A stretch of 64,000 bases of DNA, from NCBI RefSeq assembly GCF_964204645.1, contig NC_134030.1:18002210-18066209 (forward strand), written 5' to 3'. Position numbers and translations under genes: made by a program. Below the pieces are notes generated by a model. It did no database searches. It was not told where the DNA came from and saw only the letters and a program-made list of their open reading frames with translations. This DNA is from Tubulanus polymorphus (Eukaryota > Animalia > Nemertea). Below are positions 1 to 64,000 of the stretch, piece by piece (the stretch's first letter is position 1; each line of letters begins with the position of its first letter).

Positions 1-2
1 GG

Positions 3-980
3 TTTTTCATAATAATCGTTAAATAATAAATATAAATACATTTTCTTTTGTTTTGTGTTAAATGTTGGTGGAATAATTGTTTTTATAATATCTTTTTTAG
101 TTATTTCACCATTTTTATTTTCTATTATTTTCATTTTTTCAAGCCATTGCATATATTCTGGTGTATGATCTTCTATAGAAAATATTTTAAAAATTTCATC
201 AAGATAATTTAATTTTGGATCTATAAGAAAATTTCTAATTTTTTCTTCATCCCATAAATTCTTTTGCCATCCACAATCAACACAAAATAACACAGTACCT
301 TCTTGTCTTAAGGTCGCATAAATACATTGTGGGCATTTTTGTTTATAATTTATTGGTAATAGATTTTCATTAAGCTCTTGGTATTTTCTTACGTTTTCTT
401 TATGTTTTACTGTTCTATTATGTAGATTTGAATTACTTGTTGTAATAATCAATTTACAATATTTACAATAATATGTTTTTCTTGTTAATTCATTATATTG
501 TTTTTCTAACTTTTCAACTGTTTCTTCATTATCTGGTAACGTTTTCTCATATTTTATTTTTTCTAATAAATTATTTTTTCTTTCATTGAATTCAGTTTCA
601 AATTTATTAGAAATTTTATCTATGTGTGCTTTACTAAATTGATGATTCTCCCAATCTTCTATATTGTCAGGGCTATATTTTACTTGACAAGGCTCACAGA
701 AATTATTCTTTACATTATTCTTGTTATAAAATAAAAAAGGTCTTTTCCAAATAACTTCAGGTTCAACTTCAGCAGAATTATTATCAACATTAGCTGTTGC
801 GCCATTAATTCTACACTTCTCTGAATGTTTTTTAACATAATTTCTTGAGAATAATTGATTACATTTTGGGCAGTTTATTTTAGGGGGTTTATAATTTTCA
901 TCATGTTTTTTCATATGTCGAGCCTTATTACTTTTTCTTAGAAGTTCACCACAAATTTCACATGCTATCTTCTCGTCCAT
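3..980 (-). CDS. Multi-zinc-finger viral protein (>326 aa, open off the left edge; missing from the ORF track)
   Basis: Manual translation from ATG 980: MDEKIACEICGELLRKSNKARHMKKH...CPKC...HSEKC...CEPC...HQFSKAH...YYCKYC...HNRTVKH...CPQC...CVDC. No stop before position 3. Confidence 0.8.
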   Translation of the reverse strand, partial: MDEKIACEICGELLRKSNKARHMKKHDENYKPPKINCPKCNQLFSRNYVKKHSEKCRINGATANVDNNSAEVEPEVIWKRPFLFYNKNNVKNNFCEPCQVKYSPDNIEDWENHQFSKAHIDKISNKFETEFNERKNNLLEKIKYEKTLPDNEETVEKLEKQYNELTRKTYYCKYCKLIITTSNSNLHNRTVKHKENVRKYQELNENLLPINYKQKCPQCIYATLRQEGTVLFCVDCGWQKNLWDEEKIRNFLIDPKLNYLDEIFKIFSIEDHTPEYMQWLEKMKIIENKNGEITKKDIIKTIIPPTFNTKQKKMYLYLLFNDYYEK

Positions 981-993
981 TTATTAAGGAAAA

Positions 994-1013
994 AAATTAC
1001 TTGTGGTGATGAG
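994..1013 (-). promoter_or_regulatory. 20-bp upstream motif of leftward viral genes, copy 1
   Basis: CTCATCACCACAAGTAATTT on the minus strand, identical at 10832-10851 and 11119-11138. Each copy ends 13 nt before the ATG of a TAAATG start. Confidence 0.7.
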
Positions 1014-1036
1014 GTAATTTTTTTATGTTATAAATA

Positions 1037-1834
1037 ATGGTAGAATTAAAAGAATACAGAATATTTGTTGATTCTAGAAAACTTATAAATTATAAATCTC
1101 ATAATTTATTAGTACAATTAGATAGAGAATTTAAGAATTGTGTAGATTTAAAATTAGTAAATATAAGTTTATGTAATTCTTTTTATAATATATCGGATAA
1201 AACTGATGAACATAGAAGCCTTCTTATTTTTGATAAACTTGAAAAAAAATGGATTCAACTTATGCTTACACCAGGATTATATAATTTAGAAACATTAGCG
1301 CAAGAAATTAATAGAAAAGCTCGGATTAGATTAGGTAATGGTAATTCCAAATTTAATATTAAATTCATAAAAAGTGAGAGCTCTAATAAAATTAAAATAA
1401 AGCTTGATGATGAACTTATTAAACTTGATAAATCTGATCCATTGATGACAAGAAGACATACTTACACGGTAAAAAAACCTATAGCTAAACTATTAGGAAT
1501 TACTCCAAATCAATTTGGTGGAAACAAACACGGTAACTCAAATATAATACCTTTTACACACTTTTATATTTATTGCAATTTAATCGATCCTACAAAAACA
1601 TTCGAAGCAACTAAAGATACAACATGTAATTCTGGTTTACTAAACATTTTACCATTGAAGAATGTTAAACAATTTGGAACGCAAATAAATTATAATTTAA
1701 CAGAATGTGATTTTAAACCTTGCATTCCTAAATTTAATAATTTTAGATTAGAAATTAGAAATCATAATGGATACTTAATTGATTTAAATAACTTTCCTGT
1801 GATATATGAATTAGTTATAAGATGTAAAGAGTAA
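1037..1834 (+). CDS. Probable minor capsid (penton-like, single jelly-roll) protein
   Basis: 265 aa. The pattern IFVDSR...NSFYNIS...PGLYN...FYIYCNLI...LEIRNHNGYLIDLN resembles Polinton/PLV/virophage minor capsid proteins. Confidence 0.7.
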   Translation: MVELKEYRIFVDSRKLINYKSHNLLVQLDREFKNCVDLKLVNISLCNSFYNISDKTDEHRSLLIFDKLEKKWIQLMLTPGLYNLETLAQEINRKARIRLGNGNSKFNIKFIKSESSNKIKIKLDDELIKLDKSDPLMTRRHTYTVKKPIAKLLGITPNQFGGNKHGNSNIIPFTHFYIYCNLIDPTKTFEATKDTTCNSGLLNILPLKNVKQFGTQINYNLTECDFKPCIPKFNNFRLEIRNHNGYLIDLNNFPVIYELVIRCKE

Positions 1835-1850
1835 TTTTTCACCTATAAAA

Positions 1851-2207
1851 ATGAATATAACTGTTGGACCGAGTATATGTTTTGGGTTTGATTTTAAACG
1901 TGAGAAAGAAATGAAATTTAACATTAATGATGTAATAACACATATCAAAAATGTTGTATTTTCTAATGAAACAACATTTGAGTATGAAACAACAATAGAT
2001 AAAGAAACTTTTAATGTAGAAAAGATTACTAATTTAATTAGAGAATCTTTAAAATTTTATGAATTAGATGAAGATTTTATAATCGATGATATTGAAAAAA
2101 TAATAATTGAAATATATACAAATGAAACTAGTAATAAAATAAATGTTGAAATAATCATCACTAAGATAACTAAATATTTTGATGATAGTAATTTTTTTGA
2201 TAAATAA
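1851..2207 (+). CDS. Hypothetical acidic viral protein
   Basis: 118-aa ORF in the tightly packed gene array. Its TAA stop forms the TAAATG of the next gene. Confidence 0.65.
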   Translation: MNITVGPSICFGFDFKREKEMKFNINDVITHIKNVVFSNETTFEYETTIDKETFNVEKITNLIRESLKFYELDEDFIIDDIEKIIIEIYTNETSNKINVEIIITKITKYFDDSNFFDK

Positions 2208-2429
2208 ATGAGTGATAATAAGTGGATAATAACTGGATTATATAATGGCGCATTACTATCAGTTGGAACGGTTGGTTATTCAATGGTATTAAAAAAAGTA
2301 TTCAAAATGGGAAGTGTTAATGTTGATAGATTTGATATAAATGATATTTTAAAGTTAACGTTAGCAGTTACTTTATCTAATTTAACTATTGATTATTTGG
2401 AAAAACAAAAATATATTCCTCCCATATAA
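2208..2429 (+). CDS. Small hydrophobic viral protein
   Basis: 73 aa with two hydrophobic segments and a TAAATG start. Confidence 0.7.
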   Translation: MSDNKWIITGLYNGALLSVGTVGYSMVLKKVFKMGSVNVDRFDINDILKLTLAVTLSNLTIDYLEKQKYIPPI

Positions 2430-2453
2430 ATGCATAATTTTTTTGTTAAATAA

Positions 2454-2876
2454 ATGGCTTCTGCAATTATAACTATTATAGGATCGGCAATTGTTAACGC
2501 TTTAGCATTTACTGGTGGTGGTTATTTATTTAAACATATTGATAAAAATAGTTCATTAGGAGAACAAAGAAGACATAACTTAGCGTTAGAGAAATACAAT
2601 AAAGCAGCAGAAGAATATAGAGAAAAAAGACAAAACTATATGGATTACATCAATAAAGAATTATATGATCAGAAGATTTCACATAGAGATTTTCAATCAG
2701 TTGATGATGCAATGAGTTTATATAACGCGGTAACCAATAAAGAAAAATTACATCTATACAAACCTAAATTATCAGATTATTATACCCCAAGTAAAGAACA
2801 ACAGAAATATGAAATAATATGGATTTTAGGTGGAACAGTTATTGTTATATTTGTTGCTTATAAGTTTACTAATTAG
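2454..2876 (+). CDS. Viral membrane protein (N-terminal hydrophobic segment, coiled coil, C-terminal TM)
   Basis: 140 aa: MASAIITIIGSAIVNALAFTGGGYLF...RRHNLALEK...IIWILGGTVIVIFVAY. TAAATG start. Confidence 0.75.
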   Translation: MASAIITIIGSAIVNALAFTGGGYLFKHIDKNSSLGEQRRHNLALEKYNKAAEEYREKRQNYMDYINKELYDQKISHRDFQSVDDAMSLYNAVTNKEKLHLYKPKLSDYYTPSKEQQKYEIIWILGGTVIVIFVAYKFTN

Positions 2877-2895
2877 TAATTTTTTTTCTAAATAA

Positions 2896-3330
2896 ATGGA
2901 AGATAAAGTTGATAGTATTGATATTATTCCTCATGATATAAATAAAACTAAATTAAAAACATATTTAGAAAAACAAATATTAGAATTTGAAAGTGACTTA
3001 AAGATAAAAAAGAAAAAATATTTAAAAAGTAAAATTATATATTATTTGATTATAAGTGGTTCGGTTACAATTAGTTCTGTAATAACATTTCTAGCAATAT
3101 TTAGTCCATTAACACCTTTAGCTATATCAATTGGTGTATTAGGATTAAGTTCAAGTGTTTTAACTGGTATAAGTTCAAAATTAAATATAAAAAGTAATAA
3201 AGAAAAAATCAAAACTAATATAAAAGAAATTAATAAATTAAAGAACACACTAGACTATATAATAAGTTTAAATGGTCATATAACAGTTGAAGAACAAGAT
3301 AAATTATTAAAAGAATTAATAAATTATTAA
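2896..3330 (+). CDS. Two-TM viral membrane protein
   Basis: 144 aa with a central hydrophobic hairpin flanked by charged helices. TAAATG start. Confidence 0.75.
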   Translation: MEDKVDSIDIIPHDINKTKLKTYLEKQILEFESDLKIKKKKYLKSKIIYYLIISGSVTISSVITFLAIFSPLTPLAISIGVLGLSSSVLTGISSKLNIKSNKEKIKTNIKEINKLKNTLDYIISLNGHITVEEQDKLLKELINY

Positions 3331-3346
3331 TTTTTTAATTATATAA

Positions 3347-4666
3347 ATGGCAGATAGTTTTCCAAAAGCTTTCCAATATAATAAATCAATTAAATATAAT
3401 ATTCCGGCAATAGATTTTAAGAAAAATATTACATATAAAAATATAGTTTTAAATTCATTTACTAATTTAGAAATTTATGTTAATGAATCACAGTTTTTTA
3501 TTTCTAAAATGGAAAATATATTTAATACATATGAAGTTACTTTTACTCGAGATGAATATCATATATATAAAGTAAAATCTAATATGAAGTATTGGCAGAA
3601 TCAATTAAATTTTGCTGTTTATTGTGCAACAACAGGATGTGGAATAAGTTGGAATGATCATTTAAATAACTTAGATAAAAATTTAAAGTATTCTAATTTA
3701 AAATTAATTCACACAATATTTAGATTTCACACATATTTTCAAATCAGAATAATATTAAATGAATTAGAATGTCCTTTACCCGGGTCTAAATATTTTAAAG
3801 AATTGGATAATAATATTAATATATCCAAGTTTTATAAAATATGTAATGAATTTAATATAGATATTAATTCCGATTTCAGAGCGCATGGTAAATTGCAAGG
3901 TGTTGGTGAAGAGTTTGAAATAAAAAGAATTGATTATATGCATAGAATTTCAGCTTATCGTAATTATAAAATTGATAATAATAATGGTTGGGTTAATTTC
4001 ATTTTAGAAAATGGTGAAGGTTTTACAAAATCAGGTATACAAAGAATAAATCAATCTATTAGAATTTATTTGATATGTATTTTAGGCGCTCAAGTTGAAA
4101 CAAGATCCCCAATAATTGGAAATGATAACACTTCATTCGATGCGTAGAAACAATTTAAAGTTTTATTTGAAGATTCAATTCATAATGATAAAAATAGATC
4201 GATTCCAGAAAACATTATAAGATATCAAAATTATTCAGATAAATCTCATATTAGATTAAATTATTGTATAGGACCTAATCTATTAATTATTTCTAATGAT
4301 TTAGTATTAAAGATGGGAAATATAATTGGTTATAATAATCTAATTAAAACTGCAACAATAAACAATTCATTTGGATTAAATGATATAAATAAAAAGATTA
4401 TTACTGCTCCAAAATTAATGGAAGGTGAAAAAAATAAAAAACATATTCAATCAACAGAAACTAAAACTAAGAATATTAAATTAAATAATGATTCTAAAAT
4501 AAAAGATTACAATACTACAGAAAATGGTGCCATACGGCACCCACACGGTGATATTCAACATGATGTAATTAAACTAAATGATGATAATAAATCCCATGAA
4601 AATACTAAATTAGCTATAACTTGTATAGGAATTGTTATAGGAGGAATATTATATTTTAAATTTTAA
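3347..4666 (+). pseudogene. 439-codon viral protein with C-terminal TM, interrupted by one in-frame TAG (4145-4147)
   Basis: ORFs 3347..4147 and 4313..4666 are in the same frame and joined by 55 stop-free codons (SFDA*KQFKVLFEDS...LVLKM). The second ORF lacks the TAAATG start. Confidence 0.8.
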
Positions 4667-4682
4667 TTTTTTTATTATATAA

Positions 4683-6116
4683 ATGGATGTAGAAGGTGTA
4701 GAAGATATTGGAATGGATCCTTTTTATGAACCTGGTATAACTGATGAACAACCACCTGATTTTGATGAAACAAGTTTTAATGATGGTAATGAACCAGAAT
4801 ATAATAATAATTTAAATATGCCTGATTATATTAAAAATGCTGAATCACAATTAAATCCTGAAAATTTAGACCCAGATTTAGTGAAACAAGATTTAGATAA
4901 TTTAAAAAAAATACCTAAATTAGAAGATTTAATTGAAAAATCTAATTGTAACATAAATGATGAAGACGTTGGACTTTTAGCAGATTAATTAAAATTTTTA
5001 GATAATGGTAAATGTTATTATCGTTTGAAAGGTGATTATTATATTGATATCACTAATCAAAGGACAAAACTAAAAAAAATATTAGCGGAATCAACTTTGA
5101 AAAATTTAGAAACATTTAGAATTAAGAGAATAAGTAATATTAATGAAATAACTGATGTTACACAAAAAGAAAGAGATGATAATATAGACGTATTTAAACA
5201 AAGAATTAATGAATTATTTGAAATAATCAAAAAGAAATCAGAAACAGAAACAACTTCTGAACAGAATATAACTTCCAAAAATAGTAAACTTAAATCAAAT
5301 AAAGTTCCAATTGAAAAACTTTTACCGAATGGATTAATTGATGCAACAGATCAAGAATTAGAAGATTTAGATATATTTTCTGATAAAGCAATTAGAGAAA
5401 TTATTAGTATAAGACTTGCATCTGATAAAATTGCACATAATAAAAGTATAAGAGATCAAAAAATTACGTATTTGGAAAAAGAATTAACTGATAAAAATAA
5501 AGAAATAGAACAATTAAAGTCTGATTTAGATCATCAAGTAATTGATGAAATAGAATATAGGCAAAAAGAATTACGTTTAGAAAAAGAAATTAGTAATCTA
5601 AAAGATAATTTAGAAGTACAGAAAGAAGAAATTAAATTATTGTTAAAATCATATGATTATAATATTAATAGATTAAAAGTTATTTTTAAAGATTTGTTGA
5701 TTAAACCAAATTCTGAAATATCATTAAAAGATAGGATAAAGTTATTATTTAAATTAGAAGGAATAACAATTCTTTCAATTCTAACAGCTGTAACTATGGT
5801 ATTTACAACAATTGGTTTAGCAATATCAAATGCTTTGAAATCTACTCCCACTCCCAATAAACCAGATAAACCTCCAGGTAATAATTCTATACAAGATAAA
5901 GTTAAAGATGGTTTAAAGAAATTAGCAAAATATTTATGGGAACTATCAAAGAAATCTGCTGCAGCATTACCAGGAGTTATTGCTTCAATTGTTGGTTTTA
6001 TATTGAAATCTGCTGGGAATATTCTTAACTTTGCTGCTGAACATATTATTTTATTTTTAATTACAGTTGTAAGTGCTATTATTTTTGGGTTAGTGAATAT
6101 GATTAAAAATAAATAA
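4683..6116 (+). pseudogene. 477-codon acidic/coiled-coil/multi-TM viral protein, interrupted by one in-frame TAA (4986-4988)
   Basis: ORFs 4683..4988 and 5025..6116 are in frame (LLAD*LKFLDNGKCYYRLKGD). The second begins at TTG without the promoter motif. Confidence 0.8.
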
Positions 6117-6136
6117 TTAATTTTTTTGTTAAATAA

Positions 6137-7384
6137 ATGAGTGGGAGTTATATAAGTCCTTCTAAGATTTCTAGAATATCTAATGCTATTAAAGCAGAAA
6201 GATCACATCATATAATTACTCATAACCCTTCAAATATTAATCCCGATGAAACTTTATACGTTAGAATCCCTCGATTAACACAAAATACTTTTTATGTTCC
6301 AAACAGTATTTATTTATCAGCTGATATAAAAGTAATCGGTAATAATAATAATTATGTTGTTGATAATGTTGGAAGATATTTGATTAAAAAGTTAACAATA
6401 AAGATTGGTCCAGAAACAGTTTTCTCATTAGATGATTATAATTTATTTATGCACTATAAAGATTTATGGTTAACTAAAGAAAATAGAAATAATATGATAT
6501 TTCAGGGTATTCAATCAGAAAACCAAAATAAATTAAGATCAGAAGCTAATAGCGCAATATTAACAAATGATGTAGATAAATTGATAAAAAGTATATATGG
6601 AAGCAAATATAAAATTCCATTAGACTTTGAATTGATAAATAATAATGCCCCTTTATATAAATACGCAATTCAAGAAGATATTATATTTGAGATAACATTT
6701 GCTCCTGTAAATGAAATTGTATTATCTAGCGTTGTTAAAGATATGGGTTATAAATTATCGAATATATGTTTAGAATATAACACAGTAACTAATGAAAATA
6801 TTGCTAGCACAATTCAAACTCAATACAATCAAGGATTTTCATTATTATATGATTATATTGATAAATTTAAAACTGTAACTATTAATGCAAATGATGAAAT
6901 AATTAATGAGAATATTAACTTTCCTAGAAGATCTATTAAAGGTATATTAATATTTTTTACCATTGCAACATATTCTAATGGCGCAATAAATGTTGATAAT
7001 TATTATAATCCTGAAATAACAAAAGTAGAAATAACTATCGAAGGAATAGCGAATAAAATATTTTGCCAAGGAATGAGAATGATTGATCAATGGCCAGAAA
7101 TTAGAAAACATTTTATGAACGAAAAAGTGAAATCATCTGAAAATTGTAATATTAATCAAATTGATTATTATACTGGTAATAAATATGCATTATGGTTAGA
7201 TTTTAGAACAACTGAAGATAATTCATTACATGGTTCTGGGAAAAAATTACAAAATACAAAAGATGGGATCCAATTATTTATGAAAAAGAAAAAGGGAATC
7301 AAAAATTTTAAAATGCATATTTATATTATATCTGACGCACAATTAAATATTGTAAATTCACAATTAGATAGTATTCAAAATTAG
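6137..7384 (+). CDS. Probable major capsid protein (divergent double jelly-roll)
   Basis: 415 aa, beta-strand-rich, with no TM segment. Its size and position next to the integrase and ATPase fit an MCP. The fold is inferred, not computed. Confidence 0.65.
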   Translation: MSGSYISPSKISRISNAIKAERSHHIITHNPSNINPDETLYVRIPRLTQNTFYVPNSIYLSADIKVIGNNNNYVVDNVGRYLIKKLTIKIGPETVFSLDDYNLFMHYKDLWLTKENRNNMIFQGIQSENQNKLRSEANSAILTNDVDKLIKSIYGSKYKIPLDFELINNNAPLYKYAIQEDIIFEITFAPVNEIVLSSVVKDMGYKLSNICLEYNTVTNENIASTIQTQYNQGFSLLYDYIDKFKTVTINANDEIINENINFPRRSIKGILIFFTIATYSNGAINVDNYYNPEITKVEITIEGIANKIFCQGMRMIDQWPEIRKHFMNEKVKSSENCNINQIDYYTGNKYALWLDFRTTEDNSLHGSGKKLQNTKDGIQLFMKKKKGIKNFKMHIYIISDAQLNIVNSQLDSIQN

Positions 7385-7414
7385 AAATATAAAGTTAAAA
7401 TTATGGATATATAA

Positions 7415-8542
7415 ATGAGTGGTAAAAAAACTCCTAATACTAAAGAACAATATTTAAGAAATTTATATTACAACCCTGAGAGTTCGGTTGCTTATTCTTC
7501 TACTAAAAATATATGGCGTAAAGTAAAACAAGATAAATTAGATAAGATAATCCCACAAAATTTAGTTAAATACAAAGATATAAATGAATTTATGTTAGAA
7601 CAACCAACATATACAACACATAAAAAAATTGTTAGAAAATATAAAACTCGTAAAACTATGGTAAGTTATGTAGATCAACAGTGGCAAGGAGATTTAATTG
7701 ATATGAAAAATGTTAAGAAAGATAATGATGATTATTGGTGGTTATTGAATATAATTGATATTTTTAGTCGTTATGTATGGAGTTTCCCACTTTATAGAAA
7801 AGATGCTGCACAAACATCACATGTTTTAAGAAAATTTCTTTCGGATGATAAACTAAAACCAGAAAAAATTCAATTTGATGATGGAAAAGAGTTTGATAAT
7901 TCACTTGTTCATGAACTCTTAGATAATCATAATATTAGATATTTTTCAACAAAATCAGATAAAAAAGCAGCAGTTGTTGAACGATTTAATAGAACATTGA
8001 GAACAAGAATATCAAAATATTTCACAGCAAATAATACTTATAAATGGATTGATGTTTTACCAAAATTGATAGAAGGATATAATAATTCTTATCATTCTTC
8101 TATTGGAATGAAACCTATTGATGCTAGAAAACCTGAAAATGCTGAAATTGTTTGGAATAATTTATATGGAGCATTTCTTGTAGATGATTTTGGTGAACCT
8201 AAATTTAAAGTTGGTCAAAATGTTAGAATTTCTAAGTATAAAAAGATATTTGACAAAGGATACGATCGAAATTTTACTAGAGAAATATATAAAATAAAAA
8301 AGGTAATAACAACAAAACCATATGTCTATAAATTAGAAGATTTAGATGGTGAAGAAGTTGATGGCTACTTTTACGAAGAAGAATTAAGTTTAACTACTGA
8401 AAATATAGAACAAGAATATAAAATTGAAAAAGTACTAAAAACAAAAACTGTCAAAAGAAAAAAATATTCTTTAGTAAAATGGGTTGGATGGCCAGATAAA
8501 TTCAATGAATGGATATTATCAAGTAAAATTAAAAATATATAA
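7415..8542 (+). CDS. Retroviral-like (rve) DDE integrase with C-terminal chromodomain, Polinton type
   Basis: WQGDLIDM / IQFDDGKEF / AVVERFNRTL catalytic triad. YNNSYHSSIGMKP and KFKVGQNVRIS follow. Chromodomain: YKIEKVLK...YSLVKWVGWPDKFNEWI. Confidence 0.95.
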   Translation: MSGKKTPNTKEQYLRNLYYNPESSVAYSSTKNIWRKVKQDKLDKIIPQNLVKYKDINEFMLEQPTYTTHKKIVRKYKTRKTMVSYVDQQWQGDLIDMKNVKKDNDDYWWLLNIIDIFSRYVWSFPLYRKDAAQTSHVLRKFLSDDKLKPEKIQFDDGKEFDNSLVHELLDNHNIRYFSTKSDKKAAVVERFNRTLRTRISKYFTANNTYKWIDVLPKLIEGYNNSYHSSIGMKPIDARKPENAEIVWNNLYGAFLVDDFGEPKFKVGQNVRISKYKKIFDKGYDRNFTREIYKIKKVITTKPYVYKLEDLDGEEVDGYFYEEELSLTTENIEQEYKIEKVLKTKTVKRKKYSLVKWVGWPDKFNEWILSSKIKNI

Positions 8543-9151
8543 ATGAATAAGGAATTATTCATATTTGAGCCTCATAATATGTTAATTTCTGGTGTAACAA
8601 ATTGTGGTAAAACACACTTCATATTAAATTTACTAGAAACTGTTTACAAAAACTATTTTGATAATATAGTATTATTTTGTCCAACATATGAATTTAATCA
8701 AACTTATGATAGAAATATTACTAGAAATAATAAATTTATTATATTAGATCCTAAAACAGTAAAAGAAAATTTAGATAATTGTATAAAAATAGCAATTGAT
8801 ATTTATAAAGGATCAAATACATTATTCATCATAGATGATTGTGCAAATTTACATGATTCAAAAGTTAGAGAAAGTGAGTTATGTTATTTAGCTTTTTCTA
8901 GCAGACATTTTGGGATAACAACTTGGGTTTTAAATCAAAAATATAATTCAATTGTTAAAGACTTTAGAGAAAACATTAGATTTCTAGTTTTATTCTACAA
9001 TAAAGATAGAAAATCGATGAAAAATGCACTTGAGGAAAATGATATTATTCCACATGATTTACATAATGAATATATGGATAAGTTGAAAAATATTAAAAGA
9101 TCAAAATTACTATTTAGATTACAACACCCATTTAAATATGAATTTATTTAA
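8543..9151 (+). CDS. A32/FtsK-HerA-like DNA packaging ATPase
   Basis: Walker A GVTNCGKT, Walker B LFIIDD, and the SRHFGITTWVLNQKY arginine-finger/glutamine motif. Confidence 0.92.
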   Translation: MNKELFIFEPHNMLISGVTNCGKTHFILNLLETVYKNYFDNIVLFCPTYEFNQTYDRNITRNNKFIILDPKTVKENLDNCIKIAIDIYKGSNTLFIIDDCANLHDSKVRESELCYLAFSSRHFGITTWVLNQKYNSIVKDFRENIRFLVLFYNKDRKSMKNALEENDIIPHDLHNEYMDKLKNIKRSKLLFRLQHPFKYEFI

Positions 9152-9402
9152 ATTCAACTAGCTTGTTAATCTAGTTGAATTCTAGTTGTTAGTAGTTGAA
9201 ACAAAAATCAACTAGATTTAACAATATTTCAACTAGCTTGTTAATCTAGTTTAATTCTAGTTACATTCTAGTTGAATTCTAGTTGTTAGTAGTTGAAACA
9301 AAAATCAACTAGATTTAACAAGAAATAAACAAACACAACAATATTTCAACTAGCTTGTTAATCTAGTTGAATTCTAGTTACATTCTAGTTGAATTCTAGT
9401 TG
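9151..9402. repeat. Non-coding block of tandem imperfect palindromes
   Basis: Three copies of TTCAACTAG-CTTGTTAAT-CTAGTT(G/T)AA near 9153, 9227 and 9345, plus repeated CTAGTTGAATTCTAG units. Confidence 0.9.
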
Positions 9403-9433
9403 CAACAACACAACTAATTTAATTGTTATATAA

Positions 9434-10039
9434 ATGGGAGGTGAAAAGAAAATGAAATCTAAAAATGGTGATGTTCCAATTGAAAAAACTTTAGATGATT
9501 TAGGAATAACAGAAACAAAATTAACTCCAGATGATGGTGCTTTAAATAATGTTACAACAAATAATAATTATGAATATTATCTTTATTGTAAACATCAATT
9601 AGAAATATTAATAGCATCTGGAAAATGTAAAAATTTTGTGGGTAAAAATTTAACTTATAATGAATTAGATACAATGAAATCAGATGAAATTATTAGATTA
9701 TTTAAGATTTATGAATCCGCGAGAACAGCTAGAATTAATGACGCGATATCAGAAAATGTAGTAAAAGGTTATAGTAAATTATGTAATTATATACTACCAA
9801 TTGAAGATGAAAATAGATTATATTCCGATTTAAAAAATGATTATTTAGTTATGACTGAATTAAATAAATGGATTGGATATTTATCATTTCAATTAGGTGG
9901 ATTTATGACATTATTATCAACTGGAGTTATAACATTTTCAAATATTGAAAGTAAAAATATTTCTATAATAAATGAGCGAGGTGAAAGAAGTGAAGGAATT
10001 ACCTGTGAAGAAAAAACCGAGAACTCAGAAACAAATTGA
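9434..10039 (+). CDS. Hypothetical viral protein with a hydrophobic C-terminal segment
   Basis: 201 aa with a TAAATG start. Confidence 0.75.
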   Translation: MGGEKKMKSKNGDVPIEKTLDDLGITETKLTPDDGALNNVTTNNNYEYYLYCKHQLEILIASGKCKNFVGKNLTYNELDTMKSDEIIRLFKIYESARTARINDAISENVVKGYSKLCNYILPIEDENRLYSDLKNDYLVMTELNKWIGYLSFQLGGFMTLLSTGVITFSNIESKNISIINERGERSEGITCEEKTENSETN

Positions 10040-10328
10040 ATGGTCTCGACAATTAGGAATTAAATCACAAGAATATAAAAAAGCTGTAAAAGAAAAAATA
10101 AGTAATAAAAATGGTGAAAATATTGTTATTTCTACTCCTTCTGATAGTAGAATATTTGATAAATATTTATATTTTACAGTTGGATTTGTAATTGTATTCA
10201 TTTTGATTGGGTGTAATTGGTATAAGAAATCAAATAAAATTCATGATATTAGTAATTCTGAACCAACTGCTATTAAAAATGAAAATACTTATGAAATTCC
10301 AAAATTGACAATAAAAAAAATGGATTAA
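9972..10328 (+). CDS. Basic single-TM viral protein
   Basis: 118 aa: KKKPRTQKQ N-terminus and TM YLYFTVGFVIVFILIGC. Its TAAATG start lies inside the upstream ORF. Confidence 0.75.
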   Translation: MSEVKEVKELPVKKKPRTQKQIEWSRQLGIKSQEYKKAVKEKISNKNGENIVISTPSDSRIFDKYLYFTVGFVIVFILIGCNWYKKSNKIHDISNSEPTAIKNENTYEIPKLTIKKMD

Positions 10329-10491
10329 TATTTTAGAAAAAAAGCAAAAAAAATAATTTTTTTAAATTAATTGAATATTAATTGAATATCTCACTACTTT
10401 TGTCTATCTATGTGGAGCAATTAAATTGTCAAGATAAGTCATTTCGGATTCTAGATATTCATTATTTTTATTAATTTATTTTTTTTTAAAT

Positions 10492-10818
10492 TTAATCAAC
10501 AATTTCTAAATCATGATGACCGTCTTCATTTTTCCCATGATATATTATTTTAAATCCTTCTAAATCTTTCAATTCCTACATACTCAATGAAACCCATTTA
10601 TCGGGTAAAAACACTTTAAATTCTCGCGATGTACTAACATTACATTAGCTTAAATTAGCTGATACTTTCTCTCCATATTTAGTTTTTATCTTTTCTAATT
10701 TCAATATTTTATGTTCAATTTCTTTTGTAACATCAACTAACTTTTTTATTTCAAATTGTTTTTTTGCTGGTTTTATTCTGTTATTTATTGTTGCTAAGAA
10801 TGCTTTTCTATCTCCCAT
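10492..10818 (-). pseudogene. 108-codon viral gene with two in-frame stops (possible OB-fold-like protein)
   Basis: MGDRKAFL...KTKYGEKVSANLS*CNVSTSREFKVFLPDKWVSLSM*ELKDLEGFKIIYHGKNEDGHHDLEIVD. It has the 20-bp motif and a TAAATG start. The fold guess is weak. Confidence 0.7.
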
Positions 10819-10831
10819 TTATAAGGAAAAC

Positions 10832-10851
10832 AAATTACTTGTGGTGATGAG
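10832..10851 (-). promoter_or_regulatory. 20-bp upstream motif, copy 2
   Basis: Identical to 994-1013. Confidence 0.7.
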
Positions 10852-10901
10852 TGGGATTACTTCCCCTTGTATATAACAAACACGTTATTACGCAGCTGTT
10901 G

Positions 10902-11105
10902 TTACGCGCACTCACTGTTTATATGTGACACAATTTTACTACGTAATATTTCTAAAATTTCAATTATATCTTTTATTTCTAGTGAATCAATATAATTTCT
11001 AACATTTTCCATGTAAGGTTTATCGATGTATTTTTTACAATATGGGCAATAATATTGATTTTTATTGACATTATTGTTTTCTAATTGGAACTCACTCTCT
11101 CCCAT
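10902..11105 (-). CDS. Small zinc-binding viral protein
   Basis: 67 aa with YYCPYCKK and a C-terminal H...C. It has the 20-bp motif and a TAAATG start. Confidence 0.65.
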   Translation of the reverse strand: MGESEFQLENNNVNKNQYYCPYCKKYIDKPYMENVRNYIDSLEIKDIIEILEILRSKIVSHINSECA

Positions 11106-11118
11106 TTATTAGGGAAAA

Positions 11119-11138
11119 AAATTACTTGTGGTGATGAG
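11119..11138 (-). promoter_or_regulatory. 20-bp upstream motif, copy 3
   Basis: Identical to 994-1013. Confidence 0.7.
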
Positions 11139-11192
11139 TGGTGTTTAGTACTCTCGTACTCTGGTATGAAAGCCTGATATTCTAATTACTGC

Positions 11193-11612
11193 TGACCGCT
11201 CTCGCGGTCGCATACGCAATCGTGTTTAGACGTCTGGATTGGCTCGCGCCATCACCTGGCGATTTGTTGTCAAGGTCGAGGTCGAGTTTGTTTATCAGCA
11301 GAGTAGACATAGTTACGTAAAATGTCTGGACTACGGCATAGTGTATACCAGCGCCACCTGGCGAATAAGTAACAGCGAGAAAATCTGACTTGTTCCTTAT
11401 TGGGAGATGAATTCTCAATAAGTAACAAGAAAATCTGAACCGGTAAAGACGAAAATCTGAATAAGGAAGAAGGAACAAGGAACATGTAACATGTTACTTG
11501 TTCCTTATTGGGAGATGAATTCTCAATAAGTAACGAAAATTGAACCGGTAAAGACGAAATCTGAATAAGGAACAAGGAACAAACAAGTAATGAACTTCAG
11601 TGGGGCCACTGA
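11193..11612. mobile_element. Non-autonomous Helentron/HINE-like repeat with an internal tandem core
   Basis: A block of about 180 bp is nearly identical to 16503-16681 and starts with a GC hairpin. About two copies of a 108-bp unit follow. Confidence 0.55.
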
Positions 11613-14230
11613 ACGTGGCTGATTAGCATATCAGTTTAATTACGTATCGAATCCAGACGTCCGTCATCATTGCGTAACTGTGTTTGTTAGCTGTAACCTC
11701 GACCTTAACCGAGCTAGACAATTGAGACGTCTTAGCAACCACTATGTGTGATGTCAGTGAGATCTCAATGCAACTGTAGTAAATATGTAGTAGAATCTTG
11801 GATTAATCATTTGAATGTAGGGTTTGTATTTTTGTATGCAGGGAACATACTGTAAAGCTGAACATAAGATGAAGGCAATTCTTTATCTTTTAAAAATTTA
11901 TTCTCTTTTCATTTCAAACAAACTTTGTATACCGTACTAAGAGTGGTTTGCATAGCTCTCAACGAGGACCGCATGAAACGTTATTGGTCGGTTTGAAATG
12001 TATTGCCATTTGTGGGAAATACAACTGTGACCCATCACCGTCAGCTCCATTTATTTAACAACCTAAATGTGAACACGTCTCTGTCGAATTATAATTCTGA
12101 TTTATGTTTTGTTGATGTCTGCAGCAGTTCGTCACAGTCGGCAAAACATGTTATTTGCTCTAGCAAAAGTAATAAGTTCAATGTTCCAATTATTCTACGA
12201 AACATAGGCACAAAAGTACTTAGTAGAACCAGGGAAGTGTGATGTGTCATCACACTTCCCTGGTAGAACCATGTCAGCAAGACCATATTCTTTCTTGTCG
12301 ATTTCGTTTCCCCAGGGTATCAACTCCATTGACTGTGTGTAATGAAAATCACAGCGCAAACGAGCTACCCCAGTTACACATACGACCAATTTCAATGGAA
12401 TCTGTTATACTCAAAAACCACAATCCGACATCTGTATTGTGTGAATATGCTACTAGCCTTAGGTAACGATGTACTGGACAATTGTTGTTTGAGATATTAT
12501 CGCAATGAAATATGCAATGAATCAATGCACACTTGCTATAAAATAAAAATGCTATAATACTAACATTTCAAAATATCAATCATTCATAAACCTTATATAA
12601 AAAATATCTGAACATGTGGAATTTTTTAATGGAATTATAAGGATGGAAAATCATTTGTTCACGTTCAGAAGTCAATCGATCAATCAATCAATTTGAAATA
12701 TCTCGGGGTTAAGAAATGTGGAGGTAGTCGAAAATCGTGATTAGAAATGGAATTTGAACGTCATTATATAAACTACGTGTATTGTTGCTACCATGGTAAT
12801 AAAATCCGATGATTTTGCCCCTATCTCATTTCTGTCGGAAGTTCGTCGTCGGAAAATCGTCGTTAATCCTATACGTCGGTAATTAGCCGGATATTGTTTG
12901 ATATCGTAGGTTGTTTAGCGGTTATTTAACCGCTAAACAACCGACCAATTTACCACTTAATTACCATCTAATTACCGACCAATTAACCGCTCATTTACCG
13001 CAAGGGACAATACTGAGCCCTAGTAAAATCCAACCAACAAGACATCAATCTTCGGGCGGCCATCGGCATCGGGGCATCGCGATAGATATACCGGAATAGC
13101 TCATTTGCCGTTTGTTTCCATGCATTACAAGTTCGTGTTATTTTGTAGTAAATAGTCAAGGCTTTCATCTGAGATAGGCCACCAAAATTCGTCCAAACTT
13201 ACTTACATTTGAAGTGAACGCTCACATCTGTCATAATCACTGATTGATAATATACTTGAAATTAATTCTGAAATATTCCGGAAATTGAAATAGGAGGATG
13301 TTGATTTCTGTTCGGTATTTCGATTACTTAGGTGTCTAGTTTATCACAAGCTATTGGGTTCGAATCCCACTATAACCATTTTACGCAGCATACGAAAAAA
13401 GTGCCATGGCGGATACAGGCGGCTTGAGTGACTTATGTTGCATTCATTCTCCTATCACTGGGGGTTGCATTGCTCGTGCACTAAAAGCGTTTTATGACTG
13501 GGAACAATCAATTAATTTGTTTGCGCTCGGGAGGCAGTATTCTCAGTTCATCTACGCGCTTGTAGATTGATGTTTAACAGAAGCGCTCTGGTCACGCTAC
13601 ATTTACAGCTTCTCATCATTACACACCTGGAACCCTGTGGTTTCTATGCACTCAACCAGCGTAATCTTGGTTGGAGTTTTTTTTTTTTGGGGGGGGGGGG
13701 GGAACACATCACAGTTATTTGATGGGTGTTCATGTAGATGTGACAATTCAGATTTGGTACTTAATAACCCTGGCCAAAATATGAATAATTATTAGAATTA
13801 GGCATTGGATTAAGTATAACATATAAAATCATAACAAACTGAAATATAAACACATCATCAGCCATTTCGCTGAAGATATCTCCCTCTGTGAGGAAATGTC
13901 CCGGCACCAACATGGTTCTTCAGAGAATAAAACATCATTTCTATTATTCTATTGATAACTATTTCCATGGTATGTGCTGGCCAAATTTCGTTTACAAATA
14001 TTCGGCAGACATGCAGAGAAAACTAATAGGCCCCTATCATTTTGAAAACTAGATTCACAATATTTAATAGAGCACGGGGCAATCCGATTGATATGCTTAA
14101 ATAAAAGGACACCTGGTTTCTTACGACCGGGCAAGCGGTGTCACTTAGGTCGATTAGCAAACTGACAAATAAAATCCATCCGATCGGTCAAATCATCCTG
14201 TGAGTCGCGATAACTGAATACATTGATGTG

Positions 14231-15228
14231 TTAGAAAAGAATGGATTTAATTTCACCATTTCACCCAACATTTCAATGCTTGAGGGAGGATAACATTATT
14301 TACAATTACATGTTCAACTGAATGAATTTTTTCAATGAATATCTGTTAATTTGTTTAATATGTTTGCAACGGAAAATTTTCAGTCTTTGGCAACTTTGGC
14401 AATAATGAAAATGTTTGCTGATTGTGGTTTTTTAAGATTGGATGTGTCCAGATATTAGAGAAGCCACAGTCTAGACCATCTGATTGAGCAGTGTTATCTG
14501 CCGCTCGATCACCAGACATACGAAAAGACGTATGGACTGGGGAATACCGTATACTTGCGCATAGCAACTTTGAAACCACTGACCTCGGCAAGACGTGGTG
14601 TTGATTGACAGCTCGCCTTATCTGGTGGCCAAGGTCGAGGTAACCGCTCGCCAGCATCTGACATAGTTATGCAAACGCGTTAGAGTTGAATTGAATACGA
14701 ATTTATTCGCCATTCAAACGATTGCCATTGCACACTGACGAAAATATTACGCTATAAACTGAAATTTACATTTAGCCTAACGGCCGTGAAGGTTTGAAAG
14801 GTTTTTCCAAAATATCAAAGCATTAAGGATTTCAAAGCGATATTGCAATACGTACTTTTTATGGGGTACCTCAAGGAACACACAATGGGATTCACCAAAT
14901 AAAATATTTCGAGCGGGGCATAAGAATCAATGACAGACATATTTTCTTAAACTGGTCACAGAAATTATGTTTTAATCCTTTAAATGTTTGTCATTAATTG
15001 GTTAGTCATAAATTGATGTGTCCAAATGTTTCGTGTTAAACCACAATCGGCAGACATTTTCATTATTGCCAAAGACTGAAAATTTTCCGTTGCAAACAAA
15101 TTAAACAAATAAACAGGTATTAAAAAAAAAATTCATTCAGTTGAACATGTAATTTTAAATAATTTTATCCTTCTTCAAGCATTCAAATGTTGGGTGAAAT
15201 GGTGAAAATAAATCCATTCTTTTCTAAT
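14231..15228. mobile_element. MITE / non-autonomous DNA transposon with TIRs of about 200 bp
   Basis: 14231-14430 is the reverse complement of 15038-15228 (TTAGAAAAGAATGGATTT...AAATCCATTCTTTTCTAA). Confidence 0.8.
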
Positions 15229-15789
15229 TCTGTTCTGATCAAATATTTACTAGAGTTGCAGACATCGGCACGCACGTGGTGTTTGTTAAGACGTCTCCAT
15301 TGGCTTCCACTTTGTTACGGTGGTTGAGGTAGAGGTTAACTATAGCTCTTATCAGCAGACATGTTTACGCAATCGTGTTTAGACGTCTGAATTGGCTCGT
15401 GCCATCACCTGGTGATTTGTTGTGTCCAGGTATTAGACTTCTATTTGTAGATACTTCTAATTAGTAAATTCTTCCCTAATTAGCGTTTGTGAAATAGATT
15501 TAATCATCGAATTCACTAACTAGAATAAAGCACTTTCAATTCGAATTATCACCTAAACCGGGCCCAGGGCATTAACCCATTTGGCTGTGGGAAAAACTAC
15601 ATATCACAAGTCACGCGTACAATCTATCTCGTAGCTTCATACACTCATATCGGAATGATGACGTAGTAGCAGCAGCTGGCAGTTTTTAAAAGGAAAGAAA
15701 TTTCCGAGGATTTCGCTTATTTCACAAAACCTTCAATGAATGAAAGAAGATATTATGAGTTGCCGAGTCAAAATGCAGGTCAACGCTCC

Positions 15790-16100
15790 GGGCAACGCTC
15801 GCGGTCAGCACACCTGGTTGCGCGATGTGTTTAGACGTCTCGATTGGCCTCTTCTCGACTGGTGGTCAAGGTTGCGGTTAGCACTTGAGAGCAGACACCA
15901 TACTTACGCAATCATAACATTTACCTGTCCGCAATAGAGTCGAATCGAATAAGTAACCAGCTTCACATTTTGAATCGGGAGCCGGCTACCGGTTCCCGGT
16001 TCCCGGTTCCCGGTTCGGCTCCCGATTCAAAATGGTTTTGAACCGGGAACCGGGAGCCGGCTACCGGTTCCCGATTCGGCTCCCGGTTCCCGGTCTTTTT
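15790..16100. repeat. Diverged copy of the HINE-like family with a GGTTCCC-rich core
   Basis: Shares GTGTTTAGACGTCT...GAATAAGTAAC with the 11193 and 16500 copies. Confidence 0.55.
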
Positions 16101-16499
16101 TCTATGGAATTTGATAGATAGGAAAATATTCAGTTTAATAGAATATTGAAGTGATTGTTTTTTCATCTTCGACAATGGATTTACCCTGCATGAAGGGTGA
16201 TTTATACGGTAGGCAGAAAGCGTCTGTTTATTTTATATCTTACAATTTCATGGGCTTGCAGATATTGTTGTCTTGGGGATTCGATAACTTTCGTTAGAAA
16301 CTTTCTCTCTTGTTAACCCTTTCAGTGCTGACTAATCAATACCCTATAGCTCGGGAACAATCGATGGTTTATTGATTAAATGATTAAAGAGGCGAATAAC
16401 ATATGAAGAAGTCGATTCGGTGACGAGAAAAACGACCGAGCAATACACACGTTCTTAAACCAAGTTATGTTATTAATAGACGCAGCTTACTGACGTATA

Positions 16500-16971
16500 G
16501 CGACCGCGAGTCTCGCGGTCGCATACGCAATCGTGTTTAGACGTCTGGATTGGCTCGCGCCACACCTGGCGATTTCTTGTCAAGGTCGAGGTCGAGTTTG
16601 TTTATCAGCAGAGTAGACATAGTTACGTAAAATGTCTGGACTACAGCACAGTGTACACCAGCGCCACCTGGCGAATAAGTAGCCAGCTTAACATTTTGAA
16701 TCGGGAGCTGAACCAGTAGCCGGCTCCCGGTTCCCGGTTCCCGATTCGGCTCCCGGTTCAACAGCATTTTGAATCGGGAGCTGAACCAGTAGCCGGCTCC
16801 CGGTTCCCGGTTCCCGATTCGGCTCCCGGTTCAAAAGCATTTTGAATCGGGAGCTGAACCAGTAGCCGGCTCCCGGTTCCCGGTTACCGATTCGGCTCCC
16901 GATTCAAAAGCATTTTGAATCGGGAGCCGAATAAGGAACCGGGAACCGGGAGCCAGCTTCACAGGGGTACC
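16500..16971. mobile_element. HINE-like repeat with a tandem core of about 62-bp units
   Basis: Hairpin GCGACCGCGAG-T-CTCGCGGTCGC, then the shared 180-bp block, then about four GAATCGGGAGC...GGCTCCCGGTTC units. Confidence 0.6.
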
Positions 16972-16974
16972 AGA

Positions 16975-17915
16975 AATGCTTATAACTGCCACTGAAACCC
17001 TAACACCTCCGCTGACCATTTTTTTTTCAAAGTCATCCTTCAATCAGGTATTTACCCACAATATTGGAGCAGTGTCTGCATTACACCCATTCATAAGAAA
17101 GGGATGACTTCCGACCCAAACAATTATAGAGGTATCACCGTCTTGCGCTGCTTCGGAGATATATTTTTAATTATTTTGAATACACGCATTATACAACGGT
17201 CAGAGGCACATCAAGTATTAAATTATGCACAGGCCGCTTTTTGGCCAAATAATGGTACTATAAATCAATCCTTTGTATTATCTCCAATCATCGACCACTG
17301 TATAAAGAAGAAAATGAAAAATGCGTGTATGGCATTCGTAGATTTTTCTAAGGCCTTCGATTATTTGAACCACGGAATTCTCTGGAAAAAAGATTCTGGA
17401 AGCTGGTATCACTGGCAAAGTTTATAACATAACTGAATCTATGTATACAAACAGCGAATCATGTGTCAAAAACAATGGGTTCATATCTAGCTTTTTTGAC
17501 TGCACCGTCGGCGTAAGGAAATGCGTTTGTATCTCTGCTGTACTTTTCAATATCTATATTAATGACATGGAAGAATTTTTTATAAACAATGGCCATCCAG
17601 GCATTGACTTTAATTTATTCAAACTATGTCTTGCTTTACGCCGATGATACCGTCATTCTAGCCCAATCGCCCGGAGAATTGCAGGGTGCACTTGATATTC
17701 TGTATGATTATTGTAAAAAGATGAAACTATCTGTGAATTCTGCTAAGACATAGACAATGAAAATTGGGTTCCGCAGAAATAACCGTAACCCCCTTTTATG
17801 TTTTTATAACGATGTCCTACTGGAAGAGCTGTCAACCTTTCAGTACCTTGGCATTACTATATCAAATAACGGCAAAATGTCTGCTGCAATCAAGTCGCAG
17901 GCCGATCAAGGTACA
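16975..17915 (+). pseudogene. Non-LTR retrotransposon reverse transcriptase fragment (CR1/L2-group-like)
   Basis: ITPIHKKG..SDPNNYRGIT, FVDFSKAFD, LFNIYIND, YADD and VNSAKT motifs, with frameshifts and stops. Confidence 0.9.
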
Positions 17916-18680
17916 AGAGGCGGTTCCTGAACTTCGCTGAAAAAGCGGAATATTGAAACGCTGAAATAAAAACGCTTAAATTTCAGGGAATTTCCGAAAA
18001 ACGCCGAAATCGTGCTAGGTACCGACAATACACGTTTTGAAATATTTTCCGGGCCAGTGTCCGCTGCCGAGCTCTGAACCGTGTTTTAGTCTCTACCTTC
18101 GGTTACAGAGACATGCATGGACAGTATGTGTGGAGTATACTTCTAGAGGGCTACTTGTTAGACAAATTAATTCGCTTGAAATCCAGATTTTTAATGCATA
18201 CAGGCAGCGTAATGAGGAAAACCCATTCACAAACCGTGCAAGCCAACTTAAACACTATGCTCAATATTCCCTGCAAGACGCAAAATATCTTATTTGAACG
18301 TTCATGTATAAAACATGGAGCAACTTTTCTTTTGTCAACACGTTGATGGGCGACGGACTATATGGTATTCTCTGAAGGAGGTAAATTAAATTTGACAGCT
18401 AGTTATATAAATGATGCAGCTTTTGGACAAAAGGGATCTAACTAAACTTCTTTTTAATTCACTGTGGAATGGAATGGAATGGATTGACGCCAATGGCATG
18501 CAGTAGGCCCCTACGTATGGGTCATACTGATTAGCGTCAACCAATTGATCTAAATCGGGCAAACCATTCAACAACTGTGAATAATTTATTTGCTGTAGTG
18601 TGATAATGATTAATTTTTTTTTGAAGAAATGACATACCAACTGTGAGGAGAGAATCCCACAATGATAATAAAAATTCGCT

Positions 18681-19712
18681 ATGGGAAATCCTCTAAGTCC
18701 TATTCTAGCTAATTTATTCCTAGAACATGTTGAATCTGAAATATTGCCTCTTTACACTGATATTCACCCTAAAATCTGGCTCAGATATGTTGACGATGTT
18801 CTGGCTTTGGTTCCCTTTGACTTCAATGTTGATAACTTTCTTATATATTTAAACTCCCTTTACCCGTCTCTGGCTTTTACGTATGAATGGGAATCTAATA
18901 GTAAAATACCTTTTCTGGATGTTTTGATTTTTAACTGTGGATCCTTTTTGAAATTCGCGGTTTATAGGAAACCTACCAACGCTGAATCCTACCTCCATTA
19001 CTTCTCTTTTACTTCTCCGGATATTAAACTCGGTTTAGCTCAAGGATTATTTCTTCGCGCTTTGAGAATTTGCGACCCCTCATTTCTACCCGATAAAATT
19101 CACCATATTAACCAATCTCTCAAAAAACTTGCCTACCCCGATTTCCTATTGAAAAAAGCTCTACTTAAAGCTCGTACTACGCATTTTAGAAATAACAACC
19201 TTAGAACTCCTACGTTGGCTACCGATAAACAGCCTATCATTGTACCGTATGTACCTTTCCTCGAGAATTCTAAAGTTTCTCTTCGGTCACTAAATAAACA
19301 ACTCATCTTTAAATACAATAATAAACTTAGTAACATATTGATTAACAACAAACCGAAAACCGAATCCCTAAACTGTGGAATTTATGAAATACCTTGTAAA
19401 GTTTGCGACAAAGTATATATAGGAGAAACAGGTCGGAATCTTAATCAACGCATAAAAGAGCATAAATTAGATGTAAAAAACTTTAAACCTGAAAGCGGAG
19501 TTGCTAGTCATGTTTTTCAGACTTCACACAATTTTGATTTTGCTAATGCTGAATTAGTTTACCCTTGCAGCGATAGAACTAGAAGACATATTTTGGAATC
19601 TGCATTAATTATTGAAAATTCGAACAACGTTGTAAACCTTAACAATGGTTTTTCACCCCATAATAAACTTATATCAAAATTCCTCTGTAAACTGGTTAAA
19701 CTCAACACTTGA
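18681..19712 (+). CDS. Penelope RT C-terminal half plus GIY-YIG endonuclease (5'-truncated)
   Basis: MGNPLSPILANLFL, WLRYVDDV, IPFLDV, VYRKPT and GIYEIPCKVCDKVYIGETGR motifs. Confidence 0.93.
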   Translation: MGNPLSPILANLFLEHVESEILPLYTDIHPKIWLRYVDDVLALVPFDFNVDNFLIYLNSLYPSLAFTYEWESNSKIPFLDVLIFNCGSFLKFAVYRKPTNAESYLHYFSFTSPDIKLGLAQGLFLRALRICDPSFLPDKIHHINQSLKKLAYPDFLLKKALLKARTTHFRNNNLRTPTLATDKQPIIVPYVPFLENSKVSLRSLNKQLIFKYNNKLSNILINNKPKTESLNCGIYEIPCKVCDKVYIGETGRNLNQRIKEHKLDVKNFKPESGVASHVFQTSHNFDFANAELVYPCSDRTRRHILESALIIENSNNVVNLNNGFSPHNKLISKFLCKLVKLNT

Positions 19713-20021
19713 TTTCCCCTTTGATTATTTGTTATTTGTTCTGTTATCAATTTCGTCTCTGACTTAACTTGTATTCACCTTTGTTTTAATTTAAGTGCCT
19801 CTTAGTTTGTCTTTCTTTTCACTACTGACTTTAAGTTTCATTTATATTTATACTCACTATTGTTGTTTATAATCACCCCTTAGTTTGCTTCCCTTTAATC
19901 TATTTTAGCGTGTAACTGTTTCTACGTTAATTTTCCTTTAGTTTGTATCATCTCTGATTACTTGAATTAGTCTCTTTGTCCCTGGATTGTATATATATCT
20001 CATAATTTCTGTAGTATCTCA

Positions 20022-20067
20022 TTATTCCTGAAGATGACTATTAGGATATAGTCGAAACGTTGAATAA
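20022..20067 (+). ncRNA. Minimal type I hammerhead ribozyme in the Penelope pLTR
   Basis: TTATTC-CTGAAGA-T-GACTAT-loop-ATAGTC-GAAACGTT-GAATAA, giving the core plus stems I and II. Confidence 0.8.
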
Positions 20068-21780
20068 ACTACTATCTCGAAGTTTCATTTTCGGACTTTT
20101 TATTATCATTGTGGGATTCTCTCCTCATCGCGTCAACACGGATATTGTGTTTTACCTATCGTGGACATACCAACTGTTAGAAAAATGTACCGATTTTTTA
20201 TTTTTAGACTACTACTGAATCTATAAAAGGAGGAGTCATAGACAAAGTTGATTTGCTTAGCTGGAGACACTTCTTGTCAAGTACATCATCTCAAGTACTG
20301 GGTGTTTTGTAAGTTTAATTTCATTATTTATTTTCAAAGTGCTGTTCCCTCGGACCTCAGTGCTTTCAAACTAGGCCCCACATAGGCTATATAGTTCAGG
20401 GTGTATTAGCCACTATTCTTTTATTTCCTACTTAAATGCACCTTTTTCTATTTTTAGACTCGGGCTTAGAATGTGCAAATTTTTTGAGATACTGAGAAAT
20501 CAGCTGGCACCAGTAAACTTCAACTGCGAAATTTGCAGCAGGATAGCTGAACGACACAATTTTTTTAAAAATAAAATGGCTATTCGAATGCTATTTCAAT
20601 AATAACTTGATTCAACCAGATAGAAATAAGTCAATTGCCGATGTACAGTCCACCCACTTTTCTTCCCTGTTATCCTGGTACCAAATTTTTAGTCTTAAGC
20701 TAAGCGATATTCTAAGGTATGCTAGTGGATTTCATTAGGATATGAAGCAATGGAATTAGAATTCTAGCCCGAGTTAAGCGAACTATTGATTCTGATATAA
20801 TGTAAGAACTGATTTCCTTTGTGTACTCTTGCACAATGTGTTATGTATTATTTCAAGCTGTTAAATAGTATAGTTAGACAAACGTCCGATTATTGGGTCT
20901 TTCTTGTTGACTCGTTTTTTGAGTTTAGAGTTCCAGTCAATCCACAATGTGCAGTGCCTAGCCTTCATCTACACTAAAGCCAAGCCTGTGTATGGGAAAA
21001 TGTCGTTCGACTCCTATAAGCCAGACAAATCAAAGCATGCAATACATTGCAGATAGTAGTCTCCAGCAAGTCGAAAGAGAAAGTAATCCAGGTTTTACCC
21101 CGTAGCCTCACCGGGAACAAAGACACTTAAAGACTCCTTCCTCCTTGTAGAAATTGTAGAAACATGTCACCCAATCGTAGCAATGCTAAGTACAGTATAC
21201 TATGACGGTTAAACCTTTATTAACGAATTTCAATGACACGGAAAATAGAATCAAAATAATCATAAGCACAGCTAGCACTTAATTTGAGTTATCAGGTTCA
21301 GCCTAACTGAACTTTCATTCAGCTACTCCTTGTATGAGACTTGGCAATGATAAGTTGCTAGAAATCACCAAACATTAGAAAAAGAATTGTGAATTAATAT
21401 TACTATAATTAAGAATTTATTCAAATGAAGTGATAACTTCATTGTTAGATCGTACCGGTATATGCACATAAAACTATGGCAAAAACACATCTGACGACCC
21501 ACGCAATCCGCAATCGATCTAGTCGAAAATGGCGACGACCTTAAGGCATGTCTCTGTAACCGAAGGTAGAGTATAAAACACGAAAGAGGATTTGGCAGCG
21601 GACACCGGCCCGGAAAATATTTCAAAACGTGTATCGTCGGTACCTAGCACGATTTCAGCGTTTTTTGGGAATTCCCTGAAATTTCGGCGTTTTTCGGAAA
21701 TTTCCTGAAATTTCAGCGTTTTTATTTCAGCGTTTCAGCTTTTCAGTGTTTCAGCTTTTTCAGCGAAGTTCAGGAACCGT

Positions 21781-22240
21781 AAGAAATATTCTCTGGTGAA
21801 ATATAACGGGTATGATGATAAATTTAATGAATGGATATTATCTAGTAAAATTAAAAGATAATTAGATTATTGTATTAAAATAGCAATTGATATTTATAAA
21901 GGATCAAATACATTATTTATCATAGATGATAGTGCTAATTTACATGATTCAAAAATTAGAGAAAGTGAACTATGTTATCTAGCTTTCTCTGAGAGACATT
22001 TTGGGATTACAACGTGGGTTTTAAATCAAAAATATAAATCAATTGTGAAAGATTATAGAGAGAATATAAATTTTTAGTTTTATTCTACACTAAAGATAGA
22101 AAATCTATGCAAAAATCATTGGAAGAAAATCAAATTATACCTACTGAATTACATGATGAATATATGAATAAATTAAAAAGGAATAAAGGTTCCAAATTAT
22201 TACTGAGACTACAATTTCCCAATGAATATAAATTTATAAA
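21781..22240 (+). pseudogene. Relic of a related virus: integrase chromodomain end fused by deletion to the C-terminal half of the packaging ATPase
   Basis: KKYSLVKYNGYDDKFNEWILSSKIK, then LDYCIKIAIDIYKGSNTLFIIDDSANLHDSKIRESELCYLAFSERHFGITTWVLNQKY. Homologous to 8457-8534 and 8765-9151. Confidence 0.9.
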
Positions 22241-22271
22241 ATAAAATTAGAATAATTTAAATTATTTCAAA

Positions 22272-22815
22272 TTAATACCCCGTTGTGTCTTTATTGTCTT
22301 TAGTACTTTTAGTACATAAAGAATATATCTTTATTTTATTAGTATTTAGAAAAAAATATATGTATAATTTTTATATATAATAAATCTATGATATTTTTCA
22401 TTATTGGAACAGTAATATATAAAATCTATCAGATGAATAAATATTATTATCATTATCTATCAGATGAAACAGTAATATATAGAAATCTGTGAAATAAATA
22501 TTATATCATTATCATATCAAATATATAATCTGTGAGATTAATAAATATTATATTATACAAATTTTTTATTAGTCTTAACTAAATTAAGATTTAATATATA
22601 AAATATATATATACTTTTTTTCATTTTTATTTTTTTCAAGTACTAATAAAATAAAGATATATTCTTTATGTACTGAAACTACTAAGACTACTAAGGAGAT
22701 AAAGACATAGATGGGTATTATGATTTTTATTTTTCAAGTACTAATGATATAAAGATATATTATTTATACTAAAAGTACTAGAACGACTAAAGACATAAAG
22801 ACACAGGGGGTATTA
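22272..22815. repeat. AT-rich inverted/tandem repeat block downstream of the relic ATPase
   Basis: 22311-22344 is a perfect 34-bp reverse complement of 22641-22674. A third related arm lies at about 22730-22815. Confidence 0.8.
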
Positions 22816-22830
22816 TATTCATATTGAAAA

Positions 22831-23412
22831 TTACTTTTCTGATTCTAATTCTAACCACAATTTGAGCCATTCATTTCTTAATTCAAATGATTTTCTATTG
22901 CCTTCACCTAATTGTTTGGATTGATAACTATCAATAGATCTCAAACCCTTAGCATTCAATTCATAATTCAAATCAATATATCTATCCAATCTTCGCTCAT
23001 ACTTTCATATTCTTTTTTTGCATCATTTTTAATTTCATTTATAACATCTTGTGAAAAATCTTCATAACTGTAATATTGAATTATTTCATCAAAATTATCA
23101 CTTTTATCATCATAATAATCATTAGCAGCAAACTTTTTCAATTCTGGCAAAAAATCTCTCATTTTAAATTTTATGAAATAAAGCATACCTGAATAATCAC
23201 CTGGAAATGTATCTATATCTGTCCAATGAGTTTTTAGATCTGATAATACTTCTTTTGGATTATTTCTTACACAATCGATAAAAATTGATCTATATAATTT
23301 CCTATGATTATCGTTTTCGATATCAAAAAATACAGTTGGTACTCTATAAAGACGTTTTGAATCAATAGCTTTTATTGTAACTAAGGTTTTTGAAGTTAAG
23401 AGAGTTGGGGCG
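22831..23412 (-). pseudogene. Truncated, frameshifted AT-rich viral-like gene
   Basis: Open frame APTLLTSK...EDWIDIL continues after a frameshift as NYELNAKGLRSID...WLELESEK*. Composition matches the viral relic. Confidence 0.5.
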
Positions 23413-25324
23413 ATTAAGCAAAAAATTATGTAACACAAAGAAGAAAAATAAAGAAGAAGTGTGGTCGTAAAGAAGACTTGTTTCAACTTATATTCACTCA
23501 AGAAAGAAGATAGCTGAGGATAAATAGACAAGCCGGTCAACATCATTAGTGAAAGGAGTCACACACCAACTATTTAGAAGGACTCCGTACCACAACATGT
23601 TCAATTGATTCATGTAGTGATATGTTTGACAGTCAAAGTGGTCCCATCTAAAAAAGCATACAAGTCGAGGAACAGAGTCATTGCCCATTGAGACAATGTC
23701 AGAATTCGTATTCAAACAAGTCTTCATTTGCCAGTCACTTATCAAGGAAACATCGTCGTCCGTGGAAACATTCACCACATAAAGGAAAGTCTTGACATAG
23801 CCACAAATATCGATGATATGCAGCCAATAGAAATTGATGATAATGATCACAATGAGCTCCCCAAGATAACTTTAACTTTAAGTAAACGCCCGCAGGTGCC
23901 ATCAAGCACCAATCAGATAATAGTTGACAACGAAATTCTTAAATATGAATGAACACAATAAGATTTATTCTGTGCCTGTAATTTTTTATTTCATGAGTCC
24001 TACATCAATGTGTACCTCTTAGGTACATATAAGTCAGTTAGTTCACAGCCATGGCACTTTAACTCAACAATATGAAACTTGAAAAAAGTAGTCACATTTA
24101 ATGTCGATGCAAATTCTTTGACCCTCGTTGCCACGCAATCTATCATCATCACTTTCTGAGGGGATCATACCGTCATCATCATCTAAATTAATGGCTCGGG
24201 CTACGTCCGCTGCAGTCAGGCGACTGGAGGAACTGAAAAGTGTAAGCAAAATGGGTAAATTTTATAATATATTAGCAGTGCAACAGGCCCAGCATCCATA
24301 TACACACTAATGCCAAGATATATAGGGAAATAACATCATATAACTTATTTACAGTAGTTACAACACAAGTGACTGTACTGCATAATGGTCACTCCAGTAA
24401 CTTTTTTTTTAATATGCCACAAAAACACAGAAATCAATAATCAATATCAAACTTCACATTAATTGTGTGCTAGAACTTATGTTTTATCTGATTTATTAGT
24501 ATATCTTTGTTATAGGCCTTTGGGAGCAACATACTTTACAAAAGTATTGTGTCAGACACCTCACTCACCTTCGTCTCCTGGGGGCTGCAATATTGGCAAA
24601 AAACTAAACTGTCATCTACTTTCGCATATAACGAAGCTTAAATGGTCACTAAAATAACCAAAATGAATTGGGACTACACAAGTCCCAATTTAGGTCACAG
24701 GCGGGGCTAAACCTGAATGGTTACTACAGTAACCCATATGCGATGAAGGGTAATGGAGTTATAAAACCATATACATAAACCATCACGCACTTTTTCGGAC
24801 AAAACGATGGAGTGGGAAGGCCTGTGGGCCTAAGTGTCTACATTTAGTGACGAATCTTTAGTAGGCTTTTCGACTGATAAGGACCAGTAGTAAGGTCATT
24901 GAAGTTATTATTAATCTCGTTGACATTGATAATCGCGAGACAACGACTAAGTGTTTGATCATCGCAATCCTCAGTGAAATCGAAATAGTTATCGGTAGCG
25001 GTCAAATTGGAATCAATCATTGTTTTGATTCATTCATTCATTCAAACGTAAAAATACTCTAAAATACTCTAAAACCAACCAATGAGGATAAATTTTGTTA
25101 GGTTTTTTATCCAGATTTCGTATTATTAATTATTATTAATTATTACTATATAATAATCATAACAAGAAAATTAATTTTGATAAGTTATTTGACGCCTGCA
25201 AAAAAATGTAGAATTTTTGGGATAAGCTAATGTGGAATTGCAAATTTGAAATCGAAATTTGGGGAATTATGAGATTTGGCGATTGGGTAGGTGATACGAG
25301 GCCCCCAGCGTTCTACTCAGGGGT

Positions 25325-25407
25325 GAGAGGGAGAGGGAGAGGGAGATGGAGAGGGAGAGGGAGAGGGAGAGGGAGAGGGAGAGCGAGAGGGAGAGGGAGA
25401 GGGAGAG
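25325..25407. repeat. (GAGGGA)n microsatellite
   Basis: Seen directly. Confidence 0.95.
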
Positions 25408-25942
25408 CTTTTTCAAACCAACACAGACGAATATTTGCACGAGGCCTCCGGTAGATGTCGCTATACCTCAAAAAGATATTTAAGGCCTTTTGTAAAAATT
25501 CAGAAATCCACACGACCCGATCCCAACAGGGATAAGGGTTTGTTTGACACATCCCAATGAACTCACTATTCCAAATTGCGCGTCGAACTTTAATTTCAAA
25601 CGCCGATAAAATATGATTATATATCACGGATTTCATTAGACAATATTTAAAAAGCCGCCATACTAATCCAGAGGTGGAAATTTAATTTACATTTATCATC
25701 AAAAGCCACTAACATGTGCTGCCAAAACGACTTCTATAAAGTGAGAACGATTTTGTTTAATATCGTGTCAACACACGTCAAACGAAGAACTCTGTTCGAG
25801 TGTATCCTCACTTAACGAAGTAAGTGAAGCTATAGACGACAAGCTCAAATATTTCATTTCATAGTTACATGTAGATGTTACTCCGTAGATGTTATATACT
25901 TGTTATTTCGGTAAATCTAATTGAATCATTTATTTCATCAGA

Positions 25943-26350
25943 ATGTTTACTAAAACTCTTTTCATCGCGCTGGCCTTGTTTATGGTCATCGGAGCCGTCG
26001 CGGCAACTGAGGGTAGGCTTTGATAATTAAATCGATTCTGTTTTAAATATGCATTTCTAACTCTGCGAACATAAACTTAAGTTCATGCTATGAAGGCTAA
26101 ATTGTCATAGGAATAAGAGTAAAGATCCTGTTCACCCATTTCACGTGCACTGTTCGCATACCATATTTTGTCCATCAAACGGCAGTCAACCCTTACTTTT
26201 TGCTCGAGGCCAATACTCGGGATTCGAACCTGCTTGTTTCGGATCGGGTTGATTGTAATAAGACCGAGCTTATTTACAGGTGTGCGAAAGGTGAAGAGAG
26301 GAACCACGTGTTGGTGGGGTCCAAGAAAGGGTGTATATTACTTCTTCGAT
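25943..26350 (+). pseudogene. Secreted prepropeptide gene with an APETx/BDS-like mature N-terminus, C-terminus lost (exons 25943-26012 and 26280-~26350)
   Basis: Spliced through a phase-1 GT-AG intron: MFTKTLFIALALFMVIGAVAATE-G-VRKVKR-GTTCWWGPRKGVYYFFDY. Confidence 0.6.
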
Positions 26351-26928
26351 TACTACTATACCAATACAAAATTGCTACACGCTTCTTCAACTAAAAGCGC
26401 CACATATTGGGCATCATTTTCATCAGTACAAGATGAACAATCGATATTTCATATTCATTTTCATGAATTCTTATTTTTGTAGTTTACATATTCCATTTAT
26501 TTTGTAACATATCTATTTCTTTATTAAATATGTCTGACACCATGTGTTTTGATGAGCAGACATCAAGTCTGGCTAAGTATTGTTTAAATCTCAGAATAGC
26601 TACTGAGCCAGAACAGCCAATTATCACAAATTCACTAATTACTGGCATGTTTAGTTTGAACCTAGTAACGGGCAAACTCGGTGTTGAAAACAATGCCTGA
26701 CCAATCAAATTGTAAATCTAATATATATTTACTTTTACTTTTTATCAAACCTAGCAGTTTTAGTAAATGATTAATTAAATTCGATTTTTGGCCATTTTGA
26801 TCTTATATGAATACGTATTTGTAACTATAATAATCTGTTGTATTTTTAAAATGCTTGTAATAATTCTATAATCATGTAGACACTCTGGTTTTGGACTCCG
26901 ACAAATAAGGATCATAATCAAATAATAT

Positions 26929-26932
<4 letters not shown>

Positions 26933-27005
<73 letters not shown>
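26933..27005. repeat. (TA)n microsatellite
   Basis: Seen directly. Confidence 0.98.
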
Positions 27006-27009
<4 letters not shown>

Positions 27010-29759
27010 CTATCTTCTTGGATATTACTGGTTTTTCAGGTTGTTCGCTCTCACCACGCTTAGTTACCCCCACAAATAGATATCGCACAGTTTTGTCATG
27101 TTATACTACTTTGAGAAGCCGAATTGTTGTAATAAGGCTTTGGGGATACGTTGTTATTAACACAGCAGCTGGAGAGATGTGCAGATATTGAATAAACACG
27201 ATATATTTGTGACATTCAATGAGTTGAATAGAAACAGTCAACCTGCCACTTAAAATACAGCACATTTTTATGTTTTTTTCTTTCTTTTTTCTGTCAACAA
27301 GCGGCGTGTGTCAGTCATTGCAAGCATTCATACAAATTGGTGCCCCGGGTTCGAATCCACTCATTTTCCGAGCTGACGAATGGTGGATAAACGGCCAGAG
27401 ATGCTACGGGTTTGAACACAGTCGGAGTGATACTGCTGACTAGCTCGGTTGCCGAACAGAAGACAAGCAGGGTGACCCAAGTTCAAATCAAGTATACCAC
27501 GATAGTTCAAATGCTCCACCCCTAGCGCACCTCAATTCAGAGGACAAGTTAACACAATCAATTTTCATCAACCAATAAGTTTGGAACAAGCCGGGACAAG
27601 CGATGGTACAAATCCCAGGCGCACAAACAAGTGACAATAGTGGAAGTGGAAGTTTGGAATGGCGAACCGATCACATTTATATCACGTCATTAATATATTA
27701 AGGAATAATGATACATCTAATAATATTTATTCACAGTCCGTTACATACAATAATTCAACTGATTTTAGAAATTCACGATGTTACGAAAATTGGACAAATA
27801 ACACGATGGTAGAATTAAACATAAGACAGTGAGCTGATATTTCAAACACAATGAAAAAATATAGCTGCATAGCAGCGATAACGGGTTTCTGCTAACGGGC
27901 TTCTTCCTCTGTTTTTGTAGCGTACGAAGATTTCTTCGAAATAATTCTAGCCCATAACATATGACTATTGCCAAGAAGCGCAACCTGTGTCAACATTATG
28001 CTGGATATGTGGATATTAGGAGTCCATTTGTCAAAGCATCGAAGCAATACAGTCCAACCTGTTTATGTCTCAGATGGAGCGCGCGGGCCAGGGCCGTCAT
28101 TATATTGCTGACTTATCCAAATTGCACTTACACAGCGCAACGTTTTTTAGTGTGTAAACTCCATCGTACTCAGCGTTACAGGACCGTGAGGAATTGAATT
28201 TTAGCCACCTGAGCCCTTGGCTTGATTCGAGCAAAATACCTTAAATGACTTCACAGAATTTGATTATGAGTCTAGGATTTTCTAAATTTTTGAAGAATGC
28301 TTTCTCTGGTTTTGAGATCAATTGAAATTCACTCCTGAATACATTAGTAAAAAATTATTCAAATAGATTCTTAATTTATTGAAAGAAATTCTACTGAACA
28401 CAGATTTTGAAATAAATTATGTGTCGATTGATCCAGACGAAGTAATTACAGCTAAATCAACTGACAGTCAACATGGTGGAGCTTTCATTTATCTACGGAT
28501 AATTTGTCTACCCCTGATGATACAAGCTTTTTGGCTACACCTTTTGAAACATCAACGCCTGATCTAATCGCACCAATTAGTCAGCCACAATCGATTTTCA
28601 TGCCATCTGACCACATTCCACCTGTAATTAAGCAATGAAATGTAATAATTACTCGGTTATATAATATCATAGAGGAGTGAAAGAAAGTATAATAACTGAT
28701 TACTTATCCAAATATTGTAAACATGGCAACTGAAAAAATAACAATTACATGAAACGTCACGTACTTACAGCATCTGAGACAGTTGCGCTTAAGTTACGAC
28801 AATGACGAAAAAGCTTGATTTGGAACGTACACTTGCACACTGTGGTTTAAATTTATTTCCACCAGCTGCAAGAATCGGCAAAGGATTGAAGACCGTAGTG
28901 ACCAGTTCATTCCACGAATTATAGCTGGAAAGAAAGTAATCGAAATAAATAGTCGTACACATAAGTCTAAACCAGCCCCTTACTAACAACTTAGGCTTTC
29001 CATTGTCTCTATTCACTACATTTAGGGCTTATTCTAGGTGTATCCCCCCAAAAAAGCTAGGTTAAGTAGCTAGACCAACAATGATCATTGCTTCACCGAG
29101 TACTCATTTGCTACCATATGTACTAATATTATAAAGAAATCATGTAAAACATTCCCTGGTAAACGGATTCTCACCTTAAATTACGTAATAACTGCTGTCG
29201 TTGTCATCGATCTGAGTCGTCGAGTGAACGCGGAAGTAAATTTCAGTATGAAGATTCTTACCATTTCTGTCCATATTACGTTGAATCGAGCCAGAAATCT
29301 TCAGGAAATGTAGCCAACGTAAATTGATTTACAAATAGAATTAACCAATTGACTCATTTTAAGGATCATGGTTTCGTGAAATTCATTAAGGTCCTAAAAC
29401 TCGCGATAAATTCAAGCCGAAAATGATTTCAACCATCCGCCATGTTTCATTCATAAGACACTTATTACGCACCAGCTGTAGTTATCGTTCGTGGGAAATG
29501 ACGAATCCGGACTAATTGTAAGTCCGATTCCGTGATTTACGGTTGACTCAAGATCGTGCGGTAAGTTTTAGGCCTTTCGGGGTGCACTTTTATCAACGGA
29601 TTCTTTGCGTTATTCTTGTCTCTGTTTATACCCGGTAATTATGCGGGATTAATTCATAATAGATTACTATACGCAAATTCGAAATGGTCAGACAAAGATA
29701 ATGAGACAAAGTTATATATTTTTTACTTCATGTAATAATTGTTTTTTATTATATGGAAA

Positions 29760-32700
29760 TTAGATAGTCAGGGTAATATTTCCAACCGGTTCACAAATCC
29801 CGCAGTACCCGCCACATTTACCAGATGCTTTCCTGCGATTGTCAGCATTAATGCTAGCCTGACTTATTGGACGCCAACCAGCTGCCTTCCATTTCGTCTA
29901 CAAAATAAAAATCATCGTTGAAATTTTACCAAACCTGCATTCTTATCAACAGATCCGTACACTGTTTACTGTTATGTACATGACTTATACTATGAAATTG
30001 CTCAGCTAAAAAAGCGAAGTGCGTTTCTACTCAATGATTTGATTTTGCATTATTATTCCAGAGGTTTTGAACGGTGCGTTGATAGTTGTTATTCCCACGG
30101 GGAAACACTGCAATATCAGAACATCGAAATGTGTTTCTTTCAAGAAGATTGCACCAATCAACTCACGTCAAAACGAAAAAAAACTATATTCACACATTTT
30201 TGAGTTATCAACAAACATGTCGTTTTTAAATGATTTTCAATTTAAGTTAATCCTATCAACTAGATGTATCAAAAATATGCATTTGATACATGTATGTATA
30301 TGGATATATATTATTTTAGTGAACGTGAGAGTGAATGTTGTTTTAGTTTAGCTTTGGGAAGGGTAGGGTAGGGTTAGAGAGGGTAAAAATATAACAAGAA
30401 AAATAATTTTAATAAATTATTTGACGCCTGCGAAAAAAGAAATGTACTTAGAATTTCTGGGATAAGCAATGTGGAATTGCAAATTTGAAATCGAAGTTTT
30501 CAGAAATTTGGGAATTATGAGATTGGGCGATTGGGTAGATGATACAGGTCTTCGACTGGTCTAATTAAAAAACATTGTCATCTTGCGCCGACTACGATTC
30601 ACTTTTGCCTCTAAGCTTGTCTGCAACTACATTGCCTCCATGGTTGAAGACAGAGCTCTTCTGATGTCTGCTTCATCATGACTTCGAGCATATCGTGTAA
30701 CCAGCCGGCGGCCCGGTCCCCGGGGCCCGGTTTGGTTGTCACTCGATATCCTAGTCTTGAGTCTGGGATGAAGTAGTTATTGTCATTTGAATAACTTATT
30801 TATGTTAAGTTGTAACTTTATTGAATTTGGGAATTTTATCCCGGAATTTCAATGTAATAATTATCAATAAAGAATTGAATTGAATTGTCACCTAATACAC
30901 ATGCCATCAGTGGACGCGGAGCCGTATATGACAGCTTTGCTATTATAAATTGCTAATCTCATGAAACCTGCATACCCCTAATATCGAACATATTTTCTAA
31001 AACATTTGAATATTGAATTTATATGTTTACACTTTTGTATATTGACCGCTTGTAGCCGCCGATGAAATTCACGCCGGCCCTACACAGATCGTAGATAGCT
31101 TCGTCATTCCACCAGCATCCCCATGTCAGGGTCTGACTTTCATATCAGACTTCCAAATCGTGTATACATCCGCCATTTGACCGAATGATCCGATTTACTT
31201 ATCATTTCTATATATGCCTGCCGCTTCTGATATAATCATACATCCTTTACTATTACAATACGTCTTCTCGTGATATTCAATGCAATATGACATTTTGACG
31301 TTCAAATAGAGGTCATTATATAATCACAGGAAGCCATTCTACATCTTTGTCAATAATATTTTGCAAATAGCTTGTATGTGTATATAAAGACCTGTGACGT
31401 TTTGCACATCGATTTACGGCTGTCGTTTGTAAAATGACGCTGAATGGTTAACATTGTTTAGGTTTCATAATGGTAACGTTTTATAAGGCGTCAAAAAATG
31501 GAAATATACATTTAAAGCCTTTATATAGCTATTTCCCAATCCCGATAACTTAGGCTGCCAAACATCAACCCCAATCTGTGGTTTGCCTATTCAGGCTGGT
31601 TAGAAGATTGTTTACGTGTGTACTTCAAGTTAAACTAAAATTCTGAAAATTCGACCGCCGATCACCCGACTGTATCTGCACCGAAATAACTTACCGCGAT
31701 TGTATCGAATTCGAAACTAGTTCCGGTCAAATCTAATGCGAATCCACCAGATATTTTTCCAACTCCAACGCAACCACCTCCCTGACCAAATGGAATTTTT
31801 ACTGGTCCTGTAGGTGTTGAATATGTGTAATCGTTACCTATTACATGGAGAGTCTGAAAAAAAACGTGAATATATATACTTGTATACATAATCTTTTTAG
31901 GATTTACTGGACATATGAATTTTCGTATCTATCGTCAAAGCACAAAATAATACAAGATTTATAAATCATGATGATGAACAGAAGACGCGCGTCTGGAACC
32001 TGAAGCTGTAATCCAGGACATCCATGTTACACTACTAATGATTTAGTACTTTACGCGTCCACACCATCGTAGAGTGCGCTTGAGAATAGTTTTTCCCGAT
32101 GGTGGTTCTTTGATTTCCAAGATTTTTATATTGTTTTTAAATTTCGCTATTTCGCAATATATGAGCATGATTAATTTCAAACTTGACGACGATAATCTAA
32201 CTCGGTGTGGGCGAGTGGTTAACGCGTTCGACTCTGGGAATCCAGGTTGAACCCCGTGCATAACCATTGTGCCTCCGGGCAAGACACATACCCTCATTGC
32301 TTCTCTCCACCCAGGAAGAAAGACACTCTAAATATTTGGATGGATATATGAAAGTTGTGGGTACTGGAGTGTGTAATGGGTAGTGTAGTGTGATCTGTGT
32401 GCATTTGTGGCCAGCACACAGATCACATTGTTCAATGGGGTTTGGTCCAGGACTCGCGAGATTTTCAACAACACGGAAGTAACGTGTAATAAATGATGAC
32501 TTGAATTGCATGACTACCTACCACCCCTCATTATTGTTGGAAAACTAAACGTTCGGCACTGACTAAAAATTAGTAATAACATTTTAGAAATGCCCAGAAT
32601 TTTAACTTAGGTTCTATCTCATTTTTATTTTACAATTACGATTGGTATAAATTTTTTTAAACGGCCGTTAAGGCTTCATGTTTCGTCTGCAATTCACTGC

Positions 32701-33903
32701 AAATAGTTACGCAACTACGCACATTTCAGTGTTTTAAGCAGCTGTACACTCAATCGGCACCGTTCGTGACTAGCTTCACTGCGGAATTATCATTAATTAA
32801 CATCGCCATATCACATCATCAACTTATATTGTGCCTTAAAACCCTAACGGCCGAAATAATTGAAATGCACACACGATTTCTATCATTGAAAATTGAGAGA
32901 GTGGCCATGTTTGTGTTTGCTGCTTCGTAAATCCCGCGCGGTGGGGCAACCACGCGGAGTGGGGCCGATACGTCCAGGAGTAAAATGGGTACCTGGTCTG
33001 ATAGATGACTTCCAGCTGCTCGGATGTTTCTTCTACTCAGGGAGGCTCGACTGATAAATGGTTAGGATAAGAGTCAAAGGCTGGGGGGTTAAGGGTTCGA
33101 TAGACTAGAATTACTGTCTCTGTCGCTAGATATCGTACTATCGTGTGCTTGGTTGGAGTCATAGAAAGTCTAAACGTATCTCTATAAGTCAATTTTATGC
33201 GACGTACCTGCGGGTCTATGCGGATCTTTTGCCAAGTAGTTTTACCGCAGTGAGCCATGTTGTGATGATCGCACGTGACTTGTCCGTAGTTTATCGCTTT
33301 CAGTGTGATATATTCTTTTCTACACCTGCTGCAGAAGATCGTAACTGGTACAGACTTCGATCCAAGATACAGTGTGTAATAGCCCGAAGCAGTGGCACCG
33401 GCATCTATACAAGTCTTTGGAAGTTCATCACAACACCATGCTTAAATAAAGATTTGATTCTTAAAAGGGTGATAGGTAGCTTAGATAATAGCTTACGGAC
33501 TAGTTTTTATTGGTGATCTATCAGCAACTTATTTTGATGTTTTATTCACACATGAAAATATTTGAAGAAAAGATGCATTATGCGTTCAGATTTTGAAAAT
33601 AGATATATGTTATGCGTGTTCCCTGGAAATTAATGAAATTTTTGGCCATTAGCAACTATCAAATTTGATGGACCTATAAATGTTATGGAGTGTGGGACAC
33701 TGACCATATATGTGAAAACAGTAAAAGTGCAATGTCTGGTTTACTTACAACGCGTATATAATCGATTAATTGGTATATATGAAAGTTTCGATTCTTTTAG
33801 GAATATATTAAGATTTTCTATTTATATACTTTATTCCAAGGTTAGTTTTACCTTTATGAACGACAGCGATTAGAAAAGTAAGAATCAATGAAGTCGTTTT
33901 CAT
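29760..33903 (-). CDS. Secreted stand-alone GON-domain protein, 193 aa; exons 33903-33852, 33440-33208, 31853-31695, 29897-29760
   Basis: All introns are GT-AG with consistent phases (1,0,0), and the 582 nt are stop-free. Signal peptide MKTTSLILTFLIAVVHKAWC. GON-like motifs: PKTC..GYYTL..IFC..EYITL..NY, GKTTWQKIRIDP, DYTYS..PFGQGGGC..GGFALDLTGT, GKCGGYCGICEP. Confidence 0.85.
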
Positions 33904-35683
33904 TTTTTCAGATATTGACCAAACAAGCAAAGAACAGATCTGCAAAAGTCGAAACGAACGCCGATGATTAAACCATTGCATTCGATTCGTTGAAATTAAT
34001 TCGATCTTATCGAAAAATCGAAGGAATTTTTCCGAACTTACCTCTTACGACGTAGTCAATGCCTTAGTTGAATCCCTGATTAAAGCAAGGAGAATTTATA
34101 GTCGCCGTCACGTGTCGAGCAATTCCCTTTGTCCTATCAAGACAGTACAAGCATGATCAAGTATCCATTGTAGTCTCAACAATTATGTAAAGTAAAATTG
34201 TCGAGTGCTAGAGGCGATCAATAAATCACAGATGGCAAAATAATAGAAACAACATATTTTGAAGTGTGTCTGACGTCTGACGACGATATTTAATTCTAAA
34301 AGCTAAATTTCAAGAGCCGAGGTCTATTGTTGTACGCGGTGTAGTTAGTAACTTAAACTTAAGCATCTGGCACAGAAGTCAGAAGATTTGATTAGAATTT
34401 TAATCGGTGAGTTCATGTAGGTCTTCTTGCTGCAGAAAATACGCTGCAATTAATATGTGTATAACACATTATTATTCGAAAATGGAATTATTAAATTCGT
34501 GGAATCAGTTGTAAAGCTGAAAAAAATACGATTATGATTGGGCCAGGATAAAGACAAAGCAATAAGTAACCTGGCAGACTAGGTTGAGGCAAATATATGA
34601 TTCATCAGTGGAACACTGACCGAGGCTACAATATTGTAACCTAGGTCGGTTGACTTGCGCGGATTTATCTGCATACACTGACCGAGGCTACAATATTGTA
34701 ACCTCGGTCGGTTTACTGCATTTGCAGTATTCACTAATCCAAGATCAAGATCAGTCAGTTTACTTGATCAGTTTTTGAAGTTATTGCTTACCCGATGTCA
34801 GTCGGTTGACTTGTAGTTTTGACTTACGTGGAATGGCAACTCGAGACCGTCACGGAAATGACGTATGCGAATTCCTACTCCGGCTAAGTGCGCATGTCCG
34901 AACACTGAAACAATCTTGACTTCTTTTTCATCGCCGGTGTACTCTTTAAACGCCTGCAATCAATGAATTCATTTTCTAACATCAAATACTGGATTTTGTC
35001 GTTGTTTTTTTTACTGCATCAGGGAGGTGACTGCATTTTCACTACGTTCTTTGGAATTTGAAAAAAACGCTTTGAAATACGTGCATTTTGTAGTACATTC
35101 GAAAGAACAACTATTATCTCACCCCTTCTATACATACTCGTGGACAAAATCCACGATACTTAAACTTTTCTTGGCGCGGAGGGATAACTGTAGAAAGTGG
35201 CTCAGCAAAATCCATACCAGCCGTCATTAAACCCACGTCGCATTTACGCAGTTTCGACGTATATGTAAATCGCAGCCCTGATGTATCGTATAAACCTGCA
35301 ATATCATATCCGATAATAATCATTTATCCAGTTGTTTGAACTCTGATATGCTGTATAATAGTCATTCCTTACGATGGTTCTCAGTGAAATATCGAATATT
35401 TGAATTCTAATTAATTCTAACATTAAGATATCTACGTTTTTCGATTTCGAGGTTGTGGGACTTATATTTTACTCTACTTGCACACAATTCATTGTGAAGT
35501 TTTACGTCGTCATTTCATAATGTGTATTCATGTAGTATCTAACATGTTTTGGTCTTAATAGAGATAAAACCCACAGATAAACAAGCTTCCATAATCGATT
35601 GATCGATTGATGGTAACAGATTGATCTGCGTTGATCTATCTTATCAGAACAACTAACTGTAACGGCATCTAACCCATCAATGC

Positions 35684-35755
35684 GGCCTGTTGGTCTAGGG
35701 GTATGATTCTCGCTTTGGGTGCGAGAGGTCCCGGGTTCAAATCCCGGACAGGCCC
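35684..35755 (+). tRNA. tRNA-Pro (anticodon TGG)
   Basis: GGCCTGTTGGTCTAGGGGTATGATTCTCGCTTTGGGTGCGAGAGGTCCCGGGTTCAAATCCCGGACAGGCCC forms a full cloverleaf and is followed by T-runs. Confidence 0.95.
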
Positions 35756-36261
35756 AAATGTTTTATCTTTTTTATTGTTTTTCTTTATCAAAGGATCCCG
35801 CGACAGTATGAACCGGCCAGCCCCGAACTATACGCTTTTCTTAAATGCAGGTTGATTGACGTCCCACGACAAATAAATATTTCGAAAACTAATTCTTCTA
35901 CGCACCGGATTTTCTGTGCGGCTTGTCGTAATGTATTTCCAGACGGTTGTAAACACTGTCGGACGTGTCTCCAATCGATACGCCAGTGTCTCTCCGAAAG
36001 ACGATCGCCTGATATACGGAAATATGAGCGAAAATGAAAATATATGATTTAGAAGATTAGAATTTAGGAAAAGCCGGTCATTCATCGGATAACTAATGAT
36101 AACTTACGTCAGCACCAACGGAAAAAACGGCAGCGTATGTCCAACAACCATTTAGAAAACGCCGCACGCGTGGTGACTTTTCATTTCCATGGACAGATAA
36201 AACTGAATCGTTCAATCTATTGTTACGACATTCCTTAACCAGCATATGATGTACGTAAAAT

Positions 36262-36598
36262 TCCCTCCCTCCCTCCCTCCCTCCCCTCCCTCCCTCCCTC
36301 CCTCCCTCCCTCCCTCCCTCCCTCCCTCCCTCCCTCCCTCCCTCCCTCCCTCCCTCCCTCCCTCCCTCCCTCCCTCCCTCCCTCCCTCCCTCCCTCCCTC
36401 CCTCCCTCCCTCCCTCCCTCCCTCCCTCCCTCCCTCCCTCCCTCCCTCCCTCCCTCCCTCCCTCCCTCCCTCCCTCCCTCCCTCCCTCCCTCCCTCCCTC
36501 CCTCCCTCCCTCCCTCCCTCCCTCCCTCCCTCCCTCCCTCCCTCCATCCCTCCCTCCCTCCATCCCTCCATCCCTCCCTCCCTCCCTCCCTCCCTCCC
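36262..36598. repeat. (CCCT)n microsatellite
   Basis: Seen directly; about 84 units. Confidence 0.98.
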
Positions 36599-38705
36599 GT
36601 GGTCATGGTATGTTATTCGAAAAAGACCGGCGCTGGACTAGACGCGGGAAATTTGTATGAAATCCGAATTTGTAGAAGTGTAAAATTCCTGGTATGTAAA
36701 TGAGGGCGCCAGAACGCCAGAACACCAAAACGAAAAAACGTCCAATTTTCTCTGAAAGTTCGTTTTGGCGCACCAGAGTAAGTAGGGCATCACAATTGTT
36801 GACGCAAAGTTTTTGTTAAGATTAATTAAATAATAAGGGACTCGAACATGATCATATTCAATTTGTTTGGGATTCGAAGCTTATAGCCTGACAACAGAGT
36901 GCGGAGTAGAGACATTGGAACTCGTATCTACTATTTATCAGAAATAGATGGATTGATAGCCTCTATATGTACAGATGGCGTTAGTAGTATCATCGAATGG
37001 TTGCTATTGGCAACCGTTGAAAGATAATGAAAAGGTGGTAAAAGATGAAAAGGTGTTAAAATATGAAAAAATGATAAAATACCATCAATTGACCTTTTAT
37101 CACCTTTTGACAGTTTTTCATGTTTTCATCACCGTCTTATATGTTTTCACTATCTTTTTGTATGTTTTCATCATCTAATTAAACCTTTTGATTATCGAAT
37201 AACATGTAACCATGTTTTGGTGGCTTTCGCCTTCCATAGAAAATAGTTTATCGAACGTTAAGTGTAAAATCGAATCTGCCACGGTGCGCGGAAATGGCAT
37301 TTTTGAACTATTCTAACTAACTGAACTGTTCTTGGAAATTAGCGCGTATTTGCTCGAATCAAGTGCCGAAAAAGCCTCCTCACCAATATTTGCTCAGTGC
37401 ACATGTTTTTTTAATGCAAAATCGTTACCAAGCCTGTATACATGATACTAAACAATAATCATTTAACATATCGTGAAACTGCTGACCGAACGGGTAAGTA
37501 AGTTATACTGGATGTTAAAGGATTTTACAAGAAAAAAGTTTTTGAATATAGTTTGAATCTGATTCGTTATAATCAACATTTAATGAAAAATGTATTTGGC
37601 TAAAAATGATACCTTTTGTTTGCTGATCGACCGGGTCATTTTTTAAGCCGCAATACAATTTGCAAGTAGTTCATATCAATAACTGTTATGGTTAGCTACG
37701 GTTCTTACACATGTATAGGCGGACGGCCGGGTCAACTTACAACACTAGGCAGAAATTAGAAACTAGGTGCTAGCTATGTTAGCTTTTAATTTCGCGATAG
37801 AAAGTCGGATATAACTGGCCGCCGGTCGAAAAAAAACAACATATGATTAGATACAGAATCGAAATTTGATTTTGTGATTTATTTCAGGAAATTAGAAAGA
37901 AAGATGACTTCGTCCCAAGGATGCCTCATTAAAAGCTAGCACTTGCAATGAATCATATATCGATAAAATTAATTCCAAATCTATGCGCGCGACTGACTCT
38001 CAAAAAAATGCTAATTAACTATACGTGGGAGCTTTGCGAGATATGGACAAATCCGTAGAAGTAATTATCACGATGATTTTCCGTAGCTCCCTGATTGATT
38101 ATCGACTCAATATTCATTGTTCGCACCCAACATCCATAAGACCTATATTTTTCATATATATTTTTGTTAACAATGTTTTTAAGTAGAATAGCTAAAAAAT
38201 GTCCATGCCTTCAGTTTCAGATTACATAAGAAAAAATCTCGTCGAATATGAAGCTGATAATATCGACTTTATTTCTGGTCTGTTCTACAACGGCAGGAAA
38301 ATTTACAAATATAATTGTCACTTATATAACCGTGAGGCAGAGATAACGGCGTTTTAGGGACACAATCCATCATTTATGTTTGAAAACTTCCTGAAAATTA
38401 TTTAATCGAGCGAAGCTCTCAAATGAAAAAAAAGCATGACAGAGGAATTTAATGAATTTTGTCTTTTGATTGGAAAACTAAGCCGAAAGGCTCCTGATCT
38501 ACGATAACCATTTGGGAATATTTTCGTATATTTCTTAATAGCTCGATTACTGATGTTTTCCAAAATTATCGAAATATATACTCTTGACTTCAGAATAATT
38601 TCTATTTCACTGTCTGTTGAGCTACTATTGTCGACGTCAAACTATACTTAGTTTGAGACCGCTGGACTTTTGGCGATAACTACTAAAATGAGAGATACGT
38701 ATCAG

Positions 38706-38814
38706 GGTCCAGTTCCACAGTTCGGAGTTAAGATTTGACCCTGAGTTAACTCATTAAAAATGAACTAATTTTAACTCAGAGTTAACTCTAACTCACAACT
38801 TTGGAACTGGGTCC
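38706..38814. mobile_element. Small palindromic MITE (PIF/Harbinger-like)
   Basis: GGTCCAGTTCCA...TGGAACTGGGTCC with CAG on both flanks. Confidence 0.6.
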
Positions 38815-38987
38815 CAGGTAGTCTGGTCTAGGGATTATCGATACCCTGGCCGAAGACTAATGGACTAAAATAGACTGAATTTCGAGTTTATTCAACCTTT
38901 CGAGCTCGTATTTCACAACCGAAGGAGCGGATGAATAAGATTGGGCCTTCAGTGTCTACATTGTTTGAGGTTTGGACTTAATTACCT

Positions 38988-39100
38988 GGGACCGGTTGCA
39001 TAGTCATGGCTTAGACTCAAGACCAGTCTAAGGCCATCTTAGTTCTATAGCCAATCTAACAACTTTAGACCAGTTTTCAGATTTAAGACCACTTTGGGAC
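38988..39100. mobile_element. Truncated MITE of the same family as 58525-58664
   Basis: Shares CCATCTTAGTTCTATAGCCAATCTAACAACTT. Confidence 0.6.
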
Positions 39101-39529
39101 ACTCTTTTATGTTTTCTTCACGGTCGCTAACGCAAAAAAAATTCCCCATTTAAAAAATAGAAAAATTCGCCCTCATCACCTTTGGAACTTCCTCTATCTT
39201 TTCTTTTTAAAAAAGGGAAACAAAAATGATTACGCGCCGTCCTCGTCACTTTTCCAAAAAGGGGCTGATGAGAAACAAGGGTAACTCTTTGTGTGGCCTT
39301 ATTGATTAACATTTAAACGAGAAAAAGGGTCTTTTTGATGAGTGCATTTAAAAAAAGAGGAGGGAATAGCAGATGAGAGCGGGACATTTTGGATTGCTGA
39401 TGATTTGCTGATAAGTCATCGCTAATCGTTGCGTCGTAATGAATAAAATGTGAGCGTGACGAGAGAAATCTCACAATGATTCAGTCAAAGATGAAAATGA
39501 AAAATTCTTGGATAGATGAGACTTTATTT

Positions 39530-39572
39530 TGAGCAACGTTTCGGCTAAATACTATTATCCATCATCAGGGGT
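39530..39572 (-). ncRNA. Penelope-type hammerhead ribozyme remnant
   Basis: Minus strand CCTGATGATGGATAATAGTATTTAGCCGAAACGTTG. Confidence 0.55.
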
Positions 39573-39677
39573 ACTGACGGTGGCTGATAGTGTTGACTGA
39601 ATCAGTGCACGACTTTTATCTCGTCATCCATCTTACACGGAAGATAATGTATATCTTCTCGATTCATCTAGTTTCAG

Positions 39678-41082
39678 CGTGTGTTTGTGATGACGGTTGG
39701 AGCCCGGCTGGAAATACGAAATGCTTCAAGTTTTTTTCCGGGAAATTCGGGGCAACGCTCCCATTGTCTTCGGCACTGGCCAAAATTGATAGCTTGGAGG
39801 AAAATGATGTAGCTCAGAGTATGTACATGTCGAAATATGCAGGCTACCAAAAACATTTTTAATCGTTTAAATCGAAATTTTTAATCGTTTTAATCGGAAT
39901 TTTTAATCGTTTTAAGGAATGTACCTGAGACAAAACGGGCCAACAGTACTACATAATCGGTACCATAGCATCTTATGTTCGGCCAAACAATATTATGCCG
40001 TATAGGCCCCCTATCATTAGAAATTTTTGTCGGCAGTGTTATATTAACATTTTTATGAACCCCAACCTGGAAAACATCCTGGATCGGCGCCTGATATGCT
40101 GTTTCGTACGGGGAGAGGCGACCATGGTTTAACTTACACGATGCTGTCGTCATTTTAAGTCTAATACCCGCTGACGTGCCGTCTGTTTGGCTTGGATTTA
40201 GGAAACAAGCCTCATCATTTAACTTCGCTACGATAAATTCGTCGTTTCTAGGAATAACATTGCCCTATATGACATTGTACCGTTAAAATACACATCAAAG
40301 AAGCTTCGATCAACCCTTTCGTCGGCGAATAAAGAACCTAATTTGCTCGAGACATGGGGGATTTTTTGCGAAAGAAAATGTTTCAAAAAGTTCCACTATC
40401 TATCGTGTTAGGGCAGTTATTGTTTTATTTCAACGACGGTAAGGCGGTTTTAAATCATGCCATAGTACAGTTAGTGCAGCCAACTTCGACTAGCTTGCCA
40501 TCTAGCGGACAATGAAGGCAGTAGGTCAGTCACATCAACTGTTAATGGGTGCCTTTTGTTTTGGCCGGCGTGCTTGCGACCGCTCTTTGACACAAGGGAA
40601 AACATCTTGACGTATACGAGGGCCGGCTCCATTCCTTCAAAATTTGAATGCACTCTTGAATAAGACCGGAAAAGATTATTTGCAAAGGGAATTTAAAAAA
40701 GACTACAAATTAATCCAAATAGTCCTTATTAATGCCAAAAACAACGACTGTTTGTCTTGATAAATTTTCTGTTGGAGACCCACCAGAACTCCTACCAATG
40801 TTTCGCTCACAGCCCACACTCTTGAGCCTGCCCTTTTTCGAATTGAGTGTCCATTCCAATATCAAGGTCGACCCCTTCAGATTTGAATCATAAGGAAATT
40901 GTTTCATTACCTGCTTGCAGGATTTCAGAAATTGGGCCCCCGGAGAGCCGAGTGTAGCCGGATGGTTGTTCGGTCGTCCTATGGTCGAACGTTGCGTTGA
41001 AATGTATCGACGTAATGGTAAATGGAACGATGTTATATGCGTCAATATGAAACCAGCTATGTGTTCGAAGGATTGTCAATAA
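39678..41082 (+). pseudogene. C-type lectin gene, probably degraded (exons about 39678-39818, 40159-40250, 40921-41082)
   Basis: CDDGW...KCFKFF...LAKIDSLEEN; SVWLGF; FRNWAPGEPS...ERCVEM...GKWNDVIC...AMC. The helix-1 cysteine is missing in frame, and the middle exon lacks an in-phase AG acceptor. Confidence 0.75.
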
Positions 41083-42142
41083 AATTGAACGAGGGTGATA
41101 TGAACATCTTGCAAGTTCACATTTTGTTCAGTATCGAAAATAAATCTATTCTGTTGCGGCAATACGGTCGTCTTATGACTTATGATAGACTTCTGAAGTT
41201 GTTTGAAGTTTAATTCTCTAAAAATCACTCGATCACTCAGAGGCTTGTTTCGTTCTTGCACGGTCGGATGATTGGACAAAGTTAGTTTTTCCAGCGGACT
41301 GTATTCTAACCTGAAACTGGTACGATAACTATGGGATTCAACCGGCACTTCAAAACTCAACAATTGCGACAGCTCAGAGCTAGCTGATGATAAACACTTT
41401 TGAAAATGTAATCAAATAGAATAAGGCTATTATTTCTTGGGCGGACGGGCTGCAGCTCATCTGTGTACTTGGCGTGTCAATTTCATACTAGCGCCAATTT
41501 CCAATGTTTTTCTAAAGGAGAAAAATAAATTGGCGAAGAATCCAGGGAAAAACAACAGGTCTCATATCTGCATCATTTTCTGGTAATGGTATTCATTTCT
41601 TAAGTAAAAAAAAAAAAAAACAACGGTCCACCTTATGGCGAGTCAATTTCAACCTACCAACAATTTCCTTTTTTTGTGTTAAGATAGCGAAAAGATATCG
41701 GTTGGCTGGGTCCATTTTGGACCTCAGACCCTTGAAAAACATGGTATCTTTTTAGCCCATACACAATGACTACCAATCTTGACTATTTGATAATTTTAGA
41801 TTTTCCGATTTTGCAAAACCTATCTAGGCAATGGGCGTCCATATGAAGCCCCTTTGAAATTCGACCAATGATGGCAACTAGTTTCTGAAAATAAAGGTAA
41901 GAAGTTCTAAGCAATGTTAAGAGTTAGCCGCAATCCGCGTCGTTTCACGAACATACATTGACACAAGTCTCGGAAAATTACCTACTAATTTGTGGTGGCG
42001 GTAGGGCGCAATTCTAACTCGGGATATTTTTTCATTAACTTGTATTCATTGATATCGAAGTCATTTTACCTGATGATAACCAATCTATTCATTTTCTGTT
42101 AATTCGTGATATTCAGAAAGATAATGTACAGCCATTCCCGCA

Positions 42143-42463
42143 TCCTCCCACGGCAGGGATTCGAACCTGATGGCATCGCTACACTGCTGAGGCACTAACC
42201 CCTGCCACAATAGACCGGTGCGCAGGTACATGCGCCGCTTTGCCGCACGAAAACCTGCGGCACCAATCAGTTTGCTTGTTGTATAATCACTTAGATAAAT
42301 TACACGGATGAACCATATATGGGAAAACCTGAGCTAGAATAAGACGTGATTTCTGATTGGCTGATAATGACAACATCTAAGTCACGCACTCGGTCTAGTG
42401 TGGCAGGGTTTCGTACCGTGGCATTCTCGATGCCATCTGGTTCGAATCCCTGCCGAGGGAGGA
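42143..42463. repeat. Two tRNA-derived SINE-like heads in divergent orientation
   Basis: B-box GGTTCGAATCCCTGCCG on the minus strand (about 42150-42167) and the plus strand (about 42439-42455), each with related upstream sequence. Confidence 0.55.
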
Positions 42464-42749
42464 TTCTATTGTCGGTTCCGGTAGCGGGTACGATGCGGCA
42501 CGCAGTTTCGTGTTGTCCCTTCTAAATAAGATAGATAAAGAATAAATCCATGATTGTCAGTTTTACAATAGGAGTGTCCTTCCGTAGGCATTAAAATTAT
42601 TAACGAGGTTTATTGATTTCTCGCAAAAGATAGTTGATTAAACTCGATAGTTGATTAAACTCGAAATATTGTTTGTATTCTGGATAGATGTTCCATGCAA
42701 ATATATGAGGCTTTTTTTGTTCCTGTGCTTGCAGTTAATTTCCATTTGA

Positions 42750-43130
42750 AAATGTCAGACGTGAAGTACTGAACACATGTGAAGGGCGGATGATCAGTTT
42801 TTGAATGCGATGATAAAATGTCTAATGTATGGTGTTTGTAGTTCATTTTCAATTAAAAATGTCTCAGATGAAGCACTGAACACATGTGAAGTGTGGACCA
42901 TCAGTTTTTGAAAGTGTGCTGATAAAATGTCTAATATCTGGTGTTTGTAGTTCATTTTCAATTAAAAATGTCTCAGGCGAAACACTGAACACAACGCGAA
43001 CGCGAAGTGTGGACCGTCAGTTTTTGAAAGTGTGCTGATAAAATGTCTAATATCTGGTGTTTGTAGTTAATTTTCAATTAAAAATGTCTCAGGTGAGGTT
43101 CTGAACACATGTGAACGTGGATGATCAGTT
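42750..43130. repeat. Tandem repeat with units of about 105-112 bp, about 3.5 copies
   Basis: Repeated AAAATGTCTCAG...CTGAACACATGTGAA...GATAAAATGTCTAAT. Confidence 0.85.
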
Positions 43131-43671
43131 TCTTTTTTGAAAATATCTCTGATGAAGTTCTGAACAACCGAACTGTTGTAGTGGCCAATCGTTAAACGTC
43201 CAAATCGTAACCCGTAATGTCGTCAAACATAAATTTCGTAAAACATAAGTGGTGATGTCGCAATCGGTCGTTTAGGGCTTCCATACCTCGGGGCTTTCAT
43301 ACGTAACAATTATGTTAACAGTCCTCCACCCAACCGCACCTATGGAATATATGTTAAAATTAAGTGCTAAAACGCTTCATTCATATTTGCCGTCAAAACA
43401 TGTTTTTTTACGAAAAATCGATGCAATTTCTATATTATTCCGGCCATATTATTCATACATTCATCACGAAACTGCTGACAGAGCGGGTAAGTAAAATCAT
43501 ACGCTGGGGAAGAGCGATTCTAAATAGAGTTCTTTTAGTCGAAATGTCCAGAAATAACAAAACGACCTAGGGAAATTCGAATACACAATTTGTACAATAC
43601 GTGAAATGGAAATCAATTTATGATCTATCCTGGTAGTTACCGAGTTAATGTAATGTATTCATATCCAATCG

Positions 43672-43872
43672 GGCATCAAATCAAGTGTATCAAATTAAAT
43701 ATCAAATCGAGTGTATCAAATCAAATATCAAATCAAGTGTATCAAATTAAATATCAAATCGAGTGCATCAAATCAAATATCAAACCGAGTGCATCGAATC
43801 AAATATCAAACCAAGTGTATCAAATCAAATATCAAACCGAGTGCATCACATATCAAATCAAGTGTATCAAAT
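43672..43872. repeat. 26-bp minisatellite
   Basis: Repeats of ATCAAATCAAGTGTATCAAATTAAAT and variants. Confidence 0.9.
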
Positions 43873-44131
43873 TGTCGCGACTCATGTCGCGAGTATTATT
43901 ATTATCAGTAATCCATGGTAATCAACACATGTATTATGTTTCTACAGTACAAATCACGAATGAATATTAGTACCTGTCAGTACTTATCCTACCATGAAAC
44001 TGATCAACTATAAATTATGTACAGAATTAATCTGAGTGTCCACTCATACTATATTGCTCACTGAAACACGTTCTTCGTCCACTCATACTATATTGCTCAC
44101 TGAAACACGTTCTTCGTAGTTCATATATGGT

Positions 44132-45945
44132 TTACCCGTCAGGACATTTGGTCACTCGAGCCTGTGTTTTACCAGCTAAACGGCTGTTATCTGTAACTGT
44201 AAAATTTGACAGAGGAGTGTATGATACGAATCCAGCTAACTTGCTGACCAAATGAATACCAAGGTGAGCAGATGACAATGGATAGGAAAAACAGTCAGTA
44301 TACTGACAGAATCTTTCATACACCATATACATGTTGTCATTATTTTCGAGTATATTTCTCACAAGAGCAATTTCATTTCCAATTTGAATACAATTGTCTG
44401 GATGGAACTGAGGTTTTCAGTTCATATCCATTGATCTTCAGTTTTTTTAACTGTGTTAAGACCACATTTAAAATTTAAATCACCTCTATTTATGGGTAAG
44501 GGCCCACTATGACGTCAGACAGGGGACGAATGCTGGAAGAATGAGTAGACTTGTCAGCTGACCCATCTCGTTCAAGTATGCGCCTTATGACCTACTGAAG
44601 AGGATCGGTTCCACTTCTTAACATTGTTTTAATGCGTCCTAAATAGCTTTCAAATGGAAATGCTGAATAATCATCAAGATTTCCATGTTTATTTACATCA
44701 TCAGAAATATGAATCAGGTTGTGAACATTATAAACCATAGCCTTATTTCCATAGATTGTTGAGTAACTATCCACAAATAAGTAAAGGAGGCTGTTGGCAT
44801 AATCAGAATGAGACGAATACATAGTAGGGTGACATAAGCACCAAATAGCAACACTAAGGATTAGAAAATTCCTATATAACTCTTCAGGCAGCTGAGATTT
44901 TAGTGCCACAATTCCAGTATACAGAAGAAACAATCTTTATTCTGTTGCTTTCCAGTAAGCTAATTCAGAGAACGACCGGCCTTTTCTATTGAATTCTGAT
45001 GGCACAAATTTCGACAACTGTATAATTTTTTGAGAAATACTCGCAATGATGTGAGATGGCATGCTGCAGTTTAAAGGACCATTCAACCAAAACTTAATCA
45101 GCCGTTTCACAACTCCAAGACAAACCAAATGCATATAATCCAGAGGAAAATGCGTAATCACATCTATAGGGAGGCGTGTAAAAGGAGAAACCCCTTGTTC
45201 CTTCTAAATTGTTCCGAAGAATCAGCTTCATAAAACAGGCCAAAATGCTTTGCTACTTTTAAAAAGAGGGATGCCATCAACATTAACTAGTAATTTTAGC
45301 TCACATGATACTACAAACCGGTTGGCTAGATTTTCAATCAAAAGACAAAGTGACCTCTGTAGACCAAAATGAAAATATGACCCACCGGAGAGAGATAATA
45401 TTTCGTATGAATTGGAACGAGCCGTTTTTAGAAGGGTGCGAGAATCGCGAGGTAAATAAGGGTGATATGGCTGTAATAAGGAAAGAAGTTCTGACATTGA
45501 AACAAGCGAAATAGAGTTTTTGACAGCCCACTCCTTTAACCTATCTTGTAAACTGTGATCATCAGTTTTATTAGAACGACGGGAATCGGATTCATCACCA
45601 CTGGAATACAGTAGGCCTGGATTAGGTGTATCACCGCTACTGACATTGTCAGTGTCATCAATACTATTGTCGAACATCGTGAAATAAATTTCATCGCAGC
45701 CACTTTGGTCAGGAATCTCATTTGAGTTCATTTCAGGTGTGATGGGCTGTGATGAGGTAGAGTTCATTACTCTGGTTTTCATTTAAAACAGAACCAGTTT
45801 CATTGTTGTTAGGTCTACTCTCATCATCTGTAAATGACTGCATTATTTGATTAACCTCAGCCAATATTTGCCGGCGCTTTGTCCAAGAAGACACAGTAGT
45901 GTCATTTTTTTTTCTTTCAAATGACATTTCAGCAGAGCGAAGCAA
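44132..45945 (-). pseudogene. Degraded CMC (EnSpm/Mirage-like) DNA transposase with an internal deletion
   Basis: LPRDSRTLLKT, NVDGIPLFKSS..FWPVL, FPLDYMHLVCLGV, WKATE, VYNVHNLIH and YSAFPFESYLG motifs, spread over several frames. Confidence 0.8.
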
Positions 45946-48199
45946 GAAAAGCCAGATGAGATGGAATTATTTTAACGTGAACGGGAAAACAAACAAGGCT
46001 TTTAGGCCTAGCCCATATAAGGAGGTCTCAACAGATCTAATATTTCTGTTCACCAATTAACCAAGAGTTTTGAAAAAAGTTATTTTACGATTAAAACGTG
46101 GCTTAGACTCGGGAAGAGGGTTAGGCCTATTAAAAAGGTAATTACGAATACGAGCCGTGGCCCGGATTTATTTTGGTGATAGGCCTACTGCTTTAAAATA
46201 CTGTGATTTTCCCTAACTATTAGCGATATAAAGATTCTCCGTAAACAATTGTTAGCTATTACCTCTTGATTGTCGGTCTCTTCAATGCTTGCGCGGATGG
46301 AAGAAGATTATGAATGCGAAAATTTACCATACAATACGACAAAAGAATTTCTCACGGCGTGCCGGTTTCTACTTTCGCTAATGGTTTGTACTAGTTCGCA
46401 ACCGTTCGAGACCGTCAAGTACTCACCATTGTAGAGTCGAATCCCACGCGCGCTACAAATAAAATTCACGCGACTTCCGAAACGATTTAAAGTTTATTTT
46501 CGTTTTTTTAAACAAATTGAAGTCTTTAAAAGTTGATTAGACGTAACATCTGTAAAAGAAGTTGGAGTGACTCTTTATTCAATGTCATGACCCCAGCATC
46601 GGAATGGCGTCATTTTCAGACGATTGTCCAACGTCGCAAATGATGACGTATAGAGAAAAAAATTATAGAATCGCAAATTGGCACACAATCTCAATTTTAT
46701 TTAACACACAATGCAACAGTGCTTTCAAAATGTAAAATGCTCATAAATTTTGAAAAAAGGTCGATATGAGCTGGTGAATTGACGTCTAGTTGATGTTGAA
46801 ATTCCGACGTCGGTAGGGTCAGTCGGCGACGATCATCTGACGTCATTCCAACGTCGCTGTGCTAGCTGGATACGTGTTGGAGATAAGAAAGTCGATACTT
46901 TTCCACCAAAATATCCACGCACTATTAAAAACAATAAGTTAACGCAGATTGCCGCGTTGCCAAATGATTAGCTGACCTCAATATGTTACTGCCAGGCAGC
47001 AGCAGTACAAACTGTTACAAAATATAAACCTAACTACGCTGGTTGCAACAATAACATTTTCTACAGGATCTCGTGCGCTTTGAATCGAATTCACGATCTT
47101 ACAGAAAACAACGCGTTCATTTGGAAACGATAAACTATTCAACAATAGTTATAATGAAGAGCATCCTATCGACGTCATTTTCTAGTTAAGCTCTGCATTC
47201 CGATGCAGAATAGAGAAATTTTAAAGATGTCGATACTTGTAAATAAGCAATGCAGATTTATGTCTTCATTAACCGAGAAAGCTTCTGAACGTCGTACATA
47301 TACGAGATTGATTTATCATCTACACTAGCGACACCCGGTGGATATTTGCTTGCAACATGAGGAATCATCGATTGCTACAATAGCGTTGCGGCTTCCCATC
47401 GCACCCGCAGGCAAAACAATCATCGGCACAGTTTGCCGCTGTATCAGACCAACCGAAACATCAGTTAGTTCATTCTAGAACAGCAGCAAACTTTCGATAT
47501 TTTAGCGACTACGTATATCAACCAGGAAAATCAACGAATAAACAGACCGATAATCAATTGCATTGAAATGATATCCTTTATTCATTAGAATCGTCGAATT
47601 ATCGACTCATAACAGATCCCTTATTTGGAGCAACAAGTTGTCGGGTTATAGTACGATTTATAACCACATTTTGTGGTATCCATTGCCGCAACCCACCTCA
47701 TAGAATCTTACACCTCGTTTGCCGTCAGCGCACGTACACGGAAAACGCCTTTTGGTTCTATGAGAAGATAATTCTGAAAGATAGAAAAAAAAAGTATCGT
47801 TTTCATATCGATCATTGTTTTGGAAAACGGTTTTTTAACCGGGCGTTGTACGTAGCGAAATGATGGGAACAAGCGATATTAACCACACCGGCACAATATC
47901 ATATCATATCATTCAGTGACCTCGTACCCCGTACCAAGTTTAATGAAATGGGCATTATTTGATGCGTGTAGAGCGCTATAGTCACCTATGACATCCTCTG
48001 ATGATTTAATTGACGATAATGATACTTTGTTTTAGTATCATCTAGTCCATTTCACCACCACATATTTTTCTCTAAAATCACAATTTACTATTCATTCATT
48101 AGTGAATCATGCACGTCTCAGTCCTCGCGTCAGTCAGCTGTTAGCGGTCTACAAACATCGAATAACCTGCGATTTCCTTTTAAACCCGGTTTGAGTTAT

Positions 48200-50420
48200 G
48201 GATAGGTACATGATTTACTGCAGCTTTCTCGCTCATGGCCACAACGGATAACGGAGTCAGACGGATAACAGATAATACAGTAACAACTTAGGAGAATCGA
48301 CCAGTTTACGAATGGTAGAAAAGGTAACGAACATGTGAACAGAAACAGCGGCCATCGAAGCGAAAACGACCATCCAAATGTAGTGTTTAACAGCGGCCAT
48401 TGAAACGCATTGTAATCGATTACCAACGCCGACCAGGCTGGAAATGTGAAGAGTTTCAGCCAAGGCGAGAGTTACGCAGAGATTGACGGTAAGAGGTCGC
48501 AGATCGGGAATACTCAAATAGATTACGACCGTTATAAGGAGACTTACGACAGACAGACAGCTACAGGTGTACGTATACAGGAAATCAAGATCGGAAAATA
48601 ACGAACTAGCCGTTATTTTGAATTTCGAATCGTTGTGTCTTCTGCAAACCATGACTCCTGTACTAGAATACACTACTCACGCAATCGTTGATTTCAGTGG
48701 AACATTTACTCGATTTAACTATTCGAGTTTTTCCGCCGTCACTGGAAACTTGAAAAATTTTGTAATATATGAAATGCGTGTTCGACTGGGCTAGTAGCGG
48801 GCTACTACTGGTTAGGATCGTATCGTTTTCTGTACCGATGACGTCACAGCGGGTATTCTTCGTCAAACTCGTGGTCGACAAATCGTACCCGGAAACGGTC
48901 ACCCGGCTGCCATCTTTACCGAACTGACACGTGATCAACGACTCGTATTCGCGCGCGATTGATTCTATTGTGACGTCACCGAGGAATTCTTCGTGGTTGC
49001 TCAGCGTGAATTGGCGCCTGTACAACGATGAATCATTGAGTATAGATGAGATATTACCTATTTCTGTTATCTTTGATTTTTTCGCATCGCCGGAGCCACC
49101 GACGTTAAAGTACCACAATCCGTATAGAAATTTTCTCATACCTAATCGTTGCGTTTCGTTGAATGCGATAAAAATGAGAAGTGAACGCGAACTGATATCT
49201 TAGGCCATTCGTTCTCATCAAGCCGACAGACGGTGGTACCCTGTAGTCGATATCCCCGTAAACAGCCGTATCGGCGACATCAACGCGTCTCCTGGTCGAA
49301 TATTTCGTTCATTTCCGAGCAGAAACATTCTTTCGGCGCCCACGAGATGACCGGCATTCCGGCGGTTCGAAATTCAACGCCCTTCGCCAGACTGAAATCG
49401 AGTGAAATGTTCAAACCGAATGTTTTCTGACCGGTTAGTTCGTAGTTACAAACAACGGTTTCGTTTAAAACCCTGTCACCCAGTTCACATTTCATACAGT
49501 AATAATTACGTTACGTTTTCACTCGTCCGCCGACTACAGCTGATATCGGGTTAAAAACCCGTCCGCATTTAGACCTCAAGTCCCGATCGGCTGACTCGTC
49601 GCACCGTGACGTCATGGCTACGCTACAGCGCATGCACGGTAGCAGTTCCATCCGACCTCCCCTGCGATGCTCGAAGGACAAACGACAATCTTCGGGCAGC
49701 CGAACTTTCGCGGCATCGTCGCTTAGAGACGAGTTGCGCATGCTCATGATGACGTCATCAATTCTTGTGGTGTTTACGCGCTGCAGTAGGAGCCTAGCCG
49801 GTTTGTATTGTATCGTTGAACCCGTGACACATTGCGCAATACATATTCTTAAACGGGAGCCAGTCTTCGATGTAGACAGGAATCGTGGTGGCAAGATTAC
49901 TGGACGGCGATTCGCAATAGCGACGCGCGTCTAAATTCAAGTCGAAATTTATCGGGCACCGACTGATCGCTACGAAACCTCTTGACCGATACGTCTCGAC
50001 TCCGATTCCGTCTATACAGTCTGGCCATCCAGTTTGTCGCATCATCCTTTTTAGTCTCGATTCGTCCGCGTCGCTTCTGACAATGCACTTTCCAATCAGG
50101 TTGCAACAGTTGTTGAACAGTTCGCAAATAGACAAATCAGCCGAACAACCTATGACTGGACAAACACGAACTAAATCGCCATCTTTATTCGTATCCGCTG
50201 ATGCTGCTTTGTAATCGGCGATCAGTTGGTCGTTTTTGGTGCCGCCTTTTCCGGGAATATTACGTTCCGGCATCCCGCGTGAGTGACCCGATTCTGGAAA
50301 CCGGCTATTCGGCATTCCAGTATCGGGAAATCGTTGGTACGCGATATAATGGTCTGAAATAATCGATTTATATTAAGTTTTGTTTCGATAAAACACCAAG
50401 CGAATTGTGAATCAATTAAC
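48200..50420 (-). pseudogene. Intronless adhesion/Methuselah-like GPCR pseudogene with a Cys-rich ectodomain
   Basis: CSADLSICELFNNCC, SRCP..CE..IPV..FKNMYCAMCHG ectodomain, and family-2-like TM1-3 (LSVVSLLITVVIYL..LR..NLC..C..MAAVKHYIWM). Multiple frameshifts; the 7TM is incomplete. Confidence 0.75.
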
Positions 50421-51029
50421 AAACAACACAGCGTTTCATTTAAGAAACCGACACTCAGAAAACGGCCTAAAACTTCGGTGAAAGTGAAAACAGGAAGCCA
50501 AATTTTTATGGAGTCTGCATAGCCCAATAAAAAGAGGCTATGCTAAAAAACATCGATCCCAGTCGATATATCAGTGATATAACGGAGTGTGAGATATCTC
50601 AGTCGAATTCCTGATCGCCCATCGCCGACCACACGCCACAGAAAAAAAGCATTTTCTTCTGTTATATCTGGTTTCTAATCACCGGCAATTTATTTTGCAA
50701 ATCATCGAATCTTTCCAAAATACGATGGAATTTTACATATTTTTTATACAAACAAGATTAGTCGCATTACTTCTCGGAAAAGAACGCAGCGTGAACTTAT
50801 TGTATATTTGTTTTTTTCTCTTGTTTTTCTCTTGTTTTCTTTTCTCCTGATTTTATTGTTTTGCATTTCCGCGAAAAAAAATATTGATTTATTTTGTTTG
50901 AATTGAATTGACTGCTGTGGTGACGGCGGGGATGGAGGCGATTTTTTCAAAAGAGAGTTTCCGCCATTTTGTTCGCAGTGCGCACAGTTTGCTGTATTTG
51001 TAAAGAAATACACGTGGAATCACTGAATG

Positions 51030-51690
51030 TATGGTCGAGAGTGTACAGTATGGCGTCACTGTATTAGTGCCACGAGCAATCATCGCAAGATTGGGAATGA
51101 TTGCTCGAAGATTAGTATAGCACGGCCATGTACCCATGAAACAAATATCGAATGGTACCATCATTTGGCCCAACTTCATGTGCTTCATTTGGCCCATCAT
51201 GCGCTTCCTTTAAACAGTCCGAGACATTTAGGCATGAATAGAGGTACCACAGCCTGTAAACAGTCCGAGACATCATGCCGTGGTCATCCCAGAGATGGTG
51301 ACGTAGCCGCCCGAAGGACGCAATATTGCCTTGACAATGCGTTGAATGACTTCTTGGTCAATAGTGGCCGAGTTATACAGAATAATTCCAAGATAGCAGG
51401 AACTTTTTACTGGTTATAGAGCTGTACTCCAAACAAATGCTAGTGGTTCAACATGTATCTTGCCATGGGCTAGTTGGTACAATGCTTCGGTCTTTGTTGA
51501 AAATGTGAGACCAAAGCGCTTTGCTGCACGTGTTATGGAAATCTGTGACTGGAAATGGATCCGACAGATTTCCAGAATCCTAGACCCTAACCGTCATGCC
51601 ATTATGGAAGGACCAGATGAGAGAAATAAATTTATCCAGGCACCTTAACTTGTGTAGCAACCATGCGGACCTCCATGCTTAAAGATCTTT
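51030..51690 (-). pseudogene. RTE-clade LINE reverse transcriptase fragment
   Basis: Minus strand AAKRFGLTFSTKTEALYQ...CYLGIILYNSATIDQEVIQRIVKA; degraded. Confidence 0.65.
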
Positions 51691-52084
51691 GCAGGGATAT
51701 CATCAGCACCTGAAGATTTGTCTGATGATGCCTGCTAAACAGCTGTTTTGACTTCTTGAAGTGATTGTAGTAAGTAATGGGTTATGTCCCAATGAGTTAT
51801 AATGATATTTGGTATTGTACGGGTGTTTTAAACTTAGGTAATATCTAAAATTCACTAAATAATGTGGAGAAGATGGTAGAAGAAAAAATTGTTTCAAACT
51901 TGTGGGGCAAATTAAATATGCAGCTATATTTACCGAAAGAACACACAAAATGCTAAAACAAAAGATTTCGCGGACGCCATGGCAATATATCCCAACAAAT
52001 GCAGATTTTTCCGAGATATTCTGATACCGTGTAAAGTTTACTTTTATTTCCGACAGTAAGATAGATCAATTTCCGACACACATA

Positions 52085-52729
52085 TGTCACGACCGAATGG
52101 GGTCGATAAATTACTACGTGTCAAATCTATATATCTTCACTCAGCGTATCCTTGCTTTATTATGTTAGCTAGGCGTACCTTGCTCTGTTGACCGTAACGT
52201 TTACGGCATTTATAAGCCTTTACTAGCCATATATCGTGGCAATATATTATAAGCCTTTGCGAGTGTACTTCGCAGCTGCCACGAGCGCCCTTTGCCCGAT
52301 ACGTGGGCATATATTTTGTAGCTAACGCCTGCCAGTGGCTTATTGTATCTCCGGCTATACGTTCCGCGTCGATAATATCACTTTTTCCGGCTACAAGTGC
52401 CGAGGTTACTTCTCCGGCTACAAGTGCCGAGCGATTTTTCATCTTGTTTCCTACAAGTGCCGAGCGATTTTTCAGCTTGTTTCCTACAAGTGCCGAGCGA
52501 TTTTTCATCCTGTTTCCTACAAGTGCCGAGCGATTTTTCATCTTGTTCCCTGCAAGTGCCGCGATCCATTGCGGACCGCATGATTTGATGCAGCAAAGAT
52601 CATTATTGCGCCGAATATAAGTATCTGTCCGCTACTATCTGTATATAGTGTAAATAAACATATTCGTTTTCAACGTGACGAGTTTCCGTTATATGGTTTG
52701 AGGTTTCCCGGTCATGTGACCTCGTGACA
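52085..52729 (+). mobile_element. Solo LTR with 5-bp TSD and an internal 33-bp tandem repeat
   Basis: TGTCACGA...TCGTGACA termini. TSD ACATA at 52080-52084 and 52730-52734. TATAAG near 52616 and AATAAA near 52653. Confidence 0.85.
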
Positions 52730-53517
52730 ACATATATAATGTGAATTCCATAATCAAGCCTCAAAGACCATATGGTTTCTTTTTGGTAATTTGGTTACAA
52801 AACCGTAGCCATGGCAACAACGGTAACAATGAAAATTGGCCACCGGTCATTTTCGTGTTCAGGGAAGTCCACTGAACAACCCCGCATGCGGTGCCAAGCT
52901 GTAACATGCTATGCATAATAAACCAAATTTCCGAACATAAGCTCCTCTACTGATGATAAGAAGGAAACAGATAAGAATAGTAAAACTGGTACAATTTGCT
53001 GACCTTTAGATAGGAATGAAGAATGAATGCGGTCTATTGATGAAACATATGTCATATCAAACCAGGGCCTTTCATTAAACTATTAGAGGATGGAGCTAGA
53101 AATATCTGATTTGAAGAAAAACGAGGGATCTGCCAAGAAATGGAGTTTAATAGCAAATTGAAGTGAGTATACAATTTCAAGGTGGAAAGGGAATATATAC
53201 TGTCTTATTATCTTGTTTATTTGGGTTATCATCTTTAAACTTTAAACATAGCTTTTTATCTCTCGTAAAATTCAAAGTCGATGATAGCGTTTCTATATGA
53301 ACACATACATGAGACGCGTGAGAAGAGCGCGGAGTTTACTGTACATTACATTCGATTCCAATTGTTTATTTCAAGGTGACACGTTAACGCCTTGAAGATG
53401 AAGAACTGGATCTGATATGTTGACTGTATTTTCAAAATAGAATTGACCAATAAGATTTAGTCAAGGGCACATCGTGGTAGTTGTAAATATGGGGAACTTC
53501 TGTAGAGATCAGTTTTC

Positions 53518-53735
53518 ATAAATGAAGAAATCCCACACTTCGAATTTGAAATTATAAGATCAAATTTATAATTACGAAACCACAACGTTTCGGCTGTTGA
53601 CTAACAGCCATCATCAGGTGGAATGATTTGATGACCTGATGATGGCTGTTAGTCAACAGCCGAAACGTTGTGGTTTCGTAATTATAAATTTGATCGTATA
53701 ATTTCAAATTCGAAGTGTGGGATTTCTTCATTTAT
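53518..53735. mobile_element. Inverted pair of Penelope pLTRs, each with a hammerhead core
   Basis: Near-perfect arms of about 100 bp, with CTGATGA-TGGCTGTT..AACAGCC-GAAACGTT on both strands. Confidence 0.85.
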
Positions 53736-55349
53736 CTACAGTTTACACGGATTATAGTGTTTATTCGACAACTAATCAGTTCATATTCGAGAGACAAATA
53801 AAAGAACAGCATATAACGATAATCTGTAACTTTTGTTGGCCTCATTTCGTAATTTAGGATAGATAAAGATATTTCATTATATTATCATTATTAATCTCAA
53901 AAATTATCATTTTCGTGTATCTTATGCATTTATCATTTAACCATGCATTTTATGTTATATCTTCTTGTCGCAAACTGAAGACAGTGTACGTTTTACTCAA
54001 GTGATCATCGACTCAGCGTTTGTTCCTATTTTTACAATAATTTGACATCTGTTTCTGAGCAGTTGTAATAGTAATTTCTTTCAGACATGTCAAGAACGTG
54101 TCTAGTTTATGAAAGATATACATTAATATTTCAGAGTTTTGTAGGGAGTCAGAGTTAGATTTTCATCTTCTATGGATCCTCGCTTTGACTTGGAATTTCC
54201 ATACTCAATATTTGAAAAACACCAAGATTTTGTTAACCTTAAATTGGCTAGTTGATATGAACTATGGTTTCATCGGAGTTGGACTTTGTCGTCTTATTTA
54301 TCCAGGACCTGGAGCTTTAAATCGAACCGACGTACTATAGGTGGAATAGAGTGAAAAAGTAGCCAGGAGGCGAGGAAGAGAGAAAAAGTAGCCAGGGCCG
54401 CGGAGGTGAGAATTCACCCTTTCGCACCGAAGACGCCGACTTATTACAGTATACTCATCAGAGACGTAGATTCGTCAATATCATATACAATATGTCTTAA
54501 GCTTCTTAATTTCATATTTTTTTCGCGTATAACCTTCGGATCTTGAACTGGTTTCTTTGGTAATTCAAAAATGGACTTCCCATAGAAGCCTAATCCATTA
54601 GATTTCTCATACAAAAAATGTAACAGTTACGTCAGTTTGAAAGAAGTAGATAAGTTAAAGAATGCCGCGCACTGCTGACTGATATGCAACTTACGTGACA
54701 TGTGTCATCCAATCAGCAGTCTCTTTGTTTTCACATGCAAAATTTATATAACGAGATATTTAAAATTTATATATTTATATGTCTCTTATTGGGCACAGAC
54801 GACGGCATTGCGCCACACCACGTGATTGTTATTATTCAATAAGCCGCATGAACTTACGGTTGACGTATTGTATTCGAGTTGACGCCTGGCGCAGCTAACG
54901 ACGTGGCGAGAGAAAGTGAAAGAAACCAACAAGGTACTTTTTGTTAACGAAAAATGGTAATAAAAGTGACAAATTTCTGTTGATTTTTGTAGGCCTACAA
55001 TTAGGCGATATTGATCACCGATAGAAATCAGGCCTAAAAATGTGCCCTGACGACGTGGCGTGTGCGTATCACCTTGAGAGTTGACCTTGTCCCGCCTTAA
55101 ATAGAATGCCTTCTTAATATTTTTTTGGTGTATTTAGTTGTTCAGTGTGTTAAAGGACGAAATTACTATTAATAAATCCTTGTTACACCTGAAGAGAGAT
55201 TATAGGTCTATTTTACTCGTTCTTATTCTGATGCACATAATCAGTAACCATGAGACACGTTTATTAATGCACCCTTTTGGGTCGAGAACACTATGTACAT
55301 AGAAGTACATGACGTATTTACATATGTTTCAAATTATTTCATAATAAAT

Positions 55350-55981
55350 GCAGTCTCAAATGTTTTGTGACTTTCTCAAAATGTATCAAAAATTTAACTA
55401 ATTTTTAGTTCATAAGTCCTCAAATATTCATAAATGAACAGTTAAAAATTGTTGAAACATGTCGACTCTGCCGTAAAATCAACCTATTAACAGTCCGGAA
55501 TTTGGGATAATATTGGGCTTTAGAGAACATAATGCTCCCGAGGTCTTCACATTTACAGAAAAGATTACGTAAGTGATTCACGCGCAGCGCGTGATAGGCG
55601 CACAATAGAAATCTGAGCCGCGCGTTCTTTGAGTGTCACCAATTAAGAGGACCACTATTGTGAAAATTGACCTTGGGAGGAATATTGCTCCCAATGTCAA
55701 TCGATGGAAACTTGACCATGGGGTCCGATATTTTAACAATTGACTTTGGGAGGAATATTCCTCCGAATGTCAAACGAAGGAAACTGGACCTGGTCTGATA
55801 TTCGAAATATTGTCATATGATTATCCCAAATTCCGGACTGTTAATAGGTTGATTTAACGGCAGAGTCGACATGTTTCAACAATTTTTAACTGTTCATTTA
55901 TGAATATTTGAGGACTTATGAACTAAAAATTAGTTAAATTTTTGATACATTTTGAGCAAGTCACAAAACAGTTGAGACTGC
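55350..55981. mobile_element. MITE with TIRs of about 162 bp
   Basis: 55350-55511 is the reverse complement of 55820-55981. Confidence 0.85.
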
Positions 55982-56334
55982 GTTAATAGCAATAATAATG
56001 CGTATTTAGAAATACCCTTGTTTCTCATCAGCTCTTTTTTGGATAAGATTGCGCGTGAATTTGTTCAGAGAACACTAAATTGTGTATAGTTAAATCATAT
56101 CCTAAATAAGGTTCTTAATATTAGGGTGACTAATATTAATTGGCGGATAATAGAAACTACTCTACAAGAAAGAATGATATAACATATAAGATAAAATTTA
56201 TTTAGGGAATAGATTACGTAAAATAAAAACAACCGATAAAAACTGGTTGTTGAACTTAAGATAGGAATAAAGATCACGTATTTTTATGTACCAATTCTGG
56301 GCCGTTCATTTACTCTAAAGGTAACGCATTGGAG

Positions 56335-59300
56335 ATGAAGAATTGGATCTGGTTGTTATTCGATGTAATTCTACTGCTGACAATCTCGTTCAATTCAGAA
56401 GCTGTATCGGTACGAAATAAGAGAAATACTGGTGAGTTAAAATGATGAACTACTTTTTAGCGAACCTATGTTTTGCTTTTGCTATCACTAGCTGATGACG
56501 TCATGCTTCCAATGCATTTGCCTATCTAGATGGTCCTGTGATCTGATTTTTTTATCGGAGGTGTCATATAGTATCTATTTTACGATCTGAAAATGTCATA
56601 TAATTCTGAACTCGGGTTTTTGTGAAATAATCGAACATATACCAAAATCGAAGCTAATTGCCGTTCTTTTTGTATACCATGCATGAAATCAAAATAGACC
56701 CGGACTGCTAGTACTATAAAGTTTTGGGTGTTGTTCAAACATTTCCACATAATTTTCGCTGGAAAAACGTCTAGATTTTCTCCCAGGCCGGTCTAAACGC
56801 AGGGGTCCGACTCGCACCTAACTCTCTAATTACATGGCTCGACCCTAAACTATGGTCTCTTGGATAGATCCAAGAAATATGGTAGCCTATAAGGAACATT
56901 TTCAAATTTCAAGTGTGGACAGAATGGTGGATTTTAATTTCAAATTCGAATCAATCGAGATCAAGGTTAACTTTTATTTCATAATATTTCAGTCGCAATG
57001 TTGATATTTTGTTTCAACAGATCAACTTTCGGTTTCTTTGATTATATTTGTGAATGACTCCAATGCGTCTCCGTACACTAGAGACACCGAGCACTACCGC
57101 GCATTTCCTGGTTTATTCACGTATTCACACGAGTACACGGTATTTCTGCTCATTGAAAGATATTCTATGAATAATGATTGTCATTGGTCCTTGGTGCCCG
57201 AAAATGTCTACTACAGCAAGATGTTAGTACGGGACGGACAGAATATTAATCCTTCGTCTATTACGATGTGATTGCAATTCAATTCAATGCGATCTAATTT
57301 TCACCTTATTTTTATTGATCTTACTCATTGTTTTACAGATACCGGTATCCCAAGAATGAATCACCACCTCGATTCATTGCAGCAGGAATTATAGATTTTT
57401 CGAAAGGCACGTTTCAGCAAATATTCTAAGACAAAACTTCTGATATGATTACGCCAGCTGGATTTGGCCTAGCTCCTATCCTATCTTTTGATATGAAAAT
57501 TATTATCTGAAAATAAATATGATTATTTTCTAAAGCAAGAGTTGCCGTTTGATTTCGATCGCTCCTTTGAAGGTTTGAAAGGCAATGTGTATATCGATTT
57601 TCCTCTTCCCATCTTGCCACCGGCCCTAGTGCAATAGGACCAGCGTCTAATTCATTTTAGACGTCTAAACTGCCTATAAGTTAATGGTCAGGTGAGCTAC
57701 AAGACCATTGGTCTTTTATAACTGAAGCGGCCGGTTTTATAGACTGATATTAAAAACAGCACCTGATGGAGTTGTACTGGGCAGTGTAAATGTATTACCA
57801 GGTACAAGAATGTAACATATATTGTGTTTTTGATATTACAGCACCTGATGGAGTAGTACTGGACAGCGTGACTGTATTACCGGGTTCAAGAATATTACGT
57901 ATATTGTGTATTTGATATTTCAGCACCTGATGTAGTTGTACTGGACAGTGTGAATGTATTACCGGGTACAAGAATATTACGTATATTGTGTATTTGATAT
58001 TTCAGCACCTGATGGAGTTGTACTGGACAGTGTGAATGTATTACCGAGTACAAGCATATTACGTATTGTGTATTTGATATTTCAGCACCTGATGGAGTTG
58101 TACTGGACAGTGTGAATGTATTACCGGATACACGTGTATTATTGTCGCAGGATGGCAAAAATGTCAGTATTACCTGTAAACAGAGCAACTCTAAAGCGAC
58201 TGGTGTACACTTCCAGCTACGAGTGAACAGTGGAGCAGGAGGGACCTGGACTCCATTACATACGGCACCAGCATCAGTTTGGGTTTTTAAACTGGAGGCT
58301 GGTAAACAATATAAATGTGTGGCCACAAATTCAGCGGGAACGAAAGAAAGTGAAATCTACCAATCAGATGTGATCAGTGAGTATGGGCCTTTGTTTTTGA
58401 CATTACACACGTCTGTACGATCATCGCATACACTCCTGCTTAACATCATTGTTTTCAGTGTCGTCAGTCGTTGGTTTTTGGAGAGTTCCGTTCAATTTTA
58501 AGTCCACTCTGGACTTAAGTCCGAGGGCCCAGTTCCATAGTCATAGCTTAGACTTAAGATCAATTCAAGACCATCTTAGTTCTATAGCCAATCTAACAAC
58601 TTAAGACCAGTCTTAAAATTTAAGGCCATTTTTGGACTTAAGTCTCAACTGAGGAACCGGCCCCAGCAGGCTATATTTTTACTTTTTAACACAAGTTTTC
58701 AAGGGAAATTTTGAAGGCGCTTCCATCAATTACCTTGATCTTTTGTGTATTTTTTAATCCCCAAGGGGATCTATCAGCGTGACAAAATTGGATTGATCAG
58801 ACCCAAGATGACCGTCCTGTGACCTTTTTGTGCCCAAAAAGGTCAATTTTGGCCCAAATTCCGAGACCTGTAGCTTGCTACTTGTTTACCATCTTTCATT
58901 GAAATGTGTGAAGAGTAATCTATGAGGAGGGATCTGTAACATGATGGGTTCTTGCGATCTGTTCAATATCACGCAATTGGCGGCCATCTTAGTGTCATCA
59001 ATTGACAGCCTTCATTCGGTAAAAGTCATCATTTGGAAAAAGGGTTTTTTAGGAAAATAAAAGCTGGTTTTAACTTATAATCTTGATATTATTATCAGCG
59101 CTGTCATAGGATACATCTCCTCACTTGGAATTGGGGATACCCAGTTTTTGGTTCTCACCAACAATAGGGGTTGAATATTGAATCATACACAATTTGTTTA
59201 TTTATATTGGTACCTATGCATACTTTGTAATCACAATCGGTTACATAATTTTAGCTCATACATATTTGTAGTAAGTTTCAATATCATTGGTTTTTGTATA

Positions 59301-62300
59301 TGGTCAGCGGGGGGCGTTGGATAGTGGAATAATTCAGTATTTCCCTAGTATGTTGGTGCCTAGGCATAATTTGTTACCACAATCAATTGACAGTGTAGCT
59401 AATGAAATTTTCTGATAATTGTGGTAGTTTCAGGGCTATTGCTTTTTGTATATGGCCACCAGGGGGCGTTGAATAGTGGAATAACTTAGTATTTCCATAT
59501 TACTTGGGTACCTAGACATATTTCGTTACAACAATCGATTGCAAAATTGTAGCTCATGACATGTACTATGATTGTGGTGAGTTCCACGGTCTTCGGTTTC
59601 AGTATATGTTCATCAGAGGGCATTGAATTTTTTGAAATTGTTAGATTGTTGGACATTTCAAAGCACTTTCCAATTTGGGCATGGTATCCCTGGACCCCGA
59701 GTTTGGTTCAAATCAATCATAACCCACGTGAAGAAACCCTGTATCCAATAATGGATGTTTCCAAATCATAAGGCGCTTTTTTAATTACTTGGATTTCGGG
59801 AGTTTGGGAGGAAATCTTTGGTCGGGTAAAGGGAATAGATAAAAAAAAAACACAACTTTTTCTTTATTCTGAGATGGTGTACACTTTTATGTGGGTGGAA
59901 TAGAAAAAAAAATTCTCTTTTTTAACCTATTCCTTTAGGCAGAATTCAAAAGGAATCCACAACAAATTTGAAAATGTCATTTTCAGTTAAGAATCTAAGA
60001 TTCAAAAGTAATTGAGCTGTTTTATGAATTGCTTGGATTTCAGATCGATCGCCGAGAATCCAGTCATGTAAGAATTCCAATTTCATCTCAAGTATATAGG
60101 ATAGCTAACGGCTCTCTATTATTAAATCTACACTACAGAGTTAAGTTAAACCCTGTAATTAAATGGAGATGTATCGCAACTGCTCTGTGTAAGACTATCG
60201 CGGACTGGAACTTACGTCATTTCACTAGACAGTTTATAAATCAACAAAGAATAGAATTAATTGATTCACTGATGAGATTTCAAGCTTCACATGTATTTTA
60301 GTTGCGTCAAGTCTTTGAATAACAATACATAATTTACAAACAGGCCATGTTTCAGCACCAGATGGCAGCACAAGACGGCACGATTTAATTGTCGCGGGCT
60401 ATACCGTTGAGGTGCTCGAATCCTGGCACAGTCAGCTTAACCGAACGAACGCGTTTTTGCAATACGTGTGTAAGATGCTTGCAATTTGGTAATTTTTTTC
60501 GCTTTGGGATAGAAAATACTAACGGGGAACGCATTAGAAAATGAGATATAGATTTTTATTTTTCTATTTTTCTTATTTCCGTTTTTTGTTAGGGCGGGGA
60601 GCGGACTTAAAAAAAAAACAATTTTTATTTTATTCAAGAAAGCCAGGAATTCTCGGCGGAGGATCCGAAATCCAAGTAATTAGAAAAAAAACACCTAAGC
60701 AATCATGTGTCTTTTGTGAACACTATATTTTTTTCGATACTAACTCCGTGAGCTTAATTTCGCCATAAGTGTCGTATTCATTGTGACCCTGATATTCAAA
60801 ACCAGCGTGAAAACTAAAATCAAACTCTTAATCGAACAAGAAACTCATTTTCACAGACTCAGATAAAATAAGATGACTTTTCATGTGCTAAACAGTTGAA
60901 GAAACGCAACTCTTGTAATCTTGATTTTTTACTCAATTTACTTTTGATTCCTTCAGTCATTTTGAAGAGCAAACAGAAATTATATCGTAATGTAAATCTT
61001 TTATAGGTATAAACATATTTGAAAACCCGTGTAAACTGGCTGTATTCCAATCACTGGTTTGTACTTGTAAAGCCACAAGTATGATTGGTAATCGAAACAT
61101 CAAAGTAAAATGGTATGCCGATGGATATGAAAAAGACTTAACAGATATTGATAAATTACCCGAGCAAGGCGTAAATACTCCGTTGGAAGATGGAGTTATC
61201 AACAGGAATCAGATGTATTATCTGTACATGCAACACGCAACATTGATTCAGTGTCGTTTATGGAAGTATAATCGGATAGAACTACCGGAACCACTTCAAA
61301 ATCAAATACTACATCAAACTAAGATGGACGTTACGTGTAAGTAAAGAAACATTTCCGTAACAATATCCAGACTACATCAGTCTGGTGTTGGTTTAGAACA
61401 TTTGTCCGAGGTGTCCAGATATGAATGTCTCTGTCTGAGGGTGTCCTACAAGTGACTAGCAAACAACTAACGTCGCATGAGACCTGAGCCAGTTTCAGGA
61501 GGCCACGGTGCATTCTCCCCCTGCTGCGGACGTTATCAGGTCGTTCGTGAATTTTTTTTTTTGTCGAGACAATAGAAATAATAGAGAGGACAAACAACGA
61601 CTATATGTATTTCCTTTCTGAAATCCAATCTTCTAGAGAAAAGTTTATACCTTGTATGATAAGGGTTCAAAATTTCAAAATTTGGATGTAAAAATTGTTT
61701 TCGCTTCAAAGTGATTGATTTAGTAATCTAGCGATTGATTTTTCACTTCCTGGTGATTAGACATTTATGTTTGGGCTCAAGTTCAATGTTGTACCGCCCG
61801 ATATCAGCCAAAACATCTGCCATCAATTGGAGAAAATCGTTTTCCCTGCTACAATAAAGAAGTTTCCAGTTTCTAGGCGCCATTTTGTGGCGGTCCCTCG
61901 AGTTCCCCATTTTCGAAATAATTTACGCTCATTTTTAAAACATAAGTTTTGATTGAATATCAAATAGCTCTGCTTACTTGATTAATACACCATTTTAAAG
62001 GAAATGAAATGCAGATGTTTGCCGGTGATTCGGCTCAAGTATAGTTTACGGAAAAGTAGAACGACGAGACTTATCATAAGAAAAAAATCAATATGCCAGA
62101 GATCAATGTAGTTTAGTTTAACTTGCCGACATCACCGACATTGCCGACATTGGGAAAGAGATTTTTAATGTAGGTTAGTTTAACTTGCCGACATCGCCGA
62201 CATTGCCACTCACGAAAGGGGTCAGGACTCTGTTAGAGAGTGTGTTCGTAAGAACATTGCTTTTGTATTTTTTAGATTTTGATCACTCATTCACCTGATG

Positions 62301-64000
62301 GAGCTTCTACACATTAGTAGCGAAAGCTTGTGCGTCAAATAAATAGTTAACCTATACAGTACTACACGTCTCGTTACTGATCACAAGAAAGACAGTGAAA
62401 ACGAATGTTTTGTTTTTTCAAACAGATTTTGCACCAGTTTACAAGAAATCCAGTGAAAATGAAACATACGCAGCGTATATTGTAACAGTTGATAGTCACC
62501 CATCGACTCAACAAGTTACATGTGACCCTCCAGCTGTCGTTCAAAAACTATCAAACTTTCGGTGGAACGTAACGATACCTATCGTAAATAGTATCATAAC
62601 TGACTATAGAGGGCAGTGTTTGGCTGATGGTATTAATGAAAGGGTGATTGATGTCGCTGGTTATCATAACGCCGGTCCAACTGATGAACCAGGTAAGATT
62701 GCGGGTAAAAATTGGATGAATTTTATCTGAATCTGAACAAATGATTTAAGTCCCGGTTGCCACGTGATAAAACTTCATTAATTCTATGCAATCAAACAAT
62801 TTAGGGAGGGCTCAAATAGTACGTACAATTTTAGGGGGATGAGGGATCGTGGAAGTACTAAGGGGGGGGGGGGTTAAAAACGTCAAACATGATCAGACGT
62901 ACTCATTAAGTAAGTGTAAGTCATCATTTCGATAAGTCGTCACATCACTGAAGTCTTCGATATTCTTGTGTCCCAATATTATTTGTATCTCTAATTCTAT
63001 ATACTGTATTTCCAATTTGGATAAGTCAACATAATTGCACATTATGCACATAATTGCACATAATGCGGTAGAGTCTCATGATGTAATCAGATTTGAGTCT
63101 CTGCACGGTAAGAACAGCATGACAATCCTTTAAAAGTGTCATTTCTCAGTATCAACTGACCTCGGCATATTTCATTATTTGTGAATATATCACATTCAAA
63201 TGTTACACTTTGCACAATAATTCACATTTTCTACTTTACATTTTGAAGCCGTTTGTTATTGGTGTTTTGCATTTCACTTATTAACTTTATTTAGAGGCTA
63301 TTTGAGCTTTGAAAATAAGGAGACAGATATTTCTTGCTTGACCTATTTAATTATTCAATTTAATTGCTGTTACTTTTATCAATAGTAAAAACAGAAATAT
63401 TTCTAGCTTTTTCTTTGCACAATTTAATGAAAATTGCTGATTTGTTTGAAATCCAGTTCCCGAAGGAATGAATGGAGGCAGAGTGGCTGGTGCTGTAATC
63501 GGTGTACTGATATTACTGATTCTGATAATACTGTTTATACTGTGTCATTGTGGCTGCTGTAAGTTTTACATAAAACCATCATTAAATCTAGATAATGAAA
63601 CAACAATAAACAAACTGCAGAAATAAAATACTGTATTATTTCTAATTGACAGTGCGGTGTAGAGAACCTAATGATGAACTGTGTAGATATGGAAATTGTA
63701 AGTTCTGTAATAATCGGCTAATTTTCCCTGCGTAAGCCATGTGAGTGTTAACATGCTGTACAGTATTTTATTTTGTTTTCCAGTACTGTGTTTCTATAGA
63801 AAACCTGCTGATAAACTGTTTAGATGTAATTGTCGCACCGAGAACTCGTCGGACAATGAACTATGTGTTTGTTGTTGCTGTAAGTGTCATAGAAAAATGC
63901 CATCATAGAATCTTAGAAAGGATTATCGCAAATTAGAATATTTTGTTTGTTTGTTTTCAGTGACTTGCAAATTACCTGCTGCCGATGAACCTGGTGATAA
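56335..64000 (+). CDS. Type I membrane protein with Ig-like domain(s), partial; exons 56335-56431, 57021-~57110 (uncertain), 58086-58376, 62426-62692, 63457-63558, 63961->
   Basis: Signal peptide MKNWIWLLFDVILLLTISFNSEA plus RNKR. Ig exon VSITCK...YKCVATNSAG. TM exon VAGAVIGVLILLILIILFILCHCGC. Consistent phase-1 GT-AG junctions. Confidence 0.7.
57757..58130. repeat. Five tandem 80-82-bp repeats spanning an intron/exon junction
   Basis: CAG-CACCTGATG with the G of CAG at 57759, 57841, 57923, 58005 and 58085. Confidence 0.9.
58525..58664. mobile_element. Small MITE (PIF/Harbinger-like)
   Basis: GGGCCCCAGTTCC...GGAACCGGCCCC termini; a second copy lies at 38988. Confidence 0.6.
62288..62345 (+). 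ncRNA. Degenerate Penelope-type hammerhead motif
   Basis: CACCTGATGGAGCTTCTAC..GTAGCGAAAGCTTGTG followed by AATAAA. The core reads CTGATGG rather than CTGATGA. Confidence 0.4.

What the first reader, a model, noticed from the sequence alone, without database searches (positions are those of the whole stretch)
980..11105. Nearly every gene of the endogenous virus starts at TAAATG, a poxvirus-late-type initiator: candidate helper-dependent (virophage-like) element in an animal
Seen: ATGs at 2208, 2454, 2896, 3347, 4683, 6137, 7415, 8543, 9434 and 9972 (+) and 980, 10818 and 11105 (-) are all TAAATG, 13 of 15 genes. The other two read TAAATAATG and TATAAAAATG. Intergenic gaps are mostly 0-30 bp, leaving no room for normal Pol II promoters or UTRs. 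Known: TAAATG is the poxvirus late initiator, where slippage on AAA gives a poly(A) leader. T at -3 is a poor Kozak context, so translation selection does not explain it. The virophage mavirus uses the late promoter of its helper CroV. Inference: this integrase- and capsid-encoding element, with no RNA polymerase visible, may be transcribed by a co-infecting cytoplasmic large DNA virus and act as a heritable provirophage.
Basis: partly seen in the sequence, partly recalled or inferred. Interest (0 to 1): 0.9.

Follow-up and report, generated by a model that had tools for sequence, protein, structure and literature searches.

The report
Animal polintovirus carrying poxvirus-style late promoters
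A virus inserted in an animal genome starts 13 of its 15 visible genes at a DNA signal laid out like the late promoter of poxviruses, so it likely borrows the RNA polymerase of a co-infecting, still unidentified pox-like virus and would be an inherited virus-of-a-virus in an animal.

Summary
13 of 15 starts read TAAATG, against 21 of 381 other ATGs. The motif has two parts at fixed spacing: AA at -18/-17 (15/15), a T-run centred on -12, then TAAAT. It shifts with TAAAT, not with ATG. The element is a multi-copy Polinton-type provirus (double jelly-roll capsid, rve integrase, A32 ATPase; pPolB only in relatives). In metagenomic relatives TAAATG marks one capsid clade (44/51 starts) and is nearly absent from a related clade (2/217; AT-rich members 0/28). 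Chordopoxvirus TAAATG starts share the T at -12. A pox-trained upstream profile picks out the element's starts (AUC 0.93), and the element's pattern retrieves an orthopoxvirus late promoter from IMG/VR. Best reading (0.6): transcription by a pox-like cytoplasmic helper, as mavirus uses CroV. No transcript, start site or helper was seen.

The parts
1..11190 (.). Endogenous Polinton-type virus (left end outside the window)
   Evidence: GC 21-25% against about 38% in the flank. A host repeat also present near 16500 resumes at about 11191. Multi-copy in the host species.
3..980 (-). Zinc-finger gene, open at the window edge
   Evidence: zf-U1 E 2e-6; similar N-terminus in L007
978..999 (-). Promoter-like motif of the 980 gene
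1000..1013 (-). Extra 14-nt element shared by the three minus-strand genes, directly upstream of the motif
   Evidence: repeat family D2; not found before gene starts in related loci
1015..1039 (+). Motif of the 1037 gene, the whole motif shifted 3 nt together with TAAAT
1037..1834 (+). Conserved 265-aa gene, likely minor capsid (penton) protein
   Evidence: family in 22 loci, alignment; no Pfam or PDB confirmation; label inferred from size, context and recalled motifs
1832..1853 (+). Motif of the 1851 gene (upstream half in register, A in place of T at -3)
   Evidence: the gene at the same position in L007 reads TAAATG
1851..2207 (+). 118-aa gene of unknown function
2189..2210 (+). Motif of the 2208 gene, embedded in the 3' end of the 1851 ORF
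2208..2429 (+). Conserved 73-aa hydrophobic protein
   Evidence: family in 26 loci
2435..2456 (+). Motif of the 2454 gene
2454..2876 (+). Conserved 140-aa protein
   Evidence: family in 28 loci
2877..2898 (+). Motif of the 2896 gene
2896..3330 (+). 144-aa protein with a hydrophobic stretch, weak SLATT-like hit
   Evidence: E 0.004, below cut-off
3328..3349 (+). Motif of the 3347 gene
3347..4666 (+). Conserved gene of about 440 aa, interrupted by a stop at 4145-4147; no fold match found
   Evidence: the natural L007 homologue was folded
4664..4685 (+). Motif of the 4683 gene
4683..6116 (+). Conserved coiled-coil protein with a hydrophobic C-terminus, interrupted by a stop at 4986-4988
6118..6139 (+). 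Motif of the capsid gene
6137..7384 (+). Major capsid protein, double jelly-roll
   Evidence: model pLDDT 90.9; Foldseek matches to NCLDV and virophage capsids, E 1e-19 to 1e-11
7396..7417 (+). Motif of the integrase gene
7415..8542 (+). rve integrase with chromodomain
   Evidence: PF00665 E 2e-10; PF00385 weak
8524..8545 (+). Motif of the ATPase gene, embedded in the integrase 3' end
8543..9151 (+). A32-like packaging ATPase
   Evidence: PF04665 E 2.5e-12
9150..9402 (.). Non-coding region of short direct and inverted repeats
9415..9436 (+). Motif of the 9434 gene
9434..10039 (+). Conserved 201-aa protein
   Evidence: family in 43 loci
9953..9974 (+). Motif of the 9972 gene, embedded in the 9434 ORF
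9972..10328 (+). 118-aa basic protein with a hydrophobic stretch
10492..10818 (-). Gene interrupted by a stop at 10645-10647
   Evidence: 114-aa homologue in L007
10816..10837 (-). Motif of the 10818 gene
10902..11105 (-). 67-aa small zinc-finger-like ORF
   Evidence: weak hits only
11103..11124 (-). Motif of the 11105 gene

Best explanation
This is an integrated Polinton-type DNA virus of an animal whose 15 visible gene starts share a fixed-spacing signal matching poxvirus post-replicative promoters, and it is likely transcribed by the RNA polymerase and late factors of a co-infecting pox-like cytoplasmic virus, starting within the AAA just before each ATG. Shown: the motif, its fixed register, its restriction to one capsid clade, and its positional match to chordopoxvirus starts. 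Inferred: that it is a promoter, that initiation slips on AAA to give a poly(A) leader, that the element is silent until a helper infects the cell, and that it then replicates with its own protein-primed polymerase (seen only in relatives) and packages itself with its capsid and ATPase.
For: (1) 13/15 starts versus 21/381 other ATGs. (2) Aligned on TAAAT, 15/15 starts have AA at -18/-17 and 12/15 have T at -12, against 32/193 and 73/193 other TAAAT sites; in gene 1037 the upstream half moves 3 nt with TAAAT. (3) 14 clade loci: 39/51 starts by alignment-chosen ATG, 44/51 by first ATG, and 10/15 in members with GC of 33% or more. A related clade of 38 loci has 0/217 and 2/217, its AT-rich members 0/28. 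(4) T at -3 replaces the purine that GC-rich relatives keep (124/152), so it is not Kozak selection. (5) In 7 divergent pairs, 13/14 starts carry it, so it marks 5' ends. (6) Vaccinia late promoters are described as TAAAT(G) with a conserved T ten bases upstream (PMC11980589, passages). In 27 chordopoxvirus loci T at -12 occurs in 136/197 TAAATG starts versus 183/459 non-starts, and the T profile correlates with the element clade best at zero offset (r 0.73). A pox-trained matrix over -22..-4 separates element starts from other TAAATG sites with AUC 0.93, peaking at zero offset. (7) The window-derived pattern hits the start of an orthopoxvirus gene next to A26L in 3 of 120 IMG/VR loci; I recall it as the A-type inclusion gene, whose promoter is called late in PMC3741161. 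(8) Giant-virus MAG loci have 1/49 TAAATG starts. (9) Precedent: integrated mavirus-like elements with the CroV late motif respond to CroV (PMC10945749), and PLVs were found in entomopoxvirus occlusion bodies (PMC11296320).
Against: No transcript or start site was observed. No helper was found: two scans with the chordopox RNA polymerase returned only loci 69-100% identical to it. Compact spacing is shared with relatives lacking the motif. The element-trained matrix on pox starts scores 0.805 at zero offset but 0.819 at +2. The pox set comes from 18 gene families near one locus, 11 with six or more TAAATG starts, in related genomes, so it is not independent. Non-start controls lie mostly in coding DNA, so part of the AUC reflects intergenic composition. 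32 other of the 120 pattern hits also sit at ORF starts in non-pox contigs. Coral polintoviruses, of untested kinship to this clade, are expressed in about half of loci with no helper reported in the passages I read (PMC11131425). Both motifs are short and A/T-rich, so convergence is possible.
Confidence: 0.6

Rival explanations
1. The element is autonomous in the nucleus. The motif is an element-specific core promoter or initiator read by host RNA polymerase II, perhaps with an element-encoded zinc-finger factor, and resembles poxvirus promoters by convergence.
For: TATAWA lies at -7/-8 in 7 of 15 starts. The element encodes zinc-finger proteins. Relatives without the motif are equally compact. 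Polintovirus genes are expressed in coral.
Against: A TATA box at -7 would place the start inside the ORF, past the ATG (general knowledge). Starting in the AAA would leave a 0-2 nt leader, which scanning ribosomes use poorly unless slippage lengthens it (general knowledge). The -12 T matches the poxvirus register.
Confidence: 0.2
2. The element, or a companion element, encodes its own cytoplasmic RNA polymerase, as yeast linear plasmids do with TAAAA-type initiators and poly(A) leaders.
For: Yeast virus-like elements have pox-like slippage initiators (PMC6831550; PMC12722222). The left arm is outside the window, and no complete clade member was available.
Against: In the 82 related loci (up to 14.5 kb) and the window, none of the 10 stop-free frames of 520 aa or more has RNA polymerase motifs, and most are in the pPolB cluster. 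The 11.5-kb clade member L007 carries the window's genes plus a kinase, with no such ORF.
Confidence: 0.08
3. The motif works at the RNA level: the poly(A) signal of the upstream gene (AATAAA plus a U-run), a stop-start coupling for polycistronic messages, or a trans-splice acceptor.
For: AATAAA overlaps 7 of 15 starts (sequence). TAA is the upstream stop at 2208 and 8543.
Against: It is present at divergent starts that have no upstream gene (window 980/1037). TAA is not the upstream stop in 11 of 13. TAA occurs 39 times against one TGA and no TAG among 51 clade starts. No AG lies within 10 nt of any start.
Confidence: 0.06
4. It is a by-product of AT-rich composition and genome compaction.
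For: The element is 24% GC.
Against: AT-rich members of the related clade have 0/28; clade members of 33-44% GC keep it (10/15); spacing is fixed.
Confidence: 0.03

Closest known systems
Mavirus and endogenous mavirus-like elements (EMALEs) of Cafeteria
   Same: Integrating virus with rve integrase and a jelly-roll capsid; genes carry a helper's late promoter; different EMALE types carry different motifs (PMC10945749).
   Different: Animal host, a different capsid lineage, and a pox-type TAAATG motif in place of the CroV TCTA motif; helper dependence is untested here.
Entomopoxvirus-associated PLVs (Barth et al. 2024, PMC11296320)
   Same: Polinton-like viruses proposed as poxvirus parasites.
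   Different: They encode a cysteine protease and no rve integrase, were found in insect occlusion bodies, and no promoter analysis is reported. This element is integrated, multi-copy and rve-bearing; kinship of the capsids was not tested.
Poxvirus late/intermediate promoters
   Same: TAAAT(G) overlapping the start codon, T at -12, A/T-rich element 15-19 nt upstream.
   Different: AA at -18/-17 is stricter in the element (43/70 versus 49/197); start site and poly(A) leader are unobserved.
Animal Maverick-Polintons and the Polinton-3_NV-like or Octocorallia/Hydrozoa/Bivalvia PLV lineages
   Same: MCP, A32 ATPase, rve integrase, and pPolB in relatives; a bivalve homologue at 38% identity.
   Different: No maturation protease was seen. 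Which published lineage the capsid belongs to could not be tested (lineages described). The papers read report no pox-like promoter.
Yeast cytoplasmic linear plasmids (pGKL)
   Same: Pox-like slippage initiator in a linear DNA element.
   Different: They encode their own RNA polymerase and capping enzyme and, from my recall, no capsid.

Membership tests
Maverick-Polinton (Polintoviricetes) | Double jelly-roll major capsid protein | tested here: met
Maverick-Polinton (Polintoviricetes) | rve integrase | tested here: met
   PF00665
Maverick-Polinton (Polintoviricetes) | A32-like packaging ATPase | tested here: met
   PF04665
Maverick-Polinton (Polintoviricetes) | Protein-primed DNA polymerase B | tested here: inconclusive
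   Not in the window (left arm missing). PF03175 in relative L024; C-terminal fragment in clade member L009 by tblastn, which Pfam alone did not score.
Maverick-Polinton (Polintoviricetes) | Minor capsid protein | tested here: inconclusive
   Candidate 1037-1834; no library hit
Maverick-Polinton (Polintoviricetes) | Adenovirus-type cysteine protease (group 1) | tested here: inconclusive
   None among the 17 window ORF pieces scanned; the element is incomplete and not every ORF of the relatives was scanned
Maverick-Polinton (Polintoviricetes) | Terminal inverted repeats and target-site duplication | not testable with these tools
   Only the right end (about 11190) is in the window; no genome held
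Virophages (mavirus/Sputnik class) | Virophage-type capsid lineage | tested here: inconclusive
   Mavirus MCP matches (TM about 0.55) rank below NCLDV capsids (TM 0.64-0.66) at 8-15% identity; no tree with references was built
Virophages (mavirus/Sputnik class) | Replication depends on a large DNA virus | not testable with these tools
   needs infection data
Poxvirus late promoter | TAAAT(G) overlapping the start codon | tested here: met
Poxvirus late promoter | Conserved upstream T within a T-rich core at fixed distance | tested here: met
   T at -12 in 61/70 clade starts versus 28/95 non-starts; same peak position in poxviruses
Poxvirus late promoter | Transcription starts in the AAA and gives a non-templated poly(A) leader | not testable with these tools
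   no raw RNA reads available
Poxvirus late promoter | Needs viral RNA polymerase and late factors | not testable with these tools
   bench assay

The most novel reading that the evidence does not exclude
A widespread clade of animal polintoviruses are inherited virophages of an undiscovered pox-like virus lineage of aquatic invertebrates. Sister lineages of the same family have switched helpers: one carries an African-swine-fever-type TATA initiator (12/16 starts versus 6% background) and GC-rich ones use ordinary Kozak starts, so the start-site motif of an endogenous element would name its helper.
Probability: 0.4. Interest if true: 0.9.

Novelty: new variant of a known kind. Interest (0 to 1): 0.74.

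Why it matters
Integrated virophages that wait for a helper are established in protists. For animal polintons, a way of life is still open and no virion has been seen (bioRxiv 10.64898/2026.06.19.733378, passage). A clade-wide poxvirus-type promoter gives a sequence-level link between germline polintoviruses and a specific class of helper. It predicts pox-like viruses in hosts beyond vertebrates and insects, and it can be tested directly with a reporter in vaccinia-infected cells and with 5' end sequencing. Four searches of the open literature found no paper that reports it; subscription papers were not searchable.

Tried and rejected
Capsid searches of viral contigs found no relative. Genome contigs gave two stray loci in MAGs and nothing for P0046. 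No whole genome is held, so the left arm could not be read. Sequencing runs: no RNA holder listed. A looser motif scan gave 5 unrelated phage-like loci. The fixed-spacing scan listed one match per locus and no helper candidate, and it covered only 34 of 64 parts of the collection. The L007 deoxynucleoside kinase search returned only 4 unnamed proteins at E 1e-20, so no donor virus. The fold of the 3347 family had no match (Foldseek none at E 0.001; best Z 3.9). The Atlas gave no usable hit for 9434, and PHROGs nothing for 11 proteins. TTTTTNT counts per gene were not tested against a background and are not used. Whether the motif is conserved among the host's other copies was not tested. Yang et al. 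2011 was not held, so the vaccinia consensus comes from a review passage. Earlier-findings look-ups returned nothing. Rejected: compact spacing as evidence for a helper; Kozak selection; poly(A) signal; stop-start coupling; trans-splicing; composition.
Full report
OBSERVATION. The 13 listed starts read TAAATG and the two exceptions read as stated. Of the other 381 ATGs in 1-11150, 21 follow TAA (Fisher p 1e-13). First ATGs of short spurious ORFs do so in 21 of 264 cases. The hexamer is not over-represented in the window as a whole (97 against 89 expected).

THE MOTIF IS LONGER THAN REPORTED. Aligned on TAAAT, all 15 starts have AA at -18/-17, 14 have TAA at -19..-17 and 12 have T at -12 (A of ATG = +1). 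Among 193 other TAAAT sites in the element, 32 have the AA and 73 the T. A T-run fills -16..-10. In gene 1037, where TAAAT sits 3 nt further from the ATG, the upstream half is shifted by the same 3 nt, so it is anchored on TAAAT. The -19 TAA is the upstream gene's stop only at 3347 and 4683, and at 2208, 8543 and 9972 the motif lies inside coding sequence. The three minus-strand genes share a further 14-nt element just upstream.

WHAT THE ELEMENT IS. Positions 1 to about 11190 are 21-25% GC against about 38% beyond, and a host repeat resumes at about 11191. The element encodes an rve integrase, an A32 ATPase and a zinc-finger protein. It also encodes a 415-aa protein whose model (pLDDT 90.9) matches double jelly-roll capsids. 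Three genes carry premature stops, so this copy is decaying. In a DNA run of the same species label, depth over the element is 60-990 against 64-85 in the flank at 11719-13000, with most reads 90-99% alike, so many diverged copies exist. The flank holds reverse-transcriptase and GIY-YIG fragments, and weak secretin-family receptor and GON hits. That fits an animal; 'aquatic invertebrate' is my inference. The capsid has 919 homologues, including a bivalve protein at 38% identity.

RELATIVES. One metagenome scan confirmed 207 stretches, of which the best 80 were kept; two more loci came. Twelve gene families were aligned to choose starts. A quick IQ-TREE of the 65 capsid ORFs of 300 aa or more (careful search unfinished, midpoint root) puts the window in a 15-row clade with SH-aLRT 99. 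The 14 other clade loci have TAAATG at 39 of 51 alignment-chosen starts (background 98/2154), or 44 of 51 when the ORF's first ATG is used. Members with 33-44% GC have 10 of 15. A 38-row clade has 0/217 and 2/217 by the two counts, and its eight AT-rich loci 0/28. Of the 12 loci in between, L076 and L079 have 7/8 and the other ten 2/42. Protein-primed polymerase is found in the family, and a C-terminal fragment lies in clade member L009. No long frame in any locus carries RNA polymerase motifs.

FIVE-PRIME SIGNAL. In 7 divergent pairs of clade loci, 19-64 bp apart, 13 of 14 starts read TAAATG. This rules out a poly(A) signal of an upstream gene and stop-start coupling. No AG acceptor is present near the window's starts. 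Compactness is therefore a family trait and no evidence for a helper.

COMPARISON WITH POXVIRUSES. Reviews describe vaccinia late promoters as a T-containing core 5-7 bp before TAAAT(G/A) (PMC5294985, passages), with a conserved T ten bases upstream; intermediate promoters have an A/T-rich stretch at 15-19 (PMC11980589, passages). An entomopoxvirus late gene also starts at TAAATG (PMC3061580, passages). I measured this on 27 chordopoxvirus loci: T at -12 in 136 of 197 distinct TAAATG starts versus 183 of 459 non-starts; in the element clade, 61 of 70 versus 28 of 95. The T profiles correlate best at zero offset (r 0.73; permutation p 0.0003 on a similar range). A pox-trained matrix over -22..-4 separates element starts from other TAAATG sites with AUC 0.93 at zero offset and 0.62-0.86 at other offsets. 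The reverse test gives 0.805 at zero and 0.819 at +2, so it does not peak cleanly. The pox starts come from few gene families in related genomes, and the non-start controls are mostly coding DNA; both weaken the test. Scanning IMG/VR with the window's pattern returned 120 loci, 35 at ORF starts. Three are the start of the orthopoxvirus gene between A26L and the RNA polymerase gene, which I recall as the A-type inclusion gene; its promoter is called late in PMC3741161 (passages). That is one gene, not three events. In 24 giant-virus MAG loci from the same scan, 1 of 49 other ORF starts reads TAAATG. The ASFV late initiator is TATA (PMC7163114, passages) and CroV's is TCTA, so the match points to the poxvirus side.

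MECHANISM. Shown: a fixed-register, 5'-tracking, clade-specific motif in a capsid- and integrase-encoding provirus. Inferred: a pox-like polymerase with late factors binds it and starts in the AAA. Slippage would add a poly(A) leader, as in vaccinia (PMC12722222, passages), making an otherwise leaderless message translatable. The integrated copies would be silent until such a virus infects the cell, as for EMALE type 4 and CroV (PMC10945749, passages). I put this at 0.6. Host Pol II with a convergent initiator is 0.2, an own or companion polymerase 0.08, RNA-level readings 0.06 and composition 0.03.

WHAT IS KNOWN. Barth et al. 2024 (PMC11296320; parts 1-3 of 8 read, main text and the one supplement searched) report PLVs in entomopoxvirus occlusion bodies. 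'Motif', 'TAAAT', 'upstream' and 'transcription' do not occur in the main text, nor 'promoter' in the supplement. The coral polintovirus paper (PMC11131425, passages) has no 'promoter' and reports expression in about half of loci. The 2026 PLV framework preprint (passages and part 3 of 5; supplements closed) has no 'promoter' and notes animal PLVs outside the main Maverick groups in octocorals, hydrozoans and bivalves. Helper-promoter sharing is known for Gezel-14T and a pacmanvirus transpoviron, both seen as passages. The egovirus preprint (passages) places basal pox relatives in marine sediments but links them to protists. Searches listed no paper joining TAAAT(G) with polintons. The element works like an endogenous virophage by inference; it is not filed as a virophage, and its Polinton membership is met for three features and open for four.

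VERDICT. A real and well-controlled sequence signal in a known kind of element, with a new and testable implication. Helper and function are unshown. Interest 0.74.

Noticed in passing
L042, L057, L078, L081: A related subclade has TATA directly before the ATG in 12 of 16 distinct starts (6% background), often after a T-run, resembling the ASFV late initiator; four closely related loci only.
   Followed up: partly
L026, L029, L064, L049, L025, L021, L028 and other AT-rich relatives: AAA directly before the ATG in 24 of 43 starts and TAAAA in 8 of 43, a third start-site style in the same family.
   Followed up: partly
window 1000-1013, 10838-10851, 11125-11138 (-): A 14-nt element shared only by the three minus-strand genes, immediately upstream of the common motif; reads also join 11139/11140 to other places in the element. 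Possibly a separate regulatory class or recombination site.
   Followed up: no
L007 versus window: The block from 1037 to 9972 is inverted relative to the zinc-finger and 10818-type genes; L007 and L010 add a deoxynucleoside kinase.
   Followed up: partly
window 9150-9402: Non-coding array of 11-bp repeats and palindromes between the ATPase and the 9434 gene; L007 has a similar-sized gap. Possible origin or packaging signal.
   Followed up: no
window 3347-4666; L007:2996-4324: Core family with 1321 homologues, a confident model (pLDDT 83) and no structural match in BFVD or PDB representatives.
   Followed up: partly
P0046 cluster: Capsid proteins 54% identical to the window's are filed under several Bartonella assemblies on contigs of 0.5-1.6 kb, probably host DNA carried along.
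   Followed up: no
window 18672-19712 (+), 16996-17427 (+): Penelope-like RT/GIY-YIG and another reverse-transcriptase fragment in the host flank.
   Followed up: no
window 11191-11380, 15330-15440, 16500-16690: Dispersed host repeat into or beside which the element is inserted; a 108-bp tandem repeat lies at 11388-11582.
   Followed up: partly
window 22968-23558 (-): A 196-codon open frame in an AT-rich patch (21% GC at 22001-23000) with no Pfam hit.
   Followed up: no
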